NCBI GenBank assembly: GCA_964469935.1
Contig: CAYXZQ010000005.1
Span: 1 to 57,670 of the forward strand
Direction: 5' to 3'
Origin: an uncultured Methanosarcinales archaeon
Lineage (GTDB): Archaea; Nanobdellota; Nanobdellia; Woesearchaeales; DSVV01
Length of the DNA: 57,670 bases
The notes under the pieces are model-generated. The model did no database searches. It was given only the letters and a program-made list of their open reading frames with translations, and was not told the DNA's origin. Numbering within the stretch: position 1 is the first letter of the stretch; each line of letters begins with the position of its first letter. The position numbers were made by a program, and so were the translations under genes. This document shows positions 1 through 57,670 of the stretch, one piece after another.

Positions 1-259
1 CTTGAATCTGCTGCACGATGTGCTTCTCAGCGCCTTTCTTCAGCTTCTCGAGCTCTCCCTCAAGTTCGGACAATTTCCCCTTGTGTCCCTTATCCTCATG
101 CGCAGCATGCTTCTTTATTTCGAACAGTCTGCCGAAGAATCCCTTCTTCTTTGATTTTCTCTCAAGAAACTTCCTGTCAAGCTCGCTAAGCCCTTCTGCC
201 TTCTTCTTTTTCTTCTTCGCGTACTCTGCAAATCTCCTGTCTAGGTCTTTTCTTGGCAT
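1..259 (-). CDS. Partial CDS running off the window start; highly charged, Lys-rich N-terminus; possibly the second T2SS-F/TadB-like membrane protein of the pilus locus
   Basis: Not in the ORF track. ATG at 259 lies just past the stop of the TadC-like gene and the frame is open to base 1 (MPRKDLDRRFAEYAKKKKKKAEGLSELDRKFL...). Product inferred from position only. Confidence 0.6.
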   Translation of the reverse strand, partial: MPRKDLDRRFAEYAKKKKKKAEGLSELDRKFLERKSKKKGFFGRLFEIKKHAAHEDKGHKGKLSELEGELEKLKKGAEKHIVQQIQ

Positions 260-260
260 T

Positions 261-1076
261 TTATAGCTCGACTGCGGGCCTTGCTTGCTTGATCAGAGCA
301 TAGAACATGAACTGCATGAACCCGAGCAGGCCTGCGACTACAAGAAGCTCGGCAAGACCCAGGGTGAACCCGATGAAGCTCGAGAAAATTATGAGCATTG
401 TCGAGCCCAGGGAGGGAAGTATCACTGCTATGAGCATGTAGAACATCGCGAGAGGGTTGAGCTTTCTCCCGTATTCCTTGACAGCGATCTTCTGCTCGTC
501 GACTATCTGCTCGAGCACTGAATTGAGAGCGCCCGAGACGTCTGCCCCCGTCTTTATGGAGTTGAGGATCTGCCAGAGAATCTTCCTGAGGTTTCCGCTC
601 GGCACGAGCTCGATTGTCTCGTTTATCGCGTCCTCCATGGAAGTGCCCATGTTTATCTGGTCTGTTATGGATTTGAAATACGAGCCGAGCACAGGGTAGA
701 CGTTCGATACGTTGATGAAGGCGTTGTATACGGGGACCCCAGACTCAATCTCGATGATGAGGAACCTCGTCCCGAAGGCTATCTCCCTGCTGATGCCTAC
801 CTCCTTCTTCCTTATCTTCACGTCAGGCACCTGTATGAGATAGCGGAATACGATGAGGAAGAAGACAGGGAATATGTAGAGCGCTATCACGATCGGCTGG
901 CCGAACGAATTCAGCAACCCCCCGATGAAAAGGACGCAGATGCCGAAGCTCAGCATGAAGGACGAGATGATGGATTTCCTTATGAACTCCTCGGGGCTGT
1001 CGATTATGTCTGCCTGGAGCAGCTTGTGCTTGAGGCTTGGTATCCAGTTCTGGATCTGCTTGAATACGAAGTTGAT
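261..1076 (-). CDS. Type II secretion system F-family (TadC/FlaJ-like) pilus platform membrane protein
   Basis: T2SS-F-like core (IESGVPVYNAF...G.SMEDAI...LWQILNSIKTGADVS.AL), hydrophobic segments, directly downstream of the pilus ATPase. The frame is open upstream of the ATG at 956; likely start is ATC at 1076. Confidence 0.85.
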   Translation of the reverse strand: MNFVFKQIQNWIPSLKHKLLQADIIDSPEEFIRKSIISSFMLSFGICVLFIGGLLNSFGQPIVIALYIFPVFFLIVFRYLIQVPDVKIRKKEVGISREIAFGTRFLIIEIESGVPVYNAFINVSNVYPVLGSYFKSITDQINMGTSMEDAINETIELVPSGNLRKILWQILNSIKTGADVSGALNSVLEQIVDEQKIAVKEYGRKLNPLAMFYMLIAVILPSLGSTMLIIFSSFIGFTLGLAELLVVAGLLGFMQFMFYALIKQARPAVEL

Positions 1077-1080
1077 TTTT

Positions 1081-2793
1081 TCACCCCAGTTTTTTATTGG
1101 ACCTGACGTGCTTCATCAGGTTGTCGAAATTGGTGTAGTACTCTGCCATGACCCTCCCTACGGAATCCACCGAGTCGATGCCGTTTCTCACCATGTATTT
1201 GAGTATCATCTCCTTGGTCCTCAGTATCCTTCCAAGCTCTGCCTGGGAATGCCCTGTGTAGAGCTGCAGGGTCTGCATCAGCACCTTTGACCTGCTGACT
1301 GGCCGGAGACTGTCCTTTTTTGCGTCGTACTGCATGAGCATGTTGAATCCGGCATCCCTTGTTATCTCGGCCAGCTGGAAGGTCCTTCTCGTCCCGGTTC
1401 TCCTGTTCCTGAACTGCACTATTATGAGAGAGATTGCCGGAAGCATGGTCTTGGGCACTGATATTGGCGGGTTTGTAAGCCTGTCGATGGCCTCTTCTGA
1501 GTTGTTCGCATGGAATGTCGCATAGCAGCTGTGGCCCGTGTGAATCGCCTCGAAAAGGGTCTCGGCCTCCCTCTTCCTCCTGACCTCGCCCACAAGTATC
1601 CTGTCAGGCCTCTGCCTGAGGCTGTTGACGAGCAGGTTCTCCATGGACACCTCGCCCTTGCCCTCCGAGTTGGGCTGCCTGGTCGACATAGGCACCCAGT
1701 GCAAAAACTTCGGGAGCCTGATCTCTCTTGTGTCCTCTATCGATATTATCCTCTGGTTGGGCGGGAAGAAGCTTGCAAGCGCATTGAGGGTCGAGGTCTT
1801 TCCCGACGCTGTCCCGCCAGCTATTATCGCTGAGAGCTCGTATTGCATCGCTAGCCATATCAGCGATGCCGCCTCAAGGCTCATGGTGTTAGTCCGAAGG
1901 AAATGCGTTATCGTGAACGGGTCCCTGGAGAATTTCCTGATAGTTATGGTATTGCCGTGGGACGATATCGGCATGAGGGTCGCGTTTACCCTGTCTCCCT
2001 CGTCCAGGTGGGCGTCGAGGAGCGGCTCGAGAACCGATATCTGCCTGCCGACCTTCCTTGCTATCATCGCGGAATAATGCTTTGTCTTGTCCTCGTCAGG
2101 CAGCATTATGTTCGTCTTGAGCCAGCCGTGCTTCTTGTGGTAGACCCAGACAGGCTCGTCAGCCTGGTTGACTGTTATCTCCTCGAGAAGGTTGTCGTGC
2201 ATCAGGATCTCGATGCTCCCCAGGCCGAGGGATTTCTGTATGAGGTAGGTGGTTAGATAGCCCTTGCTCTGGTCGTCGATGTCAGGGAAATACTTCTCTA
2301 TGAGTATGGATATCGTCTCCTTGAACTTGTCCTCGACGACCCCTGTCTGCTTGAGGTTGGTTATGTCCACCATGCCAAGGCTGACCTCTCTGATGAGCTT
2401 CTTCCTTATCTGCTCGAGGATCATCTGGGTGGTGCTGCTGATGCTCGCGATGGAGACGTCGTAAATCGGGATGTATTCGTCTGACTTGTTGAATATCCTT
2501 ATCTGGATGGGCATGTTGTCGGAATCGAAGGTGTATTGTTCTATGAGCTTCTGCGTCACCTTCTTCTCTGTGCCAGTGGATTTTTTGGCAGCTGCCTTAT
2601 TCACGGCTGCCTTTTTTCTCGAGGCAGCCTTCCCGGCCTTTCTGGAAGCGCTTTTCCCTGCAGCCGGCCGGCTCTTCTTCTTTGCTGTTCTCTTTTTTGC
2701 TGCAGGCTTCTTCTTTTTTGAGGCCTTTTTCACAGGTCCGGCCCTTGCATTCCTCTTCCTAGAAACAGCTTTTTTCACCCTCTTTTTTTTCAT
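1081..2793 (-). CDS. Type IV pilus/T2SS assembly ATPase (CpaF/TadA/VirB11 family) with Lys/Ala-rich N-terminal extension
   Basis: Walker A GGTASGKT, Asp box SIEDTRE, LRQRPDRILVGEVR, His box TGHSCYATFHA. Confidence 0.95.
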   Translation of the reverse strand: MKKKRVKKAVSRKRNARAGPVKKASKKKKPAAKKRTAKKKSRPAAGKSASRKAGKAASRKKAAVNKAAAKKSTGTEKKVTQKLIEQYTFDSDNMPIQIRIFNKSDEYIPIYDVSIASISSTTQMILEQIRKKLIREVSLGMVDITNLKQTGVVEDKFKETISILIEKYFPDIDDQSKGYLTTYLIQKSLGLGSIEILMHDNLLEEITVNQADEPVWVYHKKHGWLKTNIMLPDEDKTKHYSAMIARKVGRQISVLEPLLDAHLDEGDRVNATLMPISSHGNTITIRKFSRDPFTITHFLRTNTMSLEAASLIWLAMQYELSAIIAGGTASGKTSTLNALASFFPPNQRIISIEDTREIRLPKFLHWVPMSTRQPNSEGKGEVSMENLLVNSLRQRPDRILVGEVRRKREAETLFEAIHTGHSCYATFHANNSEEAIDRLTNPPISVPKTMLPAISLIIVQFRNRRTGTRRTFQLAEITRDAGFNMLMQYDAKKDSLRPVSRSKVLMQTLQLYTGHSQAELGRILRTKEMILKYMVRNGIDSVDSVGRVMAEYYTNFDNLMKHVRSNKKLG

Positions 2794-2824
2794 CCATCCA
2801 CCCTTTTTTCAAGTCTCAAAAAAG

Positions 2825-3985
2825 TCAAAAGCTCTTCTTGATTGCCCTCACGAGCTTTGAGAGCTCCTTCTTGAGGTTGTCCCTCTTGCCCTCGATCTCG
2901 CTGAATTTCTTGTTAAGCTCGGTCATGTATTTCTTGACATTCGATTTCTTGGAGGCCAGGTCGAATGCCTGGGCCTTCTTGATGAGACCCACCATCTCCT
3001 CGCTCAGGAGGTCCTTCTGCCTGTCTACCTTCTCAAGCATGCTCTCGATCTCCGATTTCTGCTTCAGGAAGGTCTTGAACTTGCCGGCAGCCTTCGTGCT
3101 GTTGTCCATGTGCTCCCTGATCCTCTTCCTTCCCTGCATGACTTTCGTGAGGACCTCCTCCTGAAGGGAGACTATCTTCTCTTCCTGCTTTTTGCTCTCC
3201 TCGATAAGGGGCTTGAGCTTCTCGTTCTCCGCCCTTATCCTGTCTTTGAGCTTCTCGGCAACCTTCTCGAAATATTCGATATGGCCTTCAGTCACCTCGA
3301 CCTTCTTCTCTTCCTGGTCGATGATGCCACGGAGCCTCTCTATCTCGCCCTCGAACTTCTTGATGCCGCTGTTCAGCTTCTTCTCCTGGTTTCTGAGCGA
3401 GAACATCTCGGACCTCTCCTCCTGGAGCTTCACCTTCTCGACCTCGATGTCGTCGATGAGCTCCTTGTACTTGCTCCTCTCCCTGAAGAGCTCTTTTTCC
3501 ATATCCTGTATATTGTTCCGGAAGTCCTTCTGCTGGTCGTACATCTGCTTGTCGATGCCCTTCTTGAGCCTCTCGTAGTTCTCAAGCTCCTTGAGCTCGC
3601 CCTTGACATTGCCAAGGTCCTCGCCGATGTCCTTCTTGAGCTTCTCGAACTGCTCCTTGAGCTCGTCCAGGCCGCCCGTGTCCCTCTCGATGCCCTGCAG
3701 GGTAGTCTCCACCTTCCTGACAAAGGCGTCCTTCGAGCCGTGGAACTCCTTTGCCTTCTTGACGACCTCCTTCTTGGAGAGCTTCCTCTCTACAAGGTAG
3801 GTAGTCGCAAGCTTGTACTCGATGCTGATAATCCCCTCTTCCTCGAGGAAATCCGCCCATTCGTCGATGACAGAATTCGAAACGCCGAGCGATTTTGCAG
3901 CCTCGCCGGTGGATACCTTCTTCCTGTTCTCGACAAGCTTGACCAGCTTGTCGACCCCTGTTTCGATGAAGCTTTCCCCTGGCAT
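2825..3985 (-). CDS. Long coiled-coil protein with an N-terminal winged-HTH-like segment
   Basis: N-terminal VSTGEAAKSLGVSNSVIDEWADFLEEEGII is HTH-like; the remainder is E/K-rich heptads. Confidence 0.7.
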   Translation of the reverse strand: MPGESFIETGVDKLVKLVENRKKVSTGEAAKSLGVSNSVIDEWADFLEEEGIISIEYKLATTYLVERKLSKKEVVKKAKEFHGSKDAFVRKVETTLQGIERDTGGLDELKEQFEKLKKDIGEDLGNVKGELKELENYERLKKGIDKQMYDQQKDFRNNIQDMEKELFRERSKYKELIDDIEVEKVKLQEERSEMFSLRNQEKKLNSGIKKFEGEIERLRGIIDQEEKKVEVTEGHIEYFEKVAEKLKDRIRAENEKLKPLIEESKKQEEKIVSLQEEVLTKVMQGRKRIREHMDNSTKAAGKFKTFLKQKSEIESMLEKVDRQKDLLSEEMVGLIKKAQAFDLASKKSNVKKYMTELNKKFSEIEGKRDNLKKELSKLVRAIKKSF

Positions 3986-4092
3986 CAGTACTACCTAAAA
4001 TTTACAATTATATATAACTTTCTATTGAATGCCTATATAAACAGCCCATCCGAAGCGGGCTTGCAGGCTCTTTTTTCAATGTGTAATTTGGC

Positions 4093-5028
4093 TCATATCA
4101 GCTGGCTCACCCCGTACCTTGCGAGGTGCCCTGACTCGTTGTCGAGCCTGAGCCAGTTGTAGGTGTTGTTTATCAGGTAGCTGGGAGGCGACGAGTTTGA
4201 GAAGTAGATGTAGTCGATGCATGACTTCTCGACAGTGCTTATCTTGCTGTCCTCGAGGTCCTTGAGATTGACGATGCTCTCGATGCCGAAGCTGGAGTTC
4301 GAAAGGTTGCCGGACAGCCGCATGATGTAGCTCGGGCCGCTTGTGGAGGCTATGTAGAGCTTGTTGTCGACATGGTAGAGGAGTCCGGAGGTGTCTGATC
4401 CGACTGTGAAGTTCGTCACATTGCTCTTCTGGATGGTGTAGATGACCCTTCCGTAGGTGTTCACTGTGTAGAGCGGGTCCTCGAACGTCGTGATGTTGAG
4501 AGATTCGGTTATTATCTCGTTGCGCTTCCAGCGGGCCGTGTTCCTTGAATCGCGTATGTCAAGGGTTACGTTGAGGTCGGCTGAGACGACCCATGGGTTC
4601 TTCTGGTAGAGCCTGACTTTGTTTATGGTGTAATTGAACTTAATTGCCGCCTTTCCTGCCTCTTCCTGTATCTTCGCTATCCAGACCTTGAGCTCTGTCC
4701 CGTTCATAACGCTGACATACTGTGAATCCAGGGTCCCGTTTACCAGGAGCTCCTCGAAGGTCACCTGGGTGTCGTTGAGGAAGCTGCCTTCGGCCGTTAT
4801 GTGCTGCTGCATTGCGAGCATCGCCCTGAACATGGCTATGTAGGTGCCCCTCTGTATGTCCTTCTCAAGGTCTGATATGAAGAAATCCACTGACCTGACC
4901 CTGTCGCCGGTCACCATCGACTGCTCCCTCATCGTGTTGCTCTGGCCGATGCTCATCGCGAAGAAGATGAGGCTGAGAAAGGCTATCGCTATGAGGGTGA
5001 ACACCACCCCCCTCTTGCCTATTGCCAT
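4093..5028 (-). CDS. Class III signal peptide (pilin-like) protein of the pilus locus
   Basis: MAIGKRG|VVFTLIAIAFL prepilin-type N-terminus; many N-X-S/T sequons; overlaps the upstream gene. Confidence 0.8.
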   Translation of the reverse strand: MAIGKRGVVFTLIAIAFLSLIFFAMSIGQSNTMREQSMVTGDRVRSVDFFISDLEKDIQRGTYIAMFRAMLAMQQHITAEGSFLNDTQVTFEELLVNGTLDSQYVSVMNGTELKVWIAKIQEEAGKAAIKFNYTINKVRLYQKNPWVVSADLNVTLDIRDSRNTARWKRNEIITESLNITTFEDPLYTVNTYGRVIYTIQKSNVTNFTVGSDTSGLLYHVDNKLYIASTSGPSYIMRLSGNLSNSSFGIESIVNLKDLEDSKISTVEKSCIDYIYFSNSSPPSYLINNTYNWLRLDNESGHLARYGVSQLI

Positions 5029-8000
5029 ACTCTCACCTCGGCGATTGTCGGTCCCCAGAGGTATGGCACATCGTGCACGACCCAGGAGTTCACGATGAAG
5101 TTGCTGCTCCCGAAGTTGATGAAGATCCTGCCATCGTTGTTGTAGTCCACGTGGACGAGGAAGTTGTACATCGCCCAGTCATAGGAGTCGTCGTTGTCGA
5201 AGCCCGAGGTGTCATGGCTCGTGTTCGTGTAGGTACACTGGCGCGGTCCTGTGTAATCGGTAGGGACTGAAAGGGTGAAATTGTATCCCAGCTCGTGCTC
5301 GATTGTCCAGTTGCATCCTGTGGCGTTTGCGTGGACCGAGCTGTAGGGGTCTGTGAAATTTATCATGTTGATGAGGCCGGTGTAAAGCAGCGTTGTGTTG
5401 ACAGAACAGTTTGTCGAGTTGAAGGCATTGTCCCCAGTCCCGACGGTGATCGTGTTGGTCTCGCCCTGCTCGAAATAGGGTCCGGGTATGGGTATGGGGA
5501 AGGGATCCCCGAGGTTGGCGTAGTTCGTATTGAAGTGCGAAAGATTGTAGGCGACATGGGTGCCCATGCTGTTGGTCACTGCGACATAGTCTGTCCAGTG
5601 CTCGCCCGAATAAGGGAGAAGGTATGCCTCAAACGGCCTTATCTGTGAAGGTATCTGCAGGTCATACGAGCATCCTCCGAAATCAGGCGACTCGAAGAAG
5701 ATCGGGACCTCGCCGTGGATAATGGGCGGAATTATCGGGGTGTAGTTCAGTGCGATATAGGAATCGTGGTAGAGGTACGATTTCTCGAACGCGCCGCGGA
5801 ATGAGATTATCTGGGATTTCTTGAGGGAGAAGATCAGGCGAAGCTCGTTTGCGATGTTGCCGTATATCTCTGCGAGCCCCTCCGGGTCGTCGCTTGTGAA
5901 GAAATGCGGGCTGGCTGGCGTGTAATCAGGGTCGCATAGCGCCGTGAGGTTGAGGGCAAGGTCCCCTCCGCTTCCTATATTCCCGAAGCCGACCGTGTAG
6001 AGCGACACGCCGTAATTCGAGTTGAAATAGCATGACATGTTGATGAGCTGCTCAGTCGCCCGCTTCTCGATGCTGCTTAGGTCGGAGGACGCCTGGACCT
6101 CCGGTATCTGCGGGCATTCGTTGTCGATTGCACCGTCCGCTCCAGGACAGCATGCCCTTCCGCAGTCGTCGCAGTTGCCGTCATTGAATGTCCCGAACTT
6201 GCCCACGCAGGCATTGGAGATCCCGTCGCTCATGATGACGAGGGCCTTCTGCCTGTTGGTGATGTTAGATGTGAGCTGGACATTCAGCCTGCCCGTGCCG
6301 TCAGAATTCTTGAGCTTGATGGCGAGGACGTTATTGCCCCTGACGAAGTCCGCCGGGGTGACCGTTATGTTTCTGCCGGACTGTGCCCCTGTGTAAGAAT
6401 CCAGGAGATTGTTGTTGAGGTAGATGTCTGCCCCGCTGTCAGATGTTATGCTCATCGCCATGGGTTCATGGAGGTCGTAGAGGCTGTTTACGAAGAAGCT
6501 GTTCCTGTAGAAGGTGTTTTTGCTGTCCCTGGTGAATGCCAGCTGGATGTTGTCGAATGAGATTGAGCCGAATTTCGAGGACGAGTCCCTCAGGAGCTTC
6601 CCGCCCAATGCGATGTAGTAGAAACCCGGGCCCTCGTCCAGGTAGGGCTTGATGTCCTCTGCGAACAGCCCTTCGCCTTCTGTGTCAGGGTCATCCGTCG
6701 TCCATATCTCAGGGGTCGTGTCGCCTCCTTCGGACGACATCTCGCTCCCGAGCCAGTGCACCGCTGTCGACGGCTTCTCAAGGTATCCTTTTATCCATAC
6801 CTGGTCCCCTGTGTCGAAGATGCTGCTTGAGCCGTCGTCCCTCGGGTCCCATCGGTAGTTGAATGAGAGCCAAGCGCTGCCTCCAGGCGAATTCATCGCG
6901 TTGATCATCGCCTGCGTGATGTTCACCTGGATGCCGTAGCTCCCCGAGGCGTCGCTTGAGGTCCTGTCAGCGACCATCTCCAGGTCTCCTGAGCTTGTCG
7001 GGTAGAAGTCCATGTTTCCTGAAAATCCGTAGACGCCCTCCTGCCAGTCCCATCCGTCATCGCCGTTGTTTGTCCAGTTGATTATGACCGTGATGTTGTC
7101 GAATGCCACAAGGGTCTGGCCGGGCCCCCAGACATCCGCACCGCATTCGAGGACATAGCCGAATGTCCTTGAAGTGACGTACGGGGTCATGTCGACCGTC
7201 ACCGGGGTAGGGCCGTCCGGCGGAAGGCTTCCGGCTGTCCATGTCTCGTTCCAGAGTGTCGTCTCGCCCCCGGGATATGTCAGGTTGCAGAAGGCTTTCG
7301 CTGTCCCGTCGAAGTGGCTTGAGTTGATGCTGTGGACAAGGCTTAGCGTCACTTTGTTTGGGGAATCCGACGGCGACTGGAATGTCTGGCTGAGATAGCC
7401 CGTGCTTCCCCTGCCTGAGTCGACGAACCAGTAATGGTGCAGCCCGAATATGTCGGTTGTCGCCGACTTGGAGACCACTGATACGTCGTCCAGGTTCCAT
7501 CCGCTGTATTCCCAGCTTCCATCTGTCTGGGTCCCGAACCTTATCCTGAGGTTCGGATTGCCGTCGGCGTATGCTGAGATGTCAGTCTCCTGCAGGCTCC
7601 AGCTGTCGTCCGTCATCTCTGAAGGGTTTGTCCACACCGTATGCCAGCTCCCGCCTGAGTCAGTAACCCATATCCTTGCCTGGTCATATGAAGGGGCTTC
7701 GACATTTAGCCACCTGTAGTAGCGGAGCACGGTGTCTGTGCATGAAGTGCAGTCTATTGTCGGCGATGTCAGCCTGCTGTTGGCATAGTTCTGGTAGTCG
7801 CCGTTCCAAAAAGGGGATGTGCAGTCCTCGCCCCATATCCTCGAGCCTGAATGGGCAAAGTCCGGGTCCGGATTGCCGTGGGATCCGCCCCCCCTTCCGA
7901 CGGGTGTCCCGTACTGCCATTGCTCCCTTGTCCCGCCCGCGCTCCAGCCCAGGTTGGTCTCGAAATCGTCGGAGAAGACCGCGGTCGAGCCAGGGTCTGA

Positions 8001-9863
8001 AAGGTTGATTGCCCCCTGCTCTGTCCATCCTGATGTGGAAGGGCCGTCGAAATACGAGTTGTTCAGCAGGTTCTCTGTCACGTCCGCAGTTATGAAGCCG
8101 AAGGTGTTCTTGATGGAGTATATGCCTGAGGTGAAATCCACAGGAGCCGGGGCATCGTTCGGCTCGTCCCACAGGTCGGCCTGAATCACGTTTCCCGTGT
8201 AGTAGTCGCTCGGCTGGCCGAAACCGAAATTCTGGAGCCCGTCCGACCAGTTCGCATCGTCGTATCCGTTCGCTGTCCACCCCGGCGGGTCGACTACCTG
8301 ATAGTCGTCGGTGTATTTCCATGCCTTGCTGAGCATGTCCACAGGGCTTCCTGTGAGAAGGATGTTCGACGCCTGGAGGACTCCGCACGAGGTGCAGGTA
8401 CCGCCGTTCGCATAGTAGCGGTCTATCTCGTCAGTGAGGCTTGTCAGGTTGGTCCCGAGGTCCAGCATGTTCCTGATAGAGGTGTAATAGGTCGTAAGCC
8501 CGACCCTGTTGCCAGTTATGTTGTAGAGGATGTCGTGCGCGAAGGTCTTGAGGATGCATTTGGCGACAGAGAGCTTCTCCGAGTCGGGGTCGTTAAGCGC
8601 AAGGTCCTTGCAGAACCTCTCTGTCCCGGTCGTGTCCGAGTCGAATTTCCAGTCCATGCTCCCCGAGACGTCTGTTATGGCCACCACGTCGCCGTTGCCC
8701 TTGTCAGTGATGATTGACTGGTAGCTGAGGTTCTCGAACCCGACTCTCAGGGGCACTGTCTGGTTGCTTAGCCTAGTGTAGTTCAGGATGGCTGAGAGTA
8801 CGCTGTTGTTTATATGCACCCTCATCGACGTGTTCGAGAAGTTGTCCCTGTAGACCGTTGTGTTGCCGATGGTCAGGTAGAACGTGTTGTTGCTGGTGTT
8901 TGAATGGTTAGCCAGGTAATGCAGGTATATGTCCATGTTGTTAAGGGTGCCTGGCACGTTGAAACCATCATACAGGTTGACGATGCCGTCAATCCCGGGG
9001 AAATAATAGGTGCCGGAGCTCATGTTCTTCTGGTAGATGTTCTTTGTGAGGTAGGTTATCTTGATGAAGCCGCCGCCGATGTATGACCTGTTCAGGAGGC
9101 CGCTGAACCTGAAAGAGAAATTGTTCTCGCCTCCTTTTGCGATAGAGGCGTTGCAGAAGTTGATGTTCCATGCCTCTGAAGTCAGGTTGCCCGGCGGCAC
9201 CGTGAAGTTGTTGCAGAATATCCCGTTGATGTAGAGCGAGAAATCATCTGCAGAATCAAGCTCAAGGTACATCTCCGTGATGTTGGCGTCCGACGGTATG
9301 CTGCTAATCGTTGTTGATACGTTTCCCTGCCCCACGAAACCTCCGAGGTAGGCATACCTGGTCGTCAGCGTGCTCGACAGCTGGTTGAGGTATATCCTGA
9401 CTGCCGTGCCCTTGATGGGCCTGGCTTTCTCTATGCCTGTTATCATGTTCTTGAATGTCACGAGCTCGTCGCTCTTGCCCTTCGGTTGGCTGTACACCAC
9501 GTCATTGCCGACCATGAAGGAGTATCCGAACCTGCCGGGGATGAGCTGGGCAGAGATGTTCTGGGCGAGCTTCCTTGCAAGATCTGTCCTGTTGGTCACC
9601 CAGAATATTCCAATCTGCTCGAGAATCGTGTTGTCCATGTCAGTGATGTTTCCGTCGGCGATGAGCTCCTGGAGATATGAGTTGTTGAGCTCGTCAACCT
9701 TCAGGTTTGAGAAAAGCGATATCGTGTCCTGGGAATAGTAGTTCAGCTGGGTCCTCGGCTGGGTGCTGACATAGAGGTTCGACAGCAGGAGAAAGCCGGT
9801 GACCAGTATGAAGAGCGCAAGGAGCGCATCGATGGTGAAGAAATAACCTTTTTTCATTGCCAT
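5019..9863 (-). CDS. Large pilus-associated adhesin: class III signal peptide, vWA domain and inserted beta-sandwich domains
   Basis: MKKG|YFFTIDALLAL; MIDAS elements DVSGSM, GGT and MSDG; Trp/Asp/Gly-rich jelly-roll-like segments. Confidence 0.85.
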   Translation of the reverse strand: MAMKKGYFFTIDALLALFILVTGFLLLSNLYVSTQPRTQLNYYSQDTISLFSNLKVDELNNSYLQELIADGNITDMDNTILEQIGIFWVTNRTDLARKLAQNISAQLIPGRFGYSFMVGNDVVYSQPKGKSDELVTFKNMITGIEKARPIKGTAVRIYLNQLSSTLTTRYAYLGGFVGQGNVSTTISSIPSDANITEMYLELDSADDFSLYINGIFCNNFTVPPGNLTSEAWNINFCNASIAKGGENNFSFRFSGLLNRSYIGGGFIKITYLTKNIYQKNMSSGTYYFPGIDGIVNLYDGFNVPGTLNNMDIYLHYLANHSNTSNNTFYLTIGNTTVYRDNFSNTSMRVHINNSVLSAILNYTRLSNQTVPLRVGFENLSYQSIITDKGNGDVVAITDVSGSMDWKFDSDTTGTERFCKDLALNDPDSEKLSVAKCILKTFAHDILYNITGNRVGLTTYYTSIRNMLDLGTNLTSLTDEIDRYYANGGTCTSCGVLQASNILLTGSPVDMLSKAWKYTDDYQVVDPPGWTANGYDDANWSDGLQNFGFGQPSDYYTGNVIQADLWDEPNDAPAPVDFTSGIYSIKNTFGFITADVTENLLNNSYFDGPSTSGWTEQGAINLSDPGSTAVFSDDFETNLGWSAGGTREQWQYGTPVGRGGGSHGNPDPDFAHSGSRIWGEDCTSPFWNGDYQNYANSRLTSPTIDCTSCTDTVLRYYRWLNVEAPSYDQARIWVTDSGGSWHTVWTNPSEMTDDSWSLQETDISAYADGNPNLRIRFGTQTDGSWEYSGWNLDDVSVVSKSATTDIFGLHHYWFVDSGRGSTGYLSQTFQSPSDSPNKVTLSLVHSINSSHFDGTAKAFCNLTYPGGETTLWNETWTAGSLPPDGPTPVTVDMTPYVTSRTFGYVLECGADVWGPGQTLVAFDNITVIINWTNNGDDGWDWQEGVYGFSGNMDFYPTSSGDLEMVADRTSSDASGSYGIQVNITQAMINAMNSPGGSAWLSFNYRWDPRDDGSSSIFDTGDQVWIKGYLEKPSTAVHWLGSEMSSEGGDTTPEIWTTDDPDTEGEGLFAEDIKPYLDEGPGFYYIALGGKLLRDSSSKFGSISFDNIQLAFTRDSKNTFYRNSFFVNSLYDLHEPMAMSITSDSGADIYLNNNLLDSYTGAQSGRNITVTPADFVRGNNVLAIKLKNSDGTGRLNVQLTSNITNRQKALVIMSDGISNACVGKFGTFNDGNCDDCGRACCPGADGAIDNECPQIPEVQASSDLSSIEKRATEQLINMSCYFNSNYGVSLYTVGFGNIGSGGDLALNLTALCDPDYTPASPHFFTSDDPEGLAEIYGNIANELRLIFSLKKSQIISFRGAFEKSYLYHDSYIALNYTPIIPPIIHGEVPIFFESPDFGGCSYDLQIPSQIRPFEAYLLPYSGEHWTDYVAVTNSMGTHVAYNLSHFNTNYANLGDPFPIPIPGPYFEQGETNTITVGTGDNAFNSTNCSVNTTLLYTGLINMINFTDPYSSVHANATGCNWTIEHELGYNFTLSVPTDYTGPRQCTYTNTSHDTSGFDNDDSYDWAMYNFLVHVDYNNDGRIFINFGSSNFIVNSWVVHDVPYLWGPTIAEVRVWQ

Positions 9864-10384
9864 GCATAGACCACCATGTTCACTATCGACCTGTTGTAGA
9901 CCAGTATCCTTGTGAGGCCCGCAAGATTGTTATGGCTGACCCCGCCCATGCTAACAGCGCCTCCTGGCCCTGGTTCAGTCCTGGGATTGCCCACATACCA
10001 TATCCCGCTGAGATTGGCAGGCAGCCCGTCTTTGCCTGTGAAGAAGACTGCGAAATCGCTCTTAATGCCGAACCTGCTCCTGGTCCTGTTGTAATCCTCC
10101 AGGGTCATGTTCCGGAACCTGTAGAGCTTTGTGTAGTTGATGATGCTTCCGCCGTCAGTGATGCCTATCCTCTGGACGTCAGTCCTGTTCCAGCCGGGAG
10201 GGTAGCCCTGAGTCACGAGGGACTCAGAGACTATCTTCGCGTCTAGGTAGACGTTGTTTAGGTTGTTCAGCTCCTGCGACTGGACATTCGGAAGTATCTT
10301 GTAGTAGAGTACCAGGCAGAGGCTGAAGATGAATATCGCGAGGATGAAGTCCATGTACCATGTCTGCGCCCTTTTAGTTGAGAT
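9854..10384 (-). CDS. Minor pilin-like protein with class III signal peptide
   Basis: The frame upstream of the ATG at 10354 encodes ISTKRAQTWY before MDFILAIFIF, giving a KRAQ prepilin motif. The only plausible start after the in-frame stop is ATC at 10384. Confidence 0.75.
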   Translation of the reverse strand: MSTKRAQTWYMDFILAIFIFSLCLVLYYKILPNVQSQELNNLNNVYLDAKIVSESLVTQGYPPGWNRTDVQRIGITDGGSIINYTKLYRFRNMTLEDYNRTRSRFGIKSDFAVFFTGKDGLPANLSGIWYVGNPRTEPGPGGAVSMGGVSHNNLAGLTRILVYNRSIVNMVVYAWQ

Positions 10385-10760
10385 ATATCACACCCCCTTC
10401 CTTCGAGATGTTGTTTTCGCCCTTGCGTATTGAGCCTACGACTGGCGGGACTGCGAATTCGGCAAGCTGATGGGTCTTTTCAGACTGTAGCACCAGATAG
10501 CCCCCTGATATCGTTATGTTGTACCTTACCCCGTCGTGGGTCTCGGGCACCTTGAACTGCCTGAAGTATCCGTCCTTCACTCCGGCTGCAAGAAAGAACT
10601 CGTTCTGGACAGAGTATCCCACGTCCCTTATGGAATTGAACTCCTTCTCCATGGTGAGCGACTGCATGTCGTCGGAGATGGCGTAAAGGAAAATCAGGAG
10701 GAAAATCATCCCCATGCCTAGAAGTATCAAGAACTCGTTTGCAACCTGCCCTTTCTTCAT
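10374..10760 (-). CDS. Pilin-like protein with class III signal peptide
   Basis: MKKG|QVANEFLILLG with Glu at +5. Confidence 0.85.
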   Translation of the reverse strand: MKKGQVANEFLILLGMGMIFLLIFLYAISDDMQSLTMEKEFNSIRDVGYSVQNEFFLAAGVKDGYFRQFKVPETHDGVRYNITISGGYLVLQSEKTHQLAEFAVPPVVGSIRKGENNISKEGGVIYLN

Positions 10761-10801
10761 TTTCCCCTTTTTTATCGGCGATGACGCCCCTCCCGTTCCG
10801 C

Positions 10802-11218
10802 TCAGGATCTGGTCGAGATGTTCACGGCATAGTCGTCAGCCGTAATCTCGATGTAATGTATGCCCGGCCTTGCAGACAGGCTTCCCGTCAGGTTCACTGT
10901 CGAGGATTCAGCAGATATGTCCGACATGCCGATGCTTGTCTTCATGAGGAAATCCACGGACTGCGGCGATATCGTGATGTTCTGCACCTCATCAGGGATG
11001 TATACCTTAAGGGTCGTCTTGGAAGGCTTTCCCAGGTAGTAGACTGTCTCTGCTGAATCGACGATTTTTCTCGCTATGTCGTAGGCCTGCTTTTCGTTGA
11101 CCTGGTCCCTTGCAGTCATGCCCTGTGTCCCGTATATTACGAACAGGGGAATAATCATGAGCAGGGCGAATCCCACGACCAGCATGTACTCCATAGCGAC
11201 CTGGGAGCGTTTGGCCAT
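10802..11218 (-). CDS. Pilin-like protein with class III signal peptide
   Basis: MAKRS|QVAMEYMLVVG; start moved to the ATG at 11218, downstream of a TTTAAATA box. Confidence 0.85.
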   Translation of the reverse strand: MAKRSQVAMEYMLVVGFALLMIIPLFVIYGTQGMTARDQVNEKQAYDIARKIVDSAETVYYLGKPSKTTLKVYIPDEVQNITISPQSVDFLMKTSIGMSDISAESSTVNLTGSLSARPGIHYIEITADDYAVNISTRS

Positions 11219-11297
11219 GGTCCTATTACTCAAACTATTCATATTTAAAGTTATGCCTGCGATTGTAACTATTTAAGAATGAATTTTCATGATGGAG

Positions 11298-11795
11298 CTA
11301 CCCTGTTTCATCCCTTCTTGCAAGTATCTTCCTGACCTTTCTCCAATGCTCTTCAGCTACGATATATCCAATGCAGTTTTTTGAGCCGCATCTGCAGGGA
11401 TGGTCCTCGAATTCATCAGGCCCATAGCCATAGTTGTAGGATATCTCTTCGCCTTTTTTGATGTCCCTGAGCGCGGTTATCCAGATATGGCCCCTGATTA
11501 TCTCTGTCTCGCAGTTCGGGTCGCAGGAGTGGTTGATGAACCTCGCTGTGTTGTACGGGACTTTGCCGTCGATGTCATGCCTCTTGTTAAGCTCGAATAT
11601 GTAGACTGCCCCGTTGTTCTCGTCGGCATTGCCGATCGTCTCAGTCACCCTGTCCTCTGCCTCTTTTTTCGTCACTTTCTCTCCGACATACTCAATTACC
11701 CTTGCCCCTTTAGGTATGTCTTTTCTTGCGAACACGCCCCTGTTGTGGATGCTGGACTTCCTCACGATGATGTAGGGAGATGTCGTCGGCTTCAT
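11298..11795 (-). CDS. SET-domain protein-lysine methyltransferase
   Basis: SSIHNRGVFA, EYVGE, ARFINHSCDPN, GEEISYNY and post-SET CRCGSKNC. Confidence 0.95.
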   Translation of the reverse strand: MKPTTSPYIIVRKSSIHNRGVFARKDIPKGARVIEYVGEKVTKKEAEDRVTETIGNADENNGAVYIFELNKRHDIDGKVPYNTARFINHSCDPNCETEIIRGHIWITALRDIKKGEEISYNYGYGPDEFEDHPCRCGSKNCIGYIVAEEHWRKVRKILARRDETG

Positions 11796-11926
11796 GCCTC
11801 AGCCTCATTTTGAGCTCATTTTTATACTTTTGCAATCAGCCACAGCGGGAAATCCCATCTGAAAACAAAACATTTATCAGTAAGGTGGTCATTAACATCG
11901 TAATAAAAGCACCCTGAGGTGGGAAA

Positions 11927-12385
11927 ATGAAAAAAGGGTTCGGAAGGATGTGGGAACTGGCAGAGATTCCCGCATACATATTCATAGTCTGGATAGTTCT
12001 GTCTGTATTAGTTGCCGGCATGGGCATGGTGACCTCCATAATCTGGTCGATTATTGGATACGTTGTTTTCATAGGGGTTTTCGGATACATCGGATACATT
12101 GTTAAGCAGTCGGGCGAGACAACCGGATACGCAGCGAAGACAGGGGCTTTCATAGGAGTGATTGGCGGTCTTGTCGCAGCGGTCCTGGCAATCATCAGCT
12201 TCTATTATTTTCCAGCAATCTTCACAGAGACAATAAACAAGGCAGTCGCCCAGGGTGCGCCGGCTGATACCATTAAGACCATGGTTGCGATCGGAGTCTA
12301 CGCAGGCATCGTCATCGACCCGATTATCTATGCCCTCTTCGGTGCTGCCTTATCCGCTATAGGGTCCCTGTTAGTGAAGAAGTGA
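11927..12385 (+). CDS. Hypothetical membrane protein (about 4 TM segments)
   Basis: GAGGTG Shine-Dalgarno upstream; four hydrophobic stretches. Confidence 0.75.
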   Translation: MKKGFGRMWELAEIPAYIFIVWIVLSVLVAGMGMVTSIIWSIIGYVVFIGVFGYIGYIVKQSGETTGYAAKTGAFIGVIGGLVAAVLAIISFYYFPAIFTETINKAVAQGAPADTIKTMVAIGVYAGIVIDPIIYALFGAALSAIGSLLVKK

Positions 12386-12435
12386 GGCGCGGCATATGGT
12401 TGCATGGGCTCACATTTAGAGATGCCTGCATCAAC

Positions 12436-13563
12436 ATGGAAAAACTAAAGGTTGCGATCGAAAGGTGCATTGATTACGCTGATGCTGAGAGGGCTGTGGG
12501 CTCCTGCCTGGACAGGCTCGGCGGCATCAAGAATTTCGTCAGCAGTGGGGACAGGGTGCTTCTGAAGATAAACCAGCTTTCTGCGAAAAGCCCTGATGAG
12601 GCAGTGACTACCCACCCGCTTTTTCTCGCTGCTGTCGCAAAAGAGATAAGAAGGGCGGGGGCAGAGCCTTCTGTAGGCGACAGTCCCGGGCTCCATTCCC
12701 TGGAGGCTGTCGCGAAAAAGAGCGGCATCCTGGACATATGCAGGGAGCATAAGATACCCCTGGTCGAGCTTGACGAGCCGATTGAGGTTAAGGCATCGGG
12801 AAAGATATCGAAATCGTTCAGGCTTTCGGCCAGGCTGAAGGAGTTTGATGCCATAATCAACCTTCCCAAGCTCAAGACCCATTCCCTGACAGGCCTGACA
12901 TGCGCAGTCAAGAACCTGTTTGGCTGCATACCCGGCAAGATCAAGGGTACTTATCACCTCAGGTTCCAGGATCCTGTGCTTTTCTCAGAGATGCTTCTTG
13001 ACCTGCATGACGCTGTCCGTCCAGCCCTGACAATCGTTGACGGGATAGTCGGGATGGAGGGCTCCGGCCCTGCAGCAGGCAGTCCGCGCAACATCAATGT
13101 GGTGATTGCCGGTGAGAACGCTGTCGCAGTCGACACTGTGGCCATGAATGTCGTCGGGATGATAGAGTCCGAGGTCCATACAGTCTCATGCGCGAAGAGA
13201 AGGAAAATCTCTGGCTCTGACCTGAGGGACATAGAAGTGGTCGGCAACAGCATCACTGAAGTCCGTGTCAAGGGCTTCAGGCGACCGGAAAACATCATGC
13301 AGAAGATGCCGCCTTCCCTATCAAGGCTCGTCAGGGGAATCTTCACGGCAAGGCCGGTGGTAGTGAAGACGAAGTGCATCAGCTGCGGAAACTGCAAGAA
13401 GATATGCCCGGCAGGCGCGATAACAATGCCAGAAAAATTTCCGAGGTTCGATTACAGAAAATGCATAAGGTGCTATTGCTGCCATGAGATATGCCCCGAG
13501 AAGGCTATCCCCCTGAAGCGGGGACTGATTGCAGGCCTGATGTCAAGACTGCTTCGGGCCTGA
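12436..13563 (+). CDS. DUF362 family protein with C-terminal 2x[4Fe-4S] ferredoxin domain
   Basis: VLLKIN...AVTTHP, INLPKLKTH, AVKNLFGC, MEGSGP; C-terminal CISCGNCKKICP and CIRCYCCHEICP. Confidence 0.9.
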   Translation: MEKLKVAIERCIDYADAERAVGSCLDRLGGIKNFVSSGDRVLLKINQLSAKSPDEAVTTHPLFLAAVAKEIRRAGAEPSVGDSPGLHSLEAVAKKSGILDICREHKIPLVELDEPIEVKASGKISKSFRLSARLKEFDAIINLPKLKTHSLTGLTCAVKNLFGCIPGKIKGTYHLRFQDPVLFSEMLLDLHDAVRPALTIVDGIVGMEGSGPAAGSPRNINVVIAGENAVAVDTVAMNVVGMIESEVHTVSCAKRRKISGSDLRDIEVVGNSITEVRVKGFRRPENIMQKMPPSLSRLVRGIFTARPVVVKTKCISCGNCKKICPAGAITMPEKFPRFDYRKCIRCYCCHEICPEKAIPLKRGLIAGLMSRLLRA

Positions 13564-13608
13564 AAAATATAATTAAGAAAATGTATAATTAAGAAAAAAA
13601 TAAGAATT

Positions 13609-13956
13609 TCAGAAAGTGAAATTCTTGGCAAACTGCCCGATTATCGGTATCTCTTTCTCCTTGCCGTTGATGGCATTTATGAGCCCGATGAGCCACAGGA
13701 TGAAGAGCCCGATCGAGGCTAGCCACACCACTATCAGGAAAAGCCAGCCTATGAAAGGGATAGCAAAAAGCACCATCTCAACAATCCAGAGCACGACCCA
13801 CGCGACAAGAAGGACCAGGCCCTGCTTGGCATGGAATTTAGCGTAAGTGTTCTTCCTCATGTTCTCATCAGCAAAATACCAGATAATGCCTACAAGGAAA
13901 TACGAAAGTATCGCACAAACCCTGCCTTTTTCCACATCTTCCTGAACCATGTTCAT
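13609..13956 (-). CDS. DUF4870-like small membrane protein
   Basis: AILSY...KFHAKQGL...GLINAINGKEKEIPIIG; GGAGGG upstream of the ATG at 13956. Confidence 0.8.
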   Translation of the reverse strand: MNMVQEDVEKGRVCAILSYFLVGIIWYFADENMRKNTYAKFHAKQGLVLLVAWVVLWIVEMVLFAIPFIGWLFLIVVWLASIGLFILWLIGLINAINGKEKEIPIIGQFAKNFTF

Positions 13957-14058
13957 CCCCCTCCCTTTTCTTTTACTCCGTTTTTCAAGAATATTTCTAT
14001 ATGAATCGGTCTGCAATCAGATTATTTAAATTTTGTTATTAACTCTTAAAATCTCCGG

Positions 14059-14787
14059 TTAAATACTGCCAATCTGCTCTTTCCATATCCTGACTGCGTT
14101 CTCTTTCGTGTCAGAGACCGTCCTCGGCGGGTTCGTGTCGAGATAGACCACTTTCGACTTGAAGTTGAAAAACAGCTTCCTCAACCAGTCAGACTCGTAT
14201 CTCTCCTCCACGCTCCTCTGGAAGGCGAGGTTCTCGAATATCGCATGGTCCTTCTTTCCCCTGTCGCTCAGGCGCTTGATGACGACCGCTGGCTCGACCT
14301 TGAGTATTATGAGCAGGTCAGGTGCATTCTTGAGCGCGAGCCTGTTTCCCGGCAGGTTCATTATGTCCTTGAGGCTCATCCTCTCCTGCTGGATCGGCTG
14401 GTAGACTATGGATGTCACAACACCCCGCTCCTGCAGGATTATCTTGCCTGCAGCCCTCGCAGGTATCAGGAGCTTCTTGTACAGAATCTCCCTGTCGAGC
14501 GAGAATGCATGGGCCGTAGTCAGGGCTGAGTATTTCCTGTTGTTGTCCCGGACGATCTCCTCGCGGATTACCTTGCCGACCATCGAGAATGTCGGCTCGG
14601 CAGAGCAGATGACGTCGTACTGCCGGACATCATCAAGCTCGGGTATCTCGTTCTTCTCCTTCCAGTATCTGCGGAGGTCGAAAATCTTCAGCCCCCTGCT
14701 TTCGAAATAGTCCTTGAGGGAATCTATGACTACTCCCTTGCCCCCTCCGTCCAGGCCGTCCACCATCAGAAACTTCCCGTCAGCCAT
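14059..14787 (-). CDS. tmk: Thymidylate kinase
   Basis: P-loop DGLDGGGKG, AEPT, FSLDR, ERG..TSIVYQ, PDLLI; lies in a thyA/folA neighbourhood. Confidence 0.85.
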   Translation of the reverse strand: MADGKFLMVDGLDGGGKGVVIDSLKDYFESRGLKIFDLRRYWKEKNEIPELDDVRQYDVICSAEPTFSMVGKVIREEIVRDNNRKYSALTTAHAFSLDREILYKKLLIPARAAGKIILQERGVVTSIVYQPIQQERMSLKDIMNLPGNRLALKNAPDLLIILKVEPAVVIKRLSDRGKKDHAIFENLAFQRSVEERYESDWLRKLFFNFKSKVVYLDTNPPRTVSDTKENAVRIWKEQIGSI

Positions 14788-14862
14788 GGGAATGGGGTTT
14801 GATGGTGAATTTATAAGGTTTTGGAAAAATGAGAGGGCAATCAGAAGGCAGGCGGCAACTTT

Positions 14863-15858
14863 TCATCTCGCATTGCCTGTATCTGTCTCGAACAGGTACA
14901 TCGGCAGGTAGGACCTCTTGTAATAGGTGAAGAAGTCTATGAGGTTGAAGCTCTCGATGAGGTCGCGGAATTCCCGCCTCATGCGCATGATTATGGCCCT
15001 GGTCCTCACAGAGCCCTCGGCCTCTATGTCGACTTCCAGGTCCCAGTCCCCGACAGTCTTGTTCGCCTGCACGATCTCCTTTGTCTTCTGGAGGTGCTCG
15101 TTGAGCTCCTTCTCGCGCTCTGCGCTGATGTTGTGCAGCCGCAAGAAAAGCCTGCACTTGTTGAGTCCCAGTGTGTCGGTGTCGAGTATGCTCTTGTAGC
15201 CCTTGATGACGTTTCTCTCCTCCAGGCCTGTCAGGACTGATTTTGCTGTCTTTATGTTGAGGCCGGACCTCTTTGCAAGCTCTGTCAGCCTCAGCTTCGG
15301 CTCGGCCAGGATGTTCTTTATCACCGCTTTTTCGTTAGGGCTGAAGTCTGCAAGCTCCCTGTCCCCGCCGATGATGACCTCTATGTTGGATGCCTCATGG
15401 CTGTTCGTGGTCAGCATAAAATTCCTCGGGAATAGGTATGATACGAGATTGAGGATTATCTTGTAGTCGTTGAGCGTGGGGAATATCTGCACTATCTTCT
15501 TGAGCTCCTTGTTGAATTTCGAGGGATTCGGGCAGAGGAATTCTGCGACGAGGTCGAACTCCCCTGTCAGCTCGTAGGTGGTGGTCACATACGGGTTTGA
15601 ATTGAGCTGGTTGAGTATCCTCTGCTTGTCGTTCTCGCTGATGTAGCCTCCTTTGAAATACACCCTGAAGAGGATAAGCCCGAAGTAGGAATAGTCGAAC
15701 ACGCAGAAAGGCTCCTTTATGATGCCGCTCTTTCCGAGGACAGAGATTGAATATTTAAGCCGCTGGGGGCTCTTTTTGAGACGGTTGGACATTTCCCTGA
15801 GGCCCATTCTTGAATTTTCTGTAACCATGTAGAGTAACTCGTAATCGTATTTTGCCAT
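14863..15858 (-). CDS. Tandem (double) Lrp/AsnC-family transcriptional regulator
   Basis: Two HTH plus RAM-like repeats (ELTGEFDL and KTVGDWDL). Confidence 0.85.
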   Translation of the reverse strand: MAKYDYELLYMVTENSRMGLREMSNRLKKSPQRLKYSISVLGKSGIIKEPFCVFDYSYFGLILFRVYFKGGYISENDKQRILNQLNSNPYVTTTYELTGEFDLVAEFLCPNPSKFNKELKKIVQIFPTLNDYKIILNLVSYLFPRNFMLTTNSHEASNIEVIIGGDRELADFSPNEKAVIKNILAEPKLRLTELAKRSGLNIKTAKSVLTGLEERNVIKGYKSILDTDTLGLNKCRLFLRLHNISAEREKELNEHLQKTKEIVQANKTVGDWDLEVDIEAEGSVRTRAIIMRMRREFRDLIESFNLIDFFTYYKRSYLPMYLFETDTGNAR

Positions 15859-15968
15859 TTTTTGGCATATATTTTTATTTATTAATAAATTTTTGCATTT
15901 TTTTGGAAAAAAATAAAAAACAATCATGGATAACTATAAATATAGGTAAATGTATATTAGTAGGTATC

Positions 15969-16616
15969 ATGTGTTTTGCTGATGATATTGAAGGAAGAGT
16001 AATGGGCTATGATGCTGATGGACCTGCGCCTGAAATAGTCGAGACCCTGATAGAAAAGCTCAACAAGGTCAAGTACGAGTTCAATGAGAGAAGGAAGAAA
16101 AGCCATGACTGGGATCCTGAGAAAAAATGCGGGGCAATGGTCGTAGTCGGCTACAGCCCGGATTCACATTCCGAGTATATCAAATATCTCAATGAAGACG
16201 TGATAGGTCCTGTCTATAAGCAGAATCCCGAGAGGACCCACATAAGCAATCCAGAGGCGCTTGACCTGCTCATGACCGCTGCGACAGAGACCGACGGGGC
16301 GATTCTGATGGATACTGAAGGTTATCTCCTTGCAAGCGGCTATGTGATCACAAACCTGTCTCTGGACGATATCGCTGTAGAGATGGGCAGGCCGAACAGC
16401 AGGCCTCTCTGGCAGAGATACAATTTCTCTTCAAAGGTCGGCACAAAGCACTGCTCAGCCGCGGCAGGCTCGTATGTGATGCCTGATGTCTATATCGTCA
16501 CCATGAGCGAGCAGAAGGAGGATCCTGTAATCAGGGTCCTCAAGCAGGGGCAGATAGTCAGCAGCCCCTATGATAGGGAATTGTCCCCTCCTCTTGAGAA
16601 CCTGATCCATATCTGA
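15969..16616 (+). CDS. Diadenylate cyclase (DisA_N/DAC) domain protein with a variant RHR motif
   Basis: GAMVVVG, ETDGAILMD..G, VGTKHCSAAAGS and IVTMSE follow the order of DAC motifs. Start is uncertain. Confidence 0.75.
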   Translation: MCFADDIEGRVMGYDADGPAPEIVETLIEKLNKVKYEFNERRKKSHDWDPEKKCGAMVVVGYSPDSHSEYIKYLNEDVIGPVYKQNPERTHISNPEALDLLMTAATETDGAILMDTEGYLLASGYVITNLSLDDIAVEMGRPNSRPLWQRYNFSSKVGTKHCSAAAGSYVMPDVYIVTMSEQKEDPVIRVLKQGQIVSSPYDRELSPPLENLIHI

Positions 16617-16633
16617 AAGATATCGTGTTATTT

Positions 16634-17113
16634 TCACTTTCTCTTATACGTCAAAAAAGAATACTCCTCGTGCTTTTCCTCAGAGACGAGCTTCCACACA
16701 GACAAGTCTATATCCGGAAAGAACGTGTCAGCATCCTCTATGGTCCTGTGCACCCTTGTGAGCTCTATCGTGTCCGCGTCATCCATCGCGAGCCTGTAGA
16801 CCTCGGCCCCGCCGCATATGAAGACCTTTTCGCTGTCGTCCGCCCTTTCCAGGGCCTCTTCCCAGGAATGGACGACAATGGCGCCGGACGCTTCATACTG
16901 CCTGTCAGATGTCAGCACAATATTGAGGCGTCCGGGAAGCGGCCTCGCATTATCAGGAAGGGACTCGAATGTCTTCCTGCCCATTATGCAGGGATGGCCC
17001 ATTGTCATCTTCTTGAAGCGCGAGAAATCCTCAGGTATGTGCCAGGGTATGGTCCCTCCTTTTCCGATCGCATTGTTATCGGATACGGCGACGATCAGCA
17101 CCATCTCTGACAT
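16634..17113 (-). CDS. folA: Dihydrofolate reductase
   Basis: IGKGGTIPWHIPEDF, IMGRKTFESL, PLPGRLNIVL, ICGGAEVY, DTFFP. Confidence 0.97.
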   Translation of the reverse strand: MSEMVLIVAVSDNNAIGKGGTIPWHIPEDFSRFKKMTMGHPCIMGRKTFESLPDNARPLPGRLNIVLTSDRQYEASGAIVVHSWEEALERADDSEKVFICGGAEVYRLAMDDADTIELTRVHRTIEDADTFFPDIDLSVWKLVSEEKHEEYSFLTYKRK

Positions 17114-17979
17114 CAGACAGCCACCTCGAAGCTGATTCTCGGGTGGTGGTCGTAGCCGACTACCTCTGTGTCGGTGTATTTCCAGTCGAATATCGATGTG
17201 AAGCTATTTGTCCTGACCTTGGGCAGGGGAAAGGGCTTCCTGTTGAGCTGCAGTCTCAGGCCGTCCACGTGATTGAGGTAGATGTGGGTATCGGCGAGAA
17301 AGCCGACGAGCTTCCCTTCCTTGTACCCTGTCTCTTTTGCAAGAAGGTGCAGCATCAGGCCGTAGCTCGCTATGTTGAAAGGTACACCCAGCGCGACATC
17401 GCAGGACCTCTGGTTCCAGAGCAGGTTCAGCCTTCCGTTTAGCACGGTCACCTGGAAACCGTAATGGCAGAATGGCGGGAGAACCTTGCCCACGTCCATC
17501 GGGTTCCACGCCATGCATATCATCCTCCTGTCGCTCGGGTCTTTCTTGAGGGTGTCGACGATTTTTTTGAGCTGGTCGATTCCTTTTCCCTTGGGCTTCT
17601 TGTCGAATCCCGTGTATTTTGCGCCGAAATTCCTCCACTGCCATCCGTATAGAGGCCCGAGGTCCCTCTCTTCCATCATCCTCTTCTTCGTTGCCTCGTC
17701 ATGAGCATACGGGATGATTGCCGGGCTGCACCATTCGTCCCATATGTGATTGTTGCGTTCCTGCAGCCATCTCTTGTCGGTTATGCCCTTGATGAAGAAC
17801 TCGAGCTCTGATGCGACTAGCCTCATGGGAACGCTTTTCGTGGTCACAAGCGGGAATCCGTCCGCCATGTCGTGCTCGAAGATGGCCCCGGCAATAGCGA
17901 TCGTGCCGACCCCTGTCCTGTCCTCTTTTTTCACTCCCTCGTCAAACACTTTCTGAACAATGTCAAGGTATGCCTTCAT
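17113..17979 (-). CDS. thyA: Thymidylate synthase, bacterial-type ThyA
   Basis: DRTGVGT, FPLVTTK, IWDEW, LGPLYGWQWR, PFCH, QRSCDVALGVPFN, DTHIYLNH; translationally coupled to folA. Confidence 0.97.
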   Translation of the reverse strand: MKAYLDIVQKVFDEGVKKEDRTGVGTIAIAGAIFEHDMADGFPLVTTKSVPMRLVASELEFFIKGITDKRWLQERNNHIWDEWCSPAIIPYAHDEATKKRMMEERDLGPLYGWQWRNFGAKYTGFDKKPKGKGIDQLKKIVDTLKKDPSDRRMICMAWNPMDVGKVLPPFCHYGFQVTVLNGRLNLLWNQRSCDVALGVPFNIASYGLMLHLLAKETGYKEGKLVGFLADTHIYLNHVDGLRLQLNRKPFPLPKVRTNSFTSIFDWKYTDTEVVGYDHHPRISFEVAV

Positions 17980-18043
17980 TTTCCACCCCTGCGAAAAATG
18001 GGAGAAAGGAGTAATATAAATAAGTTTTTATGCCTCAGGCTAT

Positions 18044-19387
18044 TCACACATCGCTCATGTACAGGTGTGCTGAGAAATCAGTGAGCACGAGCGGGCCCCT
18101 GGCAAACCCTGTCTTTCCTGCGACATGCTGGTGAAGGGTGCCCAGGGCATATAGGTTCGGGACGAATGCCCCCTCGCCTTCCATGAGCCTGCCTTCCTTT
18201 GTCACTGTCGCTATGTGCTGGCTCCTGTAGGCAGAGTGCATCTCGAGTTTCTTTCCCCTGACCACGAACCAGATGAAGTCAAGGCAGGGCGGACTGCTTG
18301 TGTCAATATCCTTTTCCGGGTCCCAGAGGGTTATCATGCACCTTCTCGTGTTCGGGTTCTTCTTCAGGACCGCAATCGCCCTGTCCACCTGGTTGCCCCA
18401 TCTCCTAAATATCCTGTCATGGTAGGTGTAGGCGAACTCGTCAAGCTTCTCGCCGGTCCCGTCCATGAACTCGCTGACGTATTTCTTTATGTAATCCTCG
18501 GAGAAATGCTCAGGTATCTTCTGCAGCACGTCCCTGATCGTCACGCTGAACGAGCGGGACTCCATGGTTATGACCCCTCTCTGGTCCCTGAACATGTCGC
18601 CTTTCTCGTACACGAATGCAGTCACCATCTCCAGTGCGTCGACCAGGTTGTCGGCGTGGACTGTCTGGCCAAGAGGGAGCCTTGAATATTTCTCTATGAA
18701 TTTCACCTTCTTTGCTGTCGTCGACAAATCAAGCTTGTATGGCTTGTCGAACCTGGCACCGTCATCATATAATCTTTTGTTCTTTATGACCTGCGAATAG
18801 AATTCCACGTCATCAGGCACAGGGGTCGCATCCTTTGGCCATTCAATCATGCACCTCACGAGCTCCTGTGTCCTTTCGAAATCCCCGATGTTCCTGATGA
18901 CGACGAGATCGCACTGCCTCCTGACCCTCTCAAGGGCGTCAAGGGGAACCTGCTCGAATTTCGGGTTGGGCGACTTCGAGCCGATGATTATCCCATTGCC
19001 GTCGACACCGTTCTTCCAGAAATTAGTGAGCGCCTCCGCGAGGAGATGGCCGTTGTCCCTGAGCCCGAACACGAGGAGCACCAGCTTGTTGATGTTGGGG
19101 TTTGCGAGGATGTTTGCAAAGACGTACCTGGCGCCGTTAGTGGTCTTCCAGAGCCCAGCCATGTTGGCATAGCTGGAAATCTTCTGGAAGAATTCCATGA
19201 CATCTTCGGGCGGCCTGTCGCTCTTCCAGGTATACACGAATCCTGCTGCGATGTTTGAGGAGGGGTTTCCCATGATCACGTCGTCGGAGGAGAACAGCTG
19301 CATCTTCGGCAGCTCGTCAGGCTCGAATTTCATCTTCTTTATGTCTTTTTTCAGGAAAGGGTCCCTGCCTATCTTCTCGATTCTCAT
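18044..19387 (-). CDS. Fusion of an MtrA-like (corrinoid-binding) N-terminal domain and an archaeal-type thymidylate-synthase-like C-terminal domain
   Basis: N-terminal ANILANPNINKLVL...NGHLLAEAL..FWKNGVD..G.IIGS resembles MtrA. C-terminal YTYHDRI..WGNQV...NPNTRR...LWDP...PPCL...RS...PN...SAHLY resembles TS. Likely start is 19387; the track start overlaps the divergent gene. Confidence 0.8.
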   Translation of the reverse strand: MRIEKIGRDPFLKKDIKKMKFEPDELPKMQLFSSDDVIMGNPSSNIAAGFVYTWKSDRPPEDVMEFFQKISSYANMAGLWKTTNGARYVFANILANPNINKLVLLVFGLRDNGHLLAEALTNFWKNGVDGNGIIIGSKSPNPKFEQVPLDALERVRRQCDLVVIRNIGDFERTQELVRCMIEWPKDATPVPDDVEFYSQVIKNKRLYDDGARFDKPYKLDLSTTAKKVKFIEKYSRLPLGQTVHADNLVDALEMVTAFVYEKGDMFRDQRGVITMESRSFSVTIRDVLQKIPEHFSEDYIKKYVSEFMDGTGEKLDEFAYTYHDRIFRRWGNQVDRAIAVLKKNPNTRRCMITLWDPEKDIDTSSPPCLDFIWFVVRGKKLEMHSAYRSQHIATVTKEGRLMEGEGAFVPNLYALGTLHQHVAGKTGFARGPLVLTDFSAHLYMSDV

Positions 19388-19432
19388 CGTCGAATGAAAA
19401 AATATAAAACATAAAAACTTTTCCTTTGGCCC

Positions 19433-20011
19433 ATGAAAGTAATCGCCGTAGTCGGGATGTGCGGCTCGGGCAAGAGCGTGGTCGCGGACATGCTCAGCAA
19501 AAGAGGCCTGGGCTTTCTCAGGTTCGGCCAGCTGACCCTTGACATAGTCAGGGAGAAGGGCCTCGAGCCCACTGAGGAGAACGAGCGTCCCATCAGGGAA
19601 GGGCTCAGGAAGGAGCATGGCATGGCAGCATTCGCCATACTCAACATCCCGAAGATAGACAGGCTTCTTGAGAAGGGAAGTGTCGTGGTCGACGGCCTGT
19701 ACAGCTGGGAGGAGTATCTCGAGATGAAGAGGAAGTACGGCAGCGATTTCATCACCCTGGCAGTATACGCATCGCCCGCGACCAGGTATTCGAGGCTCTC
19801 GGCCAGGAAGTTCGACAGCAGCAAGGACAAGGAGATGAGGTTCCGGCCCCAGACCCCGGAACAGTCCAGGTCAAGGGACCATGCAGAGATAGAGAACATG
19901 AGCAAGGCCGGGCCGATTGCGATGGCAGACTACACGATTGTCAACGAAGGCAGCATGGAGGACCTGGAAGCACAATTCAACAGGTTTTCAGGACTTTTTC
20001 TTTCGAGGTGA
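19433..20011 (+). CDS. P-loop nucleotide kinase (dephospho-CoA-kinase-like/UPF0200 type)
   Basis: VVGMCGSGKS, VVDGLYS..E, RD.AEI, ADYTIVNEGS. Confidence 0.8.
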   Translation: MKVIAVVGMCGSGKSVVADMLSKRGLGFLRFGQLTLDIVREKGLEPTEENERPIREGLRKEHGMAAFAILNIPKIDRLLEKGSVVVDGLYSWEEYLEMKRKYGSDFITLAVYASPATRYSRLSARKFDSSKDKEMRFRPQTPEQSRSRDHAEIENMSKAGPIAMADYTIVNEGSMEDLEAQFNRFSGLFLSR

Positions 20012-20225
20012 GCCCTGATTTTATCGACACCTTCTTTTTCAGCCTCTTTGAGAAATACCTGACGAGCTCGGCATTGGCTTTGCCCTTGTCAGCAGGCGCC
20101 TTGACATTTACCCTGAACGCCTGCCTGTCCTCATCCCATCCTTTTATCTCTGTCCGTGAAGAATTCGGCCTGGCTATTATGCGGATATATTTCCCACTGA
20201 GACGCTCGTCATCCATCGGGCTCAT
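19977..20225 (-). CDS. DUF167/YggU (UPF0235) family protein
   Basis: RPNS...VNVKAPADKGKANAELVRYFSK...I.SG.TSKEK. Confidence 0.9.
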   Translation of the reverse strand: MSPMDDERLSGKYIRIIARPNSSRTEIKGWDEDRQAFRVNVKAPADKGKANAELVRYFSKRLKKKVSIKSGLTSKEKVLKTC

Positions 20226-20539
20226 TCCATCGCTGACTCGACTTTCTTGAGAACTTTGTCCACTGCAAACATCAGGTTAAGGTGTGTGACTTCAGCATTG
20301 TAGTTCTTGTCAGCGACAAGCAGGGCGCGAAGCTCATGCTTTCCCGTCGACTCGCTTTCCTCGCTGGTGTGTATCTTCTTGAGGGTCACTGTCAGGCTCT
20401 GGAATTTCGGGTTCTTCTCGCTGACCTTCTTGACGAAACTGCCGATTATCTTCTTGATGATAATCATGCTCCCGCCATCGATGTCCTTGAAGCCAGAAAG
20501 ACGGATGCTCCCCCCAAGCTCGATTGTTTCTTCAGCCAT
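20222..20539 (-). CDS. Small conserved-looking protein, possibly HPF/RaiA-like fold
   Basis: Helix-strand-strand-strand-helix pattern ending in YNAEVTHLNLMFAVDKVLKKVE. Fold call is inference. Confidence 0.6.
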   Translation of the reverse strand: MAEETIELGGSIRLSGFKDIDGGSMIIIKKIIGSFVKKVSEKNPKFQSLTVTLKKIHTSEESESTGKHELRALLVADKNYNAEVTHLNLMFAVDKVLKKVESAME

Positions 20540-20646
20540 ATTAGATACTTCTGCACGCGAAAATGTAACTTTATATATAATAATGATTGCAATTGATATT
20601 TAAAAATTTTTCGAGTCCACTCTTAGAATTCTCCATCTTCAGCCTG

Positions 20647-21021
20647 TCAGAGGCGCGTTTTGTCGAATTCCCGCCTGACAGCCTCTTTGTATTTATCAAT
20701 GGCCTCGCCCGGGATGTAGTTATGCTCCTTTATAAAAGAGAATGCCTCTTCGAAATCATCCATGGCAAGGGCATTCTCAAGGCCTATTACCCCTGTCCCT
20801 GTCCCGTCGATCTCAATGACTCTCGACTTTATGAAGCTGATTGCGTCCTTCGGGCAGATGGGCTTGCAGGAGTCGCATCCTTCGAGGCATGCATCAGGAT
20901 TCTCAACTATGGGCCTTCTGCCCTGCCTTGAATAAACCTTCTGCGGGCAGAAATTCAGGCACTTGAAGCAGTCATCCATGCACCTGCCGGAATCTATCAC
21001 CGGGAACCAGTCAGCTGCCAT
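20647..21021 (-). CDS. Ferredoxin-like 4Fe-4S dicluster protein with a C-terminal extension
   Basis: CMDDCFKCLNFCP and CLEGCDSCKPICP. Confidence 0.8.
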   Translation of the reverse strand: MAADWFPVIDSGRCMDDCFKCLNFCPQKVYSRQGRRPIVENPDACLEGCDSCKPICPKDAISFIKSRVIEIDGTGTGVIGLENALAMDDFEEAFSFIKEHNYIPGEAIDKYKEAVRREFDKTRL

Positions 21022-21104
21022 TATAATATATAACATTCCCTATGTTATAAAACTTTCGCCGGGCTCCGAAACTGTTTTATAACAAATTCCATTCCTGCAG
21101 CAGC

Positions 21105-22367
21105 ATGACAAGGGTGTATTTCAAGACATTCGGCTGCTCGCTCAACATCTCTGATACAGAGGCGATGGAGGGGCTGCTTGCAGACTTGGGCTATGAGATG
21201 GTCGATGAGCCTCAAAAGTCCGAAGTGATAGTCATCAACACCTGCGCTGTGAAAAAGCCCACAGAGAACAGGGTCCTGAGATATCTCAGGGAGGCTGAGT
21301 CGATGCGCAGGCCGATAGTCATAACAGGCTGCATGGCCCAGGCTATGCCGGAGAAGTTCAAGCAGCATTCCTTGCTAGGCCCTGACAACCTTGGAAGCAT
21401 AGCCGAGATAATCGAGGAGACCATGCACGGCAATCCGCAGGTGATGCTCGATAGGGCTGACAGCCCAAGGCTGGGCCTTCCCAGACTCAGGAAGAACAGG
21501 ATTATAGAGATAATACCCATATCCAGGGGATGCAAAGGCGAATGCTCGTACTGCATCGTCAGGCAGGCCCGGGGAGGATTTAGGAGCTATCCCAAGGAAG
21601 ACGTCGTGCGCCAGGCTGAAATGGCAGTTGCGAAAGGGGCGAAGGAGCTCTGGCTCACTGCCCAGGACACCGGCTGCTATGGCATGGACATAGGCTCGTC
21701 GCTCACAGTGCTGCTCGAAGAGATAACCAAGATAGAAGGCGATTTCTTCATCCGGGTCGGCATGATGAACCCCGACCATGCGAAACGGATGCTCGACGGG
21801 CTTGCCAGGGTCTTTCAGAATGAGAAGCTCTTCAGGTTCCTCCATGTGCCTGTCCAGTCAGGTAATGACAGGGTCCTTGAAAAGATGAAAAGGAGGTATA
21901 CTGCTGAAGATTTCAGGGATATCGTCAGCAGGATCAGGCAGGAGATACCTGACATCACCATCGCGACTGACATAATCTGCGGGTTTCCCGGCGAGACAGA
22001 GCAGGAGTTCAATGATTCGGTGCGCCTGGTGGAAGAGCTCAGGCCGGATGTCCTGAACATTTCCCGGTTCTGGTCGAGGCCGAAGACAAGGGCTGCTAAA
22101 CTGTTTCCCCTGTCAGGGGAGGTGACCAAGAACAGGAGCAGGAAGCTGACGAGCGCATTTTCATGGACAGGGTTCGAGACCAACAAGAAGTGGAGGAACT
22201 GGGAGGGCCCAATAATCATCGATGAGGAAGGAAAGGGCGGCTCATGGGTCGGCAGGAACAGCTCATACAAGCAGGTCATAGTCGATGGAAATTACAGGCT
22301 CGGGCAGAAGGTAAATGTGAAGATAGAGCATGTCACGGCCCATGACCTCAGGGCAAGGGAAGCCTAG
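21105..22367 (+). CDS. mtaB: tRNA t6A37 methylthiotransferase (archaeal MtaB/CDKAL1 type)
   Basis: TFGCSLN, NTCAVK, GCMAQ, radical SAM GCKGECSYC, RVGMMNP, DIICGFPGET, C-terminal TRAM. Confidence 0.92.
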   Translation: MTRVYFKTFGCSLNISDTEAMEGLLADLGYEMVDEPQKSEVIVINTCAVKKPTENRVLRYLREAESMRRPIVITGCMAQAMPEKFKQHSLLGPDNLGSIAEIIEETMHGNPQVMLDRADSPRLGLPRLRKNRIIEIIPISRGCKGECSYCIVRQARGGFRSYPKEDVVRQAEMAVAKGAKELWLTAQDTGCYGMDIGSSLTVLLEEITKIEGDFFIRVGMMNPDHAKRMLDGLARVFQNEKLFRFLHVPVQSGNDRVLEKMKRRYTAEDFRDIVSRIRQEIPDITIATDIICGFPGETEQEFNDSVRLVEELRPDVLNISRFWSRPKTRAAKLFPLSGEVTKNRSRKLTSAFSWTGFETNKKWRNWEGPIIIDEEGKGGSWVGRNSSYKQVIVDGNYRLGQKVNVKIEHVTAHDLRAREA

Positions 22368-23275
22368 GCCTTTCCCGCGCTTCCAAGGATCTCGAGCTTC
22401 TTCTTTACGAACTCCTTAACATTGCTCCTTGCGAAATCCTGGACTTTCCTCGGGTCAGTCTCTCCGGGATTGTTGTCCAGGTATTGGCGTGTTGATGCTA
22501 TTCTTATTATGTTGAGGTCCGTGTGGATGTTGACCTTGTCTATCCCCATGCTGCATGCAAGGGCCAGGGTCCTGTTGTCAAGCCCTTTTGCGCCTTTCCA
22601 CTTCGCCCCGTGCCTCATACCGAGCTTGACGTATGCCTGGGGCACCTCCGATGCCCCGTGAAGCACGAGCGGGATTTCCACGACATCATCGATGAGCTGG
22701 AGCCTCTTGATATCGAGCTTCGGCTTGGAGGAGAACTTGTATGCCCCGTGGCTCGTGCCGATCGATATCGCCAGTGAATCGATGCCTGTGAGCCTTGCGA
22801 ATTCCCTTGCCTGGTGCGGGTCGGTGAACCTGTCATCGCCCTTCCTCACCTTCCCCGGATCGACGCTCCCGAGCTCGGCCTCGACCGGGACCCTCCTTCT
22901 TTTCGCCATCCTGACTACTCTTCTTGTGATTGCCACGTTCTCGTCGAAGCTGCAATAGGACGCGTCAATCATGACAGATGAGAACCCTGACTCGATGCAC
23001 TTCTTGATTATCTTTCCGTCCTTGCCGTGATCGAGGTGCAGCATAACCGGCACCCTTGAGCCCCTGGCAGCGGTCTTGATTATCGATACCAGGTTCTCGA
23101 ATCCGGCATACCTTATCTCTGATTCAGAAACAGCGAGCATGACAGGCGCCTTCATCTCTTCTGCCGCCCCGAGGACTGCCTGGACAGTCTCCAGGTTGTC
23201 AACGTTGAAATGCCCGACAGCATACCCCTTCCTCATTGCCATGTCCAGCATCTTCTTTGACTTCACGAGAGGCAT
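22364..23275 (-). CDS. fba: Class II fructose-bisphosphate aldolase
   Basis: HLDHG, SSVMIDAS, VEAELG, IGTSHGAYK, LVLHGAS, KVNI.TD. Confidence 0.93.
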   Translation of the reverse strand: MPLVKSKKMLDMAMRKGYAVGHFNVDNLETVQAVLGAAEEMKAPVMLAVSESEIRYAGFENLVSIIKTAARGSRVPVMLHLDHGKDGKIIKKCIESGFSSVMIDASYCSFDENVAITRRVVRMAKRRRVPVEAELGSVDPGKVRKGDDRFTDPHQAREFARLTGIDSLAISIGTSHGAYKFSSKPKLDIKRLQLIDDVVEIPLVLHGASEVPQAYVKLGMRHGAKWKGAKGLDNRTLALACSMGIDKVNIHTDLNIIRIASTRQYLDNNPGETDPRKVQDFARSNVKEFVKKKLEILGSAGKA

Positions 23276-23322
23276 GTGATTGATGCACCTCCCCTTTTAT
23301 TTAAATCTTTTGCCTGCAAAAA

Positions 23323-23360
23323 CATCATACTCCATCATACGAAATCATAATATTTATATA
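23323..23360. promoter_or_regulatory. Three 10-bp-phased direct repeats (CATCATAC, CATCATAC, AATCATAA) abutting a TTTATATA TATA box; putative RHH operator
   Basis: Sequence catcatac-tc-catcatac-ga-aatcataa-ta-tttatata between the divergent fba and RHH-NTase genes. Confidence 0.5.
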
Positions 23361-23383
23361 CATCCCGGGCATCCCGTACCTGC

Positions 23384-24196
23384 ATGAAAGAGAGGGTCAC
23401 CCTTACGCTGGATTCTGAGATACTCAAGAATATCGACCAGAGCGTGGACGGATTCCATATTAAGAACAGGAGCCATGCCATAGAGCTCCTGCTGCACAAG
23501 GGCCTCCAGCTCGACATTCCCCAGCACGGGATAATTCTGGCGGCGGGCGAGGGCAAGAAAAAAGGCCTTCCTATAGGCATGCTCAGGGTGCACAACAAGC
23601 CTGTCATCGAGCACCTCATAGACCTCTTCAGGAGCTACAATGTCAAGGACATCCTCATAGGCGTATGCTTCAAGAAAGACGAGATAAAGGAGTATTTCGG
23701 CAACGGCAGCAGGTTCGGGGTCAGGATAAGGTACATCGACGAGGAGAAGCCGTCGGGCACGACGACCCTCGTAAAGAAGGCGAAACCATTTTTGAGCGGC
23801 AGCTTCTTTGTCACGTATTCAGACGAGCTCAAGGACGTGAATCTCTCTGACATGTACCGAACTCACAAGGAGAACAATGCCCTTGCGACAATAGCCCTGA
23901 CCACTGTCGAGGACCCGAAGTCTTACGGGGTCGTGAGCGTAGACGGAACAAGGGTCAGGAGATTCAGGGAGAAGCCCAAGGACGATGCGCAGAAGATTAA
24001 GCTCATCAACGCAGGGCTGTACCTGCTGTCATTAGAGGTCGTCGACATGATACCTGACGACGTGAAGATGTTCTATGATTTCTTCCCGAAGCTCGCAGAG
24101 CAGAACAAGCTCGTGGCATATCCATTTTCCGGCCAGTGGTTCGACATAAGCCAGGAGGACGGGTTTGCCCAGGCAGAGAAGGAATGGCAGAGATAG
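23384..24196 (+). CDS. Ribbon-helix-helix domain fused to a sugar-phosphate nucleotidyltransferase-like domain
   Basis: MKERVTLTLDSEILKNID...NRSHAIELLL is RHH-like. IILAAGEG, YFGNGSRFGV, SYGVV, FREKP, INAGLY and WFDI mark the NTase fold. Confidence 0.85.
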   Translation: MKERVTLTLDSEILKNIDQSVDGFHIKNRSHAIELLLHKGLQLDIPQHGIILAAGEGKKKGLPIGMLRVHNKPVIEHLIDLFRSYNVKDILIGVCFKKDEIKEYFGNGSRFGVRIRYIDEEKPSGTTTLVKKAKPFLSGSFFVTYSDELKDVNLSDMYRTHKENNALATIALTTVEDPKSYGVVSVDGTRVRRFREKPKDDAQKIKLINAGLYLLSLEVVDMIPDDVKMFYDFFPKLAEQNKLVAYPFSGQWFDISQEDGFAQAEKEWQR

Positions 24197-24206
24197 GGGT
24201 GTTGTT

Positions 24207-25553
24207 ATGGAGATAAACAAGGCGATATTCAAGGCATACGACATTAGGGGTATTGTCCACCGGGACCTGAATCCTGACATCGCTTTCAGGATAGGCAGGG
24301 CTCTTGTTGATTTTCTAGGCTGCAAAAAAGTCGTGGTCTGCATGGATATGAGGGAGTCGTCGCCAGACTTCAAGAAAGAGCTTGTCAGGGGAATAACCGT
24401 GCAGGGAGCCGACGTCATAGATATAGGGATGTGCACGACCCCGATGCATTATTATGCCAACGGGGTCCTCGGCGCTGACGCCTCAGTCATGGTAACTGCC
24501 TCCCACAACCCGAGCGAGTGGAACGGATTCAAGCTTTGCAGGGAGAAGGCGATTCCCCTGAGCGGCGAGACAGGCATAATGGACATCCGCGACATGGTGA
24601 TCAAAAATGAATTCAAGGAGGCAGACGAGCCTGGAAAAGTCACAAAAGACAGGATAGTCGACAGGTACACAGAGTTCATCAGGGGCCATTACAGGAATCC
24701 TGAAAACAGGCAGCTGAAGATAGTGGCGGATTTCGGCAACGGGATGGGCAGCTATGCACTGGGCGCTTTTGATCTTCCCGGCATAAGCATGGTTACGATG
24801 TACGAGGAACCTGACGGCACCTTCCCGAACCACGAGGCCAACCCGCTCAAGCACGAGACCCTTGACGACCTCAGGAAGAGGGTCGTCGCAGAGAAGGCTG
24901 ACCTGGGCGTCGCGTTCGACGGCGATGCAGACCGGTGCGGGATGGTCGACGAGAGAGGGAACATTGTCAGGAACGATTTTCTCACAGCACTCATCGCACA
25001 GGACCTGCTATCGGCCAAAAAAGGCGCGACGATATTGTACGATCTGCGCAGCTCAAAGATTGTCAGGGAGATAATCGAGAAGGACGGAGGCAGGGCGCTG
25101 ATGTGCCGCGTCGGCCACGCGTTCATCAAGAACCAGATGAGGGACGAGGGCGCATCATTTGCAGGCGAGCTCTCGGGCCATTATTATTTCGAGGAGAACT
25201 TCAATGCAGAGTCGAGCGCGCTTGCGGCATTGAGGATTGTCAACCTTATAATCAAATCAGGCAGGAAGATGTCAGAGCTTGCTGACGGGCTCAAGAAATA
25301 CTTCCAGAGCGGAGAGCTAAACAGGAAAGTGGACAGCACTTCTGCGGTCATGGAGAAGGTGGAGAGGCATTTCAAGGATGCAAAGGAAGTGCTGCACCTG
25401 GACGGTGTTTCGATAATGTATGATGACTGGTGGGCGAACATCCGAGCGTCAAATACCGAGCCTCTTCTCAGGCTCAATGTCGAAGCAGACACAGAGGAGC
25501 TGATGGAAGAGAAGCGGGATGAGATCCTGGGGCTGTATGTACAGATCCGATAG
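24207..25553 (+). CDS. Phosphomannomutase/phosphoglucomutase
   Basis: FKAYDIRG, TASHNP, FDGDADR, GELSGH, RASNTEP. Confidence 0.95.
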   Translation: MEINKAIFKAYDIRGIVHRDLNPDIAFRIGRALVDFLGCKKVVVCMDMRESSPDFKKELVRGITVQGADVIDIGMCTTPMHYYANGVLGADASVMVTASHNPSEWNGFKLCREKAIPLSGETGIMDIRDMVIKNEFKEADEPGKVTKDRIVDRYTEFIRGHYRNPENRQLKIVADFGNGMGSYALGAFDLPGISMVTMYEEPDGTFPNHEANPLKHETLDDLRKRVVAEKADLGVAFDGDADRCGMVDERGNIVRNDFLTALIAQDLLSAKKGATILYDLRSSKIVREIIEKDGGRALMCRVGHAFIKNQMRDEGASFAGELSGHYYFEENFNAESSALAALRIVNLIIKSGRKMSELADGLKKYFQSGELNRKVDSTSAVMEKVERHFKDAKEVLHLDGVSIMYDDWWANIRASNTEPLLRLNVEADTEELMEEKRDEILGLYVQIR

Positions 25554-25667
25554 TGCCAAAAACATTAACTTTATAAACCATAAAACTTTCTCCGTTTTCG
25601 TGAGAGAAGAAAGGAAAAAAGAGTCTATTTACTTTTTTCTCAACTAAAACTAGTTGATTTGGGTGAA

Positions 25668-26033
25668 ATGGCACCGAAAACTAAGATTAAGGCTGTTATG
25701 CCGAGCCTCAGGGAAAAGAAGCGCTATTTGGCGTTTGAAATCATCTCTAAACAGAAAATCAGCAGTTTTAAGCGGGTCAGGGATGCAATATCTGATGCTA
25801 TCAACGGGTATCTCGGGACCCGGGGAGCTTCTCTTGCAGGGGCCATAGTGCTCCAGGAAAAGTATGACGAGCAAAAGCAGAGGGGCCTCGTGAAGGTCAG
25901 CCACAGATATGCCGATCATCTCAGGGCATCATTCTGCTTCATCGAAAGGATATCGGGCACTGATGTTGTCGTGAGAAGCATCGGCATGTCAGGCATGCTG
26001 AACAAGGCGTATGAGAAATACATATTAGGATAA
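25668..26033 (+). CDS. rnp2: Ribonuclease P protein component 2 (Pop5/Rpp14)
   Basis: PSLREKKRYLAF...SG.L.KA; heads the exosome superoperon. Confidence 0.9.
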   Translation: MAPKTKIKAVMPSLREKKRYLAFEIISKQKISSFKRVRDAISDAINGYLGTRGASLAGAIVLQEKYDEQKQRGLVKVSHRYADHLRASFCFIERISGTDVVVRSIGMSGMLNKAYEKYILG

Positions 26034-26074
26034 ATCAAGAGAATTGCATTAAAACAAAGAATTGGAGGGATAAA

Positions 26075-26818
26075 ATGCAACCTATGAACCACCAATTGAT
26101 GGGTTATGACAGGGCGATAACCATGTTCTCCCCTGACGGAAGGCTGCTCCAGGTCGAGTATGCAAAAAAGACTGTCAAGCAGGGCTCGACAGCCATAGGC
26201 ATAACATGCCGGGACGGCGTGCTGCTATGCACAGACAAGAGGATAGTGGACAAGCTGGTTGTCCCTGAGTCTGTCGAGAAGATCTTCCAGATAGACGATC
26301 ACATAGGCGCGACAGCATCAGGCATCCTGTCAGACGCTCGCGTCCTAGTCGAGAGGGCCCAGCTCAAGGCACAGCAGTACAGGGTGACCTATGACAGCCC
26401 GATAGACATCATAAGCATAGTCAAGGACATCGCGAACCTCAAGCAGCTCTGTACTCAGTCAGGCGGTCTCAGGCCCTTTGGTGTCTCACTGCTCTTTGCA
26501 GGCATCGACAACAACAGGCCGAGGCTCTACGAGACTGACCCGACAGGGATATTCTTCGAGTACAAGGCAGCTGCCATAGGCGACGGGGACCAGGCAGTGG
26601 AGGAGATACTGCACAAGGAGTACAGCCCTGATATGAGCCTTGACGACGGACTCAAGCTCGCCGTGAAGGCCATAGCCTCTGTGGTCGAGGAGAACTTCAA
26701 TATCGAGAGGCTTGACTGTGTCTTCATACGCTCGGACAAGAAGGAGTTCGTCAGGCTAGATGCTGAAAGGCTCAAGAAGGTCTATTCCGACGTCAAGGGC
26801 AACATCAAGAAGAAGTGA
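26075..26818 (+). CDS. psmA: Proteasome alpha subunit
   Basis: GYDRAITMFSPDGRLLQVEYA, RPFGVSLL, TDPTG. Confidence 0.97.
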   Translation: MQPMNHQLMGYDRAITMFSPDGRLLQVEYAKKTVKQGSTAIGITCRDGVLLCTDKRIVDKLVVPESVEKIFQIDDHIGATASGILSDARVLVERAQLKAQQYRVTYDSPIDIISIVKDIANLKQLCTQSGGLRPFGVSLLFAGIDNNRPRLYETDPTGIFFEYKAAAIGDGDQAVEEILHKEYSPDMSLDDGLKLAVKAIASVVEENFNIERLDCVFIRSDKKEFVRLDAERLKKVYSDVKGNIKKK

Positions 26819-27537
26819 TGAGAATGGTTGATGTCGACAAGGCAGTGGTCGCACGTTACAGGTTCGAGGGCCAGAATTTCGAGGTCCTGGTAGACTGTGA
26901 TGCGGCTCTTGAGTTGAGGGGCGGAAAAGAGATTCCCGTCGATGACATACTTGCAGCTGACAAGGTCTTTCTTGACGCGAAGAAAGGGCTTCTCGCATCC
27001 GAAGCGCAGATGCAGAAGGCATTCGGCACGGCAGATGTATCAGAGGTTGCCGAGAAGATAATTAAGAAGGGCGAGATACAGGTCACTGCAGAGCACAGGC
27101 AGAGGCTGCGGGAGCAGAAGAGGAAGAAGATTCTTGACATGATCCGCAGGAACGGAGTGGACCCAAAGACCAACCTGCCTCATCCTGCAAGCAGGCTCGA
27201 GCTCGCGTTCGAAGAGGCGAAGGTGAAGATCGACGAGCACAGGAGGGCTGAGGACCAGGTCGAGGCCATTGTCAAGCAGCTCAGGCCGATTCTTCCGATA
27301 CGTTTCGAGAAGAGGGAGATAGCTATCAGGATACCGGCCGAATACACAGGCAAGGCTTATTCTGCTGTATCCGGGTTCGGCAGGCTCAAGAAGGATGAAT
27401 GGCTGAATGACGGCTCCTGGGCGTGCGTTGTGGAGATTCCCGCAGGGATGCAGGGCGATCTTTTCGATCACATAAACAAGATAACACAGGGAAATGTGGA
27501 AACCAAGGTTTTGAAGAGTGAAGAAGGTGAACAATGA
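26815..27537 (+). CDS. Ribosome maturation factor SBDS/Sdo1
   Basis: FEVLVD, VFLDAKKG..AS, IIKKGEIQVT, DPKTNLPHP; canonical position after psmA. Confidence 0.95.
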   Translation: MMRMVDVDKAVVARYRFEGQNFEVLVDCDAALELRGGKEIPVDDILAADKVFLDAKKGLLASEAQMQKAFGTADVSEVAEKIIKKGEIQVTAEHRQRLREQKRKKILDMIRRNGVDPKTNLPHPASRLELAFEEAKVKIDEHRRAEDQVEAIVKQLRPILPIRFEKREIAIRIPAEYTGKAYSAVSGFGRLKKDEWLNDGSWACVVEIPAGMQGDLFDHINKITQGNVETKVLKSEEGEQ

Positions 27538-28355
27538 TGACAAATCTGATTGTTAAGGAAAAAAGCATAGTTGTGCCGGGCGAGATCCTGGCAGAAGGAA
27601 TGGACAACCTCCCAGGATTCGGGACGTACAGGGCGGACAACAGGATTCTTGCGTCCAGGCTCGGGATAATAGTCCTCGACGGCAGGGCGCTCAAGATAAT
27701 ACCTGTCTCAGGCTGCTACAACCCGAAGACCAACGACGTGATCATCGGCAAGGTAATTGACGTGACCATGAGCGGCTGGAGGATAGATACGAATTCAGCA
27801 TATACTGCGATGCTGATGCTCAAGGACGGCTCATCCGAATACATCGCGAGGGGCGCGGACCTGACCTCATATTACCAGCTAGGCGATTACGTTGTCTGCA
27901 AGATAATCAAGATGACAAGCCAGAGGCTGATCGACCTGACAATGAAGGGTCCCGGGCTCAAGAAGCTCAAGGGCGGAAGGATTGTCAATGTCAATCCCTA
28001 CAAGGTGCCGAGAATCATCGGCAAGCAGGGCTCGATGGTGACAATGGTCAAGCAGGCGACGAACTGCCAGATAATCGTGGGGCAGAACGGCCTTATATGG
28101 CTTCTCGGGGAACCGGAAGACGAGGCACTTGCTGTTAAGACAATAAAGAAGATAGAGGCTGAGTCCCATCACCCCGGCCTGACCGAGAAGATTAAGGCGT
28201 TCCTTGACAAGAATGCAAGGAAGGGCGGCAGTCCGGCCCAGGCAAGAGGACCGGTCCGGCGAGATGACCAGCAGGAGGCTTCCCAGGAAAGGAGGCCACA
28301 GCCGCAAGAGAGCAGGTCGGATGATGCACAGGCAGGAAACGGTGAATCAAGATGA
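27534..28355 (+). CDS. rrp4: Exosome RNA-binding subunit Rrp4
   Basis: IVVPGEIL, S1 domain, KH motif KVPRIIGKQGSM, IVGQNGLIW. Confidence 0.95.
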   Translation: MMTNLIVKEKSIVVPGEILAEGMDNLPGFGTYRADNRILASRLGIIVLDGRALKIIPVSGCYNPKTNDVIIGKVIDVTMSGWRIDTNSAYTAMLMLKDGSSEYIARGADLTSYYQLGDYVVCKIIKMTSQRLIDLTMKGPGLKKLKGGRIVNVNPYKVPRIIGKQGSMVTMVKQATNCQIIVGQNGLIWLLGEPEDEALAVKTIKKIEAESHHPGLTEKIKAFLDKNARKGGSPAQARGPVRRDDQQEASQERRPQPQESRSDDAQAGNGESR

Positions 28356-29074
28356 GCTACGATAAAAGACATGACAACAGGAAATTAGATGAATTGAGGC
28401 CCATAGTCGCAAAGGCAGGGGTCATACCCAATGCAGTGGGCTCAGGCTATTTCAAGATAGGCGACACTGAGGCGTATGCGACAGTCTACGGCCCGAGGGA
28501 CCTCTACCCGAGGTTCCTTCAGGACCCGGCTAAGGGTGTACTGAGGTGCAGCTACAACATGATGCCATTCTCAGGAATGGGCGACAGGGTCCGTCCCGGG
28601 ACGAACAGGAGGTCCAAGGAGATATCGATGGTCACGGAGAAGGCGCTCCTGCAGGTAGTCGATCTTCATGAGTTCCCGAATGCAGTTGTGGACGTCTTTA
28701 TAGAGCTTCCTCAGACAGACGCAGGCTCCAGGTGCGCAGGTATCTGCGCAGCATCGATTGCACTTGCTGATGCGGGCATCTCAATGAAGGACATGGTAGC
28801 TGCGGTCTCTGTCGGTAGGGTGGATGACAAGCTTGTCATCGACCTTGACTACAAGGAAGAGGCATATGACGGCGGTCCGGTCGCAGACATCCCTATCGCT
28901 ATGATACCATCGACAGGCATGATTACCCTGCTCCAGATGGACGGTGAGGTCTCTAGGGATCAGCTCATGGAAGGTTTCAAGCTGGTCAAAGAGTCGATCC
29001 TTAAGATAAATGAGATGCAGAAGAATGCGCTGAAGGAGAAATACAGGATTAATGGTGATAACAATGAACAATGA
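28352..29074 (+). CDS. rrp41: Exosome subunit Rrp41
   Basis: RNase PH fold: ELRPI, VYGPR, RRSKEIS, DAGSRCAGI, LADAGI, LLQMDG. Confidence 0.95.
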   Translation: MSYDKRHDNRKLDELRPIVAKAGVIPNAVGSGYFKIGDTEAYATVYGPRDLYPRFLQDPAKGVLRCSYNMMPFSGMGDRVRPGTNRRSKEISMVTEKALLQVVDLHEFPNAVVDVFIELPQTDAGSRCAGICAASIALADAGISMKDMVAAVSVGRVDDKLVIDLDYKEEAYDGGPVADIPIAMIPSTGMITLLQMDGEVSRDQLMEGFKLVKESILKINEMQKNALKEKYRINGDNNEQ

Positions 29075-29834
29075 ATTCAAGCAGCACCTTGAGAAATCGC
29101 TTTCAAAAAACATCAGGATAGACGGGAGGAAGCTCGATGAGTACCGGAAGGTGTCAGTCGAGTACGGGGTTTCCAAGACCGCAGAGGGCTCTGCAAGGGT
29201 TAGGTTCGGCGAGACTGATGTCATCGCAGGAATCAAGATGGAGATAGCCCAGCCGTTCCCTGACAGGCCTGAGGAAGGGGCAATCATGGTCAATGCCGAG
29301 TTTTTGGCAATGGCAAGCCCGGAGTTTGAGTCTGGCCCACCCGGCATGCCTGCAATAGAGCTTGCAAGGGTTGTAGACAGGGGAATCAGGGAATCAGGAG
29401 CCATCGACCTGAAGAAGCTGATAATCAAGAAAGGCGAGAAATGCTGGATGATTATCATCGACATATGCACGCTCAATGACGCGGGGAACCTCCTTGACGT
29501 ATCGGCGCTAGCAGCAATAGCAGCCCTCAAGGATGCCCGCTTCCCGAAGTACGAGAACGATGAGCTTGACTACAAGACCAAGACAGACAAGGGCATCGAG
29601 CTAAGCAAGGTACCTGTGGCAGTGACTGTCTTCAAGATAGGCCAGAGCCTTCTTGTCGATCCGTTGCACGAAGAGGAGAAGAGCCTTGACGCAAGGCTGA
29701 CGATTACGACCACGGAGAAAGGCGTTCTTTGCGCGCTCCAGAAAGGCGGTGACTTCGCGATATCCGTCGACGATGTCAGGACGATGGTCGACATGGCTCT
29801 GGAAAAAGCCAAGGTCCTGCGCGGTTTCCTTTAA
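29064..29834 (+). CDS. rrp42: Exosome subunit Rrp42
   Basis: RIDGRKLDEYR, AEGSA, PFPDRPEEG, ELARVVDRGIRES, QKGG. Confidence 0.95.
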   Translation: MNNEFKQHLEKSLSKNIRIDGRKLDEYRKVSVEYGVSKTAEGSARVRFGETDVIAGIKMEIAQPFPDRPEEGAIMVNAEFLAMASPEFESGPPGMPAIELARVVDRGIRESGAIDLKKLIIKKGEKCWMIIIDICTLNDAGNLLDVSALAAIAALKDARFPKYENDELDYKTKTDKGIELSKVPVAVTVFKIGQSLLVDPLHEEEKSLDARLTITTTEKGVLCALQKGGDFAISVDDVRTMVDMALEKAKVLRGFL

Positions 29835-29854
29835 ATTTATTTTAATATTTTTTA

Positions 29855-29992
29855 TTAGCAGCCGCACAGGCTGAACGGGAATGGTATTATCCCTTTAACT
29901 ATGAGGACTGTCAGAACAACACCGATGATGAATCCGTAGACTATTCCCTTGAACACGTCTGCCCAGAGGCCAACAAAAGCTTTCTTGTCCAT
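29855..29992 (-). CDS. 45-aa membrane peptide (MDKKAFVGLWADVFKGIVYGFIIGVVLTVLIVKGIIPFPFSLCGC)
   Basis: Below the ORF-track cutoff. GGTGAT Shine-Dalgarno immediately upstream, TTTAAATA box further upstream, one TM helix. Confidence 0.7.
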   Translation of the reverse strand: MDKKAFVGLWADVFKGIVYGFIIGVVLTVLIVKGIIPFPFSLCGC

Positions 29993-30074
29993 TTTATCAC
30001 CGTTTTTTTCAGTTATGAATTCACTGGTATTTAAATGTGTCGGAAATGGGCACCGTCCGTCCGGCTTTGGTCAT

Positions 30075-30614
30075 TCAGGCGAAATGGTATATCTTCTTGA
30101 TCTTGATTATCTTTTTCTTGCACCGGATTCTGACATCATGCTTGAAGCTTTTCAGCGAAGACTTCATTTCTCTGAGCCTTGAATCGAATCCCCTCAGCTT
30201 TCCACGTGCCTGGCTGATCTGCTGCCTGATATGTTCGGGATTATTTGGGATCTTGCCCTTTCTCATTTCCTTGATGAGCTTCGCTTCCTCGCCATCAAGC
30301 CTCCTCTTTTCGCTTTTCATGTGGGATTCGAAATCGCCCAGCTTCTTCTCGATATCCTTGTAGTCGTACTGAAGCCTCACTGTCTTGACAAGGGCGAAAT
30401 GATGGACCTGCTCTAGAAGCGACATCTGCTTCCTTATGCTGCCTAGGAGGCTTATGATGTTTTTGGATTTCCTTGCCGCATCCGCCTCCCTGTCGACAGC
30501 GCTGATCTCCTTGATGATCTTTATGATATTGCTGTTCAGTGCCTGCTCGGTCCCGAAATTCTTGAGCTCTCCGACGCCCCTTCCCTTGCGCAGCAGAAGT
30601 TCCTTGAGTCCCAT
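30075..30614 (-). CDS. Hypothetical basic coiled-coil protein
   Basis: 179-aa ORF filling the gap; K/R-rich and helical; TATA-like TTTATAAA upstream. Confidence 0.55.
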   Translation of the reverse strand: MGLKELLLRKGRGVGELKNFGTEQALNSNIIKIIKEISAVDREADAARKSKNIISLLGSIRKQMSLLEQVHHFALVKTVRLQYDYKDIEKKLGDFESHMKSEKRRLDGEEAKLIKEMRKGKIPNNPEHIRQQISQARGKLRGFDSRLREMKSSLKSFKHDVRIRCKKKIIKIKKIYHFA

Positions 30615-30709
30615 GCGCTAAACTTCATATTGTGGGTTTATAAATTTTTCCAAAAACTTTATAAACTGGTCGGATTCCCGTCAGATACATATTTTTGGAG
30701 GTTGCAAAA

Positions 30710-30934
30710 ATGGAATCAGCAAGGCCTTTTGATGCATTGAACCAGGCAAGAAATAAGAGGGTGATTGTCGAGATGAAGAACAGCCGGCAGTATATCGGCA
30801 CTCTCAAGGCATTCGACCCCCACATCAACCTCGTGCTTGAGGGCGCTGAGGAAAGGGAGAACGGCGAGGTCAAGAGGAAGCTCGGCGTTGTTTTCATCAG
30901 GGGTGACACGATAACTATCATATCTCCGGCATGA
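30710..30934 (+). CDS. Sm-like archaeal protein (SmAP/Lsm)
   Basis: RPFDAL, GTLKAFDPHINLVL, FIRGD; GGAGGT Shine-Dalgarno; precedes rpl37e. Confidence 0.95.
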   Translation: MESARPFDALNQARNKRVIVEMKNSRQYIGTLKAFDPHINLVLEGAEERENGEVKRKLGVVFIRGDTITIISPA

Positions 30935-30945
30935 GGTAGGGAAAG

Positions 30946-31110
30946 ATGACTAAAGGGACACCATCCATGGGCAAGAAGTCCGGAAAGAAGCTGCACATGC
31001 AATGCAGGAGGTGCGGCAAGAAGACGTACCATATGAAGAAGAAGGTATGCAGCTCATGCGGATATGGCAAGTCCTCGAAGTTAAGGTCCTACAAGTGGAA
31101 CAGTGAATGA
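30946..31110 (+). CDS. rpl37e: 50S ribosomal protein L37e
   Basis: Not in the track. [54 protein letters not shown]; conserved Sm-L37e synteny. Confidence 0.97.
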
Positions 31111-31166
31111 TTCTTCGGGTGCATCGCCCATGAAAAATTTACTGGACTGTGCATAGCATTCTATTT

Positions 31167-31281
31167 GCGGGGGTGCCGGAGTGGCCAAACGGGACAGGCT
31201 TAGGCGGGGCGTATCGTCCGGTGCGTTCCAAGGAAACCTGTTGGCTTAGTGCCTACGCGGGTTCGAATCCCTCCCCCCGCA
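31167..31281 (+). tRNA. tRNA-Leu(TAG) with a 31-nt intron at 37/38 (31205..31235)
   Basis: Acceptor GCGGGGG/CCCCCGC-A, anticodon stem ACAGG/CCTGT, long variable arm, GTTCGAAT T-loop. Confidence 0.9.
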
Positions 31282-31587
31282 GCCTTTTTATTCGTGCTTT
31301 GCTGGAAAAAAAGCCTGTGCAAATCCTGTGCTGGTGCTTTTTTTAATAGAAAAACAGCACGATATTTCTGATAATTCGTACTACTCGACCCACAGGTTGA
31401 TGTTGCACTTGATTTGGGTTGATAAGGGCGAAGCCCTTACGTGGGAATCCCTCCCCACGGTAAATCAATCCAGGCGGGAATTCAACTGGGTTTATTAAGT
31501 CGTCGCTTTGGCTGCTTTTCAAAAAGCAGTATGGGAACATTTAACTCGGCAGATGTCACTTTTCAATGATACTATCCGGATGATATT

Positions 31588-33072
31588 CTAGAAACCGTAA
31601 ATATCTGAATACTTGGCATTGAGATAATCGATGAGCACCTTAGGTCTCAGCCCGCTTCCTGTCGTGTTCTTGACTATCTGCTCTGCGGTCCTTGTCTTGC
31701 CCTTGCTGTAGACATGCCTTCTCAGCCAGTCGATGAAGGGCAGGAAATCGAGCCCTTTGACCTTCTCCATCGCTCCGGGCAGTTCCCTGAACATCTGCCT
31801 GTGGAGCTGGGCTGCATATATCATGCCAAGCGCGTAGGTAGGGAAATATCCGAAATCACCTGCGGCCCAGTGGATGTCCTGGAGCAGCCCCTCGTTGTCG
31901 TTTTTCGGCACGATTCCAAGGAGATCCTGCATCTTTTTGTTCCATTCATTCCGTATCTGGCTGACCCTTAGCCTGCCGTTTATCAGGTCCCTCTCTATCT
32001 CGAACCTTAGGATGATATGAAGTATGTAAGTCACCTCGTCAGCATTGACCCTGACGAGCGAGGGCCTCACGGTGTTGACATGCTCGTAGAAGTCGCTCCA
32101 GGATGGCTTGCTGTCAAGATGCCTGCAATATCTTTGGCAATATCTCTGCCAGAACTCCCTGCTCTTGCCGATATTGTTCTCCCAGAGTATGGCCTGGGCC
32201 TCGTCAAGACCGTATGACGCCTGGTTGTATATCACTGTGTGATAATATCTCTTCGGAAGGTTCATCTCATACAGGGCATGGCCTGTCTCGTGGAGAGCGG
32301 CGAAGAAGGATTCGAGGGGTTCCTGGAATCTCGTGGTTATCCTTATGTCGTTCCTTGAGATCCTGGTGGTGAACGGATGTGGGGATGTGCTCACGATGAC
32401 CTTCTCGTCCGAGATTCCCATGGTCTTCAGAAACTCGGTTATGATTTCCTTCTGCTCCCTTTTCCTAATCCTTAACTGCAGGGGCTTCTGCTCCCCGTAC
32501 TTCCTGGTGGCTCTTATCTTCTGCAGGATGCCTGCGAGCCCGGGCCCGAGGTACCTGAATATGTCTTCGTACCTCTGTGCGCTCATCCCCGGCTCGTATT
32601 CCCTTATGAGAACATCATAGGGCTGGGCAGAGGGATCTAGCATAATAGCCTGCTGCCTCTTGAGCTCGACCATCTTCTTGAGGTATGGCGAGAACAGGGA
32701 GAGATCATTGACCTTCCTTGCCTGCTTCCATCTCTCCTGGCTGATGACAGAATGCTTGACAAGAAGCTTCCTGAATCCAGGGGTGATCAGCCTTGCCTTG
32801 TCGATCTGGCTCTCAAGCTCGCTGATTATTATCTGTTCAGTCTTTGAGATATTGCCTGACTTGAGCCTCGAAATTGCCTGGGAAAGCCCCTCGGAAGTCA
32901 TCCTTTCCTGAATCAGGTTCTCTATGAACTTCACCTGCTCGGACCTGCCGTAGAGTGCGGCCCCGGGCATGTTGGTGTTCTCGTCCCAGTCAAGAAGCGC
33001 GGATATGCCCCTGAGTATTGATATCTCTTTTTGGGCATTGTAAATGTATTCGATGTCAGGTTCCCTGGGCAT
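31588..33072 (-). CDS. Carboxypeptidase, M32 family
   Basis: WD..T.MP, HPF, DIRITTR, HETGHALYE, RVNADEVTY, QDIHW, GYFPTY. Confidence 0.93.
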   Translation of the reverse strand: MPREPDIEYIYNAQKEISILRGISALLDWDENTNMPGAALYGRSEQVKFIENLIQERMTSEGLSQAISRLKSGNISKTEQIIISELESQIDKARLITPGFRKLLVKHSVISQERWKQARKVNDLSLFSPYLKKMVELKRQQAIMLDPSAQPYDVLIREYEPGMSAQRYEDIFRYLGPGLAGILQKIRATRKYGEQKPLQLRIRKREQKEIITEFLKTMGISDEKVIVSTSPHPFTTRISRNDIRITTRFQEPLESFFAALHETGHALYEMNLPKRYYHTVIYNQASYGLDEAQAILWENNIGKSREFWQRYCQRYCRHLDSKPSWSDFYEHVNTVRPSLVRVNADEVTYILHIILRFEIERDLINGRLRVSQIRNEWNKKMQDLLGIVPKNDNEGLLQDIHWAAGDFGYFPTYALGMIYAAQLHRQMFRELPGAMEKVKGLDFLPFIDWLRRHVYSKGKTRTAEQIVKNTTGSGLRPKVLIDYLNAKYSDIYGF

Positions 33073-33095
33073 CCAGGCATTGATTCCATCATAGT

Positions 33096-34505
33096 TTATA
33101 AATATGGTGTTTTGGTGCCCCTGTACCTGTCTGAGAAAGTTTCCCTGGCTTTAACAAGCCGGATGCTATTGCCTGAGAATGCCGCATAGGCAGCTGTCGG
33201 CTGCTGCCATCTCCATGCTGTCGAGAAAGTGTATGCGCCCTGGTGCATCACTGCGAGGAAGTCGCCTTTCCTGCATCTTTCTCCGAAATACGCGCTTCCG
33301 AAATGATCGTCAGGGTCGCAGAGAGGGCCGAAGATACGTGCCCTCTGTATGCTTCCAGAAGGTCTTGTGATGTTCACGACAGGGAAGTATTCGAGGTCGA
33401 AGGCAGAGCTTCCTATAAGGTTGATTCCCCCGTCGACAAATATGCCCTGCTTTCTTACTGAGACGACGCGGAGCAGGATATAGGTCGCCAGGGATGAGAT
33501 GTATCTTCCTGGCTCGGCCCATATCTCTATATCTTTGAGCGGGCCTGTGCAGTGTCTTTTTACAGCTGCGCCTATCTTTTGGGCAAAAGCCTCTATCTCC
33601 TCTATCTTTTCAGGCTTTATCATGCCCAGGCGGCTGTCTCTCTTGTCCGCAATCTCTAAGAGCCCCCCTTTCTTCGTCGCGGAAAAGAGCGTTCCGCTCC
33701 CCTCTGCAAGGAACCCTCCGCCGATGTCCAGAAACCTCAGTCCAGCAAGCTCCTCTTTTGAGAAATTCCTCTTTAAAAAACCGGCAATCTTTTTAATGTC
33801 GTCGACATAAGCTTTCGGGCCTTTGTTCCAGCTCGCATGGAAATGCACCCCTGCCCATGCAAGCCCTTTCTCTTTCGCCATCCCTGCCGCTTCAGCTAGC
33901 TCATCCAGCTCAAGCCCGAATTTCTTCCACTCATGCCTTATCCTGAAGCTAATCCTTGTCTTCTGGGTTCTTTTGCCGCTGCCAACCGCCTGCAGCTCAT
34001 TGAGCCTCGCGACATCCAGGAGCTCGTCGAGATTGTCGATATTGATGACGACCCTGTCCCGGTGCTTCAATGCAAGCCCAAGTTCTGCCTCTGATTTCAC
34101 AGGCGCAGTATATATTATGTTCCTGAACCCGAGATTCAGCGCAAGCTCAAGCTCCAGCCCGCTCGCCACATCGGCTTCAAAGCCTTCGCTTTTGAGGATG
34201 CTTATCAGATGGGGGAGGTCGTTGCTCTTGAATGCATAGAAGAATCTCATCTTCGGGATGTGTCCTTTGAATGCCGATATGAACCTGAGCGCTCTTTTCT
34301 TCAGCATGTCCTCGTCAAGGACATACAGCGGGGTGCCGAACTTTTCAGCGCACGTGAAAAGCGCTACCCTGGAATCTATCGCTGCATCTGCATATCTCCT
34401 GAAGACAGACTCATCGCTGAGCTTGACTTCCTCTTCTAGGATTTCCCTTAACCTGTCCCTGAACTCTTTCCATTCCAGGGGCCTGTCCTTTTCTTTGGGC
34501 ATCAT
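33096..34505 (-). CDS. Fold-type III PLP-dependent decarboxylase (diaminopimelate/ornithine decarboxylase family)
   Basis: TPLYV, YAFKSN (PLP Lys), DVASGLE, KFG, HFH, DIGGG, EPGRY, GPLC..DD, GAY. Start at 34505 overlaps the ATP-grasp stop (ATGA). Confidence 0.88.
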   Translation of the reverse strand: MMPKEKDRPLEWKEFRDRLREILEEEVKLSDESVFRRYADAAIDSRVALFTCAEKFGTPLYVLDEDMLKKRALRFISAFKGHIPKMRFFYAFKSNDLPHLISILKSEGFEADVASGLELELALNLGFRNIIYTAPVKSEAELGLALKHRDRVVINIDNLDELLDVARLNELQAVGSGKRTQKTRISFRIRHEWKKFGLELDELAEAAGMAKEKGLAWAGVHFHASWNKGPKAYVDDIKKIAGFLKRNFSKEELAGLRFLDIGGGFLAEGSGTLFSATKKGGLLEIADKRDSRLGMIKPEKIEEIEAFAQKIGAAVKRHCTGPLKDIEIWAEPGRYISSLATYILLRVVSVRKQGIFVDGGINLIGSSAFDLEYFPVVNITRPSGSIQRARIFGPLCDPDDHFGSAYFGERCRKGDFLAVMHQGAYTFSTAWRWQQPTAAYAAFSGNSIRLVKARETFSDRYRGTKTPYL

Positions 34506-35800
34506 TCTTTCTCCTTCTCGATCTCGATGACTGTCTTTTCCCTCACCAGCCTTATGAGCTCTGGTATCTTTTTCTGCTCCACGCCCCTGAGCATGACGTA
34601 TCCAAGCTGAAGCTTCTGGCGGGACGACCTTATCGATTTTCCTGCATTGAGGTATTTGCATATCTCAAGCATCCCCAGGCTGTGCCAGTTCTCTTCGAAG
34701 TACTTTGTGTCGAAGACGTTTATCCTTCCAAGGGAAGGGGCGCTGATATAGATCACGAGACCGTTGTTTTCGGGGTCATCAGGGATCCTGTACCTGTTGC
34801 CGTTGCCGAGCATCTCCTTCATGTAGATGTCTATGCTGGTGGTCCTGTACAGATTAGACATAAGGTTGACGAAGGTGCTTATCCCCGGCCGGATCGTGGT
34901 CTCTATCACGTATATGCTGCGGTCCCGGACTATGAAGTCCATCATGCACACGCCCTTCCTTATTCCCAGGGCAGTTGCTGCTCTGCTGCAGACATCCTCT
35001 AGCTCCTTCACTTCGAATTCCCTGTCTGCCGGCCCCTGTGAGTCAGGATTGAAAAGGTATAGGGCATCGAAAAACCCGAACATAGAGCTGTATTTCCTCA
35101 CGACACGGAGGACCTGCGCCCTGTCTCCCCTTACTATATAATCGCATGAGTATTCATTGCCCCCTATGTATTCCTCGACCACGAACTCATGCCTCGGGTC
35201 GAATGTCCTGCCTGACGTCGCGTGCCTTGCGAGCATCGGGTCCTTCTCTGCCCTCTTCGCCATCCTGCCGAGCTCTGCCCAGTTCTTCCTGAACTCCCCC
35301 TGGCTCTTGTTGAGGTAGACATAGCAGCTTGCATATCCTGTGAGCAGCTTGAGGACATTTGGGAATCCTATCTCGTTTTTCGGCCCTGATATGAGCTGGA
35401 ACATAGGGACTTGCACACCATGCTCCCTGAGCCTCTCTCTCTGCAGATACTTGTTCGAGCAGAGATCGATGGTCTTCTTGTCATAGTACTCGAGCCCGAA
35501 CTCTGATGCGATCGCTCCTGAGAACCTGTAATGATGCTCCTCGTCGAGCCCGATGATCCCTGAAAGCTTCAACCTGTTCTTCTTCTGCCATTTTCTTATC
35601 CTGTCTATGAGTGCCTGCGGGCTCCTGAAGCTGTCGACAAGATAGGAGAAATCCCTCTTCTTGTAGGCCCTTATAGACGACCTGTCGCTGACCAGGAGCA
35701 GCCTCTCCTTCATCTCAAGGCTGTCAGCCACTGCCTTGAAATCATCCTCGTCAAGGTTCGTGACAAGGAGTATTATCACCCTCTCATCTGTGCCGGCCAT
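34502..35800 (-). CDS. ATP-grasp ligase (L-amino-acid ligase-like)
   Basis: CSNKYLQRERLREHGVQVP, GFPNVLK...G.AS, VVEEYIGGNEYSCD, IETTIRPG. Confidence 0.85.
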   Translation of the reverse strand: MAGTDERVIILLVTNLDEDDFKAVADSLEMKERLLLVSDRSSIRAYKKRDFSYLVDSFRSPQALIDRIRKWQKKNRLKLSGIIGLDEEHHYRFSGAIASEFGLEYYDKKTIDLCSNKYLQRERLREHGVQVPMFQLISGPKNEIGFPNVLKLLTGYASCYVYLNKSQGEFRKNWAELGRMAKRAEKDPMLARHATSGRTFDPRHEFVVEEYIGGNEYSCDYIVRGDRAQVLRVVRKYSSMFGFFDALYLFNPDSQGPADREFEVKELEDVCSRAATALGIRKGVCMMDFIVRDRSIYVIETTIRPGISTFVNLMSNLYRTTSIDIYMKEMLGNGNRYRIPDDPENNGLVIYISAPSLGRINVFDTKYFEENWHSLGMLEICKYLNAGKSIRSSRQKLQLGYVMLRGVEQKKIPELIRLVREKTVIEIEKEKE

Positions 35801-35869
35801 GCTCCGAGTCCCCCATCCGGGCGGAGATGACAGCAGGATTTATAAATTTAATCAACTATCTCCTCTTTC

Positions 35870-36712
35870 ATGGCGCAAAAAAGGGCTGCGGGCGGCGATG
35901 GACCGGACAGGGACTATGGAAAGCTGGAACAGTTTCTTGGAATCTTTGCACAAGACAGGCTGTCTGTCCTGAAGTCCATCGGGACCCAGCCGAAATCCAA
36001 TAAGAAGATGTACTTGCTCAGTGCGACCGCCAATCCGGCCAACCCGAGGGTGCTGATCTCGGCAGGGACCCATGGTTCAGAGCCTGCGGGCGTGTTCGCG
36101 CTGCGCGATTTCCTGGAAAACGGGGCGAGGGACATGTTCGCGCATCTCAATCTTGACATCCTTCCGTGCAACAATCCCCATGGCTTCGAGACAGGGCAGA
36201 GGAGGAACCCTGACGGCATCGACATAAACCACAGCTTCTTTGGGGGAGGGCAGAGCCCGGAGGCGGCTCACCTGATGTCGTGGTTCAACAGGAACATGCG
36301 GTCATATTCCCTCTTTCTTGACCTGCACGAGGACTCGATAGGCGACCTCGGCAGGGAGTTCTCAAGGGCGGATTATCCCGGGAAGTTCTACATGTACGAG
36401 ACCTGCGAGGACAGGAGCAGGCGGATTGGCAGGGAAATAATAAAAGCTGTGAAGGGTCTTGGCCTTCCTGTGTCCATGAGGCGCTCGATCTACGGCGACA
36501 TGAGCCGGGGCGGAGTCATATGGTATCCAGAAGGAAGGACAGGCAGGGTCTACCGGGACAGGATAACATTCGATGATTTTCTGGAGGGTAGATTCACGGA
36601 CCACGTAATTGTCGTCGAGACACCGACATTGTGGGAGCTGAAGACAAGGATAAGGGTTCAGAGGAAGATAATCGATATCGTGCTGGATTCGCTGCTGAAG
36701 CAGAAGGGCTAA
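35870..36712 (+). CDS. M14-family Zn peptidase/deacylase (succinylglutamate desuccinylase/aspartoacylase-like)
   Basis: SAGTHGSEPAG, NPHG....R, DIN, LDLHED, VET. Confidence 0.88.
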   Translation: MAQKRAAGGDGPDRDYGKLEQFLGIFAQDRLSVLKSIGTQPKSNKKMYLLSATANPANPRVLISAGTHGSEPAGVFALRDFLENGARDMFAHLNLDILPCNNPHGFETGQRRNPDGIDINHSFFGGGQSPEAAHLMSWFNRNMRSYSLFLDLHEDSIGDLGREFSRADYPGKFYMYETCEDRSRRIGREIIKAVKGLGLPVSMRRSIYGDMSRGGVIWYPEGRTGRVYRDRITFDDFLEGRFTDHVIVVETPTLWELKTRIRVQRKIIDIVLDSLLKQKG

Positions 36713-38049
36713 AGCTCCCTGAGGTAGCCCCAGTTGTGCAGCTTGTCGCTGTCCTCGAACCAGCTGTCGCCTATGTCGGTCCTGTAGTACATGTGGGGTA
36801 TCTTGATGTTCCTGATTCTCGTGTAAGCCTGCTGCTGGGCCTGTTTCATTGTCTGGCCGCACCCGCATACGATGAGGACGACTCCCGACTCGCCTGTTAT
36901 GAGCCATTCCTTCTTGACCCTCTTTACGTCCTCTATGTGCACGCCCTCTGGCGGAGACTTCTTGAAGAATATGATGGAGTCCTTTGACTTTACGTCGAAC
37001 GTCTCCTTGTCGGTGTATGGGAAAGGCGGCACGACGATTCTCACGCCCACCTGGAATCCGCTCTTTGTCTTGAGCTTCGGGTTGCCCCCTCTTGCGAGCT
37101 CGTACATGAAATATCCAATCGGCGTGAGCATCCCCTCGTGCTGGATGCTGATTGTCGGATAGCCGAACCTGGCTGTCCATTCCAGCGGGTATATGCCGTG
37201 GTTGTTGACAATGCAGTTGAGGTCTACGTAACCTACGTACTTCTCCTCGGCAAGCTTTCCCTCGAACTTCCTGAGCGTGTGGTTGAATATCTTGTTCGGC
37301 CCGCTCCAGAACATGGACGTGCCCATCTCCCCTGTGCTCGGGCCGAGGTTGCCGGGAAAGAGCTTCTTGTGCTCGAAATTGACATTGATTGGATACAGGA
37401 ATTCCTTGCCGTTGAAGAAAGCGCCTACAGCGACCTCGACGCCAGAGACCCTCCTCTGGAGCTGGAACGAAGGTATCTTCTCTGCCCAGGCGTTCTTGTA
37501 GTCATTGAGCACCTGTATTACGTCCCTTCCGTCATCCTCCTCGCCAACGAAGAGCAGGCCTTTTAGGTTCTGCGCCTCTCCAGAGGGCTTTATGACATAC
37601 CTGTTCGGGTTGTGCTTGACGAACTTGATTGCCTCGCTAAAGCTCCTGAAGTTCCTGTACGGGATTATGGGAACCCCGTATTTCTTGAGCTGCTCCTGGC
37701 CGAATGACCTGTTGTCCTCTAGCCTGTCCGTATACGGCGTCCCGCCGATGACGTATTTTCCCCTTCTCCGGAGCTTTCTCGCGATTGTCCCCATGCCAAG
37801 GACATCGTCGAATATTATGACATCTGCCCAGGCGACCTCGCTCTCCCAGTCGTCGACCTTTGTGAAGAACCCGTTTCCCACTTCCTTGTCGGATTCGGCC
37901 TTTGTGTAGAACCTGACCTCGTGGCCCTCTTTTCTTATCTGCCAGGCGAGGTCTCCGCAAAGGGCGTCTATGGTTATGAATAGGAATCTTTTAGGGGAGA
38001 AATCCTTGATGCTGTTTTTCCCGTTGGACCGGTTGTTATTTCCTGCCAT
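36709..38049 (-). CDS. PurD-related (phosphoribosylamine-glycine ligase-like) ATP-grasp protein
   Basis: LEDNRSFG, YVIKPSG, GVEVAV, EHKKLFPGNLGPSTGEMG, LEWTARFGYP, YYRTDIG; lacks the PurD N-terminal GSGGREH. Start probably 38049. Confidence 0.85.
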   Translation of the reverse strand: MAGNNNRSNGKNSIKDFSPKRFLFITIDALCGDLAWQIRKEGHEVRFYTKAESDKEVGNGFFTKVDDWESEVAWADVIIFDDVLGMGTIARKLRRRGKYVIGGTPYTDRLEDNRSFGQEQLKKYGVPIIPYRNFRSFSEAIKFVKHNPNRYVIKPSGEAQNLKGLLFVGEEDDGRDVIQVLNDYKNAWAEKIPSFQLQRRVSGVEVAVGAFFNGKEFLYPINVNFEHKKLFPGNLGPSTGEMGTSMFWSGPNKIFNHTLRKFEGKLAEEKYVGYVDLNCIVNNHGIYPLEWTARFGYPTISIQHEGMLTPIGYFMYELARGGNPKLKTKSGFQVGVRIVVPPFPYTDKETFDVKSKDSIIFFKKSPPEGVHIEDVKRVKKEWLITGESGVVLIVCGCGQTMKQAQQQAYTRIRNIKIPHMYYRTDIGDSWFEDSDKLHNWGYLREL

Positions 38050-38355
38050 AAGAATGAGAACCCGGGAAAAGGATTGAGTATTTAATTTTTTTGTTTTTAA
38101 AAGCAATAATGATACCGCCAATACCTTTATATATATCCTGCAATCATTTCCGGTCATGCAGAAATCAGCCGGGTTCGGTTTTGGGTTCTTCTTTTGGTTC
38201 AGATAGTTCATCATCCCGGCACAAGCTCCATTCTCGCGCGGCCTGAAAAGCCCGATGCGCACGGAGCGAAAACCGGGCTACTCAGTGTTTATATATAATC
38301 ACAGGAAATCTTTGCTTTTTCGATCCTTGTTCAGGATAAGATTATGAAATGAGAT

Positions 38356-38676
38356 ATGAAGGAGGATGATGAAATGTACAATACTGATGATTTCACCAAC
38401 GGCGGTTATGCCAATTCTGCCACGCAGATTGACGATCTGGTGGAGGCAGGGAACTACAGGGAGGCCATAAAGGTGGCGAGCAACCCGCCTGTCATGTATT
38501 CAAGGCTGAACGGATATACAAAAGGGCTTATGGGTTATGCCATTGACAGGGTTCTCAAGAAGATAGCTAACGACCTTGAAAAGATGAATGCCGGCATGGG
38601 TATTTTGGAGATGAAAGGCCAGCTGGAGGAGATGATTGCATCTGTCAGCCCCAATGGCAATGGAAAAAAAGGCTGA
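38356..38676 (+). CDS. Hypothetical protein
   Basis: 106-aa ORF with a TTTATATA box upstream; no recognised motif. Confidence 0.55.
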   Translation: MKEDDEMYNTDDFTNGGYANSATQIDDLVEAGNYREAIKVASNPPVMYSRLNGYTKGLMGYAIDRVLKKIANDLEKMNAGMGILEMKGQLEEMIASVSPNGNGKKG

Positions 38677-38951
38677 TGCGGCATCCCGGCCGGATGATGG
38701 GAATCTGCATCATCCCTACTATATATAATATTATAGTATTATGGTACATAGTATATGGCAGGCAAATCTCGGCAGTGCACTCTTTCTGCACAAACTATAT
38801 ATATCAGGAAAGCAATTAAAGCCCTGTTTTTAAATAAAGAGGCCCTGAAACTTTGTACTTATCCGCAAGTAACAAATGACCAGGGCGGTTGAATTTGGAG
38901 GATAGAAGGCCTGTAACCAAAACACGGCGAAAAAGTGAGACATTTTTGTTC

Positions 38952-39021
38952 GAAAACTTTATAAAGAAGGTTTTTCATTATCCCGAGCGTAGCGATAACC
39001 ACATACAGTAAACTTTATATA
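38952..39021 (+). promoter_or_regulatory. Tandem BRE/TATA-like promoter boxes upstream of the S-layer gene
   Basis: GAAAACTTTATAAA (38952) and AAACTTTATATA (39010). A similar AACTTT(T)ATA motif precedes rnp2, Sm and rpl44e. Confidence 0.55.
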
Positions 39022-39106
39022 GGACGAAAAAGTCCCCGGGAAGAACCCTGAAAAGGGTGATTCCAAAATTTAAGGTGGCCTAAAAACCAGACACGGAGGT
39101 GTTAAT

Positions 39107-41605
39107 ATGAAGGTGAAGAAGGCAATAAAGCGAATTGCTGCCATCGGAATAGGAGCGTTCATGATGGGCGCGACAGTGATGGGAGCAATGGCCGTAGACC
39201 TTAGCAACTACCCCAATATGTTCATCAAGAACGGGCAGTTCGATGGACTGATAGTAGTGGGCAAGAATGCTAACTCGATCGATTCGATCGGGGCAATCAA
39301 CGTTGCTTTGGGGCTGCAGAAGGCTGCAGTGACAAAGACGACTGTCTGCGGAACACCGACAAGCTCGACCACAGCGGTCAGCGAAGGTGTGAAGATTGAC
39401 AAGAGTAACACGCATATGAGCTATGGCGAAAGCATAGCTGGCGTGCAGGACACCCTGGATTCCGGCGACCTGCCGAACATCCTTGCTGACGACACATACA
39501 GCGAGTCAGAGGGAGACAATAAGAACACTGAGGATTACACACAGGTTCTTAACTTTGTTGACGGCACAGGCCAGATGAAGTATGTCCAGGATGACAACGG
39601 CGCAGAGGATGCAGGAAGCTATCTCTATTTCAGCGACAAGCAGCCTGCTTACTCGTATGTGCTCGAGTTCGACACACCTGTTGAGTATGCTACGACTTCT
39701 GCTGACATCGCAGCTGATTTCGAGAGTTCGACATTCCAGATGCAGGGCCAGGAGTACACGATAACCGATGCTCACCAAACGAGCGGTGTCCTCGATAAGC
39801 TGACCCTCATGGCTGGCGAGTCAGTCATGTGGCTTACCCAGGGGCAGTCTGTGACAAAGAGCATCAACGGCGTGGACCACACGATCACCATGGTCGATGT
39901 CAATGACGGAGGGACCAAGTGCGGTTTCGACGTAGACGGCTCGACTATCTGGATCGATGTTGACGACACCCAGACCGTGAGCGGCGTGACCCTCGGAGTG
40001 ACAGACGCAACTGCTGTGCACACCGAGAACTACGACGCAGACGTCTGTAAGGTCTTCATCGGCGCTGACGAGCTTGTCCTCGAGGACGGGCAGAAGGTCC
40101 AGAAAGGCGGAGTCGACATAGACGGTTCAATGGTCTCTCTTTCCTCTGACAGTAGCCAAGTTACTACAGCAGGCGAGTGGACCGGTCTGAACATCTCATG
40201 GACACCGGACGACGACACGTATCTTGCAGCTGGCGATGAGCTTGTCGACCCTGTATTCGGGAACTTCAAGTTCGTTTTCGGCGGAATCTCAAAGACGACT
40301 GAGAACATCGAGATGACAGCAAGCTCCTCTGACGGGCAGCTGACATTCGTGAACACAGACGGCAAGGATGTGACCATACCGTATGTCCTGGATGAGTCAG
40401 TAGCATCTCCGACAGACGTGGTCTTCGGTGACAACTACGACTCCAAGCTGTTGTACTACGCTGACGGATCCAACGGTCACAATACATGTGACGGCAACGG
40501 AGATGTCAAGGACTGCCAGAACTCGGAATGGCTTGTTGTTGAGAACAAGGAAGCACATGTCCTGAAGATCAACAACATAGACACGTCGAACCAGCAGATC
40601 GATTTCGAGGACATTACCTACGACACCCTGGACAAGGACAACGACTACACGAATGGCGTAGCGACAAACGTATATGTCTCAGGCGTAGGGACCCTCTCAG
40701 TTACTGTCGACGATTCTGGAGCAACCCAGACCGTGACAATAAGTGAGGCCAGCCTTGGCGACCCGGAAACGATCGAGTCAGACTATGGCGCAACGTTGAC
40801 TCAGTTTGAGAACGTCGGTGGCATGATCCAGCTTGCCTGGAAAGAGAACACCGACTCGTCGATGTCAAACAACAACGTGACGACGATCAACACGACCATC
40901 TTCTACGACAGCGGCACGGACGAGACCCTGAAGATTGCGAACCCGCATTTTGATTCAATCAGCGGTTCTGATCTTTTCGGCGGAGTTGGCGGTTTCGACC
41001 TCTCTGACACCGACAACGACAACAAGAGATGGGCAACCACGTACGGCACGATAGTCGAGTACGACAAGGAGAACAAGGATGACCTGACAATCGTCCACCC
41101 GGACGACTGGGTCAGCGGTGATGTCTACATTGCACCGACATCCGCAGCTCTATCCACAGTAGAGGGCAGCGGTGAAGGTTGCACGACAAGCGAGAAAATC
41201 AACCCGATACCGTCCACAGTGAACAAGTTTGATACAGAGGTATTGTCCACGTATCAGACGACGAATGTCATCAGTGTAGGCGGTCCGTGTGCTAACTCGC
41301 TTTCAGCAGCACTGCTCGGTAATCCGGAAGTGTGCTACCAGGGCTTCGAGGAAGGCAAAGCTCTCATACAGCTTTTCCAGAACGGGAACAATGTAGCACT
41401 TGTCGTAGCAGGCGGTACAGGACAGGACACGAAGCTTGCATCAGAGATCCTGCAGAACTATGAGAACTATGCTCTGTCAGGCATGGAGATGGAAGCAACC
41501 ACAGTCAGTGAGAGTGCCCTGAAAGTCACGCCTGTGACAGCAACGACCACAACGACGACCACAACGACGACCACAACGACGACGAACACATCGGACATGG
41601 AATAG
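39107..41605 (+). CDS. S-layer protein
   Basis: Signal peptide MKVKKAIKRIAAIG...GAMA, DLSNYP..F, IVVG..A, C-terminal ISVGGPCANS..A and LVVAG.T..DT..A, as in the euryarchaeal/DPANN S-layer family; acidic; GGAGGTG Shine-Dalgarno. Confidence 0.9.
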   Translation: MKVKKAIKRIAAIGIGAFMMGATVMGAMAVDLSNYPNMFIKNGQFDGLIVVGKNANSIDSIGAINVALGLQKAAVTKTTVCGTPTSSTTAVSEGVKIDKSNTHMSYGESIAGVQDTLDSGDLPNILADDTYSESEGDNKNTEDYTQVLNFVDGTGQMKYVQDDNGAEDAGSYLYFSDKQPAYSYVLEFDTPVEYATTSADIAADFESSTFQMQGQEYTITDAHQTSGVLDKLTLMAGESVMWLTQGQSVTKSINGVDHTITMVDVNDGGTKCGFDVDGSTIWIDVDDTQTVSGVTLGVTDATAVHTENYDADVCKVFIGADELVLEDGQKVQKGGVDIDGSMVSLSSDSSQVTTAGEWTGLNISWTPDDDTYLAAGDELVDPVFGNFKFVFGGISKTTENIEMTASSSDGQLTFVNTDGKDVTIPYVLDESVASPTDVVFGDNYDSKLLYYADGSNGHNTCDGNGDVKDCQNSEWLVVENKEAHVLKINNIDTSNQQIDFEDITYDTLDKDNDYTNGVATNVYVSGVGTLSVTVDDSGATQTVTISEASLGDPETIESDYGATLTQFENVGGMIQLAWKENTDSSMSNNNVTTINTTIFYDSGTDETLKIANPHFDSISGSDLFGGVGGFDLSDTDNDNKRWATTYGTIVEYDKENKDDLTIVHPDDWVSGDVYIAPTSAALSTVEGSGEGCTTSEKINPIPSTVNKFDTEVLSTYQTTNVISVGGPCANSLSAALLGNPEVCYQGFEEGKALIQLFQNGNNVALVVAGGTGQDTKLASEILQNYENYALSGMEMEATTVSESALKVTPVTATTTTTTTTTTTTTTNTSDME
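41543..41584 (+). repeat. 12-bp tandem repeat (ACAACGACGACC) encoding a 14-Thr tract
   Basis: Directly visible at the 3' end of the S-layer gene. Confidence 0.9.
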
Positions 41606-41630
41606 ATTTTTCCATTTTTTTTTTAATTTT
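41606..41630 (+). terminator. Oligo-T archaeal terminator after the S-layer gene
   Basis: atttttccattttttttttaattttt immediately after the stop codon. Confidence 0.6.
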
Positions 41631-42828
41631 TATATATCCCAGAAATGATATTGTGCTTTGTTCTCGTGATTGAAACTTTGACTCTGCCTGAGCTCTTCCT
41701 GCAGCCTGAGACCTGGATGGTCCTGCCTCTTGCAGATGCGAGCATCTCTCCCCTGTGTCTTCCCGGGCAGACAATCTCAGCTGGTACGGTCTCGCCTTTC
41801 CTGAAGGGGTTTGCGAGGGGCTTTGCAGCAGAGACGCCCAGGTCCCCTGCCCTGACCCTGAGCTTCATCCCGGTCTTTTGCTCCCATTCCTCCAGCTTTT
41901 CGTAGAAATCGTCCATCCCCATGGGCTTTACAGGCTTTCTGCCATGCTTGTAGACAAGGTAATTCTGTATGAAGACCTTTATGTCCTTTGCCTTGAAATG
42001 CCTGATAATGCGCTCAATCTCACTGTCATTTTCGCCCGGCAGGTAGACAGGGGCTATCTGTACGTCGAGCCTCTCTTTTGCATAGGATATCATGTCAAGG
42101 ACATGGGAGACATCGTAGGGGCAGCCTGCAATCCTTTCTGCAAGCTCCTTGTCCATGGAATTCAGGGACACTATCAGTAGGGAGAGCCCTGCATCCCTTA
42201 GGTCATCGATGAGGGCTCTTGTGAGCATCGTGCCGTTGGTGTTGACTGATATCTTCGCCACAGATGGGATGGCTGAAATGTCCCTGATCAGAGGCGCAAG
42301 CGGCCTGTAGAGCAGGGGCTCCCCATAGGGGTTGATATAGACCTCGACGCTTTCGCATTGCTTCTCCCCGAGCAGCCTTTGGAGCTCCTGGACCAGATAA
42401 TCCTTTTCAACGTAATAGTCTATAAGGCTCCTGCTTCCCCTGCCCTCGTCGATGGAGCAGTAGACACACCCGAGGTTGCATCCTGTCGCAGGCCGGAGCT
42501 CGACTATTGTCGTGTTCCTGTCGATTATCCCGAAATATTTCGACCCAATCAGGGGGATGGAAGAATCACGGTGGACATACACTGTCCTTTTGCCTGTCAT
42601 GATGCTCCTGAGCCTCAAAAAACCCCTGTTCATGAGCAGATTCACCTTGTTTTGTGCCTTTTTGTCCGCAAGGCCGGCAAAGACAAGGGCTCCTTCCTTT
42701 ACCTCGAATTCACCTATGTCCTGGAGCTCTTGGTTCTCCAGGTCGAAAAAGTACATGCCCTGGAACACTGCCCTGACACTGCCTTTGCCCTTCCTGAATA
42801 CAAGCTCATCGAACCTTATCTCAGCCAT
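41623..42828 (-). CDS. Radical SAM protein with C-terminal TRAM-like domain
   Basis: PLIG...FGIIDR, GCNLGCVYCS, GEPLLY, TNG; start likely at 42828 (MAEIRF). Confidence 0.88.
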   Translation of the reverse strand: MAEIRFDELVFRKGKGSVRAVFQGMYFFDLENQELQDIGEFEVKEGALVFAGLADKKAQNKVNLLMNRGFLRLRSIMTGKRTVYVHRDSSIPLIGSKYFGIIDRNTTIVELRPATGCNLGCVYCSIDEGRGSRSLIDYYVEKDYLVQELQRLLGEKQCESVEVYINPYGEPLLYRPLAPLIRDISAIPSVAKISVNTNGTMLTRALIDDLRDAGLSLLIVSLNSMDKELAERIAGCPYDVSHVLDMISYAKERLDVQIAPVYLPGENDSEIERIIRHFKAKDIKVFIQNYLVYKHGRKPVKPMGMDDFYEKLEEWEQKTGMKLRVRAGDLGVSAAKPLANPFRKGETVPAEIVCPGRHRGEMLASARGRTIQVSGCRKSSGRVKVSITRTKHNIISGIYKN

Positions 42829-42895
42829 TTCAGTCCAGGGAATCCCGGGCTCGTATATAAAAATATTTATATTCCCGGAAAAACCCCTATTTCCG

Positions 42896-43573
42896 ATGGC
42901 AGAAAAAGCAAAGGAAAACGAGATAAACATCACCTACGAGACCCTTTACGAGCTACTTAGGAGGGAGAAGAACCGCGAGGAGCTCCAGGAGTTCAGCCAG
43001 GATTTCTTCAGGGACCTCGTGAGCTATATCGAGTCGAAGGAAGAGATAATCAAATCAGGCGAAGGCTCGGACATGCTTTCCGCTTCTCAGCAGCAGAAGA
43101 ACAAAATCCAGCTGGAGAACATAAGGAAGATCCTCAAGGAGCTCTACGAGAAGAGGGAGAGAAAGATAATAAACATGGCCCTGACAAAGTCCCGGACAGG
43201 CTCAGACATAATAGACATGAGCAGGCTCCTCGGCGAGGAGAAGATGCTCTACGACGAGCTCAAAGGCCTTCTTGACAGGTTCAGGTCAGGGATACTGGCA
43301 AACATCGTCAGAGGGAAGCTGCCGAAGGTCGATGCCGTGCAGGAATTCGCAGCCAAAGGGAAGGAGGATGCTGCAAAACCAGCTGAAAAAAAGCCTGAAG
43401 AGGCCAAAAAGTCCACTGCGCTGATACGTTTCCTTCAGCCGGTGCCCAAGTTCCTGGGCAAGGAGCTCGAGACCTACGGGCCCTTCGACAAGGACGAGAT
43501 CGCCACGCTTCCGTCTGAGATCGCCAGTGTCCTCATAACCAAGCAGAGGGCTGAGGAGATAGAGCAGGAATGA
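42896..43573 (+). CDS. GINS complex subunit (Gins51/Gins15-like)
   Basis: TYETLYELLRREK...LQ....DF, YEKRERKII..A, EEK.LY, C-terminal VPKFLG.ELETYGPF...IATLP..IA.VL; adjacent to rpl44e. Confidence 0.88.
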   Translation: MAEKAKENEINITYETLYELLRREKNREELQEFSQDFFRDLVSYIESKEEIIKSGEGSDMLSASQQQKNKIQLENIRKILKELYEKRERKIINMALTKSRTGSDIIDMSRLLGEEKMLYDELKGLLDRFRSGILANIVRGKLPKVDAVQEFAAKGKEDAAKPAEKKPEEAKKSTALIRFLQPVPKFLGKELETYGPFDKDEIATLPSEIASVLITKQRAEEIEQE

Positions 43574-43670
43574 GGCGATAGGCACATGTATCAGGCCTCT
43601 TTTTTGTTGGGATCCTGTCTGTCCTGAGAGAGAAACTTTTATAAATAACCTCCTTTTCTAGCGCCCCAGG

Positions 43671-43982
43671 ATGAAAGTACCGAAGACAGTCAAGAGGCAC
43701 TGCCCCTACTGCAGGAAGCACACTGAGCACAAGGTCACCCAGGCGAAGAAGAAGACCCCGGGCTCTGCCCACCCGCTGAGCATGGGCTCGCAGAAGAGGA
43801 GGGGTTTTCACAAGGGCAAGGGAAACCTAGGGACAAGGGGAAGCAAGCCCGCGCTCTCGAAGTTCAAGATGACAGGGGCCAAGCAGTCAAAGAAGACCGA
43901 TTTCCGCTATGAGTGCGCAGCCTGCAAGAAGCAGCACACCCAGGCCTACGGCATCAGGGCCAAGAAAGTCGAGTTCAAGTGA
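43671..43982 (+). CDS. rpl44e: 50S ribosomal protein L44e
   Basis: MKVPKTVKRHCPYCRKHTEHKV...KK...RYECAACKK. Confidence 0.97.
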   Translation: MKVPKTVKRHCPYCRKHTEHKVTQAKKKTPGSAHPLSMGSQKRRGFHKGKGNLGTRGSKPALSKFKMTGAKQSKKTDFRYECAACKKQHTQAYGIRAKKVEFK

Positions 43983-44009
43983 GCCCTAAAGCATGCTCTT
44001 TCTAAGAAG

Positions 44010-44438
44010 TCATTTCCCGCTCAGTTCTATTATCTCACGCGCGTCATAGAGCTTGTTGAACTGGGCCATTATCTTGACTATGTCCGTCGTCGTGACAATG
44101 CCTTTTAGCTTGCCGTGCTCGACAACCGGGACCTTCTTTATGTTGTGCCTCACCATGGTGCTGCTGACGTCCTTGATGTCCATGTTGACTTCGACTGTCA
44201 CCATGTTCATGCTCATAATCTCCTCTATTCTTGTCTCGTCAGGGTTCCTCCTGATGGCAAGGACCTTCCTGACAAGGTCCCTCTCGGTGACTATCCCTAT
44301 CGGCTCCTGGTTCTCCTCGACGATGAGGCAGCCGATATTGTGCTTTCGCATGAGGCCCGCCGCCTCGACTGCAGGGCTCTGCCTGGTGACAGTAATGACG
44401 TTCTTGTTCATCCACTGCTCGACCTTGAAGACCTGCAT
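44010..44438 (-). CDS. CBS-domain pair protein
   Basis: IGCLIV...GIVTERD and IKKVPVV...GIVTTTD. Confidence 0.92.
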   Translation of the reverse strand: MQVFKVEQWMNKNVITVTRQSPAVEAAGLMRKHNIGCLIVEENQEPIGIVTERDLVRKVLAIRRNPDETRIEEIMSMNMVTVEVNMDIKDVSSTMVRHNIKKVPVVEHGKLKGIVTTTDIVKIMAQFNKLYDAREIIELSGK

Positions 44439-44591
44439 GTTCTCCCCTTTTTTGACGGGCAATATCCTGTGTTGGCCCGGGACATCTTGCAGCAGCCTGT
44501 TATAAATAATTTGCGGTTTTCACTCCACGCCCTATCAGCCTATTCAAGAAAAACAGTAAACTTTAAATCTGAGAGAAGAATCACGCTTTTT

Positions 44592-44777
44592 ATGGCGCTC
44601 AAGGAATGCGAGTTTTGCAACAACAAGGTCCCGCCGGGCGGGCAGTGCAACAAGTGCGGGTTCATAGACGGCCTGCACAGGCAGCCGACCGACGACGAGT
44701 TCAGGGCTGCAAGGAAGATAAACGAGCAGAACAGGTACAAGCAGTTCGAGAACCTGGACATGCTTCTCCTGGATTAG
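44592..44777 (+). CDS. Small zinc-ribbon protein (61 aa)
   Basis: MALKECEFCNNKVPPGGQCNKCGF; AAACTTTAAAT promoter-like box upstream. It is the true gene at the 3' end of the spurious 44115..44777 ORF. Confidence 0.75.
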   Translation: MALKECEFCNNKVPPGGQCNKCGFIDGLHRQPTDDEFRAARKINEQNRYKQFENLDMLLLD

Positions 44778-44825
44778 CTGATTCTGGATGTTTAAGAAAG
44801 CAGATGAACAATGCAGCAGTATTGG

Positions 44826-45356
44826 TCAGAGCACCCAAAGCGCCGGTTTTACAAGCCACGAAGGGGCTTTTTGAGCCAGGGAGAAGAACAGGCCGTTAGG
44901 ATAGGCAATGATGTTGCCGTTCTTGAACCACTTATATAGGGTTCCCGTGTCAGTCGTCCTGATGTACAGTTCAGGGTTTGCGACATTCTTGTCATTGAAG
45001 ATTATCACCCTGTCATAGTCGCCCTTTATCCCCTTGAGGTCACCCTTCATGTACATTGGCCCGTAGCCTGCCAGGATCTCAGGGCCGATTGTCTGGTTGT
45101 TGTCGAATCCCCTGACCATGGTGCCGTTCTGGGCTTCTAGATAGAGGATGTGCTCGCTCTTTGTCGCGTTCTTGATGCTGCCTATGTCCTGGAAGATGAC
45201 CAGTCCGAGTATTGCGCTCAGGACGAGGATTATGAGGACGCCTGTTATCGCCACCTTGACGATGCTCTTGATTATCTTGAAGAGGACGGCAAGGGCTATG
45301 ATGAGAAGGATGATGAATATCAGCGAATCGAACATGCTTTGCTGCAAGGCATCCAC
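44826..45356 (-). CDS. Hypothetical membrane protein (2 N-terminal TM helices)
   Basis: Two hydrophobic helices followed by a soluble domain. Confidence 0.7.
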   Translation of the reverse strand: MDALQQSMFDSLIFIILLIIALAVLFKIIKSIVKVAITGVLIILVLSAILGLVIFQDIGSIKNATKSEHILYLEAQNGTMVRGFDNNQTIGPEILAGYGPMYMKGDLKGIKGDYDRVIIFNDKNVANPELYIRTTDTGTLYKWFKNGNIIAYPNGLFFSLAQKAPSWLVKPALWVL

Positions 45357-45400
45357 ATATAAAAAACTTTTTATTTAGGTTGTATTTTTCGTGGGAGCAT

Positions 45401-45493
45401 ACGGCAGTGGTCCAACGGCTAAGACACGACCCTCCCAGGCAATATTTATTGCGGAGTGAGGTCGTTATCCGGGTTCGAATCCCGGCTGCCGTA
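45401..45493 (+). tRNA. tRNA-Gly(CCC) with a 21-nt intron at 37/38 (45438..45458)
   Basis: Acceptor ACGGCAG/CTGCCGT-A, anticodon stem CGACC/GGTCG, T arm CCGGG-TTCGAAT-CCCGG, clean bulge-helix-bulge (CTCC/GGAG). Confidence 0.9.
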
Positions 45494-45735
45494 TATTTCT
45501 TCTCTTGGTATTTGATTCCTATCCGGGATTCGAACGTCTGCGGAAAACTGGCGTTTTCCTTGACCCCTCGCTCGTCCTGGGACGGGCTTCAGGGAATCCC
45601 GGCTGCCGTATATTTCTTCTCTTGGTATTTGATTCCTATCCGGGATTCGAACGTCTGCGGAAAACTGGCGTTTTCCTTGACCCCTCGCTCGTCCTGGGAC
45701 GGGCTTCAGGGAATCCCGGCTGCCGTATATTTCTT
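45477..45735 (+). repeat. Perfect 117-bp tandem repeat (2 full copies plus 25 nt), each unit starting with the tRNA-Gly 3' end
   Basis: GAATCCCGGCTGCCGTATATTTCTT at 45477, 45594 and 45711; the intervening sequence is identical. Confidence 0.95.
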
Positions 45736-45784
45736 TAGGATCTGATGATCCAAAGGATATCTGTATGAAAATCTATTAAATCTA

Positions 45785-45944
45785 ATTGATTATAATAATA
45801 TATCTAAAAACATATAAACTATAACTAATATAAATATAATCTTATACTGAATTAGTATACTATTCCTGCTATTTTTCGAAAGGTTTATATACCAGTTGCA
45901 CCCATAAAAATATAAATTTGTATCTTATTGATTATAATAATATA
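45785..45944. promoter_or_regulatory. Two identical 18-bp sites (ATTGATTATAATAATATA) flanking a TATA box upstream of a wHTH gene
   Basis: Copies at 45785..45802 and 45927..45944; AAGGTTTATATA near 45880. Confidence 0.55.
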
Positions 45945-45960
45945 CAAAAAGGGATACTAG

Positions 45961-46518
45961 ATGATTGAAAACAAGCTCGAGATGGACATCATCAGGCTGT
46001 ACGACAATAATCTTGTCAATCTTTTTTCCATAAACCAGATAGCCTCGATGCTCGGCAAGAAGTATCCCTATGTCAACAGGAAGGTCACCGAGATGCTCGA
46101 GGAGGGAATCCTGAACAAGACTGTCGTCGGCAAGTCATACCTGTGCTCCCTGAATTTCACAAATGAGAGGACAATAATAATGCTCTCCCTGATGGAAGCC
46201 TCGAAGAAGAAGCCTGCATCCTGGCAAAAGGCAGCAGCTTTCATCGAAAAGACCAGGCTTTCCATGACAACGCACTGCGTCGTATCCTACGGAGACAGGC
46301 TGCTCTTCGTCATAGAGGACCTCAGGGACCGAAGAAAGGTCGAGAGGGAAATCCCGGGCGCTGTGGTGGCTGACAAGGGAGAGTTTCTGGACATGCTGGG
46401 GGCAGAGAAGGAGCTCTTCATTGCCCACGCTGTACTGTACGGCAAGGAGAGGTTCTTCGAGCTCCTGACGCTTGAGCTGGACGAGCTCAAGAAGCGGCAC
46501 TCTCCCCTGAAATACTGA
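45961..46518 (+). CDS. Winged-HTH protein, putative regulator
   Basis: FSINQIASMLGKKYPYVNRKVTEMLEEGILNKTVVGKSYLC is wHTH-like; the C-terminus may be a degenerate nucleotidyltransferase-like domain. Confidence 0.75.
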   Translation: MIENKLEMDIIRLYDNNLVNLFSINQIASMLGKKYPYVNRKVTEMLEEGILNKTVVGKSYLCSLNFTNERTIIMLSLMEASKKKPASWQKAAAFIEKTRLSMTTHCVVSYGDRLLFVIEDLRDRRKVEREIPGAVVADKGEFLDMLGAEKELFIAHAVLYGKERFFELLTLELDELKKRHSPLKY

Positions 46519-46519
46519 G

Positions 46520-49360
46520 ATGGGACATGAGATCATGAAAGGACTGAAAGCAAACAAAACAAGAACAGGCGCAATATGCCTGGTGATCCTGCTGCTCTTC
46601 ATAGTCCTTACTCTCGATTGCGCAGCTGCTTACGATTACACAGTCAGGATTAACGAGACTTCACTTCCCTATTCAGGTGAGCTGGCATTCGACGTTACAG
46701 GCCATAACCAGACAGTAAATATCGGGTACGGCAGGTTCCTCTCAGGCCCGACGTCGGTCGAGCTTGCTAACGGGACAAGAAGGACAATAGTAGGGCTTGT
46801 CCATGTCCCGTCTGATTTTTACGGGTCCGGCTACACCTCGTCGATAAACCTGTCTGACAATGTCTCATATTCGGTCAGGTTCAGCATAGTCGACAACGTG
46901 TATTTCGACCTCATCACAGGCCCGCAATGCTTTGTCGGAACACCCCATGAGATAATCCCGGAGGCCCCGGTCAACTCGACGCTCTCGATCAGGATAAACG
47001 GGAAATATGTCCAGTGGTCCGGCGAGCCCATCTTGTACTATACCCCTGCGACAAAAGGCCCCTACACGATGATTGCGGATTTCTCGTACAGGAACCATAC
47101 CCAGAGGGTCCTGAAGAACTTCACTGCCTACGATGCCCTGGGATGCAGCATCAGCTCGAAGGCAAAGGCAGAGAAGAACGAGACCGTCCAGTTCTCAGGC
47201 GCAGGGACCGGAGGCATGGGCGGGATGTCGTATTCGTGGGACTTCGGGGACAGGAAGACGTCATCGGTCAAGACGCCGTCCCATGCTTACCAGAAGGCCG
47301 GCAGATACAAGGTTGAGCTCAAAGTGGCAGACAATGAGGGCAACAAGGCCAAATGCACCAGGGATGTGGAAGTGACCGAGCCTGCCTACAGCATCACAGT
47401 CATCCTTTCGGCCGATGATACGGGGACTCTTCTGGGAGATGCAAATGTCACCCTCGACAGGACGACGGAGAAGTCGAACGTCGACGGGATGGCGAAATTT
47501 TCAGAAGTCACCTCGGGAAGCTACGAATTGGGAATCGAGAAGGCCGGTTTCTACTCATATTCAAGGAAGATATCGGTTTCGGCCGATGCAGTCCTGCACG
47601 TGAACCTCTCAAGGGTCAAAGAGGCTGCAAAGCCGGTGCCCTCTATCGAGCTTCTGTACCCGTCAGACGGCTATGTGACAAGGGAGGAAGTGTCGGATTT
47701 CAGATTCAGGGCTACCTCTGACACCCCCATAAAGTATTGCTACCTCCTCTACAACGACATCGCTTTCCTGGGCTACAAGATACGCGGCGAGATAGACTCG
47801 CCCAAGAGCGGTAAGGAGTATTCCTTCAGCATGAACATGACCAACGGAGATTTCAAGTGGGGTGTCGAATGCGAGAACAGTGACGGGACCGGCATGAGCG
47901 ATGAGAGAAACATCACAGTAGAGGGCCTTGCAGAGGCGCCGAAACATGCATCTCTGAATGAGGAGGCCAAAAAAGCCGTGAATGAATCAGGGTTCAAGGC
48001 CAACCTGACCGAGTTATCATCAGCCCTCCAGGAGATTGCCGATGCCGAGAAGAAATTCGAATCGTCAGGGAGCCAGGTGAGGGAGGTCTTTGACATGATG
48101 GGCTTCCAGACAGTGCTGGACAAGGGAAGGGCGGACATATCCAAGGTCAGGCAGGAGATGGACGACCTGGAGAACCTTCAGATCGCGGATTCAGACAAGA
48201 AGAAGAAAGCGGGTGAGTTTTTGGCCGACTTCCATAAGACCAGTTCGCATGTGCCTGTGAGCATCACCATAACCGGTGAGCAGACATACGACATCGATGC
48301 CCCGGGCGTCAATGTGACGGAGGCTGTGGACAAGTACCTGAGATGGAAGGGCTACAACCTGTCAAAAAGGCAGTACGACAAGTATGTGAAAAACGTGAAG
48401 GATGCCCAGGAGAGCCTCAAAATCAGGGCAGGGGTCATCAATGCCAGGATATTGTTTCTCGACGGCTCAGCCACCAACTACAGCTTTGTCAGAAAGGAAG
48501 TCGAGGCAGACGATGTCCGGGGCGGAGTTTTCATTGAACTCATCCCCAAATCGGTCGCCACGAGCATAAACCAGGTGACGTTCTCTGCGCCGTTCGAGCT
48601 TGTGGAGAAGGACCCAGTCGCCAGGCTCTACCTCGACAACCAGAGCAGCTTCAACTATTATGTCAAAAAAAAAGTGCCCCTTGAAGAGCTGAAGAAGGTC
48701 CAGTCCGTCGTGGTCCTCGACCTAAACGACCCGCAGAACAGGATAACCGGGTTCTCCATCCTTGACACATCGACCCAGACCGGGAAGTTCTTCCTTGTCA
48801 TAGTGCTGCTCGGAGTGGTCCTCTCGGGTAACTATCTCATATTCTTCAGGGACAGGGAAGTGAGGCAGAGGATAATGGGAAGCATCAGGGGAGCTAGAGA
48901 GAGCCTGAGGCAGAGGACCCCAAACGATAAGCTGATGTTGATACTGAACAGCGTAATAGACCAGCTCAATGCAGGCGAGACAGAGAATGCCCTCGGCAGG
49001 TATTCACGGGTGCTCGAGCTCTACGATCTTGCAGACGCAGGTCTCAGGCAGGAGGTGAGGCCCATAATCGAGCACATGCTCCACGAGCTTGATGTATTCA
49101 ATCTCAACAGGATGATTGACGACGCCTACAGAAAGACCATAAGCGGGAGGAGCTATGAGGCCGCGGGCATCTACAACACGATTCTTGACACCATGGAGGA
49201 CCTCCCGTCAGGCTTCAAGGGCAAGGTCAGCAGCAAGCTGGGCTCGCTCAACGTCGCGATGGACATCCACAGGCTCAAGTCACATCTCCCGATTGGCGGC
49301 GATGACGGGAATGTCGATGATTCGCTGTTCAGGGTCGGAAGACGGGAGGCGGACAGATGA
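46520..49360 (+). CDS. Large membrane-anchored surface protein with PKD and Ig-like domains
   Basis: Signal sequence, PKD motif YSWDFGD...PSHAY...GRYKVEL.V.D, TM helix after ITGF, helical cytoplasmic tail. Confidence 0.85.
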   Translation: MGHEIMKGLKANKTRTGAICLVILLLFIVLTLDCAAAYDYTVRINETSLPYSGELAFDVTGHNQTVNIGYGRFLSGPTSVELANGTRRTIVGLVHVPSDFYGSGYTSSINLSDNVSYSVRFSIVDNVYFDLITGPQCFVGTPHEIIPEAPVNSTLSIRINGKYVQWSGEPILYYTPATKGPYTMIADFSYRNHTQRVLKNFTAYDALGCSISSKAKAEKNETVQFSGAGTGGMGGMSYSWDFGDRKTSSVKTPSHAYQKAGRYKVELKVADNEGNKAKCTRDVEVTEPAYSITVILSADDTGTLLGDANVTLDRTTEKSNVDGMAKFSEVTSGSYELGIEKAGFYSYSRKISVSADAVLHVNLSRVKEAAKPVPSIELLYPSDGYVTREEVSDFRFRATSDTPIKYCYLLYNDIAFLGYKIRGEIDSPKSGKEYSFSMNMTNGDFKWGVECENSDGTGMSDERNITVEGLAEAPKHASLNEEAKKAVNESGFKANLTELSSALQEIADAEKKFESSGSQVREVFDMMGFQTVLDKGRADISKVRQEMDDLENLQIADSDKKKKAGEFLADFHKTSSHVPVSITITGEQTYDIDAPGVNVTEAVDKYLRWKGYNLSKRQYDKYVKNVKDAQESLKIRAGVINARILFLDGSATNYSFVRKEVEADDVRGGVFIELIPKSVATSINQVTFSAPFELVEKDPVARLYLDNQSSFNYYVKKKVPLEELKKVQSVVVLDLNDPQNRITGFSILDTSTQTGKFFLVIVLLGVVLSGNYLIFFRDREVRQRIMGSIRGARESLRQRTPNDKLMLILNSVIDQLNAGETENALGRYSRVLELYDLADAGLRQEVRPIIEHMLHELDVFNLNRMIDDAYRKTISGRSYEAAGIYNTILDTMEDLPSGFKGKVSSKLGSLNVAMDIHRLKSHLPIGGDDGNVDDSLFRVGRREADR

Positions 49361-49494
49361 CTTTGAAAAAAACAGCCGATGCCGTGCAGGGGAATTCATG
49401 GAAGCGCCATCCAACCGGAGTGAAGCCGGCCCGAGCAAGACCACTCCTGAGTAAAGAACAAGATATTTATATGATGCCTACCAGTAGACAGGCA

Positions 49495-52188
49495 ATGAAG
49501 AAGGCAGTCGCATTGCTTTTGCTGCTGATGCTTGCCATGGTAATGGTCCCGGCAGTGTTTTCAGCAGAGATGAAGGGAGGGGACATATACCTCGTAAGGC
49601 CGAATTCCCCCTATATCGACAATTCGTACGTGCCGTCGGAATACATCTCTGTGGACGACCTGGACTTCTATACATGCATCGAGGAGAAGGACATCCCGGT
49701 GAAATCCACGGTGATCTGTCTCGACGACAACAGCTTTAAGGACATCCCGATGACCAAGTGGCTCGACACAGGGAACTGCTACATAGGGACCTATAATCTT
49801 GACGGCAAGGACTGCAGGAAGATGGTCATCCAGTCAGTCTACACCAAGGACAAGGAGACAGTTACCCTCAGGAAGGAGATCAAGGTCAACAGGATATCGT
49901 CGATACTTGACCTTGTCGCAAGGAACCAGTACAGCGACGGGGGATGGAGGGACGCCATAGCCACTGCATCAGGCATATGGGTTCTGTCGAATTATCCAAA
50001 GATATACGCAGACCAGATCGAGAAGGGCCTGCAGTGGCTCAAGCTCAACAGGAACAATGACGAGAAATGCTGGCCCGATGAGGACTGCAGCGTCACCGAG
50101 ACCGCGAAGATACTTGCCTACCTGACGTTTGCAGGGGTCAACGACTCCTACAGGGTCATGCACGACGGCATCGTATACCTGGAGAACAACCAGAATTTTT
50201 ATCAGGACGGGGAGACCTGGAACCTGACCATAAAGCCGTTCGAGTCAGGTATCACCGACTGCATAATATCATACAAGAACAACCTCTACAACAAGGACAA
50301 TTTCACACTTCAGGAAGGCAAGGTGGCGGCATACAAGATAAACCCCGTGCCCTCCCAGATGCTCTATGTCATCTGCGACCAGAATTTCCAGGCCAACCTG
50401 ACGACCCCTGACCACGACCAGGTGTTCATCTACGAGGGCGACAATCTCAGCTATACGACCCCATATAACTGCTGGAGCAGGGACCAGAAATGGGGCAAGT
50501 GCGACCTGTCAACGACCCTTCTCGCGACGATGACAAACATTTCCGATAAGAACAAGGACCTTGCCCTCGAATACCTTGACAGCCAGCTGAGGTCTGAACG
50601 TTCGGGCGAGATGTACATCGGCCCTGACAAGAACGTCACTGACGCTGCTCTCTATGCATATGTCAGGGACAACCAGAACATCACCTCCTGGCTGAGATAC
50701 AAGCAGAACAACGACGGGAGCTGGGGCAACGGCACGAGCCAGGATGAGATAATCCCGACGGGCTTCAACATCCTGGGCCTGATGAGGTCCGGCTTCAACA
50801 GGACTAGCGAGGTCATCCGGGATGCTGAGGCCTGGGTCAATGAGAAGGAGCTGGGGTTCTCGCTAAACGAGACAAGCAAATACGAGGCATGGAACTCCAC
50901 AGAGAAGAACGCACATGCATTCATCGTCCTCAAGAACAATGCTAGGCCTGCCATCAAGTCTGATCCCATGCTGATAACGATCGACAAGGAGACCACCGAG
51001 GTGGACATATACAACCCCACGACGTTTGAGCTCGACGACATCTCCTTCGAGTTCTCAGACAACCTCAAGAGCCACCTGACGATCAATCCCAGGGATGAGA
51101 TACCCTCTTATTCGTACGTCAAGCAGGACATCACGAAAAAGTCAGGCGATACCGGGACGCTCTACGGCTATCTCTATGTCAAGAACCACGACGTTGAGAT
51201 AGGAAAGATCCCTGTTATGATAACTGACTTCCCGAAGATAGACATAAACCCTGCCCAGGACGACTACCTTGTCTTCGGGACCAAGGGAACTGCCTCGTTC
51301 ACCGTATCCAAGACCAGCCATACGTTCCAGTGCAGCCTTGCATGGGACGACCCTGACATATCATCCCAGAAAGACTATACCGTGAACAACAACAAGCTCT
51401 CTGTCGACCTGGTGTTCTCCAGCGCAGAGCGGCTCGAGAAGACCTACGCAGGGACGTTCAACTGCACAGCCCAGGGCCAGGAATATGACATCCCTGTCTC
51501 CGTCCGGGTGAGCAGGTACGAGACCTTCCCGTTCTCTGTCAAGCCGGAAAGCCTGTTTGTCAACAGCACCGGGCAGGACAGGTACATGATAATCCAGAAC
51601 CTGCTTGACGAGACCCTTGATGTGAGCATCGCGTTCATGAAGAACGAGCCGGATTTCGAGATTTCTAGAAAACAGGTCTCCATCGACCCGAATACCGATG
51701 TCAATGTATCCATCTACAACAATGTGCCTGAAAATGTCAACCTCACTGCAAGCGACGTCATCGAGGTGGCTGCTCTGGGGCAGAAGAAGGACGTGAATTT
51801 CAGGGCTGCTATCGTGGCAGTGCCCAAGAAGACATTCAGCCCGCTGCTGCTCTGGCTTATAATCGGGGTGATTGTGGTAGCTGTAGGGACCCTAGGCTAT
51901 CTCGGCTACAGGTACAGGGATACCCTGATGGGATATCTCAAGAAAGGGAGCAAGATCGATTCCATTAAGGTCAAGATAAAGAAGCTCGAGGAGAAGGAGA
52001 AGCATACCGCAGTGATGAACATGGTCAATATCCTCAGGATACTAAAGAAGGACGATGTCCAGATAAGGGCAAGGCTCAAGCAGGAGGGATTCTCGGATGA
52101 CGAGGTGGACAAGGCATTCGAGGTGTCAGGCGATGATGCCGGGGAGGGGGCCGAGGATAACACAGAGAACGACCTGTTCGCCACATGA
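49495..52188 (+). CDS. Surface protein with prenyltransferase/squalene-cyclase-like alpha-alpha repeats, Ig-like domains and a C-terminal TM anchor
   Basis: Signal peptide MKKAVALLLL; NQYSDGGW and WLRYKQNNDGSW motifs; C-terminal TM helix and charged tail. Confidence 0.8.
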   Translation: MKKAVALLLLLMLAMVMVPAVFSAEMKGGDIYLVRPNSPYIDNSYVPSEYISVDDLDFYTCIEEKDIPVKSTVICLDDNSFKDIPMTKWLDTGNCYIGTYNLDGKDCRKMVIQSVYTKDKETVTLRKEIKVNRISSILDLVARNQYSDGGWRDAIATASGIWVLSNYPKIYADQIEKGLQWLKLNRNNDEKCWPDEDCSVTETAKILAYLTFAGVNDSYRVMHDGIVYLENNQNFYQDGETWNLTIKPFESGITDCIISYKNNLYNKDNFTLQEGKVAAYKINPVPSQMLYVICDQNFQANLTTPDHDQVFIYEGDNLSYTTPYNCWSRDQKWGKCDLSTTLLATMTNISDKNKDLALEYLDSQLRSERSGEMYIGPDKNVTDAALYAYVRDNQNITSWLRYKQNNDGSWGNGTSQDEIIPTGFNILGLMRSGFNRTSEVIRDAEAWVNEKELGFSLNETSKYEAWNSTEKNAHAFIVLKNNARPAIKSDPMLITIDKETTEVDIYNPTTFELDDISFEFSDNLKSHLTINPRDEIPSYSYVKQDITKKSGDTGTLYGYLYVKNHDVEIGKIPVMITDFPKIDINPAQDDYLVFGTKGTASFTVSKTSHTFQCSLAWDDPDISSQKDYTVNNNKLSVDLVFSSAERLEKTYAGTFNCTAQGQEYDIPVSVRVSRYETFPFSVKPESLFVNSTGQDRYMIIQNLLDETLDVSIAFMKNEPDFEISRKQVSIDPNTDVNVSIYNNVPENVNLTASDVIEVAALGQKKDVNFRAAIVAVPKKTFSPLLLWLIIGVIVVAVGTLGYLGYRYRDTLMGYLKKGSKIDSIKVKIKKLEEKEKHTAVMNMVNILRILKKDDVQIRARLKQEGFSDDEVDKAFEVSGDDAGEGAEDNTENDLFAT

Positions 52189-52235
52189 TTCGCGCCTTCT
52201 CTGCCTCCTGGAGTATTATTTCTGCCGGCTGAGTG

Positions 52236-54104
52236 CTAGGATGACCAGCTGCCGTAGACCCTGCCCACCAGCTCTATATAGAATGCCGAGCTCCATGCCT
52301 GGGCAAGGGAGGCCTCCGAGGTCTGCTGCCCTGCCGAGCTGAGCTCTGAATGGAACCCTATGATGCCTCCGTAGAGGATGTCGTCGGTCGAGGCTGATAT
52401 GATCTTTTTGATGTGATCGCCGTAGGCCTTGCTGTCTATGTCATGCATGCATATCGCCGCAAGGTTGTTCAGGAAGTACCATGAGTCGCCCCTGTGGTAG
52501 CTCCTGTTGTCCTCGCCCGTGTACTTGTCTGAGAAATACTTATGGCCCCTGTCTATTGTCGCAAGCCCGCCCCAGTCGAGCCACAGGGATTCCAGCGCAC
52601 TGTCAAAGCATACCTTCCACTCGCTCTTCTGGAGGAGCCAGGGGTAGACATAGCAGGCGATGAATATGTTCGGCCTGACAGTCTCGTCGCCCATGCCGTC
52701 GAGAAGCATCGGCTTCTTGTAGAACTCGTGCCTGACCCTTCTCACAGTGACTTCCTCCAGCTCGGAGTATCTCTTTGCGCCGAGCTCGTTGTCTGTGAGG
52801 ATGCATAGCTTTGCCATGAGCCTGTACATGCAGAGCCTGAGCGCCTGTATCTCGATCCTGAAACCTTCTCTTAAGTCTTCCTTGTAGCCAGTGTCCATCC
52901 AGGTCTCGAGCGCGGAGTTTGCCGAGAGGCCCTCCTTCGTGTGCAGATTCAGCAGCCTGGCTATGGATTTCTTCAGCTGCTCCCTCATGAACACGAGTTC
53001 GTCATGTGAGATGAACTCGTTCAGCCGGCCTTTCTTTGCAAGACCGAGCAGCAGGTCCATGGTCCTTTTCCAGACCCACCCGACGCCGTCAGCGCTTCCG
53101 AGCATGGAGTCGGGCCGCCTGTTGGGCATCCTCCCGTCGTCGAGTATGTTCCCGATGTTCCGGAAGAGGATATCCTTGGCCTCCGAATATCGCTCCTCGG
53201 AAATGAGCGAAGAGAGCGACATGGCCTCATCCCTTGTCCAGAACTGAGCAAACCAGGGATATCCGGCAATCATCCCTGTCTCGCCGTTCGTTGTGGTGAT
53301 CACGAAGCTCTCGATTGAATTTATGCTGGCCTTGCATGCGAGCTGTATGCCCAGGTCCGCGCCTTCCAGTTTCCCGGAGAGCTTTGTCTTGACATAGTTT
53401 TCCTTCGATTTTTTGATGAACTCGAAATTCTCCCATGAATGCCCGGCATTCCTTATTGCCTCGTCCTTGTCATCAGAATAAGAGAAGACAAGCTTTCTTG
53501 AACCGTCGATCTTCAGCTTTAGTGCCCTGTAGACGTACATGTCAAAGGGAGGTGAGCCCCTTTTTTCGTCAGACTCGTAATGCGTTCTCTCCCATATGCC
53601 TGTCTTCTCATACTCGCCGACTCCCCTTATCGCGACGAAAATCCTGTATGATGCTTCGGTAAGGCTGCTGTCCTTGTATTTTGTGTATTCCACGATGATA
53701 GCGTCTCCCTGGCTGTATATGTCGTATATCCTGCCCTGGTCGTGGTAGTCGTGCATCTTCCTGCAGTCGAGCACGAGCTCTGCAAATCCGTTGAAGCCGC
53801 CCACCTCGTAAAGCAGCGTGTCCGTGTGGTTTGTGAAGAAAGTCTCCCTTGCCTTGCCGCTCACGCGGTCGATGCTGAAGAAGTTGTTTTCCAGGGTGTC
53901 CGGCTCTGATGCGAGGAGGCGGATGCTGTCTATCGCCTTGAAATAGCTGAAATCCCTGGCGAAATGGACCCCCTGGAACCTGCTCGTGTTCTGGCCTGTT
54001 CCGAGGAAAGCAAATCCCCCTGACTTGTTGGTTAGAAGGAATCCCCGGCTTCCTTCGACATTCCTCTTGACTGCGGCATCCTCAAAGACATGGGAGATTA
54101 GCAT
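52236..54104 (-). CDS. Amylo-alpha-1,6-glucosidase (glycogen debranching enzyme family)
   Basis: FLLTNKSGG, IAGYPWF..FWTRDE, TWMD, IEIQAL, RPN, YHRGDSW, QAWS. Confidence 0.88.
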   Translation of the reverse strand: MLISHVFEDAAVKRNVEGSRGFLLTNKSGGFAFLGTGQNTSRFQGVHFARDFSYFKAIDSIRLLASEPDTLENNFFSIDRVSGKARETFFTNHTDTLLYEVGGFNGFAELVLDCRKMHDYHDQGRIYDIYSQGDAIIVEYTKYKDSSLTEASYRIFVAIRGVGEYEKTGIWERTHYESDEKRGSPPFDMYVYRALKLKIDGSRKLVFSYSDDKDEAIRNAGHSWENFEFIKKSKENYVKTKLSGKLEGADLGIQLACKASINSIESFVITTTNGETGMIAGYPWFAQFWTRDEAMSLSSLISEERYSEAKDILFRNIGNILDDGRMPNRRPDSMLGSADGVGWVWKRTMDLLLGLAKKGRLNEFISHDELVFMREQLKKSIARLLNLHTKEGLSANSALETWMDTGYKEDLREGFRIEIQALRLCMYRLMAKLCILTDNELGAKRYSELEEVTVRRVRHEFYKKPMLLDGMGDETVRPNIFIACYVYPWLLQKSEWKVCFDSALESLWLDWGGLATIDRGHKYFSDKYTGEDNRSYHRGDSWYFLNNLAAICMHDIDSKAYGDHIKKIISASTDDILYGGIIGFHSELSSAGQQTSEASLAQAWSSAFYIELVGRVYGSWSS

Positions 54105-54110
54105 GTTCCT

Positions 54111-54893
<783 letters not shown>

Positions 54894-54967
54894 TTAGAGG
54901 GGGTAACGCAGCAGTAGTAGTAAATCTTTTTATATACCTGGGGAAATAATGTTTACGGGTATTACAT

Positions 54968-56254
54968 ATGCGTGGGAAACTGAGGTTTTCACTAGTGCTG
55001 ATTCTGATAGCTGCAGCAGTCATCATCGTTCCGTTCGCGGCTCCCGAGCTGACTGTCAACCCCCAGAAATACGACATAAGCAAGCCTGATTTCAACAAGA
55101 CCTACAATGTCATAATCACCCTTATAAATCCTGACACTGAGGGCTACGACATGCATGCAGTGGTCGACAAGGAATCGTCCTACCTCGCGGGATACGTCCA
55201 CATTGATCCCGTGCTGTTCAGGATGGAGCCTCTCCAGAAGAAGAACATACAGCTCTCCCTCACGATCCCGGACACTATATCGCCTGAAAAGCACACCCTC
55301 TACCTTGATTTCATGTCTGCAAATAGGATGCTAGGCAGGTTCCAGCTCAGCTTCACTGTCTCCGGGAAGCAGGTAGAGGCCCTCGTGCTCGAGAAGGTCA
55401 CGTCAGCGGCCCAGGAAGGCCAGAGCATGGTATATTTCAATTTCCAGGTCAAGAACACCGGGAATGTCATCGCCAGGGGAAGCCCGATTGTGGAGATATA
55501 CAGGGACGGCAGCCTGCTGGACACCTTCGGCGACGAGAGCAGCCTTATAATAATGCCCGGTCAGGAGTACAACCTCTCCCTTCTCTACGACACCACTAAT
55601 GATGAGCCGGGCGAGTACGGGTACGCTGCGAAATTCAGCTATAACGGTCTCGAGACGAACTATACCCGCGGAACCTTCGCAGTGAGCAAAAAGCCGGAAA
55701 GCCAGTCTGCCGAAGAGAGGGATGTTCCTGAAGGCGGGACTCTGGAATACGATATCCGGCTGAGCAATCCCGGCCAGAAGCTGTCTTTCTACAGCATAAC
55801 CTACAACATGACAGGACAGAATGTCTCAGGCAAGGCAGAGGGCGAGATGCAGGGAAAGGAAAAGACAGTCAGCTTTGAGATTGACACGTCGCACCTTCCT
55901 CCAGGCACCTACGACCTGGATCTGGGAATAAGGCATGGTGAGAGGCTTGAGAATTACGAGCAGAGGGAGGTGGAGGTGACTGTCACGTCAGGCAGGAGCC
56001 AGCTCCTCACAGGATTGATCATTGCCTCATTCCTCCTCATCGGGGCCGGCGGCGTGCTCTTCGCCTGGAAGAGGAAGAAGGTTCCAGGCCCGGCTGATCT
56101 CGTCGCATCGATCGAAAATGACATGGCGGTGCTCACCGGCTCGTTCGATAGCCTCGAGCATTCCATGAAATCGATGACCAGGGATATAGGGAAGTTCATA
56201 ACAGAGTCGAACCATTGGCTCGCGCACCAGGGGTACAAGCATGGATTCAGATGA
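54968..56254 (+). CDS. Surface protein with Ig-like domains and a C-terminal TM anchor
   Basis: Signal peptide, V.NTGNV Ig-like motif, TM helix followed by WKRKK. Confidence 0.8.
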   Translation: MRGKLRFSLVLILIAAAVIIVPFAAPELTVNPQKYDISKPDFNKTYNVIITLINPDTEGYDMHAVVDKESSYLAGYVHIDPVLFRMEPLQKKNIQLSLTIPDTISPEKHTLYLDFMSANRMLGRFQLSFTVSGKQVEALVLEKVTSAAQEGQSMVYFNFQVKNTGNVIARGSPIVEIYRDGSLLDTFGDESSLIIMPGQEYNLSLLYDTTNDEPGEYGYAAKFSYNGLETNYTRGTFAVSKKPESQSAEERDVPEGGTLEYDIRLSNPGQKLSFYSITYNMTGQNVSGKAEGEMQGKEKTVSFEIDTSHLPPGTYDLDLGIRHGERLENYEQREVEVTVTSGRSQLLTGLIIASFLLIGAGGVLFAWKRKKVPGPADLVASIENDMAVLTGSFDSLEHSMKSMTRDIGKFITESNHWLAHQGYKHGFR

Positions 56255-56399
56255 GAGGATAAAGCACCTCGAAGAGGAGGTGAAGAAGCTCAGGGAGAGA
56301 GAGAAGAAGCTCGAGCATGACCTGGGCCTCTACAGGCAGATATTTTCCCACCTCAGGCAGCAGTTCGAGGACATGAAGAAGGAGCTCCTGAAGAGATAG
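56241..56399 (+). CDS. 52-aa coiled-coil peptide
   Basis: Not in the track. MDSDERIKHLEEEVKKLREREKKLEHDLGLYRQIFSHLRQQFEDMKKELLKR; overlaps the end of the upstream gene; host-like codon usage. Confidence 0.7.
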   Translation: MDSDERIKHLEEEVKKLREREKKLEHDLGLYRQIFSHLRQQFEDMKKELLKR

Positions 56400-56477
56400 T
56401 ACCCGTTCTTTGCTTATTGATGGTATAGTCTAAAAATTCTTCATTACGTGAATTCAAATGGTTTTGAATGCTGTTTC

Positions 56478-57670
56478 TCACCCAGTATACGGGTCCAGGC
56501 CGAAGAGCCGCAGCCCGCCCGTGCTGTAGTCGCCTGTGCCGGTGATGTTTGCGTATATCCTCTCAGTCGCGCCGGATGCGATGTCGCTGTCCCAGACATA
56601 GGAAGCGCCGCCTGCAAGGCTTCTGTTCCGGTCCGGGGGCCTCGAGAACCCTGTTATATTGAATTCCGAAGGCAGGAATGCGAATGTCCTGACGCCTGTA
56701 AGGTTGCAGAGCCCAAGGTTCTTGACAGCTGCGACAGTCCCGTACATGCCTTCTGAAAGGTTCCAAATGGCACCTGAGAAAGTCAGGTTCATGTTGTCCC
56801 TCAGGATATCGTGGAGCGTGATGTTGTTGTTTGTCATGTCAGTGTCAGTGTAGGCTGAAGAGAGGTTAGCAGCCATCGTTATGTTGTAGTATCCTTCTGC
56901 CACAGGCTTCCAGGGCATCGTGACTATCCTTGATTCGCCCACTGTCAGGTTCAGAGGCATGGTCCGAATGAGGTTGCTGTTCTCGTATAAGAGGACTGTT
57001 ATGTTGTAGACATCCTGCGCGCCCATGTTGCTGACATTTATAAGTACAGGGTTGTATATGCGCGGAAGGCAGGAGCTGTTTTCCATGTTCTCTGCCCTGA
57101 CAACTGCTATGTCGATGACATTCTTGATAAGGAATGAGCGGTTCTCAGAATATCCATAGAACATGTAATCCGCGCTTGCGTTGAATGTCACGATCCACGT
57201 GCCTTTCGGGTCTGTCTGCGGGAGAAGGTAGGTCGTGTTCCACTGCGAGCCGTTGAAGACCAGTCCCAGGCTCTTGTCTGTTCCGTTAGGCAGGTGCAGC
57301 ACTGCATTCATTCCTGCTTTATACGTGCTGTTGAGCTCCTGGAGAGTCTCCGGTCCGAGCGAGCTCAGCACTGCCCAGATAGATACATTGTTAGGCTTGA
57401 AGTATGAGTTGTTAGGGTGGAGGGCAGGATCCAGGAATGTTGCGTTCAGCCCGCCGTATATCATGAAGCTCCTAGTGTTTACGGCCTTTGAGCCAGAGGC
57501 TTCTGCCCACCACGTGTAGTTTCCTGCGTGCATGGCAGGTCCCGGGTCGTAGTCCAGCATTGCCTGGCCTGTGGAGTTTGTCAGGGCCCAGCCAAGCACG
57601 TACGGTCCGGACACAGACGGTTCTGTCATGTTCGCATAATATGTTATATTGATGCCTGAATTGTCAGCGT
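56478..57670 (-). CDS. C-terminal part of a large surface glycoprotein with a CARDB-like domain; the 5' end lies beyond the window
   Basis: The frame is open to the window edge; V.N.G....NITV.LY...D.TNN CARDB-like pattern; dense N-X-S/T sequons. Confidence 0.8.
   Translation of the reverse strand, partial: ADNSGINITYYANMTEPSVSGPYVLGWALTNSTGQAMLDYDPGPAMHAGNYTWWAEASGSKAVNTRSFMIYGGLNATFLDPALHPNNSYFKPNNVSIWAVLSSLGPETLQELNSTYKAGMNAVLHLPNGTDKSLGLVFNGSQWNTTYLLPQTDPKGTWIVTFNASADYMFYGYSENRSFLIKNVIDIAVVRAENMENSSCLPRIYNPVLINVSNMGAQDVYNITVLLYENSNLIRTMPLNLTVGESRIVTMPWKPVAEGYYNITMAANLSSAYTDTDMTNNNITLHDILRDNMNLTFSGAIWNLSEGMYGTVAAVKNLGLCNLTGVRTFAFLPSEFNITGFSRPPDRNRSLAGGASYVWDSDIASGATERIYANITGTGDYSTGGLRLFGLDPYTG

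Follow-up and report, generated by a model that had tools for sequence, protein, structure and literature searches.

To our knowledge, two routes to thymidylate are known, through ThyA, in which folate supplies both the carbon and the hydride, and through ThyX, in which the carbon comes from folate and the hydride from a flavin. The short thymidylate synthases (TS) of the methanogen type make up the family TIGR03283, which we take to be that of MJ0757. MtrA is described as the cobalamin-binding subunit of the methyl-H4MPT:coenzyme M methyltransferase of methanogens, and cytoplasmic homologues of it are reported to exist. According to its structural description (Wagner et al. 2016), the cobalt ligand of MtrA is His84, the cobalamin contacts are Asp17, Tyr18, Lys52, Thr53, Asn55, Gly57, Val61, Asn64 and His84, Glu54 is the hydrogen-bond partner of the ligand in a His84-Glu54-backbone linkage, and Tyr18 stacks on the benzimidazole. 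MtrA-like domains joined to a catalytic methyltransferase partner, MtrH, are reported from Asgard and other non-methanogenic archaea (MtrAH), with a function that is described as putative. For the TS fold, N177 of the E. coli enzyme is described as the residue that selects dUMP over dCMP, and the phage 5-hydroxy-dCMP synthases are described as D169N, N177D proteins that act on dCMP with O2 and a flavin bound in the TS domain, loss of D169 thereby marking TS homologues that have moved off folate.

The gene analysed here (P0001) encodes an intact protein in which an MtrA-like domain is followed by a TS domain, as a sequence-only reading of the DNA had claimed; the Pfam models MtrA (PF04208, 53.6 bits, cut-off 25) and Thymidylat_synt (PF00303, 36.9 bits, cut-off 24.3) both scored above their cut-offs. 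It is located in the window, meaning the whole stretch of 57,670 nucleotides that was analysed, which belongs to an assembly of 1.61 Mb that is 90% complete; the DNA runs holding this stretch carry the habitat label of salt-marsh metagenomes. The minus-strand reading frame ends in TGA at 18044 and could start as far upstream as 19618. Such a 5' extension would run into the divergent gene at 19433-20011, and the start was set at the Met codon at 19387 (447 codons plus the stop) because this is shared by all 34 aligned relatives. At least 120 close relatives (45-100% identity) were found, bearing out the suggestion that similar fusions might already exist as uncharacterised database entries, and those with organism names were all from Woesearchaeota, Nanoarchaeota or Nanobdellota. 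The fusion is a real, strongly conserved two-domain protein of Woesearchaeota-type DPANN archaea, and its make-up suggests that thymidylate may be made or modified by a route not yet described. Residue conservation is given below as counts over 120 close relatives. The genes and spacer concerned are the following.

18044..19387, minus strand: whole fusion gene (open reading frame; start from 34 aligned relatives; 120 close relatives)
19388..19432, no strand: AT-rich divergent intergenic region of 45 bp between the fusion and kinase genes (read by eye)
19433..20011, plus strand: UPF0200 / AdkA-like P-loop kinase, divergent neighbour (Pfam AAA_18; PDB 3lw7 and 3h0k, E about 1e-11)
17113..17979, minus strand: canonical ThyA with RSCD, 64 bp downstream of the fusion (PF00303, 309.7 bits, positions 1-266 of 266)
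16634..17113, minus strand: dihydrofolate reductase (DHFR), its start overlapping the ThyA stop (PF00186, 7.7e-54)
14059..14787, minus strand: dTMP kinase (TIGR00041, 87.3 bits, cut-off 83.25)

A TATA-like run was seen by eye about 10-30 nt before the fusion ATG, and no Rfam match was obtained across 16000-21200 at E up to 1. The genomic context of the fusion is thymidylate and folate metabolism, the recurrent neighbours being ThyA, DHFR, SHMT, a FolC-like ligase, Tmk/Tmk2, dUTPase, dNK and the UPF0200 kinase; in many related loci the fusion is directly followed by a Tmk or Tmk2 gene. The UPF0200 kinase gene lay close to the fusion in 8 of 16 loci and head-to-head with it in 6 of 11 (a seventh has a dNK gene in between), these two sets of loci being partly overlapping. 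Among the recurrent neighbours in the related loci compared, no methyltransferase-like gene was seen, nor did any glycosyl- or other transferase gene recur. Within the protein, the features below were located.

19307..19387, minus strand: N-terminal beta-hairpin, residues 1-27, before the MtrA core (AF2 strands 2-9 and 14-20, pLDDT >90)
18818..19306, minus strand: MtrA-fold, cobamide-type Rossmann-like domain, residues 28-190 (PF04208, phmmer, Foldseek)
19133..19144, minus strand: T82-T83-N84-G85 loop, corresponding to MtrA Thr53-Glu54-Asn55-(Leu56)-Gly57 (alignment; each residue in 119/120)
19046..19057, minus strand: D111-N112-G113-H114 loop, holding the MtrA His84 equivalent (alignment to MtrA)
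18671..18817, minus strand: segment between the two domains, residues 191-239, containing Y207-D208-x-G210-x-R212 (conservation, AF2)
18047..18670, minus strand: short methanogen-type TS-fold domain, residues 240-447 (TIGR03283, PF00303, PDB matches, dimer model)
18284..18289, minus strand: P367-C368, candidate catalytic Cys nucleophile (aligned with L. casei TS position 198)
18215..18226, minus strand: R388-S389-Q390-H391, His at the folate-anchoring Asp of RSxD, E. coli D169 (alignments; 120/120)
18170..18205, minus strand: insert of some 12 aa found only in the clade, approximately residues 395-406 (gap versus canonical TS)
18155..18157, minus strand: N411, equivalent of E. coli N177 (alignment; N in 120/120)

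Alignment and structure prediction together show an MtrA-fold N-terminal domain in which the presumptive cobalt-ligand His and most cobalamin-contact positions are kept. The fusion was matched to 5laa by phmmer at E 5.3e-16, and the AF2 model of the domain (pLDDT 85.3) retrieved MtrA in all of its best 7 Foldseek matches in the PDB (5laa, TM 0.71, E 1.7e-10), in agreement with the fold that the sequence-only reading had assigned and proposed to check by structure prediction; the first non-MtrA match followed at E 3.7e-3. The Rossmann-like fold is thus that of MtrA (PDB 5LAA, 5L8X, 8Q3V), with a TM to the target of 0.71-0.76 for 6 of the 7 matches and 0.49 for 9qts_A. The His of the GH pair, which had been named as the counterpart of the cobalt ligand, is H114, and it did align with residue 84 of 5laa and 8q3v_A (phmmer; counted along the printed alignment). 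It is kept in 119 of the 120 relatives, as are D111 and N112, and G113 is kept in 118. The other contacts map as Asp17 to D36, Tyr18 to V37, Lys52 to K81, Thr53 to T82, Asn55 to N84, Gly57 to G85, Val61 to V89 and Asn64 to N92. The Thr53, Asn55, Gly57 and Asn64 equivalents are each retained in 119/120 and D36 in 115/120, and the NPN motif is likewise kept. Unlike MtrA, however, the fusion has no transmembrane helix, carries an extra N-terminal hairpin and a TS partner, reads NPxFE instead of IP[FY]xEN at the meander motif, and scores 54.1 bits on the MtrA equivalog model TIGR01111, for which the cut-off is 249.15. The His84-Glu54 linkage is absent, the Glu54 position being Thr83 in 119/120, and the Tyr18 position is Val or Ile; the near-invariant D111, three residues ahead of H114, might stand in for Glu54. 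The hairpin, in which K18 is invariant, has no counterpart within the aligned part of solved MtrA. From these alignments we infer that the N-domain may bind a cobamide and may have a part in a B12-linked methylation. The segment leading on to the TS domain was modelled at a pLDDT mostly above 90 to about residue 225, falling low at 232-235, and its Y207, D208, G210 and R212 are each present in 120/120.

The C-terminal domain is closest to the short methanogen-type TS, with a TIGR03283 match (1e-31) that spans 3-197 of 201 positions. At 110.1 bits it remains below the equivalog cut-off of 174.55, making TIGR03283 its nearest family and not its equivalog, and on the ThyA model TIGR03284 it reached 30.1 bits, below the cut-off of 108.35. 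Foldseek with the full-length model gave TS-family matches at E about 1e-11. Residues 333-392 align without gaps with 163-222 of 1lca, and position 198 of L. casei TS, the counterpart of C368, is presumably its catalytic Cys. The nucleotide-side residues that the sequence-only reading had picked out, namely RR (348-349), PC (367-368), RS (388-389), Asn (411) and HxY (441/443), are all present and kept in 114-120 of the 120 relatives: C368, R348, R349, R388, N411 and H441 in 120 each, S389 in 119 and Y443 in 114. Its remark that the protein ends just after HLY was accurate, the stop falling four residues past Y443, but this is no special feature, as stand-alone methanogen-type TS end at the same place and the trait is common to all of them. 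With TIGR03283 enzymes the fusion therefore shares the core ending right after HxY and the same Cys, RR, RS, Asn and HxY; it differs from the stand-alone members, which have RSxD and no insert, in its MtrA domain and its score below the cut-off. With the ThyA of the window it shares the TS fold, the Cys nucleophile, the dUMP-binding Arg, Ser, Asn, His and Tyr and the dimer architecture, whereas that ThyA has the Asp in RSCD, no insert and about 50 more residues after HxY; the alignment of the two extends over no more than about 103 columns (hhalign probability 91%). A TS homodimer through residues 240-439 was predicted with a score of 0.78, against 0.01 for the best of 3 controls. Of the solved same-chain pairs, 20 of 30 came up to the mark used, and so did 1 of 23 single chains. 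The runs agreed in at least 73% of their contacts, with a partner pLDDT of at least 79, and R348 and R349 contacted R388 and S389 of the partner copy. The TS domain is thus predicted to form a TS-like dimer, a pass that may be due to likeness to solved TS dimers.

The departure from other TS lies on the folate side. H391 stood opposite the Asp in alignments with E. faecalis TS (RSAD) and with the adjacent ThyA (RSCD), which upholds the contrast between RSQH and RSCD drawn earlier, and the pterin-anchoring Asp is replaced by His in 120/120 relatives. Among the 151 proteins examined, RSxH was confined to the clade of the window, and all other short TS examined, stand-alone or fused, retain the Asp; the stand-alone P0135, P0137, P0140 and P0148 have RS[NH]D, where the clade has RS[HQ]H and the insert. 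The earlier estimate of about 10 aa for this insert was close, 12-13 gap columns being counted against canonical TS. It ends in the invariant G404-E405-G406-A407 (G404, G406 and A407 in 120/120), and AF2 predicted a beta-hairpin in the region (390-395 and 400-402).

The best reading of these features, which we advance tentatively and with rather less than even confidence, is that of an accessory cobamide-dependent dUMP C5-methylase. The N-domain would bind a salvaged cobamide in the base-off/His-on mode, and C368 would attack dUMP at C6, the step that TS-fold enzymes and C5-pyrimidine methylases all have in common. The carbanion thus formed at C5 would accept a methyl group straight from methyl-Co(III), and elimination would free dTMP and leave Co(I). 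Whereas the partner in MtrAH is described as MtrH, on the methyl-pterin side, the TS fold would here be on the methyl-acceptor side. That the family ranks beside ThyA and ThyX as a third kind of thymidylate synthase, with an MtrA-type domain holding a corrinoid in the His-on state and an intact methyl group passing from it to Cys-activated dUMP without folate oxidation, is conceivable but doubtful.

It was also considered whether the fusion yields dUMP with another C5 modification (hydroxy, hydroxymethyl or other) or removes a 5-substituent such as a halogen, the UPF0200 kinase, Tmk2 and dNK then handling the product, either towards a modified base in DNA or in salvage. By TM, the full-length model was closest to 9iqu (0.75), a flavin-dependent dCMP hydroxylase. 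Like the phage proteins AfhB (HY126, PDB 9IQU/9IQC) and RB69 gp48, as these are described, the fusion has a short TS fold substituted at the Asp169 position, and substitution of D169 is reported to be diagnostic of the hydroxylase switch. The conserved UPF0200 neighbour and the second Tmk paralogue (Tmk2) often found behind the fusion, which together recall the reported pairing of a phage TS homologue with a dNMP kinase, and the presence of the fusion in addition to ThyA/ThyX in 12/13 carrier genomes would all fit such a role. However, the substitution is D to H (H391) and not D to N, and Asn177 is kept as N411 in 120/120, which indicates dUMP and not dCMP; a separate corrinoid-type domain also sets the fusion apart from the phage synthases. 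O2-dependent hydroxylation is probably not to be expected in such salt-marsh archaea, the transferase genes mentioned above are missing from the recurrent neighbours, and we know of no modified bases in cellular genomes that are made at the nucleotide level. This explanation is regarded as improbable.

The supply of a methyl group to the putative cobamide-dependent methylase was addressed through gene content. As claimed from the sequence, no other mtr genes occur in the window, and this held for the whole assembly, which gave a single MtrA match and no MtrH. In the same 90%-complete genome, no Pterin_bind domain (of the MetH, MeTr or DHPS kind), MTHFR, RACo/RamA-type corrinoid activator, BtuF-type B12-transport binding protein or PduO-type adenosyltransferase was found, and PterinBD-DUF4346 (PF14251) matched neither the fusion protein nor the genome, leaving no candidate for the methyl donor, the loader or a re-activator. 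The organism nevertheless appears to use cobamides: PF02310 gave 10 matches, and 3 of the 4 reading frames checked are predicted B12-binding radical-SAM proteins. PF02310 proteins occur in 11/13 carrier genomes and 37/48 non-carriers, a similar frequency, and co-occurrence therefore does not discriminate. Of the carriers, 12/13 own ThyA or ThyX besides the fusion, which is therefore not needed for dTMP there. The genome G047 (99% complete) has neither ThyA nor ThyX, and its sole other TS-fold gene has Gly at the catalytic Cys position. A dNK gene adjoins the fusion there, however, and as 5/61 genomes are without any TS, G047 may simply salvage thymidine.

The missing methyl-pterin enzymes would not be needed if the reaction were instead a cobamide-assisted reductive methylation following ThyX logic, in which the methylene comes from the CH2-H4folate of the neighbouring SHMT, the corrinoid replaces folate or flavin as one-carbon relay and/or two-electron donor, and H4folate is released. 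Such a reaction would also account for the SHMT and FolC link together with the conserved cobalamin site, and TS-fold enzymes are reported to be able to take a non-folate redox cofactor. A pterin would still have to be bound, yet its anchoring Asp is lost; Co(II/III) would need a reductant, which the search of the genome did not reveal, and we know of no precedent for a corrinoid as one-carbon relay or electron donor in thymidylate formation. We consider this proposal quite unlikely.

A survey of 61 representatives with an N-terminal domain ahead of a TS domain was used to place the clade among wider MtrA-like/TS fusions. Those of the MtrA-like/TS/PterinBD-DUF4346 type, about 440-510 aa in length, are uncharacterised and entered as 'thymidylate synthase family protein'; Cyanobacteriota, Chloroflexota, Myxococcota and Pseudomonadota are the groups in which their atlas clusters occur most often. 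They share with the fusion the N-terminal MtrA-like domain followed by a short TS; however, they lack the ligand His in 53/54, keep RSxD and in 45/54 have a C-terminal PterinBD, whereas the clade of the window shows the reverse of all three. Gly-His was present at the His84 position in 7/61, none of which (0/7) has PterinBD-DUF4346, and this module was found in 45 of the 54 without Gly-His, one of which, P0193, has His at that column. The His-bearing P0142 and P0172 retain the Asp of RSxD, so that a His-on MtrA does not always go with loss of the Asp, and in a quick tree with many weakly supported forks the clade of the window nested among His-less fusions.

These patterns bear on a simpler explanation, namely that the fusion is an ordinary CH2-H4folate-dependent short TS whose MtrA-like domain lies outside the chemistry, as a scaffold, a site that binds the tail of the cofactor or a regulatory module that senses B12, with the pterin held in another way by His391 and the insert. 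The nesting is in its favour, and most fusions have lost the His and kept the domain, which must then be useful without cobalt ligation. The full TS catalytic set is conserved, the SHMT, DHFR and FolC-like ligase neighbours and the SHMT encoded in the genome put CH2-H4folate at hand, and corrinoid-loading enzymes were not found. On the other hand, near-invariance of the cobalamin-contact positions (119/120) is hard to explain for a scaffold, the Asp missing in 120/120 is present in all other short TS examined, and the clade has lost the PterinBD carried by 45/54 of the His-less fusions. The short TS also lacks the C-terminal tail that is reportedly required for dTMP formation. On balance, this explanation is judged rather unlikely.

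The cobamide-dependent methylase is favoured by the MtrA fold with its cobalamin contacts kept, by the occurrence of His-bearing fusions without PterinBD when most His-less ones have it, by a competent dUMP site next to a remodelled cofactor site with an experimentally tested precedent for loss of D169, and by the thymidylate and folate neighbours, the cobamide-using organism, G047 and the dimer model. It is weakened by Glu54 to Thr and Tyr18 to Val/Ile, the lack of a loader, activator or methyltransferase neighbour, ThyA/ThyX in 12/13 carriers, possible thymidine salvage in G047, the non-discriminating B12 co-occurrence, P0142 and P0172 with their Asp, and the nesting in His-less fusions.

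MetH and MetE are a B12-dependent/B12-independent isozyme pair, and a parallel is proposed in which the fusion would be an accessory B12-dependent thymidylate route, making no dihydrofolate, beside the B12-independent ThyA/ThyX. If true, such a pair would be added to DNA-precursor synthesis, a corrinoid-dependent route to thymidylate would extend B12 and the TS fold alike to a new class of reaction, and MtrA homologues would gain a function outside methanogenesis. The Rosetta-stone link between MtrA and short TS, seen also in P0142, P0207 and P0172, would then bear on methanogens, whose stand-alone short TS might work with orphan cytoplasmic MtrA homologues, and the old question of the one-carbon donor of short archaeal TS could become testable. 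Even without a B12 role, the family points to a large group of MtrA-like/TS(/PterinBD) fusions, both archaeal and bacterial, in which one of two accessory modules takes the place of the other, and it bears on how DNA synthesis is sustained in DPANN organisms that have to salvage both folate and cobamide.

Finally, some copies are incomplete: the TS half is degenerate in one relative (G059), nothing but the N-terminal half is present at locus L026, and the gene of G001 is split in two pieces. These would fit a decaying or non-catalytic relic of a fusion, but the copy in the window is intact, and catalytic and cofactor-contact residues are kept in 120 relatives down to 45% identity, making a relic very improbable and indicating purifying selection on both domains.

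The minus-strand open reading frame that ends at 18044 could begin as far upstream as 19618, which would give a protein of 524 aa. This longer frame was discarded, since all 34 aligned relatives start at the methionine at 19387 and the extension overlaps a divergent kinase gene at 19433-20011. The product (P0001), in which an MtrA-like half is fused to a thymidylate synthase (TS) half, is therefore 447 aa long, the extent given in the sequence-only reading. The gene and its flanks are arranged as follows:

14863-15927: Lrp/AsnC-type regulator gene
folA, overlapping the thyA stop
canonical thyA (-), 64 bp downstream of the fusion gene and on the same strand
18044-19387 (-): the MtrA/TS fusion gene
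AT-rich spacer of 45 bp with a TATA-like run, ahead of the fusion start (read by eye)
19433-20011: UPF0200/AdkA-like kinase gene, divergent from the fusion gene
19977-20225 (-): DUF167 (YggU) gene, overlapping the kinase gene tail to tail

The pair formed by the UPF0200/AdkA-like kinase and DUF167 (YggU) genes was found again next to the fusion gene in several relatives. Two other frames, 15852-16616 (+, 254 aa, between the regulator gene and folA) and 20222-20539 (-, 105 aa), had no Pfam match at E 1e-3. Among the sequencing runs listed for 16600-20100 there was no RNA run. No riboswitch or other RNA was matched in Rfam between 16000 and 21200 at E up to 1, and the sole match at gathering score in the entire window was a tRNA at 45401-45493 (+), which is probably intron-bearing, as it is 93 nt long yet matches the full 71-position model; intron-bearing tRNAs are common in archaea.

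Both halves of P0001 were recognized by Pfam, with 53.6 bits for MtrA (cut-off 25) and 36.9 bits for Thymidylat_synt (cut-off 24.3). The nearest NCBIfam model for the C-terminal half was TIGR03283, for the short, methanogen-type TS (positions 3-197 of 201, 110 bits), and the protein falls below the equivalog cut-offs of both this model (174.55 bits) and that for mtrA (54 against 249 bits). AlphaFold2 modelled the full-length protein with confidence (pLDDT 88.6, pTM 0.84), and the model retrieved TS-fold structures, the top TM score being 0.75, to a flavin-dependent phage dCMP hydroxylase (9iqu). When residues 1-240 were modelled separately (pLDDT 85.3), the best seven PDB matches were all MtrA chains (5laa: E 1.7e-10, TM 0.71, identity 34-35%), the eighth match having an E value of only 3.7e-3, and the refuting outcome named in the sequence-only reading, an N-terminal domain without the MtrA fold, thus did not arise. 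A two-copy model predicted a TS-like dimer formed through residues 240-439, in which R348/R349 would contact R388/S389 of the partner copy and the MtrA domains would lie outside the interface. Its score was 0.78 against 0.01 for the best control, with at least 73% of contacts common to the runs and pLDDT of at least 79; solved same-chain pairs attained the mark used for this score in 20 of 30 cases and single chains in 1 of 23, and the predicted dimer may echo memorized solved TS dimers.

In Wagner et al. (2016, PMC4915002), MtrA is described as holding cobalamin in a base-off/His-on mode with the cobalt ligated by His84, which is hydrogen-bonded to Glu54, itself also bonded to the backbone of Ile111. 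The same study places Asn55, together with the NH group at residue 82, at the propionamides, Asp17, Lys52, Thr53, Gly57 and Asn64 at the nucleotide tail, and Tyr18 and Val61 on either side of the benzimidazole. It also notes that MtrA has homologues in bacteria and in archaea that are not methanogens, His84 being 'mostly conserved' in them. Alignment by phmmer to 5laa and 8q3v placed MtrA Asp17/Tyr18/Lys52/Thr53/Glu54 at P0001 D36/V37/K81/T82/T83, and Asn55/Gly57/Val61/Asn64/His84 at N84/G85/V89/N92/H114; MtrA residues were numbered by counting along the printed alignment, a count that reproduces H35 and H84. Among the 120 listed relatives, which are 45-100% identical to the query, T82, T83, N84, G85, N92, D111, N112 and H114 are each found in 119, the exception being a gap, and D36 in 115. 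As judged from this degree of conservation, the cobalamin-contact set is under strong selection, apart from two changes, and the domain is a putative cobamide binder. The first change concerns Glu54 of MtrA, which is Thr in the fusion clade, so that the carboxylate partner of the ligand histidine is lost; the equally conserved D111, three residues before that histidine, might be its replacement. The second is Tyr18, which is Val or Ile in the fusion clade.

For the TS half, the first equivalences were taken from an ungapped alignment of P0001 residues 333-392 with residues 163-222 of L. casei TS, and the remaining ones from gapped alignments to E. faecalis TS and the window's own ThyA. R348/R349, C368 and R388/S389 are the counterparts of L. 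casei R178/R179, C198 and R218/S219, and H391 stands at the position of D221 (E. coli D169, the folate-anchoring Asp of the RSxD motif), N411 at that of N229 (E. coli N177) and H441/Y443 at those of H259/Y261. C368, R348, R349, R388, H391, N411 and H441 are each kept in 120 of the 120 listed relatives, and so are G404, G406 and A407 in an insert of 12-13 residues between H391 and N411. The end of the protein just after HLY, previously regarded as a distinguishing trait, proved to be usual for methanogen-type TS, as seen from the TIGR03283 match and from stand-alone members, and as a general rule of that type it is uninformative. Krone et al. reportedly found in 1994 that a Methanobacterium TS ran partial reactions without forming dTMP from methylene-pterins, and Carreras et al. 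are said to have observed likewise in 1992, for a C-terminally truncated TS, partial reactions without dTMP formation. The loss of the Asp and the insert, which had also been singled out, did hold as special traits: among 151 proteins, made up of the 147 top-ranking representatives from an exhaustive TS-domain search and four more, RSxH was confined to the P0001 clade, comprising the query, the representatives P0096, P0133 and P0145, and fragments, with RSxD present in the stand-alone short TS and in the other fusions.

According to a study of TS homologues (PMC13326640), N177 selects dUMP over dCMP, D169 is 'typically conserved', and phage homologues with D169N have, in the case tested, switched to flavin; loss of the Asp therefore accompanies loss of folate. 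This bears on the alternative that the fusion is a plain pterin-dependent short TS whose MtrA domain is non-catalytic or sensory, which the phage case disfavours relative to readings with a switch of cofactor, without naming which cofactor; we regard it as unlikely, though still to be reckoned with.

At an E value of up to 1e-3, the search with the TS domain retrieved 803 proteins, including stand-alone proteins of 200-245 aa and many of 440-510 aa in which an N-terminal MtrA-like domain and a short TS are followed by a C-terminal PterinBD-DUF4346 domain (PF14251). Atlas clusters with this PterinBD-type fusion are most frequent in Cyanobacteriota, Chloroflexota, Myxococcota and Pseudomonadota. 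The His-bearing fusions that keep the Asp, such as P0142, had no Atlas cluster of their own. In an alignment of the N-terminal regions from every representative with at least 150 residues ahead of the TS domain (61 in total), Gly-His was found at the His84 column in seven (P0001, P0096, P0133, P0142, P0145, P0172 and P0207), all of which matched Pfam MtrA and none PF14251. The other 54 included 45 with a PF14251 match, 21 with an MtrA match and one (P0193) with His at that column. Fisher's test for Gly-His against PF14251 gave p = 2.6e-5, a value that is descriptive only, since the aligned representatives are related. The short TS core thus appears, from these alignments, to be paired with either a pterin-binding module or an MtrA domain that keeps the cobalt ligand, as expected if both modules are alternative presenters of the one-carbon donor. 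A quick TS-domain tree, in which 71 of 125 forks were open and which was relied on solely for a starred clade of 56 rows, placed the P0001 clade within that clade, chiefly among PterinBD-type fusions, and the His-bearing fusions P0142 and P0207 outside it, near the stand-alone proteins; because many forks lack support, no order of events was drawn. Two Atlas clusters are recorded as leads (scores 0.82-0.88): one of 262-aa MtrA-domain proteins, half of whose recorded members come from tailed phages (Uroviricota), and one of 800-aa MtrA/DUF4346 proteins, commonest in Minisyncoccota (CPR bacteria).

We tentatively propose that the fusion is a cobamide-dependent dUMP C5-methylase, a reading that may well be wrong but has a real chance of being right. 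In such an enzyme, Cys368 would add to C6, the resulting C5 carbanion would attack the methyl-Co(III) of the His-on corrinoid, and elimination would yield dTMP and Co(I). What is observed is the fold, the residues with their conservation, the complementary pattern of domains and the gene neighbourhood, and the methyl transfer built on them is hypothetical. This chemistry parallels that of the SAM-dependent C5-pyrimidine methylases, and TsrM offers a parallel for the proposed transfer in its cobalamin-dependent methylation of a carbon nucleophile. Alternatively, a ThyX-like scheme could be envisaged, in which the methylene comes from CH2-H4folate and the corrinoid serves as relay or reductant; this we consider improbable. 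Database annotations of the P0001 family read 'thymidylate synthase', 'thymidylate synthase (methanogen type)', 'MtrA' or 'hypothetical protein'. No account of an MtrA/TS fusion was found in the openly licensed articles and bioRxiv preprints searched, and it may be described elsewhere; MtrAH fusions, of unclear function, have already been reported. Only a demonstration of B12-dependent thymidylate synthesis would make the family categorically novel.

The genome itself (1.61 Mb, 71 contigs, 90% complete) encodes SHMT and has ten matches to B12-binding domains; three of the four frames checked were B12-binding radical-SAM proteins, and the organism therefore uses cobamides. The methyl loaders MtrH, Pterin_bind and MTHFR were not found in this 90%-complete genome, nor were a RACo-type activator, a BtuF-type binding protein, a PduO adenosyltransferase, DUF4346, NrdJ or ThyX. 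A classical corrinoid methyl-transfer cycle is called into question chiefly by the absence of any recognizable methyl loader or reductive activator; such components are possibly of a novel kind, or encoded in the missing part of the incomplete assembly. Matches to the B12-binding domain PF02310 occur in 11 of 13 genomes of the order that carry the fusion and in 37 of 48 that do not, and co-occurrence with B12 use, being non-discriminating, was not used as a test.

Relatives of P0001 bear the taxon labels Woesearchaeota, Nanoarchaeota and Nanobdellota, some TPA bins that hold them are labelled 'uncultured Methanosarcinales', and its Atlas cluster of 60 members is commonest in Nanobdellota. Within the order, a strong match was obtained in 13 of 61 genomes, the window's own included. 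The gene is full-length in nine (G000, G002, G003, G006, G013, G017, G025, G047 and G049), in two pieces in G001, and carries an internal insertion in G012 and G019. Members with an extra segment between the two halves (L036:6518-8176 in G012, G019:C26, L020 and L025) are 535-552 aa long, and their match to the query is interrupted around residues 195-205. In G059, which has ThyA and no B12-binding-domain match at E 1e-8, the copy at L037:9504-10649 keeps an intact MtrA half (reading DNSH) followed by a degenerate TS half without RR, PC and RS, and is still an open frame of 381 aa. A 335-aa frame on a contig labelled Desulfobacteraceae (L026:6001-7008) contains only the N-terminal half, its residues 1-229 being 49% identical to the MtrA half and linker and its C-terminus unrelated; truncation of a copy, mis-binning of the contig or transfer could account for it. 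The degenerate or partial copies in G059, L026 and G001 would suit the notion of the fusion as a relic, against which stands the residue conservation over the 120 listed relatives; on that ground it was dropped for the window's copy and is thought highly improbable. A search with the TS region for shorter, split or stand-alone forms gave just seven fragments from short contigs, and these are not evidence of split genes.

ThyA is present in five of the 13 carriers (G000, G002, G017, G049 and G059) and ThyX in seven (G001, G003, G006, G012, G013, G019 and G025); G047, 99% complete, has neither. Its only other TS-fold gene encodes a 218-aa paralogue with Gly at the catalytic Cys position, as does the counterpart in G002. 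From this we infer an isozyme role, in which the fusion would be accessory in most carriers and perhaps the sole TS of G047. For G047, thymidine salvage is a live alternative that would remove the need for the fusion as a TS, since five of the 61 genomes lack TS altogether; a deoxynucleoside-kinase gene adjoins the G047 fusion copy. The Gly-for-Cys paralogues (L029:7545-8207 in G002 and L028:4377-5033 in G047; 218-220 aa) keep RR, R[SN]xD and Hx[YF] and directly follow a protein of 526-535 aa, for which the copy in G002 had no Pfam match; a tblastn search of the window's own assembly did not find this pair. Many genomes of the order (G001, G003, G007, G008, G012 and others) have two ThyX domains in tandem, encoded by a single frame of about 460-590 aa that matches PF02511 twice.

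Neighbours were counted over 16 loci, 15 from contigs of related genomes plus the window. A UPF0200/AdkA-like kinase lay near the fusion in eight, two thymidylate-kinase paralogues in six and five, ThyA and SHMT in five each, DUF167 in four, and DHFR, a FolC-like Mur ligase and dUTPase in three each. In a second, partly overlapping set of 11 loci from relatives' genomes, the UPF0200 kinase was head-to-head with the fusion in six, and in a seventh with a deoxynucleoside-kinase gene in between. No recurrent methyltransferase-like neighbour was found in either set, and the neighbourhood is one of thymidylate and folate salvage. A different C5 modification or de-modification, with the product passed to the linked kinases, is a further reading to which we give a small chance. 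The two thymidylate-kinase paralogues are distinct; the 'Tmk2' type, which tblastn did not find in the window's own genome, often lies directly downstream of the fusion (L028, L034, L037 and L018), and in G047 both paralogues stand in tandem (L028:14127-15600).

Follow-up and report, generated by a model that had tools for sequence, protein, structure and literature searches.

Organization of the locus

The window, a stretch of 57,670 nucleotides from a Woesearchaeota-type archaeon (genome G000), carries five ORFs that were verified together with their Pfam identities (Table 1). The arrangement given in the preliminary description was borne out: the ligase gene AG and the decarboxylase gene DC share an ATGA overlap, DC and the M32 gene are 23 bp apart, M14 diverges from AG across a 69-bp gap, and the PurD-like gene converges on M14 with a 4-nt overlap of the stop codons. 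The PurD-like gene is on the same strand as AG and DC, with M14 antisense between PurD-like and AG. As also reported, no other lysine or purine biosynthesis genes were found among the 34 other window ORFs scanned, and the tRNA beside the cluster, 306 bp from the M32 stop codon, is genuine and contains an intron. It was found by ARAGORN -i and missed both by a search without the intron mode and by Rfam at the gathering score; the Ser label assigned by ARAGORN was dropped, removal of the 31-nt intron giving tRNA-Leu(UAG). At a distance of 1 kb from PurD-like there is an S-layer gene, and three salt-marsh DNA runs, one of which may be the source sample, cover 30/30 bins of the region.

Table 1. 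Genes and other features of the locus (positions in the window)
Feature	Position	Strand	Details
tRNA-Leu(UAG), 31-nt intron 31205-31235	31167-31281	+	flank only
M32 carboxypeptidase	31588-33072	-	494 aa; PF02074, 481 bits; HETGH
M32 TATA box, overlaps DC stop codon	33095-33102	-	
DC, group IV (alanine-racemase-fold) PLP decarboxylase	33096-34505	-	469 aa; PF02784/PF00278
AG, L-amino-acid-ligase-type ATP-grasp ligase	34502-35800	-	432 aa; PF13535/PF02655
Palindromic TATA box, common to divergent AG and M14	35839-35846	.	bidirectional
M14-type zinc hydrolase	35870-36712	+	280 aa; PF24827/PF00246
PurD-like (non-purine) ATP-grasp ligase	36709-38049	-	446 aa; PF01071/PF02843

AG, DC and M32 had been described as a three-gene operon. 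The translational coupling of AG to DC stands, and membership of M32 is doubtful because M32 has a leaderless-type TATA box of its own. Genome-wide, this motif peaks 22-23 nt before the ATG (34/124 motif-ATG pairs); M32 is preceded by TTTATAAA, 22 nt ahead of its ATG, in G000 and in the congeners G001 and G002 alike, the spacers having diverged, and the M14 TATA box is 23 nt before the M14 ATG. Recent island formation or integration at the tRNA was rejected, since no integrase was found among the window ORFs scanned, codon usage and GC content are within the range of the genome, and the five-gene order is retained in G002 at ~75% nucleotide identity. The suggested lateral acquisition holds for a laterally spread module and not for a recent transfer, of which the genes bear no compositional sign.

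AG and DC form the conserved unit

Comparison across genomes identified AG plus DC as the conserved unit, confirming for these two genes the co-occurrence elsewhere that the preliminary description had left to neighbourhood and phylogenetic analysis. AG is located directly upstream of DC in 46/66 informative non-redundant groups, another ATP-grasp gene takes this position in 4 more, and a MurL-like gene takes it in 10 groups. When only groups with long flanks were considered, 31/32 had an ATP-grasp gene nearby, the remaining one encoding a KamA-Ddl fusion. DC belongs to a 63-protein group separated by a score gap. The distances of AG and DC correlate (r=0.93, 44 pairs) and 18/41 splits are common to both trees (the DC tree is a quick tree of loci with a DC of at least 330 aa, and the AU test was run with L065 and the outgroup left out). 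Five natural AG-DC fusions were found (P0208, P0212, P0213, P0216 and P0275), one with an extra ligase and one partial, and in P0230 a second ATP-grasp family is fused to DC. The pairing, the mirrored trees and the fusions support the earlier proposal that ATP-grasp ligase and decarboxylase constitute a conserved, uncharacterised and putatively amide-forming module.

The pair spans tiny archaea and sediment bacteria and appears to be undescribed: no title or abstract among the papers surveyed describes it, although such operons may be mentioned by Iyer et al. (2009), who reportedly surveyed the gene neighbourhoods of ATP-grasp amidoligases.

AG resembles L-amino acid ligases

The closest solved structures to AG are BL00235 (3vot), 4dim and RizA (4wd3), with 3vot matching over the full length (profile E 1.5e-26; TMq 0.75). 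AG has the three-domain fold of the L-amino acid ligases BL00235, RizA and BacD/YwfE (EC 6.3.2.-) and their ATP- and metal-binding Lys, Glu and Arg, with K117, E216, D288, E300 and R304 invariant among 77 homologues. The usual metal motif of these ligases is ExN/A. AG differs from them in its ExT metal motif, in its invariant R232 and K236, in a structural identity of only 12-16%, and in being coupled to a decarboxylase. The AG clade matching the DC clade of the window is acidic in its first loop, which reads LDEDDF in the window.

DC is a group IV decarboxylase distinct from LysA

The model of DC (pLDDT 95.9) displays the TIM barrel and beta-sandwich of group IV PLP decarboxylases, and the conserved residues K93, H223, E331, R334, C396 and Y425 supply the catalytic Lys, the stacking His and the EPGR, Cys and Tyr of this group. 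Its solved structural matches (TMq 0.64-0.75) are all ~20-26% identical; diaminopimelate decarboxylases (DAPDCs, LysA) rank first, sharing the fold and PLP-binding residues. By sequence, nevertheless, DC is not LysA, as the preliminary description had anticipated. It scores 175.9 bits with TIGR01048 against a cut-off of 297.9, the Arg with which the specificity helix of DAPDCs holds the distal carboxylate occurs in 0/68 family rows versus 11/14 outgroup rows, the Arg/Tyr of RPxxY and the Tyr that precedes the terminal Asn are missing, and the DC clade separates from LysA with a support of 99 (quick tree). No DAP pathway was found either, searches for DapA and DapF (PF00701, PF01678) in G000 (90% complete) returning nothing. 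Between DIGGG and EPGR, DC has 25-30 more residues than LysA, which may serve a larger substrate.

In the DC clade of the window, D/E370 and E372 on the specificity helix and an Asp after the catalytic Cys are present in 14/14 members. Section 8 of PMC7857480 assigns such acidic residues to the binding of basic groups. The same pocket would be just as suitable for a free basic amino acid.

Two characterised systems are comparable. BtrK of butirosin biosynthesis (2j66, 7ru7) is a top structural match of DC (TMq 0.70-0.72, 21% identity). Its partner BtrJ is an ATP-grasp glutamyl ligase, so that the two systems alike combine an ATP-grasp ligase with an alanine-racemase-fold PLP decarboxylase. However, no acyl-carrier protein or aminoglycoside genes were found near AG-DC, DC has distinct HxHSSWN and AWRW/AWRF motifs, and natural fusions occur. 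BtrK acts on Glu-S-BtrI (PMC7857480). In the siderophore pathways of FigA/FigC (FslA/FslC) and SbnH, ligation is likewise followed by decarboxylation on a side-chain amide. FigC (N-citrylornithine decarboxylase, 7kh2) is also among the top structural relatives of DC, its second-best profile match and the best for one family member. In contrast to AG, however, the partner ligase there is an NIS synthetase; DC scores 62.5 bits with NF041039 (FslC) against a cut-off of 500, which sets it apart from NIS systems. FigC uses Thr/Met/His/Arg for citrate (PMC7857480), where the pocket of DC is acidic.

The PurD-like ligase is a recurring partner

Judged in the same way, the PurD-like gene is not PurD, again in agreement with the earlier expectation. 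It scores 104 bits with TIGR00877 (cut-off 288), has RFGYPT in place of RFGDPE, invariant in 43 homologues, and lacks a GGREH-type loop; the aspartate of R[LF]GDPE and the N-terminal Gly-rich P-loop typical of PurD are thus both missing. A canonical purD (RLGDPE) resides in the pur cluster of G000 (C22:3097-4518). The gene flanks DC in 9/75 groups, concentrated in the DC clade of the window, which supports its proposed role as a recurring partner of AG-DC. The family is usually stand-alone, being present in 53/301 sampled genomes of this order and adjoining DC in only 1/53 of them. The haloarchaeal 'extra' PurD-like proteins (Brown et al. 2011, PMC3261824) also lack the RFGDPE aspartate and have a divergent N-terminal P-loop, a likeness at the level of motifs; the passages on them give no partner or activity.

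Proposed function and alternatives

We propose a carrier-free sequence of ligation and then decarboxylation that would make a cationic amide, a reading to which we give an even chance. AG would couple a side-chain group of an amino acid to an amine of the polyamine type, after which DC would strip the free alpha-carboxyl. PLP chemistry requires a free alpha-amino group on the substrate of a decarboxylase, which excludes an ordinary alpha-peptide bond as the amide of the decarboxylated residue. The product would be a cationic amide such as gamma-aminobutyryl- or beta-alanyl-putrescine/spermidine, although that these are the exact compounds is doubtful. In this lineage the PurD-like enzyme would likely add a further aminoacyl group. 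The scheme would resemble BtrJ/BtrK or FigA/FigC, whose decarboxylases act on conjugates, minus the carrier protein; in 75 representative loci, the 230 short ORFs in the vicinity of DC included no conserved small ORF for a carrier or target.

We infer both the order of the steps and the polyamine; that an amino acid is ligated to a polyamine and decarboxylated afterwards is suggested by the acidic pockets and by an ornithine decarboxylase in some operons. A SpeD homologue is found beside AG and DC in 6/75 groups, and all six copies examined carry Q-T-F-Y (mapped by eye), given in section 7 of PMC10407285 as the signature of the L-ornithine decarboxylase SpeDC; putrescine would therefore be made by another enzyme there. 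These operons fall in a different DC clade, in which the Cys is mostly followed by Thr and not by Asp, and the DC family may therefore not be uniform in its substrates. A polyamine link is also in line with G000 itself having speD, speE, an arginase-family gene and a pyruvoyl arginine decarboxylase away from the locus.

The reverse order, in which DC would act first on free Orn, Lys, beta-Lys, Dab or Arg and AG would acylate the resulting diamine, is rather unlikely. It would agree with the acidic specificity helix and with the Cys-Asp and GAYT motifs of DC, which we take to be ornithine decarboxylase-like, and with a lysine 2,3-aminomutase neighbouring DC in 14/75 groups. However, the six groups above already have a dedicated SpeDC, G000 has another arginine decarboxylase (pyruvoyl) and an arginase-family gene, and the extra residues of DC may point to a larger substrate. 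In G000 speD/speE/speB and the pyruvoyl ADC are all on other contigs, and DC does not class as a housekeeping polyamine decarboxylase (ODC, ADC or CANSDC).

That AG-DC modifies a macromolecule (a protein tail, lipid head group or surface glycan) and not a free metabolite is improbable, although DC has envelope-type neighbours in the 75 groups, namely LPG_synthase_C (6), FemAB-like GNAT (8), MurL-like epimerase (20), Ddl-like ligases (20) and SET (4), and the S-layer gene mentioned above would fit. The missing target ORF speaks against it, as does the failure to find envelope-type partners in G000 except for a SET gene 20 kb away. Profile searches of G000 (90% complete) did not find the Ddl-like, KamA, MurL-like, LPG-synthase or FemAB-like partners seen elsewhere, and the AG-DC module there may therefore be reduced.

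In the preliminary description the five genes were seen as a make-and-break system, with M14 and M32 undoing or trimming what the ligase makes, a reading that did not hold up and that we consider very unlikely. M14 (H68xxE71 and DLHE, giving the HxxE, downstream His and catalytic Glu of M14 zinc hydrolases) falls below the cut-offs of named equivalogs, and M32 has the HEXXH, HPF, DXRXT and QDIHW motifs and PF02074 domain of M32 carboxypeptidases. The conserved gene order in G002, the bidirectional TATA box common to M14 and AG and the occasional presence of other hydrolases beside DC (S51 in 2 and C39-like in 2 of 75 groups) would favour it. Nevertheless, a profile search of 101 DC loci found M14 in 1 and M32 in 2, all of the same genus, so neither peptidase is co-inherited with the ligase across lineages. 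M14 accompanies DC only in G000 and G002, and M32, besides having its own TATA box, bears a frameshift in G001 and G002, the two congeners in which it occurs at this locus. M14 homologues in 4 other relatives and M32 homologues in 7 have no AG or DC within ~1.5 kb, no M14 homologue co-occurs with DC or AG matches apart from G000 and G002 (a weak test), and the only other conserved hydrolase among 65 flanking proteins is one C39-like protein. M14 and M32 are passengers, local neighbours only.

A chance gathering of ordinary LysA, PurD and housekeeping peptidases is hardly credible, since the database label 'diaminopimelate decarboxylase' on homologues and the best NCBIfam matches (lysA and purD) are outweighed by scores far below the cut-offs, the missing DAPDC Arg, DapA and DapF, and the canonical purD elsewhere.

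Implications

Beyond the ligation-decarboxylation scheme itself, AG-DC might be the core of a modular, carrier-free assembly line for cationic polyamides, making amide analogues of polyamines with swappable partners: PurD-like and Ddl-like ligases, KamA and PanD as suppliers of beta-amino acids, and a MurL-like epimerase. We put this forward as a tentative possibility.

The common assumption for DPANN archaea and CPR bacteria is that they synthesise little more than the essentials, and the lineage had been described as biosynthetically reduced; G000, which has a pur cluster and a complete set of polyamine genes, is less reduced than that. Annotation routinely gives genes of this kind the wrong names lysA and purD, and predicted biosynthetic capacity is thereby inflated. 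The two-enzyme core with its natural fusions offers a direct and cheap assay for new amide-forming chemistry, and the clade-specific active-site changes, which track the PurD-like partner, provide a handle on the PurD-like enzyme family. If true, the modular assembly line would represent the first family of specialised-metabolite pathways with its centre in DPANN archaea and would give the very conserved non-purine PurD-like ligase its first functional context.

Organization of the locus

The five open reading frames and their junctions lie where the preliminary description had placed them, and Pfam confirmed their identities. The neighbouring tRNA-Leu(UAG), whose detection requires intron mode, contains a 31-nt intron and is preceded by the usual Sm and L37e genes. 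DNA near-identical to the window is present in salt-marsh metagenomes. The 95 bp 3' of this tRNA-Leu (within window 31283-31460) resemble the 95 bp 3' of another tRNA-Leu in the same genome, G000 (84%, contig C33:6671-6764). A hairpin element of ~50 nt is repeated beside tRNA-like sequence on G000 contig C51 (9289-9336) and, in the same-genus relative G002, inside tandem repeats of ~290 bp (locus L016:13550-14170). The 179-aa ORF had no match in Pfam or NCBIfam; neither, in Pfam, did several ORFs before the secretion genes, one of them 1614 aa long.

Features of the window
Feature	Position	Strand	Remark
Type II/IV secretion ATPase and membrane genes	261-11242	-	
SET-domain gene	11298-11795	-	20 kb from cluster
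524-aa protein, MtrA-like domain and partial thymidylate-synthase domain	18044-19618	-	immediately upstream of thyA and dihydrofolate reductase genes
179-aa ORF	30075-30614	-	between exosome genes and Sm; 71% identical in G002
tRNA-Leu(UAG)	31167-31281		
M32 carboxypeptidase	31588-33072	-	
PLP decarboxylase (DC)	33096-34505	-	
ATP-grasp ligase (AG)	34502-35800	-	
10-codon ORF	35784-35816	-	overlaps AG start
M14 zinc hydrolase	35870-36712	+	
PurD-like ATP-grasp	36709-38049	-	
Second intron-containing tRNA	45400-45494	+	

AG and DC form a two-gene core

We retrieved 101 DC-group loci with search patterns drawn from 23 closer sequences, so that the sample leans toward these; a DC ORF was called in 97 of them, and clustering at 90% identity reduced these to 75 groups. 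Immediately upstream of DC stood AG, an L-amino-acid-ligase-type ATP-grasp enzyme, in 46 of the 75 groups, a MurL-like gene in 10, a member of another ATP-grasp family in 4 and a KamA-Ddl fusion in 1; DC had no upstream gene in 5 and met a contig edge in 9. SET genes occurred near DC in 4 groups. Patristic distances of AG and DC correlated closely (r=0.93 over 44 pairs) and the trees had 18 of 41 splits in common (FastTree), an agreement that shows co-inheritance and by itself not co-adaptation. When a profile was searched against 1.84 billion representatives and the best 150 matches were inspected, these included five AG-DC fusions (P0208, P0212, P0213, P0216 with an additional ligase, and the partial P0275) and one protein, P0230, joining DC to the other ATP-grasp family; the loci nearest to the AG fusions are of the SpeD/GNAT type, not of the window's clade. 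These results establish a two-gene core: both enzymes are intact, their genes are coupled and inherited together, and in some cases the two are fused. At the start of AG, an ATG 22 nt past the TATA box shared with M14 is not in the AG frame and begins the 10-codon ORF; in G002, AG itself starts at the corresponding ATG. Two sequencing runs span the region without gaps.

DC tops a 63-protein group (E 1e-56 to 1e-35) that is delimited by a gap in the scores, and in a quick tree the group (68 rows) forms a single clade, with SH-aLRT 99, relative to LysA-like outgroups. It retains the PLP and catalytic residues, and its predicted fold is that of an alanine-racemase-type decarboxylase. Assignment as LysA was rejected, since DC scored 176 against a cut-off of 298, the Arg binding the second carboxylate of diaminopimelate was absent from all 68 DC rows but occurred in 11 of the 14 outgroup rows, and neither DapA nor DapF was found in G000 (90% complete). 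In the window's clade, each of the 14 rows carries acids at 370, 372 and 397 and the diagnostic Trp433. The group is rare and patchy, occurring in 12 of the 301 genomes sampled from the order (including G254, unpublished) and, by titled records, in Woesearchaeota/Nanoarchaeota, Bathyarchaeia, Patescibacteria, Acidobacteriota, Omnitrophota, Spirochaetes and others. The window genes are of ordinary composition for their genome, so their acquisition is old.

The PurD-like gene is a probable third member

The PurD-like protein has RFGYPT in place of RFGDPE and a divergent N-terminal loop, the two defects for which Brown et al. excluded extra haloarchaeal copies (PMC3261824). A canonical purD lies on G000 contig C22 with purN, purQ and purL/M (purN and purQ named by eye). 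The PurD-like gene is thus a non-purine paralogue. It is found beside DC in 9 of the 75 groups, most commonly in the order PurD-like, AG, DC on one strand (loci L047, L060, L065, L078-L081). On the DC tree this partner is confined to the window's clade (9 of 14 rows, support 96; 0 of 54 elsewhere), five of the nine rows forming one tight subclade, and it is probably the third gene of the unit. In the tree of the PurD-like family, copies linked to DC lie dispersed (a minimum of 4 changes), which suggests repeated recruitment beside DC; a single clade of them was disfavoured (AU p=0.034; quick tree, tested after the first tree was seen). The family's distribution speaks against an obligatory link: DC is present in only 4 of the 53 genomes, among 301, that carry a PurD-like gene, and the two are adjacent only in G000.

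The PurD-like proteins of G002 (locus L016) and the window are 94% identical, their four neighbours 66-75%, and 90 positions are invariant across 43 homologues. Three PurD-like genes (G137:C10, G223:C87, G138:C100) carry insertions of ~340 aa; in two of them the match breaks at query position 243/244, beside a conserved GEMG motif, which looks intein-like. Of 34 loci with a stand-alone PurD-like gene, 5 have a GNAT gene as its neighbour and one has a distant AG-like gene there (together L025, L027, L177, L178, L187, L175). In the Patescibacteria record L047, AG-DC is flanked by two PurD-like genes, and genome G088 has three or four copies.

M14 and M32 are passengers

Among the 101 DC loci, the M14 profile matched only L036, the G002 record, and the M32 profile only L036 and L063, all of the window's genus, and M14/M32 homologues in other relatives had no AG or DC within 1.5-kb flanks. 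In G000 the distance from the motif TTTATAAA to a following start codon is most often 22-23 nt (34 of the 124 motif-ATG pairs that lie within 70 nt of each other); M14 carries it at 23 nt, and M32 at 22 nt in G000 and both congeners, G001 and G002, with diverged spacers. M32 is frameshifted in both congeners, possibly by sequencing error. Since PurD-like, AG and DC usually follow one another on one strand, M14 seems to interrupt this series as an antisense insertion. Both hydrolase genes are passengers. The interpretation of the cluster as a make-and-break system therefore rests on one genus and is not supported; about half of the preliminary interpretation holds, its ligase-decarboxylase core being retained.

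Proposed reaction and variation among clades

Decarboxylation by PLP enzymes requires a free alpha-amino group; a DC that acts after AG would therefore need the amide to be on a side chain, as it is for BtrK and FigC (PMC7857480). The AG clade matching the window's DC clade has an acidic first loop, which, together with the acids at 370, 372 and 397 of DC, points to a cationic substrate. A SpeD homologue stands beside AG and DC in 6 groups, and all six copies examined have the four residues reported as diagnostic for L-ornithine decarboxylase (PMC10407285); an operon that already holds its own source of putrescine speaks for another role of DC. G000 itself carries polyamine genes at other sites in its genome. 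We therefore favour, at an even chance, a reaction in which AG would join an amino acid to a polyamine and DC would then decarboxylate the product. The side-chain position depends on that order, and we consider it unlikely that decarboxylation comes first; modification of a macromolecule is more improbable still. On G000 C22:24061-25678, speD, a speD-like gene and speE stand in tandem, the second copy with 3 of 4 SpeDC diagnostic residues.

Other DC clades add Ddl-like ligases, MurL-like proteins, KamA and PanD, none of which was found on searching G000. Archaeal records hold a larger module of two Ddl-like ligases, one or two MurL-like ATP-dependent epimerase homologues, DC, lysine 2,3-aminomutase and sometimes PanD (L044, L051, L052, L055, L057, L062, L070, L086-L090, L117). 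Our literature search, which did not reach one relevant older survey, found no paper describing the AG-DC pair. AG-DC is an undescribed variant of the ligase-decarboxylase pathways and, given the absence of the other clades' partners from the G000 search results, its products probably differ by clade.

Follow-up and report, generated by a model that had tools for sequence, protein, structure and literature searches.

The window, that is, the whole stretch of 57,670 nucleotides that was analysed, comes from an archaeon with intron-rich tRNA genes and carries, directly behind a tRNA-Gly(CCC) gene, a tandem array composed largely of pieces of that gene and of a hairpin-rich core (Table 1). ARAGORN run without the intron setting returned 0 genes, and the tRNA-Gly(CCC) gene was recovered by ARAGORN with introns together with Rfam RF00005. 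The array consists of two identical 117-bp units plus 25 bp. Each unit begins with tRNA positions 58–73 and 8 trailer nucleotides; after a spacer come positions 53–65 in inverted copy, a single base for position 57, and a 58-nt core, the last base of which abuts the next copy of tRNA position 58. The tRNA copy in the unit amounts to 16 nt (positions 58–73), and CCA is not encoded. Both 13-nt inverted T-arm copies are 100% complementary to 45473–45485, and the G that directly follows the first of them (45536) tracks host position 57.

The initial annotation had described the 117-bp tandem unit behind the tRNA gene, the inverted T-arm copy in both units, and the two hairpins, all of which we recovered as it gave them. 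Its start of the repeat at 45477 was right as to period and extent, except that the tRNA piece itself begins at 45478 (position 58), the preceding G being the last base of the core. It had also seen no integrase or transposase nearby, and the flanking open reading frames, as far as checked, gave no Pfam match of this kind.

Table 1. Features of the tRNA-Gly(CCC) locus and of the array behind it (window coordinates).
Feature	Position	Strand	Details
tRNA-Gly(CCC) gene, host of the element	45401..45493	+	ARAGORN with introns; Rfam RF00005, E 2.7e-9
Landmarks of tRNA-Gly(CCC)			G53 = 45473, T55 = 45475, G57 = 45477, A58 = 45478, discriminator 45493
Intron of tRNA-Gly(CCC)	45438..45458	+	21 nt, canonical 37/38, bulge-helix-bulge, outside the element; ARAGORN with introns
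Tandem array	45477..45735		TRF: period 117, 2.2 copies, 100% matches
Duplicated segment, copy one	45478..45501	+	tRNA positions 58–73 and 8 nt of T-rich trailer
Spacer, unit 1	45502..45522	+	
Inverted copy of tRNA positions 53–65, unit 1	45523..45535	-	
Core copy 1	45537..45594	.	58 nt, two hairpins; ends directly before the position-58 copy
Hairpin 1 of core copy 1	45542..45559		Upper stem
Hairpin 2 of core copy 1	45570..45587		Upper stem; basal stem 45565–45568 with 45591–45594
Duplicated segment, copy two	45595..45618	+	Positions 58–73 and trailer
Inverted T-arm copy, unit 2	45640..45652	-	
Core copy 2	45654..45711	.	Identical to core copy 1
Duplicated segment, final copy	45712..45735	+	Continues into unique downstream DNA

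The tandem array is real and not an assembly artefact. In sequencing run X1, which may be the source sample, a 142-nt unitig over the repeat has a depth of 9.85, against 5.4–6.5 on the flanks, and a 35-nt unitig crosses the junction of units 1 and 2 at single-copy depth (5.6); in run X5, which bears another study code, a 147-nt contig (45589–45735) contains the same junction without a mismatch. A copy-number check by spanning reads, proposed earlier, thus succeeded for the unit junction in two runs and not for the exact number: two copies are likely, not proven, because no read or contig spans the whole array. This circumstance and the identity of the two units would fit a tandem that arose by chance at this locus or in assembly, without an underlying element, but the junction is present in both runs, a congener assembled as a single contig carries 2–3 tandem copies at four tRNA genes, and the core belongs to a family with fixed ends (see below); such an explanation is extremely improbable and, exact copy number aside, is refuted as to the element itself. 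In run X2, the spacer of unit 1 has diverged, with five substitutions and two one-base indels listed at 45499–45511, and the inverted copy is retained.

The window contains other repeats. A 23-nt A+T-rich direct repeat (96%; 45780–45802 and 45922–45944), with a similar one in genome G002, lies upstream of a 185-aa open reading frame at 45961 and possibly represents regulator binding sites. A short ACG/ACC/ACA tandem at 41543–41590 encodes the Thr-rich tail of an 832-aa S-layer-like protein.

Distribution of the core and occupancy of tRNA genes

A covariance model of the core gave 16 matches at E ≤ 0.002 in the genome to which the window belongs (G000), distributed over 10 tRNA loci, at each of which the core is joined to the end of that locus's own tRNA. 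The initial annotation had suggested looking for the inner hairpins at other tRNA genes with tRNA-specific flanks, and their recurrence here and in relatives supports and extends its reading of a non-autonomous tRNA-targeting mini-element with tandem amplification. With an improved covariance model, the core was detected in 11 of the 28 genomes of the family, in 10 of 151 order genomes, and in 13 of 151 phylum genomes, all 13 within the order; these counts take in G000 and are lower bounds, because 34–150 candidates were scored per genome. All 19 independent metagenome loci, a few of which are duplicates, lie directly behind a T arm (pattern scan; 18 by script and 1 by eye). Loci elsewhere carry one to four cores, and a few weak matches have no tRNA nearby (e.g., L115, L165, and L166). 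Among genome contigs, the core pattern had four matches, all bacterial and at loci lacking a tRNA, and two core patterns had 0 matches among viral contigs. Many ARAGORN isotype labels are wrong because of the introns, and host tRNAs were therefore matched by sequence. The units are related to one another, and the model that detected them was itself derived from them; the shuffle tests given below overstate their independence.

Orthologous tRNA genes are patchily occupied. The tRNA-Gly(CCC) gene is followed by two units in G000, one in G002, and none in G001 and G003; tRNA-Gly(GCC) by one in G000 and none in G002; and tRNA-Gly(TCC) by none in G000, two in G002, and one in G003. That the same gene is empty in two congeners (G001 and G003) and single-copy in G002 agrees with the mini-element reading. 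The search for empty sites proposed along with that reading was successful between species and not within the species: the examined sequencing runs showed neither a same-species empty allele nor a fresh insertion, so that presence and absence between species could reflect loss rather than gain. The Gly(CCC) insertion is old, since the units of G000 and G002 look orthologous.

Further observations concern introns and other hairpin modules. In G000, the tRNA-Gly(TCC) gene (L155, contig C25, ~7200–7340), which has no unit, contains by eye an apparent bulge-helix-bulge intron in the T loop (59/60), and the Gly(TCC) genes of G002 and G003, with 2 and 1 units, have no T-loop intron; such introns might shield against insertion, as judged from this one case only. 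A second intron-bearing tRNA gene of the window (31166–31460; labelled Ser by ARAGORN, probably Leu) has a different hairpin-rich trailer that closes with a duplicate of the gene's 3′ end, starting from position 58 at 31446; in G002, the core type of this trailer is present behind tRNA-Pro (L073) as a tandem of at least three copies. Upstream of tRNA-Ser(CGA), copies of the 5′ end (~24 nt) are split by another hairpin module, two in G000 (L027, contig C36) and one in G002 (L065); they are a 5′-end counterpart of the position-58 units. Two loci from genera without a core-model match (L015 in G010 and L019 in G009) nevertheless show tRNA 3′-end duplications with a different hairpin module. Many tRNA introns of G000, 41–46 nt long, consist of two hairpins, and some modules seen behind tRNA genes recur inside introns of congeners (L004 and L034); the core model itself matched none of these and had no match inside any intron of G000. 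At the tRNA-Thr hot spot of G003, an array of cassettes includes DUF5752, and pairs of nucleotidyltransferase and HepT-like genes end beside tRNA-Thr 3′ fragments (L152, contig C12, 1310–3500, and L153).

Junctions, host-derived flanks, and fold of the core

The cores are 38–62 nt long, fold end to end into two abutting hairpins, and occur in three layouts. In layout A, a reversed core interrupts the copied tRNA segment cleanly between positions 55 and 56: 14/14 units join after 55 and 13/14 resume at C56, the left junction being ambiguous by one C in most units and showing no duplication in the two that begin with T or G. In layout C, the core is forward and sits cleanly between 57 and 58, in one case at a tRNA gene, behind a small cargo gene (L059), and in the other in a non-tRNA hairpin with a 7-nt loop (L040). 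Layout B, which is that of the window and the commonest, leads from an inverted copy of the host T arm through the core to positions 58–73. Of the 16 metagenome units that the script could rejoin, none extends upstream of 58. The 55^56 and 57^58 sites are symmetric about the centre of the T loop, one per strand; the sequence before the cut is GGTT or GATT in most units and GGTG at tRNA-Thr, and neither end of the core overlaps the T loop. At its far end the duplication is variable, the exact repeat passing the discriminator in 28 of 49 loci and reaching up to 38 nt. Where the gene lacks CCA, the copies gained it in 1 of 46 loci, which counts against mature tRNA as the template; the 49-locus set behind these two counts excludes loci that carry cores of other families.

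Some loci depart from the three layouts. L114, L116, and L120 are hybrids in which an inverted T-arm copy and a loop of 3–4 nt precede a layout-A unit. The L040 core, also listed as L154 (G013, contig C9, ~33100), occupies the same loop position in a hairpin that matches no tRNA of that assembly and is nested in a larger inverted repeat between toxin-antitoxin-like genes.

Most of the inverted copy derives from the host. In 42 units (those containing N and the layout-A and hybrid units left out), it matches the T stem of its own host at 3.81 of 5 positions, against 2.94 for shuffled hosts (0/10000), and the values are 3.75 and 2.92 after thinning to 32 units. The same holds out of sample for 18 metagenome units (2.44 of 4 versus 1.5 shuffled, 0/10000). 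The loop letter, a pyrimidine, agrees with host position 57 in 40 of the 42 units and, out of sample, in 18/18, and where the stem contains G-U pairs the inverted reading is followed in 4/9 and the direct reading in 0/9. Against an exclusively local origin, identity is at most 0.5 beyond four stem bases, and the thinned set gives only a weak signal for a copy that reaches into the acceptor stem (307/10000). Some leaders are also common to different tRNAs, and part of the inverted copy may accordingly travel with the element. A two-step origin, with the palindrome first and the core later, was rejected, no core-less palindrome of the predicted form having been found in 301 genomes.

The core has a conserved fold, which is probably that of DNA. 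Both basal stems are fully paired in 26 of 39 cores (one core longer than 70 nt left out), versus 2.6% of shuffles, and compensatory changes are present; the core of the window reaches 6/7, not 7/7, on its basal stems. T-run loops are stable in DNA. High stability in DNA is likewise described for d(GNA) and GCGNNAGC loops (PMC3201870 and PMC13037366). GNA, GNNA, or T-run loops account for 34/66 loops on one strand and 1/66 on the other, and half of the GNNA loops (7/14) are GNRA and therefore stable as RNA as well. In layout A the favoured strand corresponds to the transcript, in layout B to the template, and transcription therefore does not set it. Folding energies of the whole core are nearly equal on both strands (DNA −11.3 versus −11.0) and were not used as evidence. 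On a first MAFFT alignment, RNAalifold recovered 6 pairs only and not hairpin 1, and in a model-fitted count the score hardly differed when the structure was shifted by −1; because of these few pairs, and because the model-fitted count is off register in A runs, structure was scored core by core.

Origin of the units

We consider it probable, at roughly 0.6, that the 117-bp unit belongs to a family of gene-less two-hairpin inserts at T-loop centres, which an enzyme acting in trans inserts as DNA, with repair regenerating the tRNA end and the direct repeats doubling the unit. The position-58 junction, the mirror site 55^56, and the host-templated inverted copy point to an enzyme-made origin. 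The element at the DNA level is firmer than the proposed chemistry: we observe the family, its fixed symmetric junctions, the host-derived flanks, the variable far end, and the strand-biased fold, and we infer the joining and repair steps. A nick-and-join enzyme supplied in trans would recognise the folded single-stranded core together with the T-arm hairpin and make the fixed junction. Template-switching repair would resolve the other end by copying the 3′ end of the gene plus trailer of varying length, and in layout B a fold-back during this repair would also yield the inverted host copy; insertions without an intact tRNA upstream would be lost. The second unit here could have arisen by slippage or unequal exchange between the 24-bp repeats, with no need of a special enzyme, and the tandem of the window is likely a recent doubling of one unit, not special by itself.

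Candidate enzymes were sought in genomes that are 86–98% complete. IS110 and Cas1 were found in none of five genomes, reverse transcriptases (RTs) in none of G000, G001, and G002, and Y1 transposases in none of G000, G001, G002, and G024; three Y1 loci of G003 and G042 have palindromes and ends that are, by eye, unrelated to the core, and GIY-YIG was found solely in a UvrC-sized protein. Tyrosine recombinases occur in 28/28 genomes of the family, and the XerA-like ones are the sole candidate class found in every family genome, a universality that is no evidence of a role. Both tyrosine recombinases of G000 lie on contigs other than that of the window, and no tRNA was present in the stretch fetched around 11 of the 12 best recombinase loci. 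At L120, in a distant relative, an XerA-like gene ends ~10 nt from a unit.

The same recombinases invite a different explanation, in which ordinary tRNA-targeting tyrosine integrases left the units behind as attachment-site scars or cargo-less mini-islands, with the core as an attP arm and the tandem as the outcome of repeated integration of a small circle. A tRNA gene with a displaced 3′ fragment is given as the signature of such islands (PMC4383910); tRNA-Thr fragments of G003, one with a core and one without, separate gene cassettes; and the presence of tyrosine recombinases throughout the family and beside the L120 unit fits as well. However, neither core end overlaps the T loop, and two sites are used according to orientation; the far end of the repeat varies, the host-specific inverted copy is foreign to the island signature, 11/12 of the best recombinase loci lack a tRNA in the fetched stretch, and the two core patterns met with no viral contig. 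The clean junctions of layouts A and C weaken this explanation, which we hold to be unlikely. Selection for an RNA, either a read-through trailer that would capture the T arm and throttle tRNA-Gly maturation or a small RNA that is processed as E. coli RtT and RrA/B/F are, appears quite unlikely, even though the stems covary and three tRNA-linked repeats (TLRs) of E. coli rRNA operons are reported to be transcribed, processed, and bound by Hfq and CsrA in vitro (PMC8144298). The initial annotation had proposed a cis-antisense trailer, which finds no support as the origin or common purpose of the units: the core occurs in both orientations, and in the layout of the window the favoured, DNA-type loops lie opposite the transcript, on the non-transcribed strand. 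Patchy occupancy of orthologous genes and decay of the inverted copies past 4–5 nt of stem also argue against a kept RNA, and the T-rich trailer precedes the inverted copy and may end most transcripts. What survives of the proposal is the pairing with the real T arm as a plausible side effect, predicted by folding models, which ignore tertiary structure and modifications, at P 0.73–0.98 from 45560 onward and P 0.21 at 45536. Capture of the T arm in read-through RNA is accordingly possible as such an effect, and a later effect of this kind can coexist with a DNA origin.

Copying of RNA into DNA, with tRNA as primer or template of reverse transcription and the copy stopping at modified A58, would explain why the boundary is fixed at 58 both in archaeal units and in 14/14 E. 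coli TLRs, and a boundary at position 58 matches the length of tRNA that retroelements copy. Yet CCA was gained in 1/46 loci, genomic trailer is included in 28/49, a second fixed site (55^56) is used in the opposite orientation, and G000, G001, and G002 have no RT; with mature tRNA as the template, this route is largely excluded, and we rate it as very unlikely overall. Insertion of a folded DNA element in trans, followed by repair of the gene, remains the reading that we prefer and that we compare with known systems below.

Comparison with known systems

No published description of such units in archaea was found, in literature consulted mostly without subscription papers. New here are the two clean sites placed symmetrically, host templating as tested out of sample, the strand bias of the loops, and the position-58 junction common with the E. 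coli TLRs. Exact test substrates follow from the proposed route, namely a T-arm hairpin and a two-hairpin DNA of 50–60 nt. The family also has a bearing on small DPANN genomes, in the remodelling of tRNA loci and the gathering of toxin-antitoxin-like cassettes there.

Several known classes were rejected. The inverted arms derive from the host tRNA and change with the host, which speaks against a MITE; three layout-A units lack, by eye, the 4-bp central helix of an archaeal tRNA intron, and both orientations occur. The crossover of an integron attC falls between the G and TT of the core site. An attC cassette was rejected, as the junctions lie 2 or 4 bases further on and the recombinases of three relatives fall below the IntI cut-off.

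PATEs and IS200/IS605 elements, as described in PMC3119063, have in common with the units that they are transposase-free, lack terminal inverted repeats, and carry two imperfect palindromes, and the clean core junctions of layouts A and C, without a short target duplication, add to the likeness. Unlike them, the units sit within a duplicated tRNA end with an exact run of up to 38 nt (except for L040, the hairpin of which is unmatched to a tRNA), and their target is a position in a hairpin loop, with TT or TG before the cut; three carriers have no Y1 gene, and the ends of the Y1 elements of G003 and G042 are unrelated. Tyrosine-integrase islands resemble the units in the whole tRNA upstream, the 3′ fragment in the same orientation downstream, the tandem arrays, and the occasional cargo cassettes (PMC4383910). 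According to the same source, such islands measure 2–200 kb and have the integrase inside, whereas the unit is 117 bp long with no integrase, no common overlap at the core junctions, a variable far end, and an inverted host copy. Casposons, archaeal as well, likewise read the T-loop region of tRNA genes and duplicate target DNA, but in the account of PMC5137440 they have terminal inverted repeats, Cas1, and a fixed 15-bp duplication overlapping the gene by 5 bp, none of which is seen here. Insertions with long target duplication share the long direct repeats of variable length and the lack of a mobility gene; those described in PMC2853133 involve restriction-modification genes and varied sites, in contrast to the non-coding insert with one T-loop-fixed end found here.

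The closest parallel in layout is provided by the TLRs of E. coli, described in PMC8144298 as hairpin-rich, non-coding units behind tRNA and rRNA genes, with 1–5 per locus, the last 18–19 bp of which copy the 3′ end of the upstream gene. The same source traces them to Egan and Landy 1978 and Rudd 1999 and gives no known function as of 2021. In K-12, for which 22 TLRs are on record, 14/14 tRNA-linked units found by pattern rejoin at 58 (7 at A58 and 7 at C), none of them extending into 55–57; an exact 9-nt inverted T-loop copy is present in 2/14 and a weaker one in 5 more, and the TLR cores end in abutting hairpins. The array of the window resembles them in standing directly behind a tRNA gene with 2 units that each close with a duplicate of that gene's 3′ end, starting likewise at 58. 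There is, however, no sequence homology of the core: RtT (rttR), which lies behind tyrT-tyrV and which we take to be Rfam RF00391, had no match in the window at E ≤ 5 in an Rfam search, and the covariance model R2, run against two E. coli TLR loci, found no TLR core and scored tRNAs only (E ≥ 0.23). The archaeal copies lack CCA and extend into the trailer, the archaeal family includes cores that are reversed (55^56) or set cleanly in forward direction, and TLRs of E. coli are also seen downstream of 5S rRNA. By eye, the TLR cores seem to have loops of the favoured DNA type on the transcribed strand, which counts against the reading preferred here. The element thus resembles a TLR in layout and, judged by its sequence, is not a member of that group. 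A tentative and in our view less than even prospect is that both the archaeal inserts and the E. coli TLRs arose by a single, undescribed route of DNA insertion common to the two domains, in which a folded single-stranded two-hairpin element would enter either strand of the T-loop centre by means of a widespread enzyme, perhaps a Xer-like recombinase acting on folded DNA, and the gene would be restored by fold-back repair. If so, the origin of the TLRs, known since 1978, would be explained, and these units would rank as the smallest known tRNA-targeting mobile elements.
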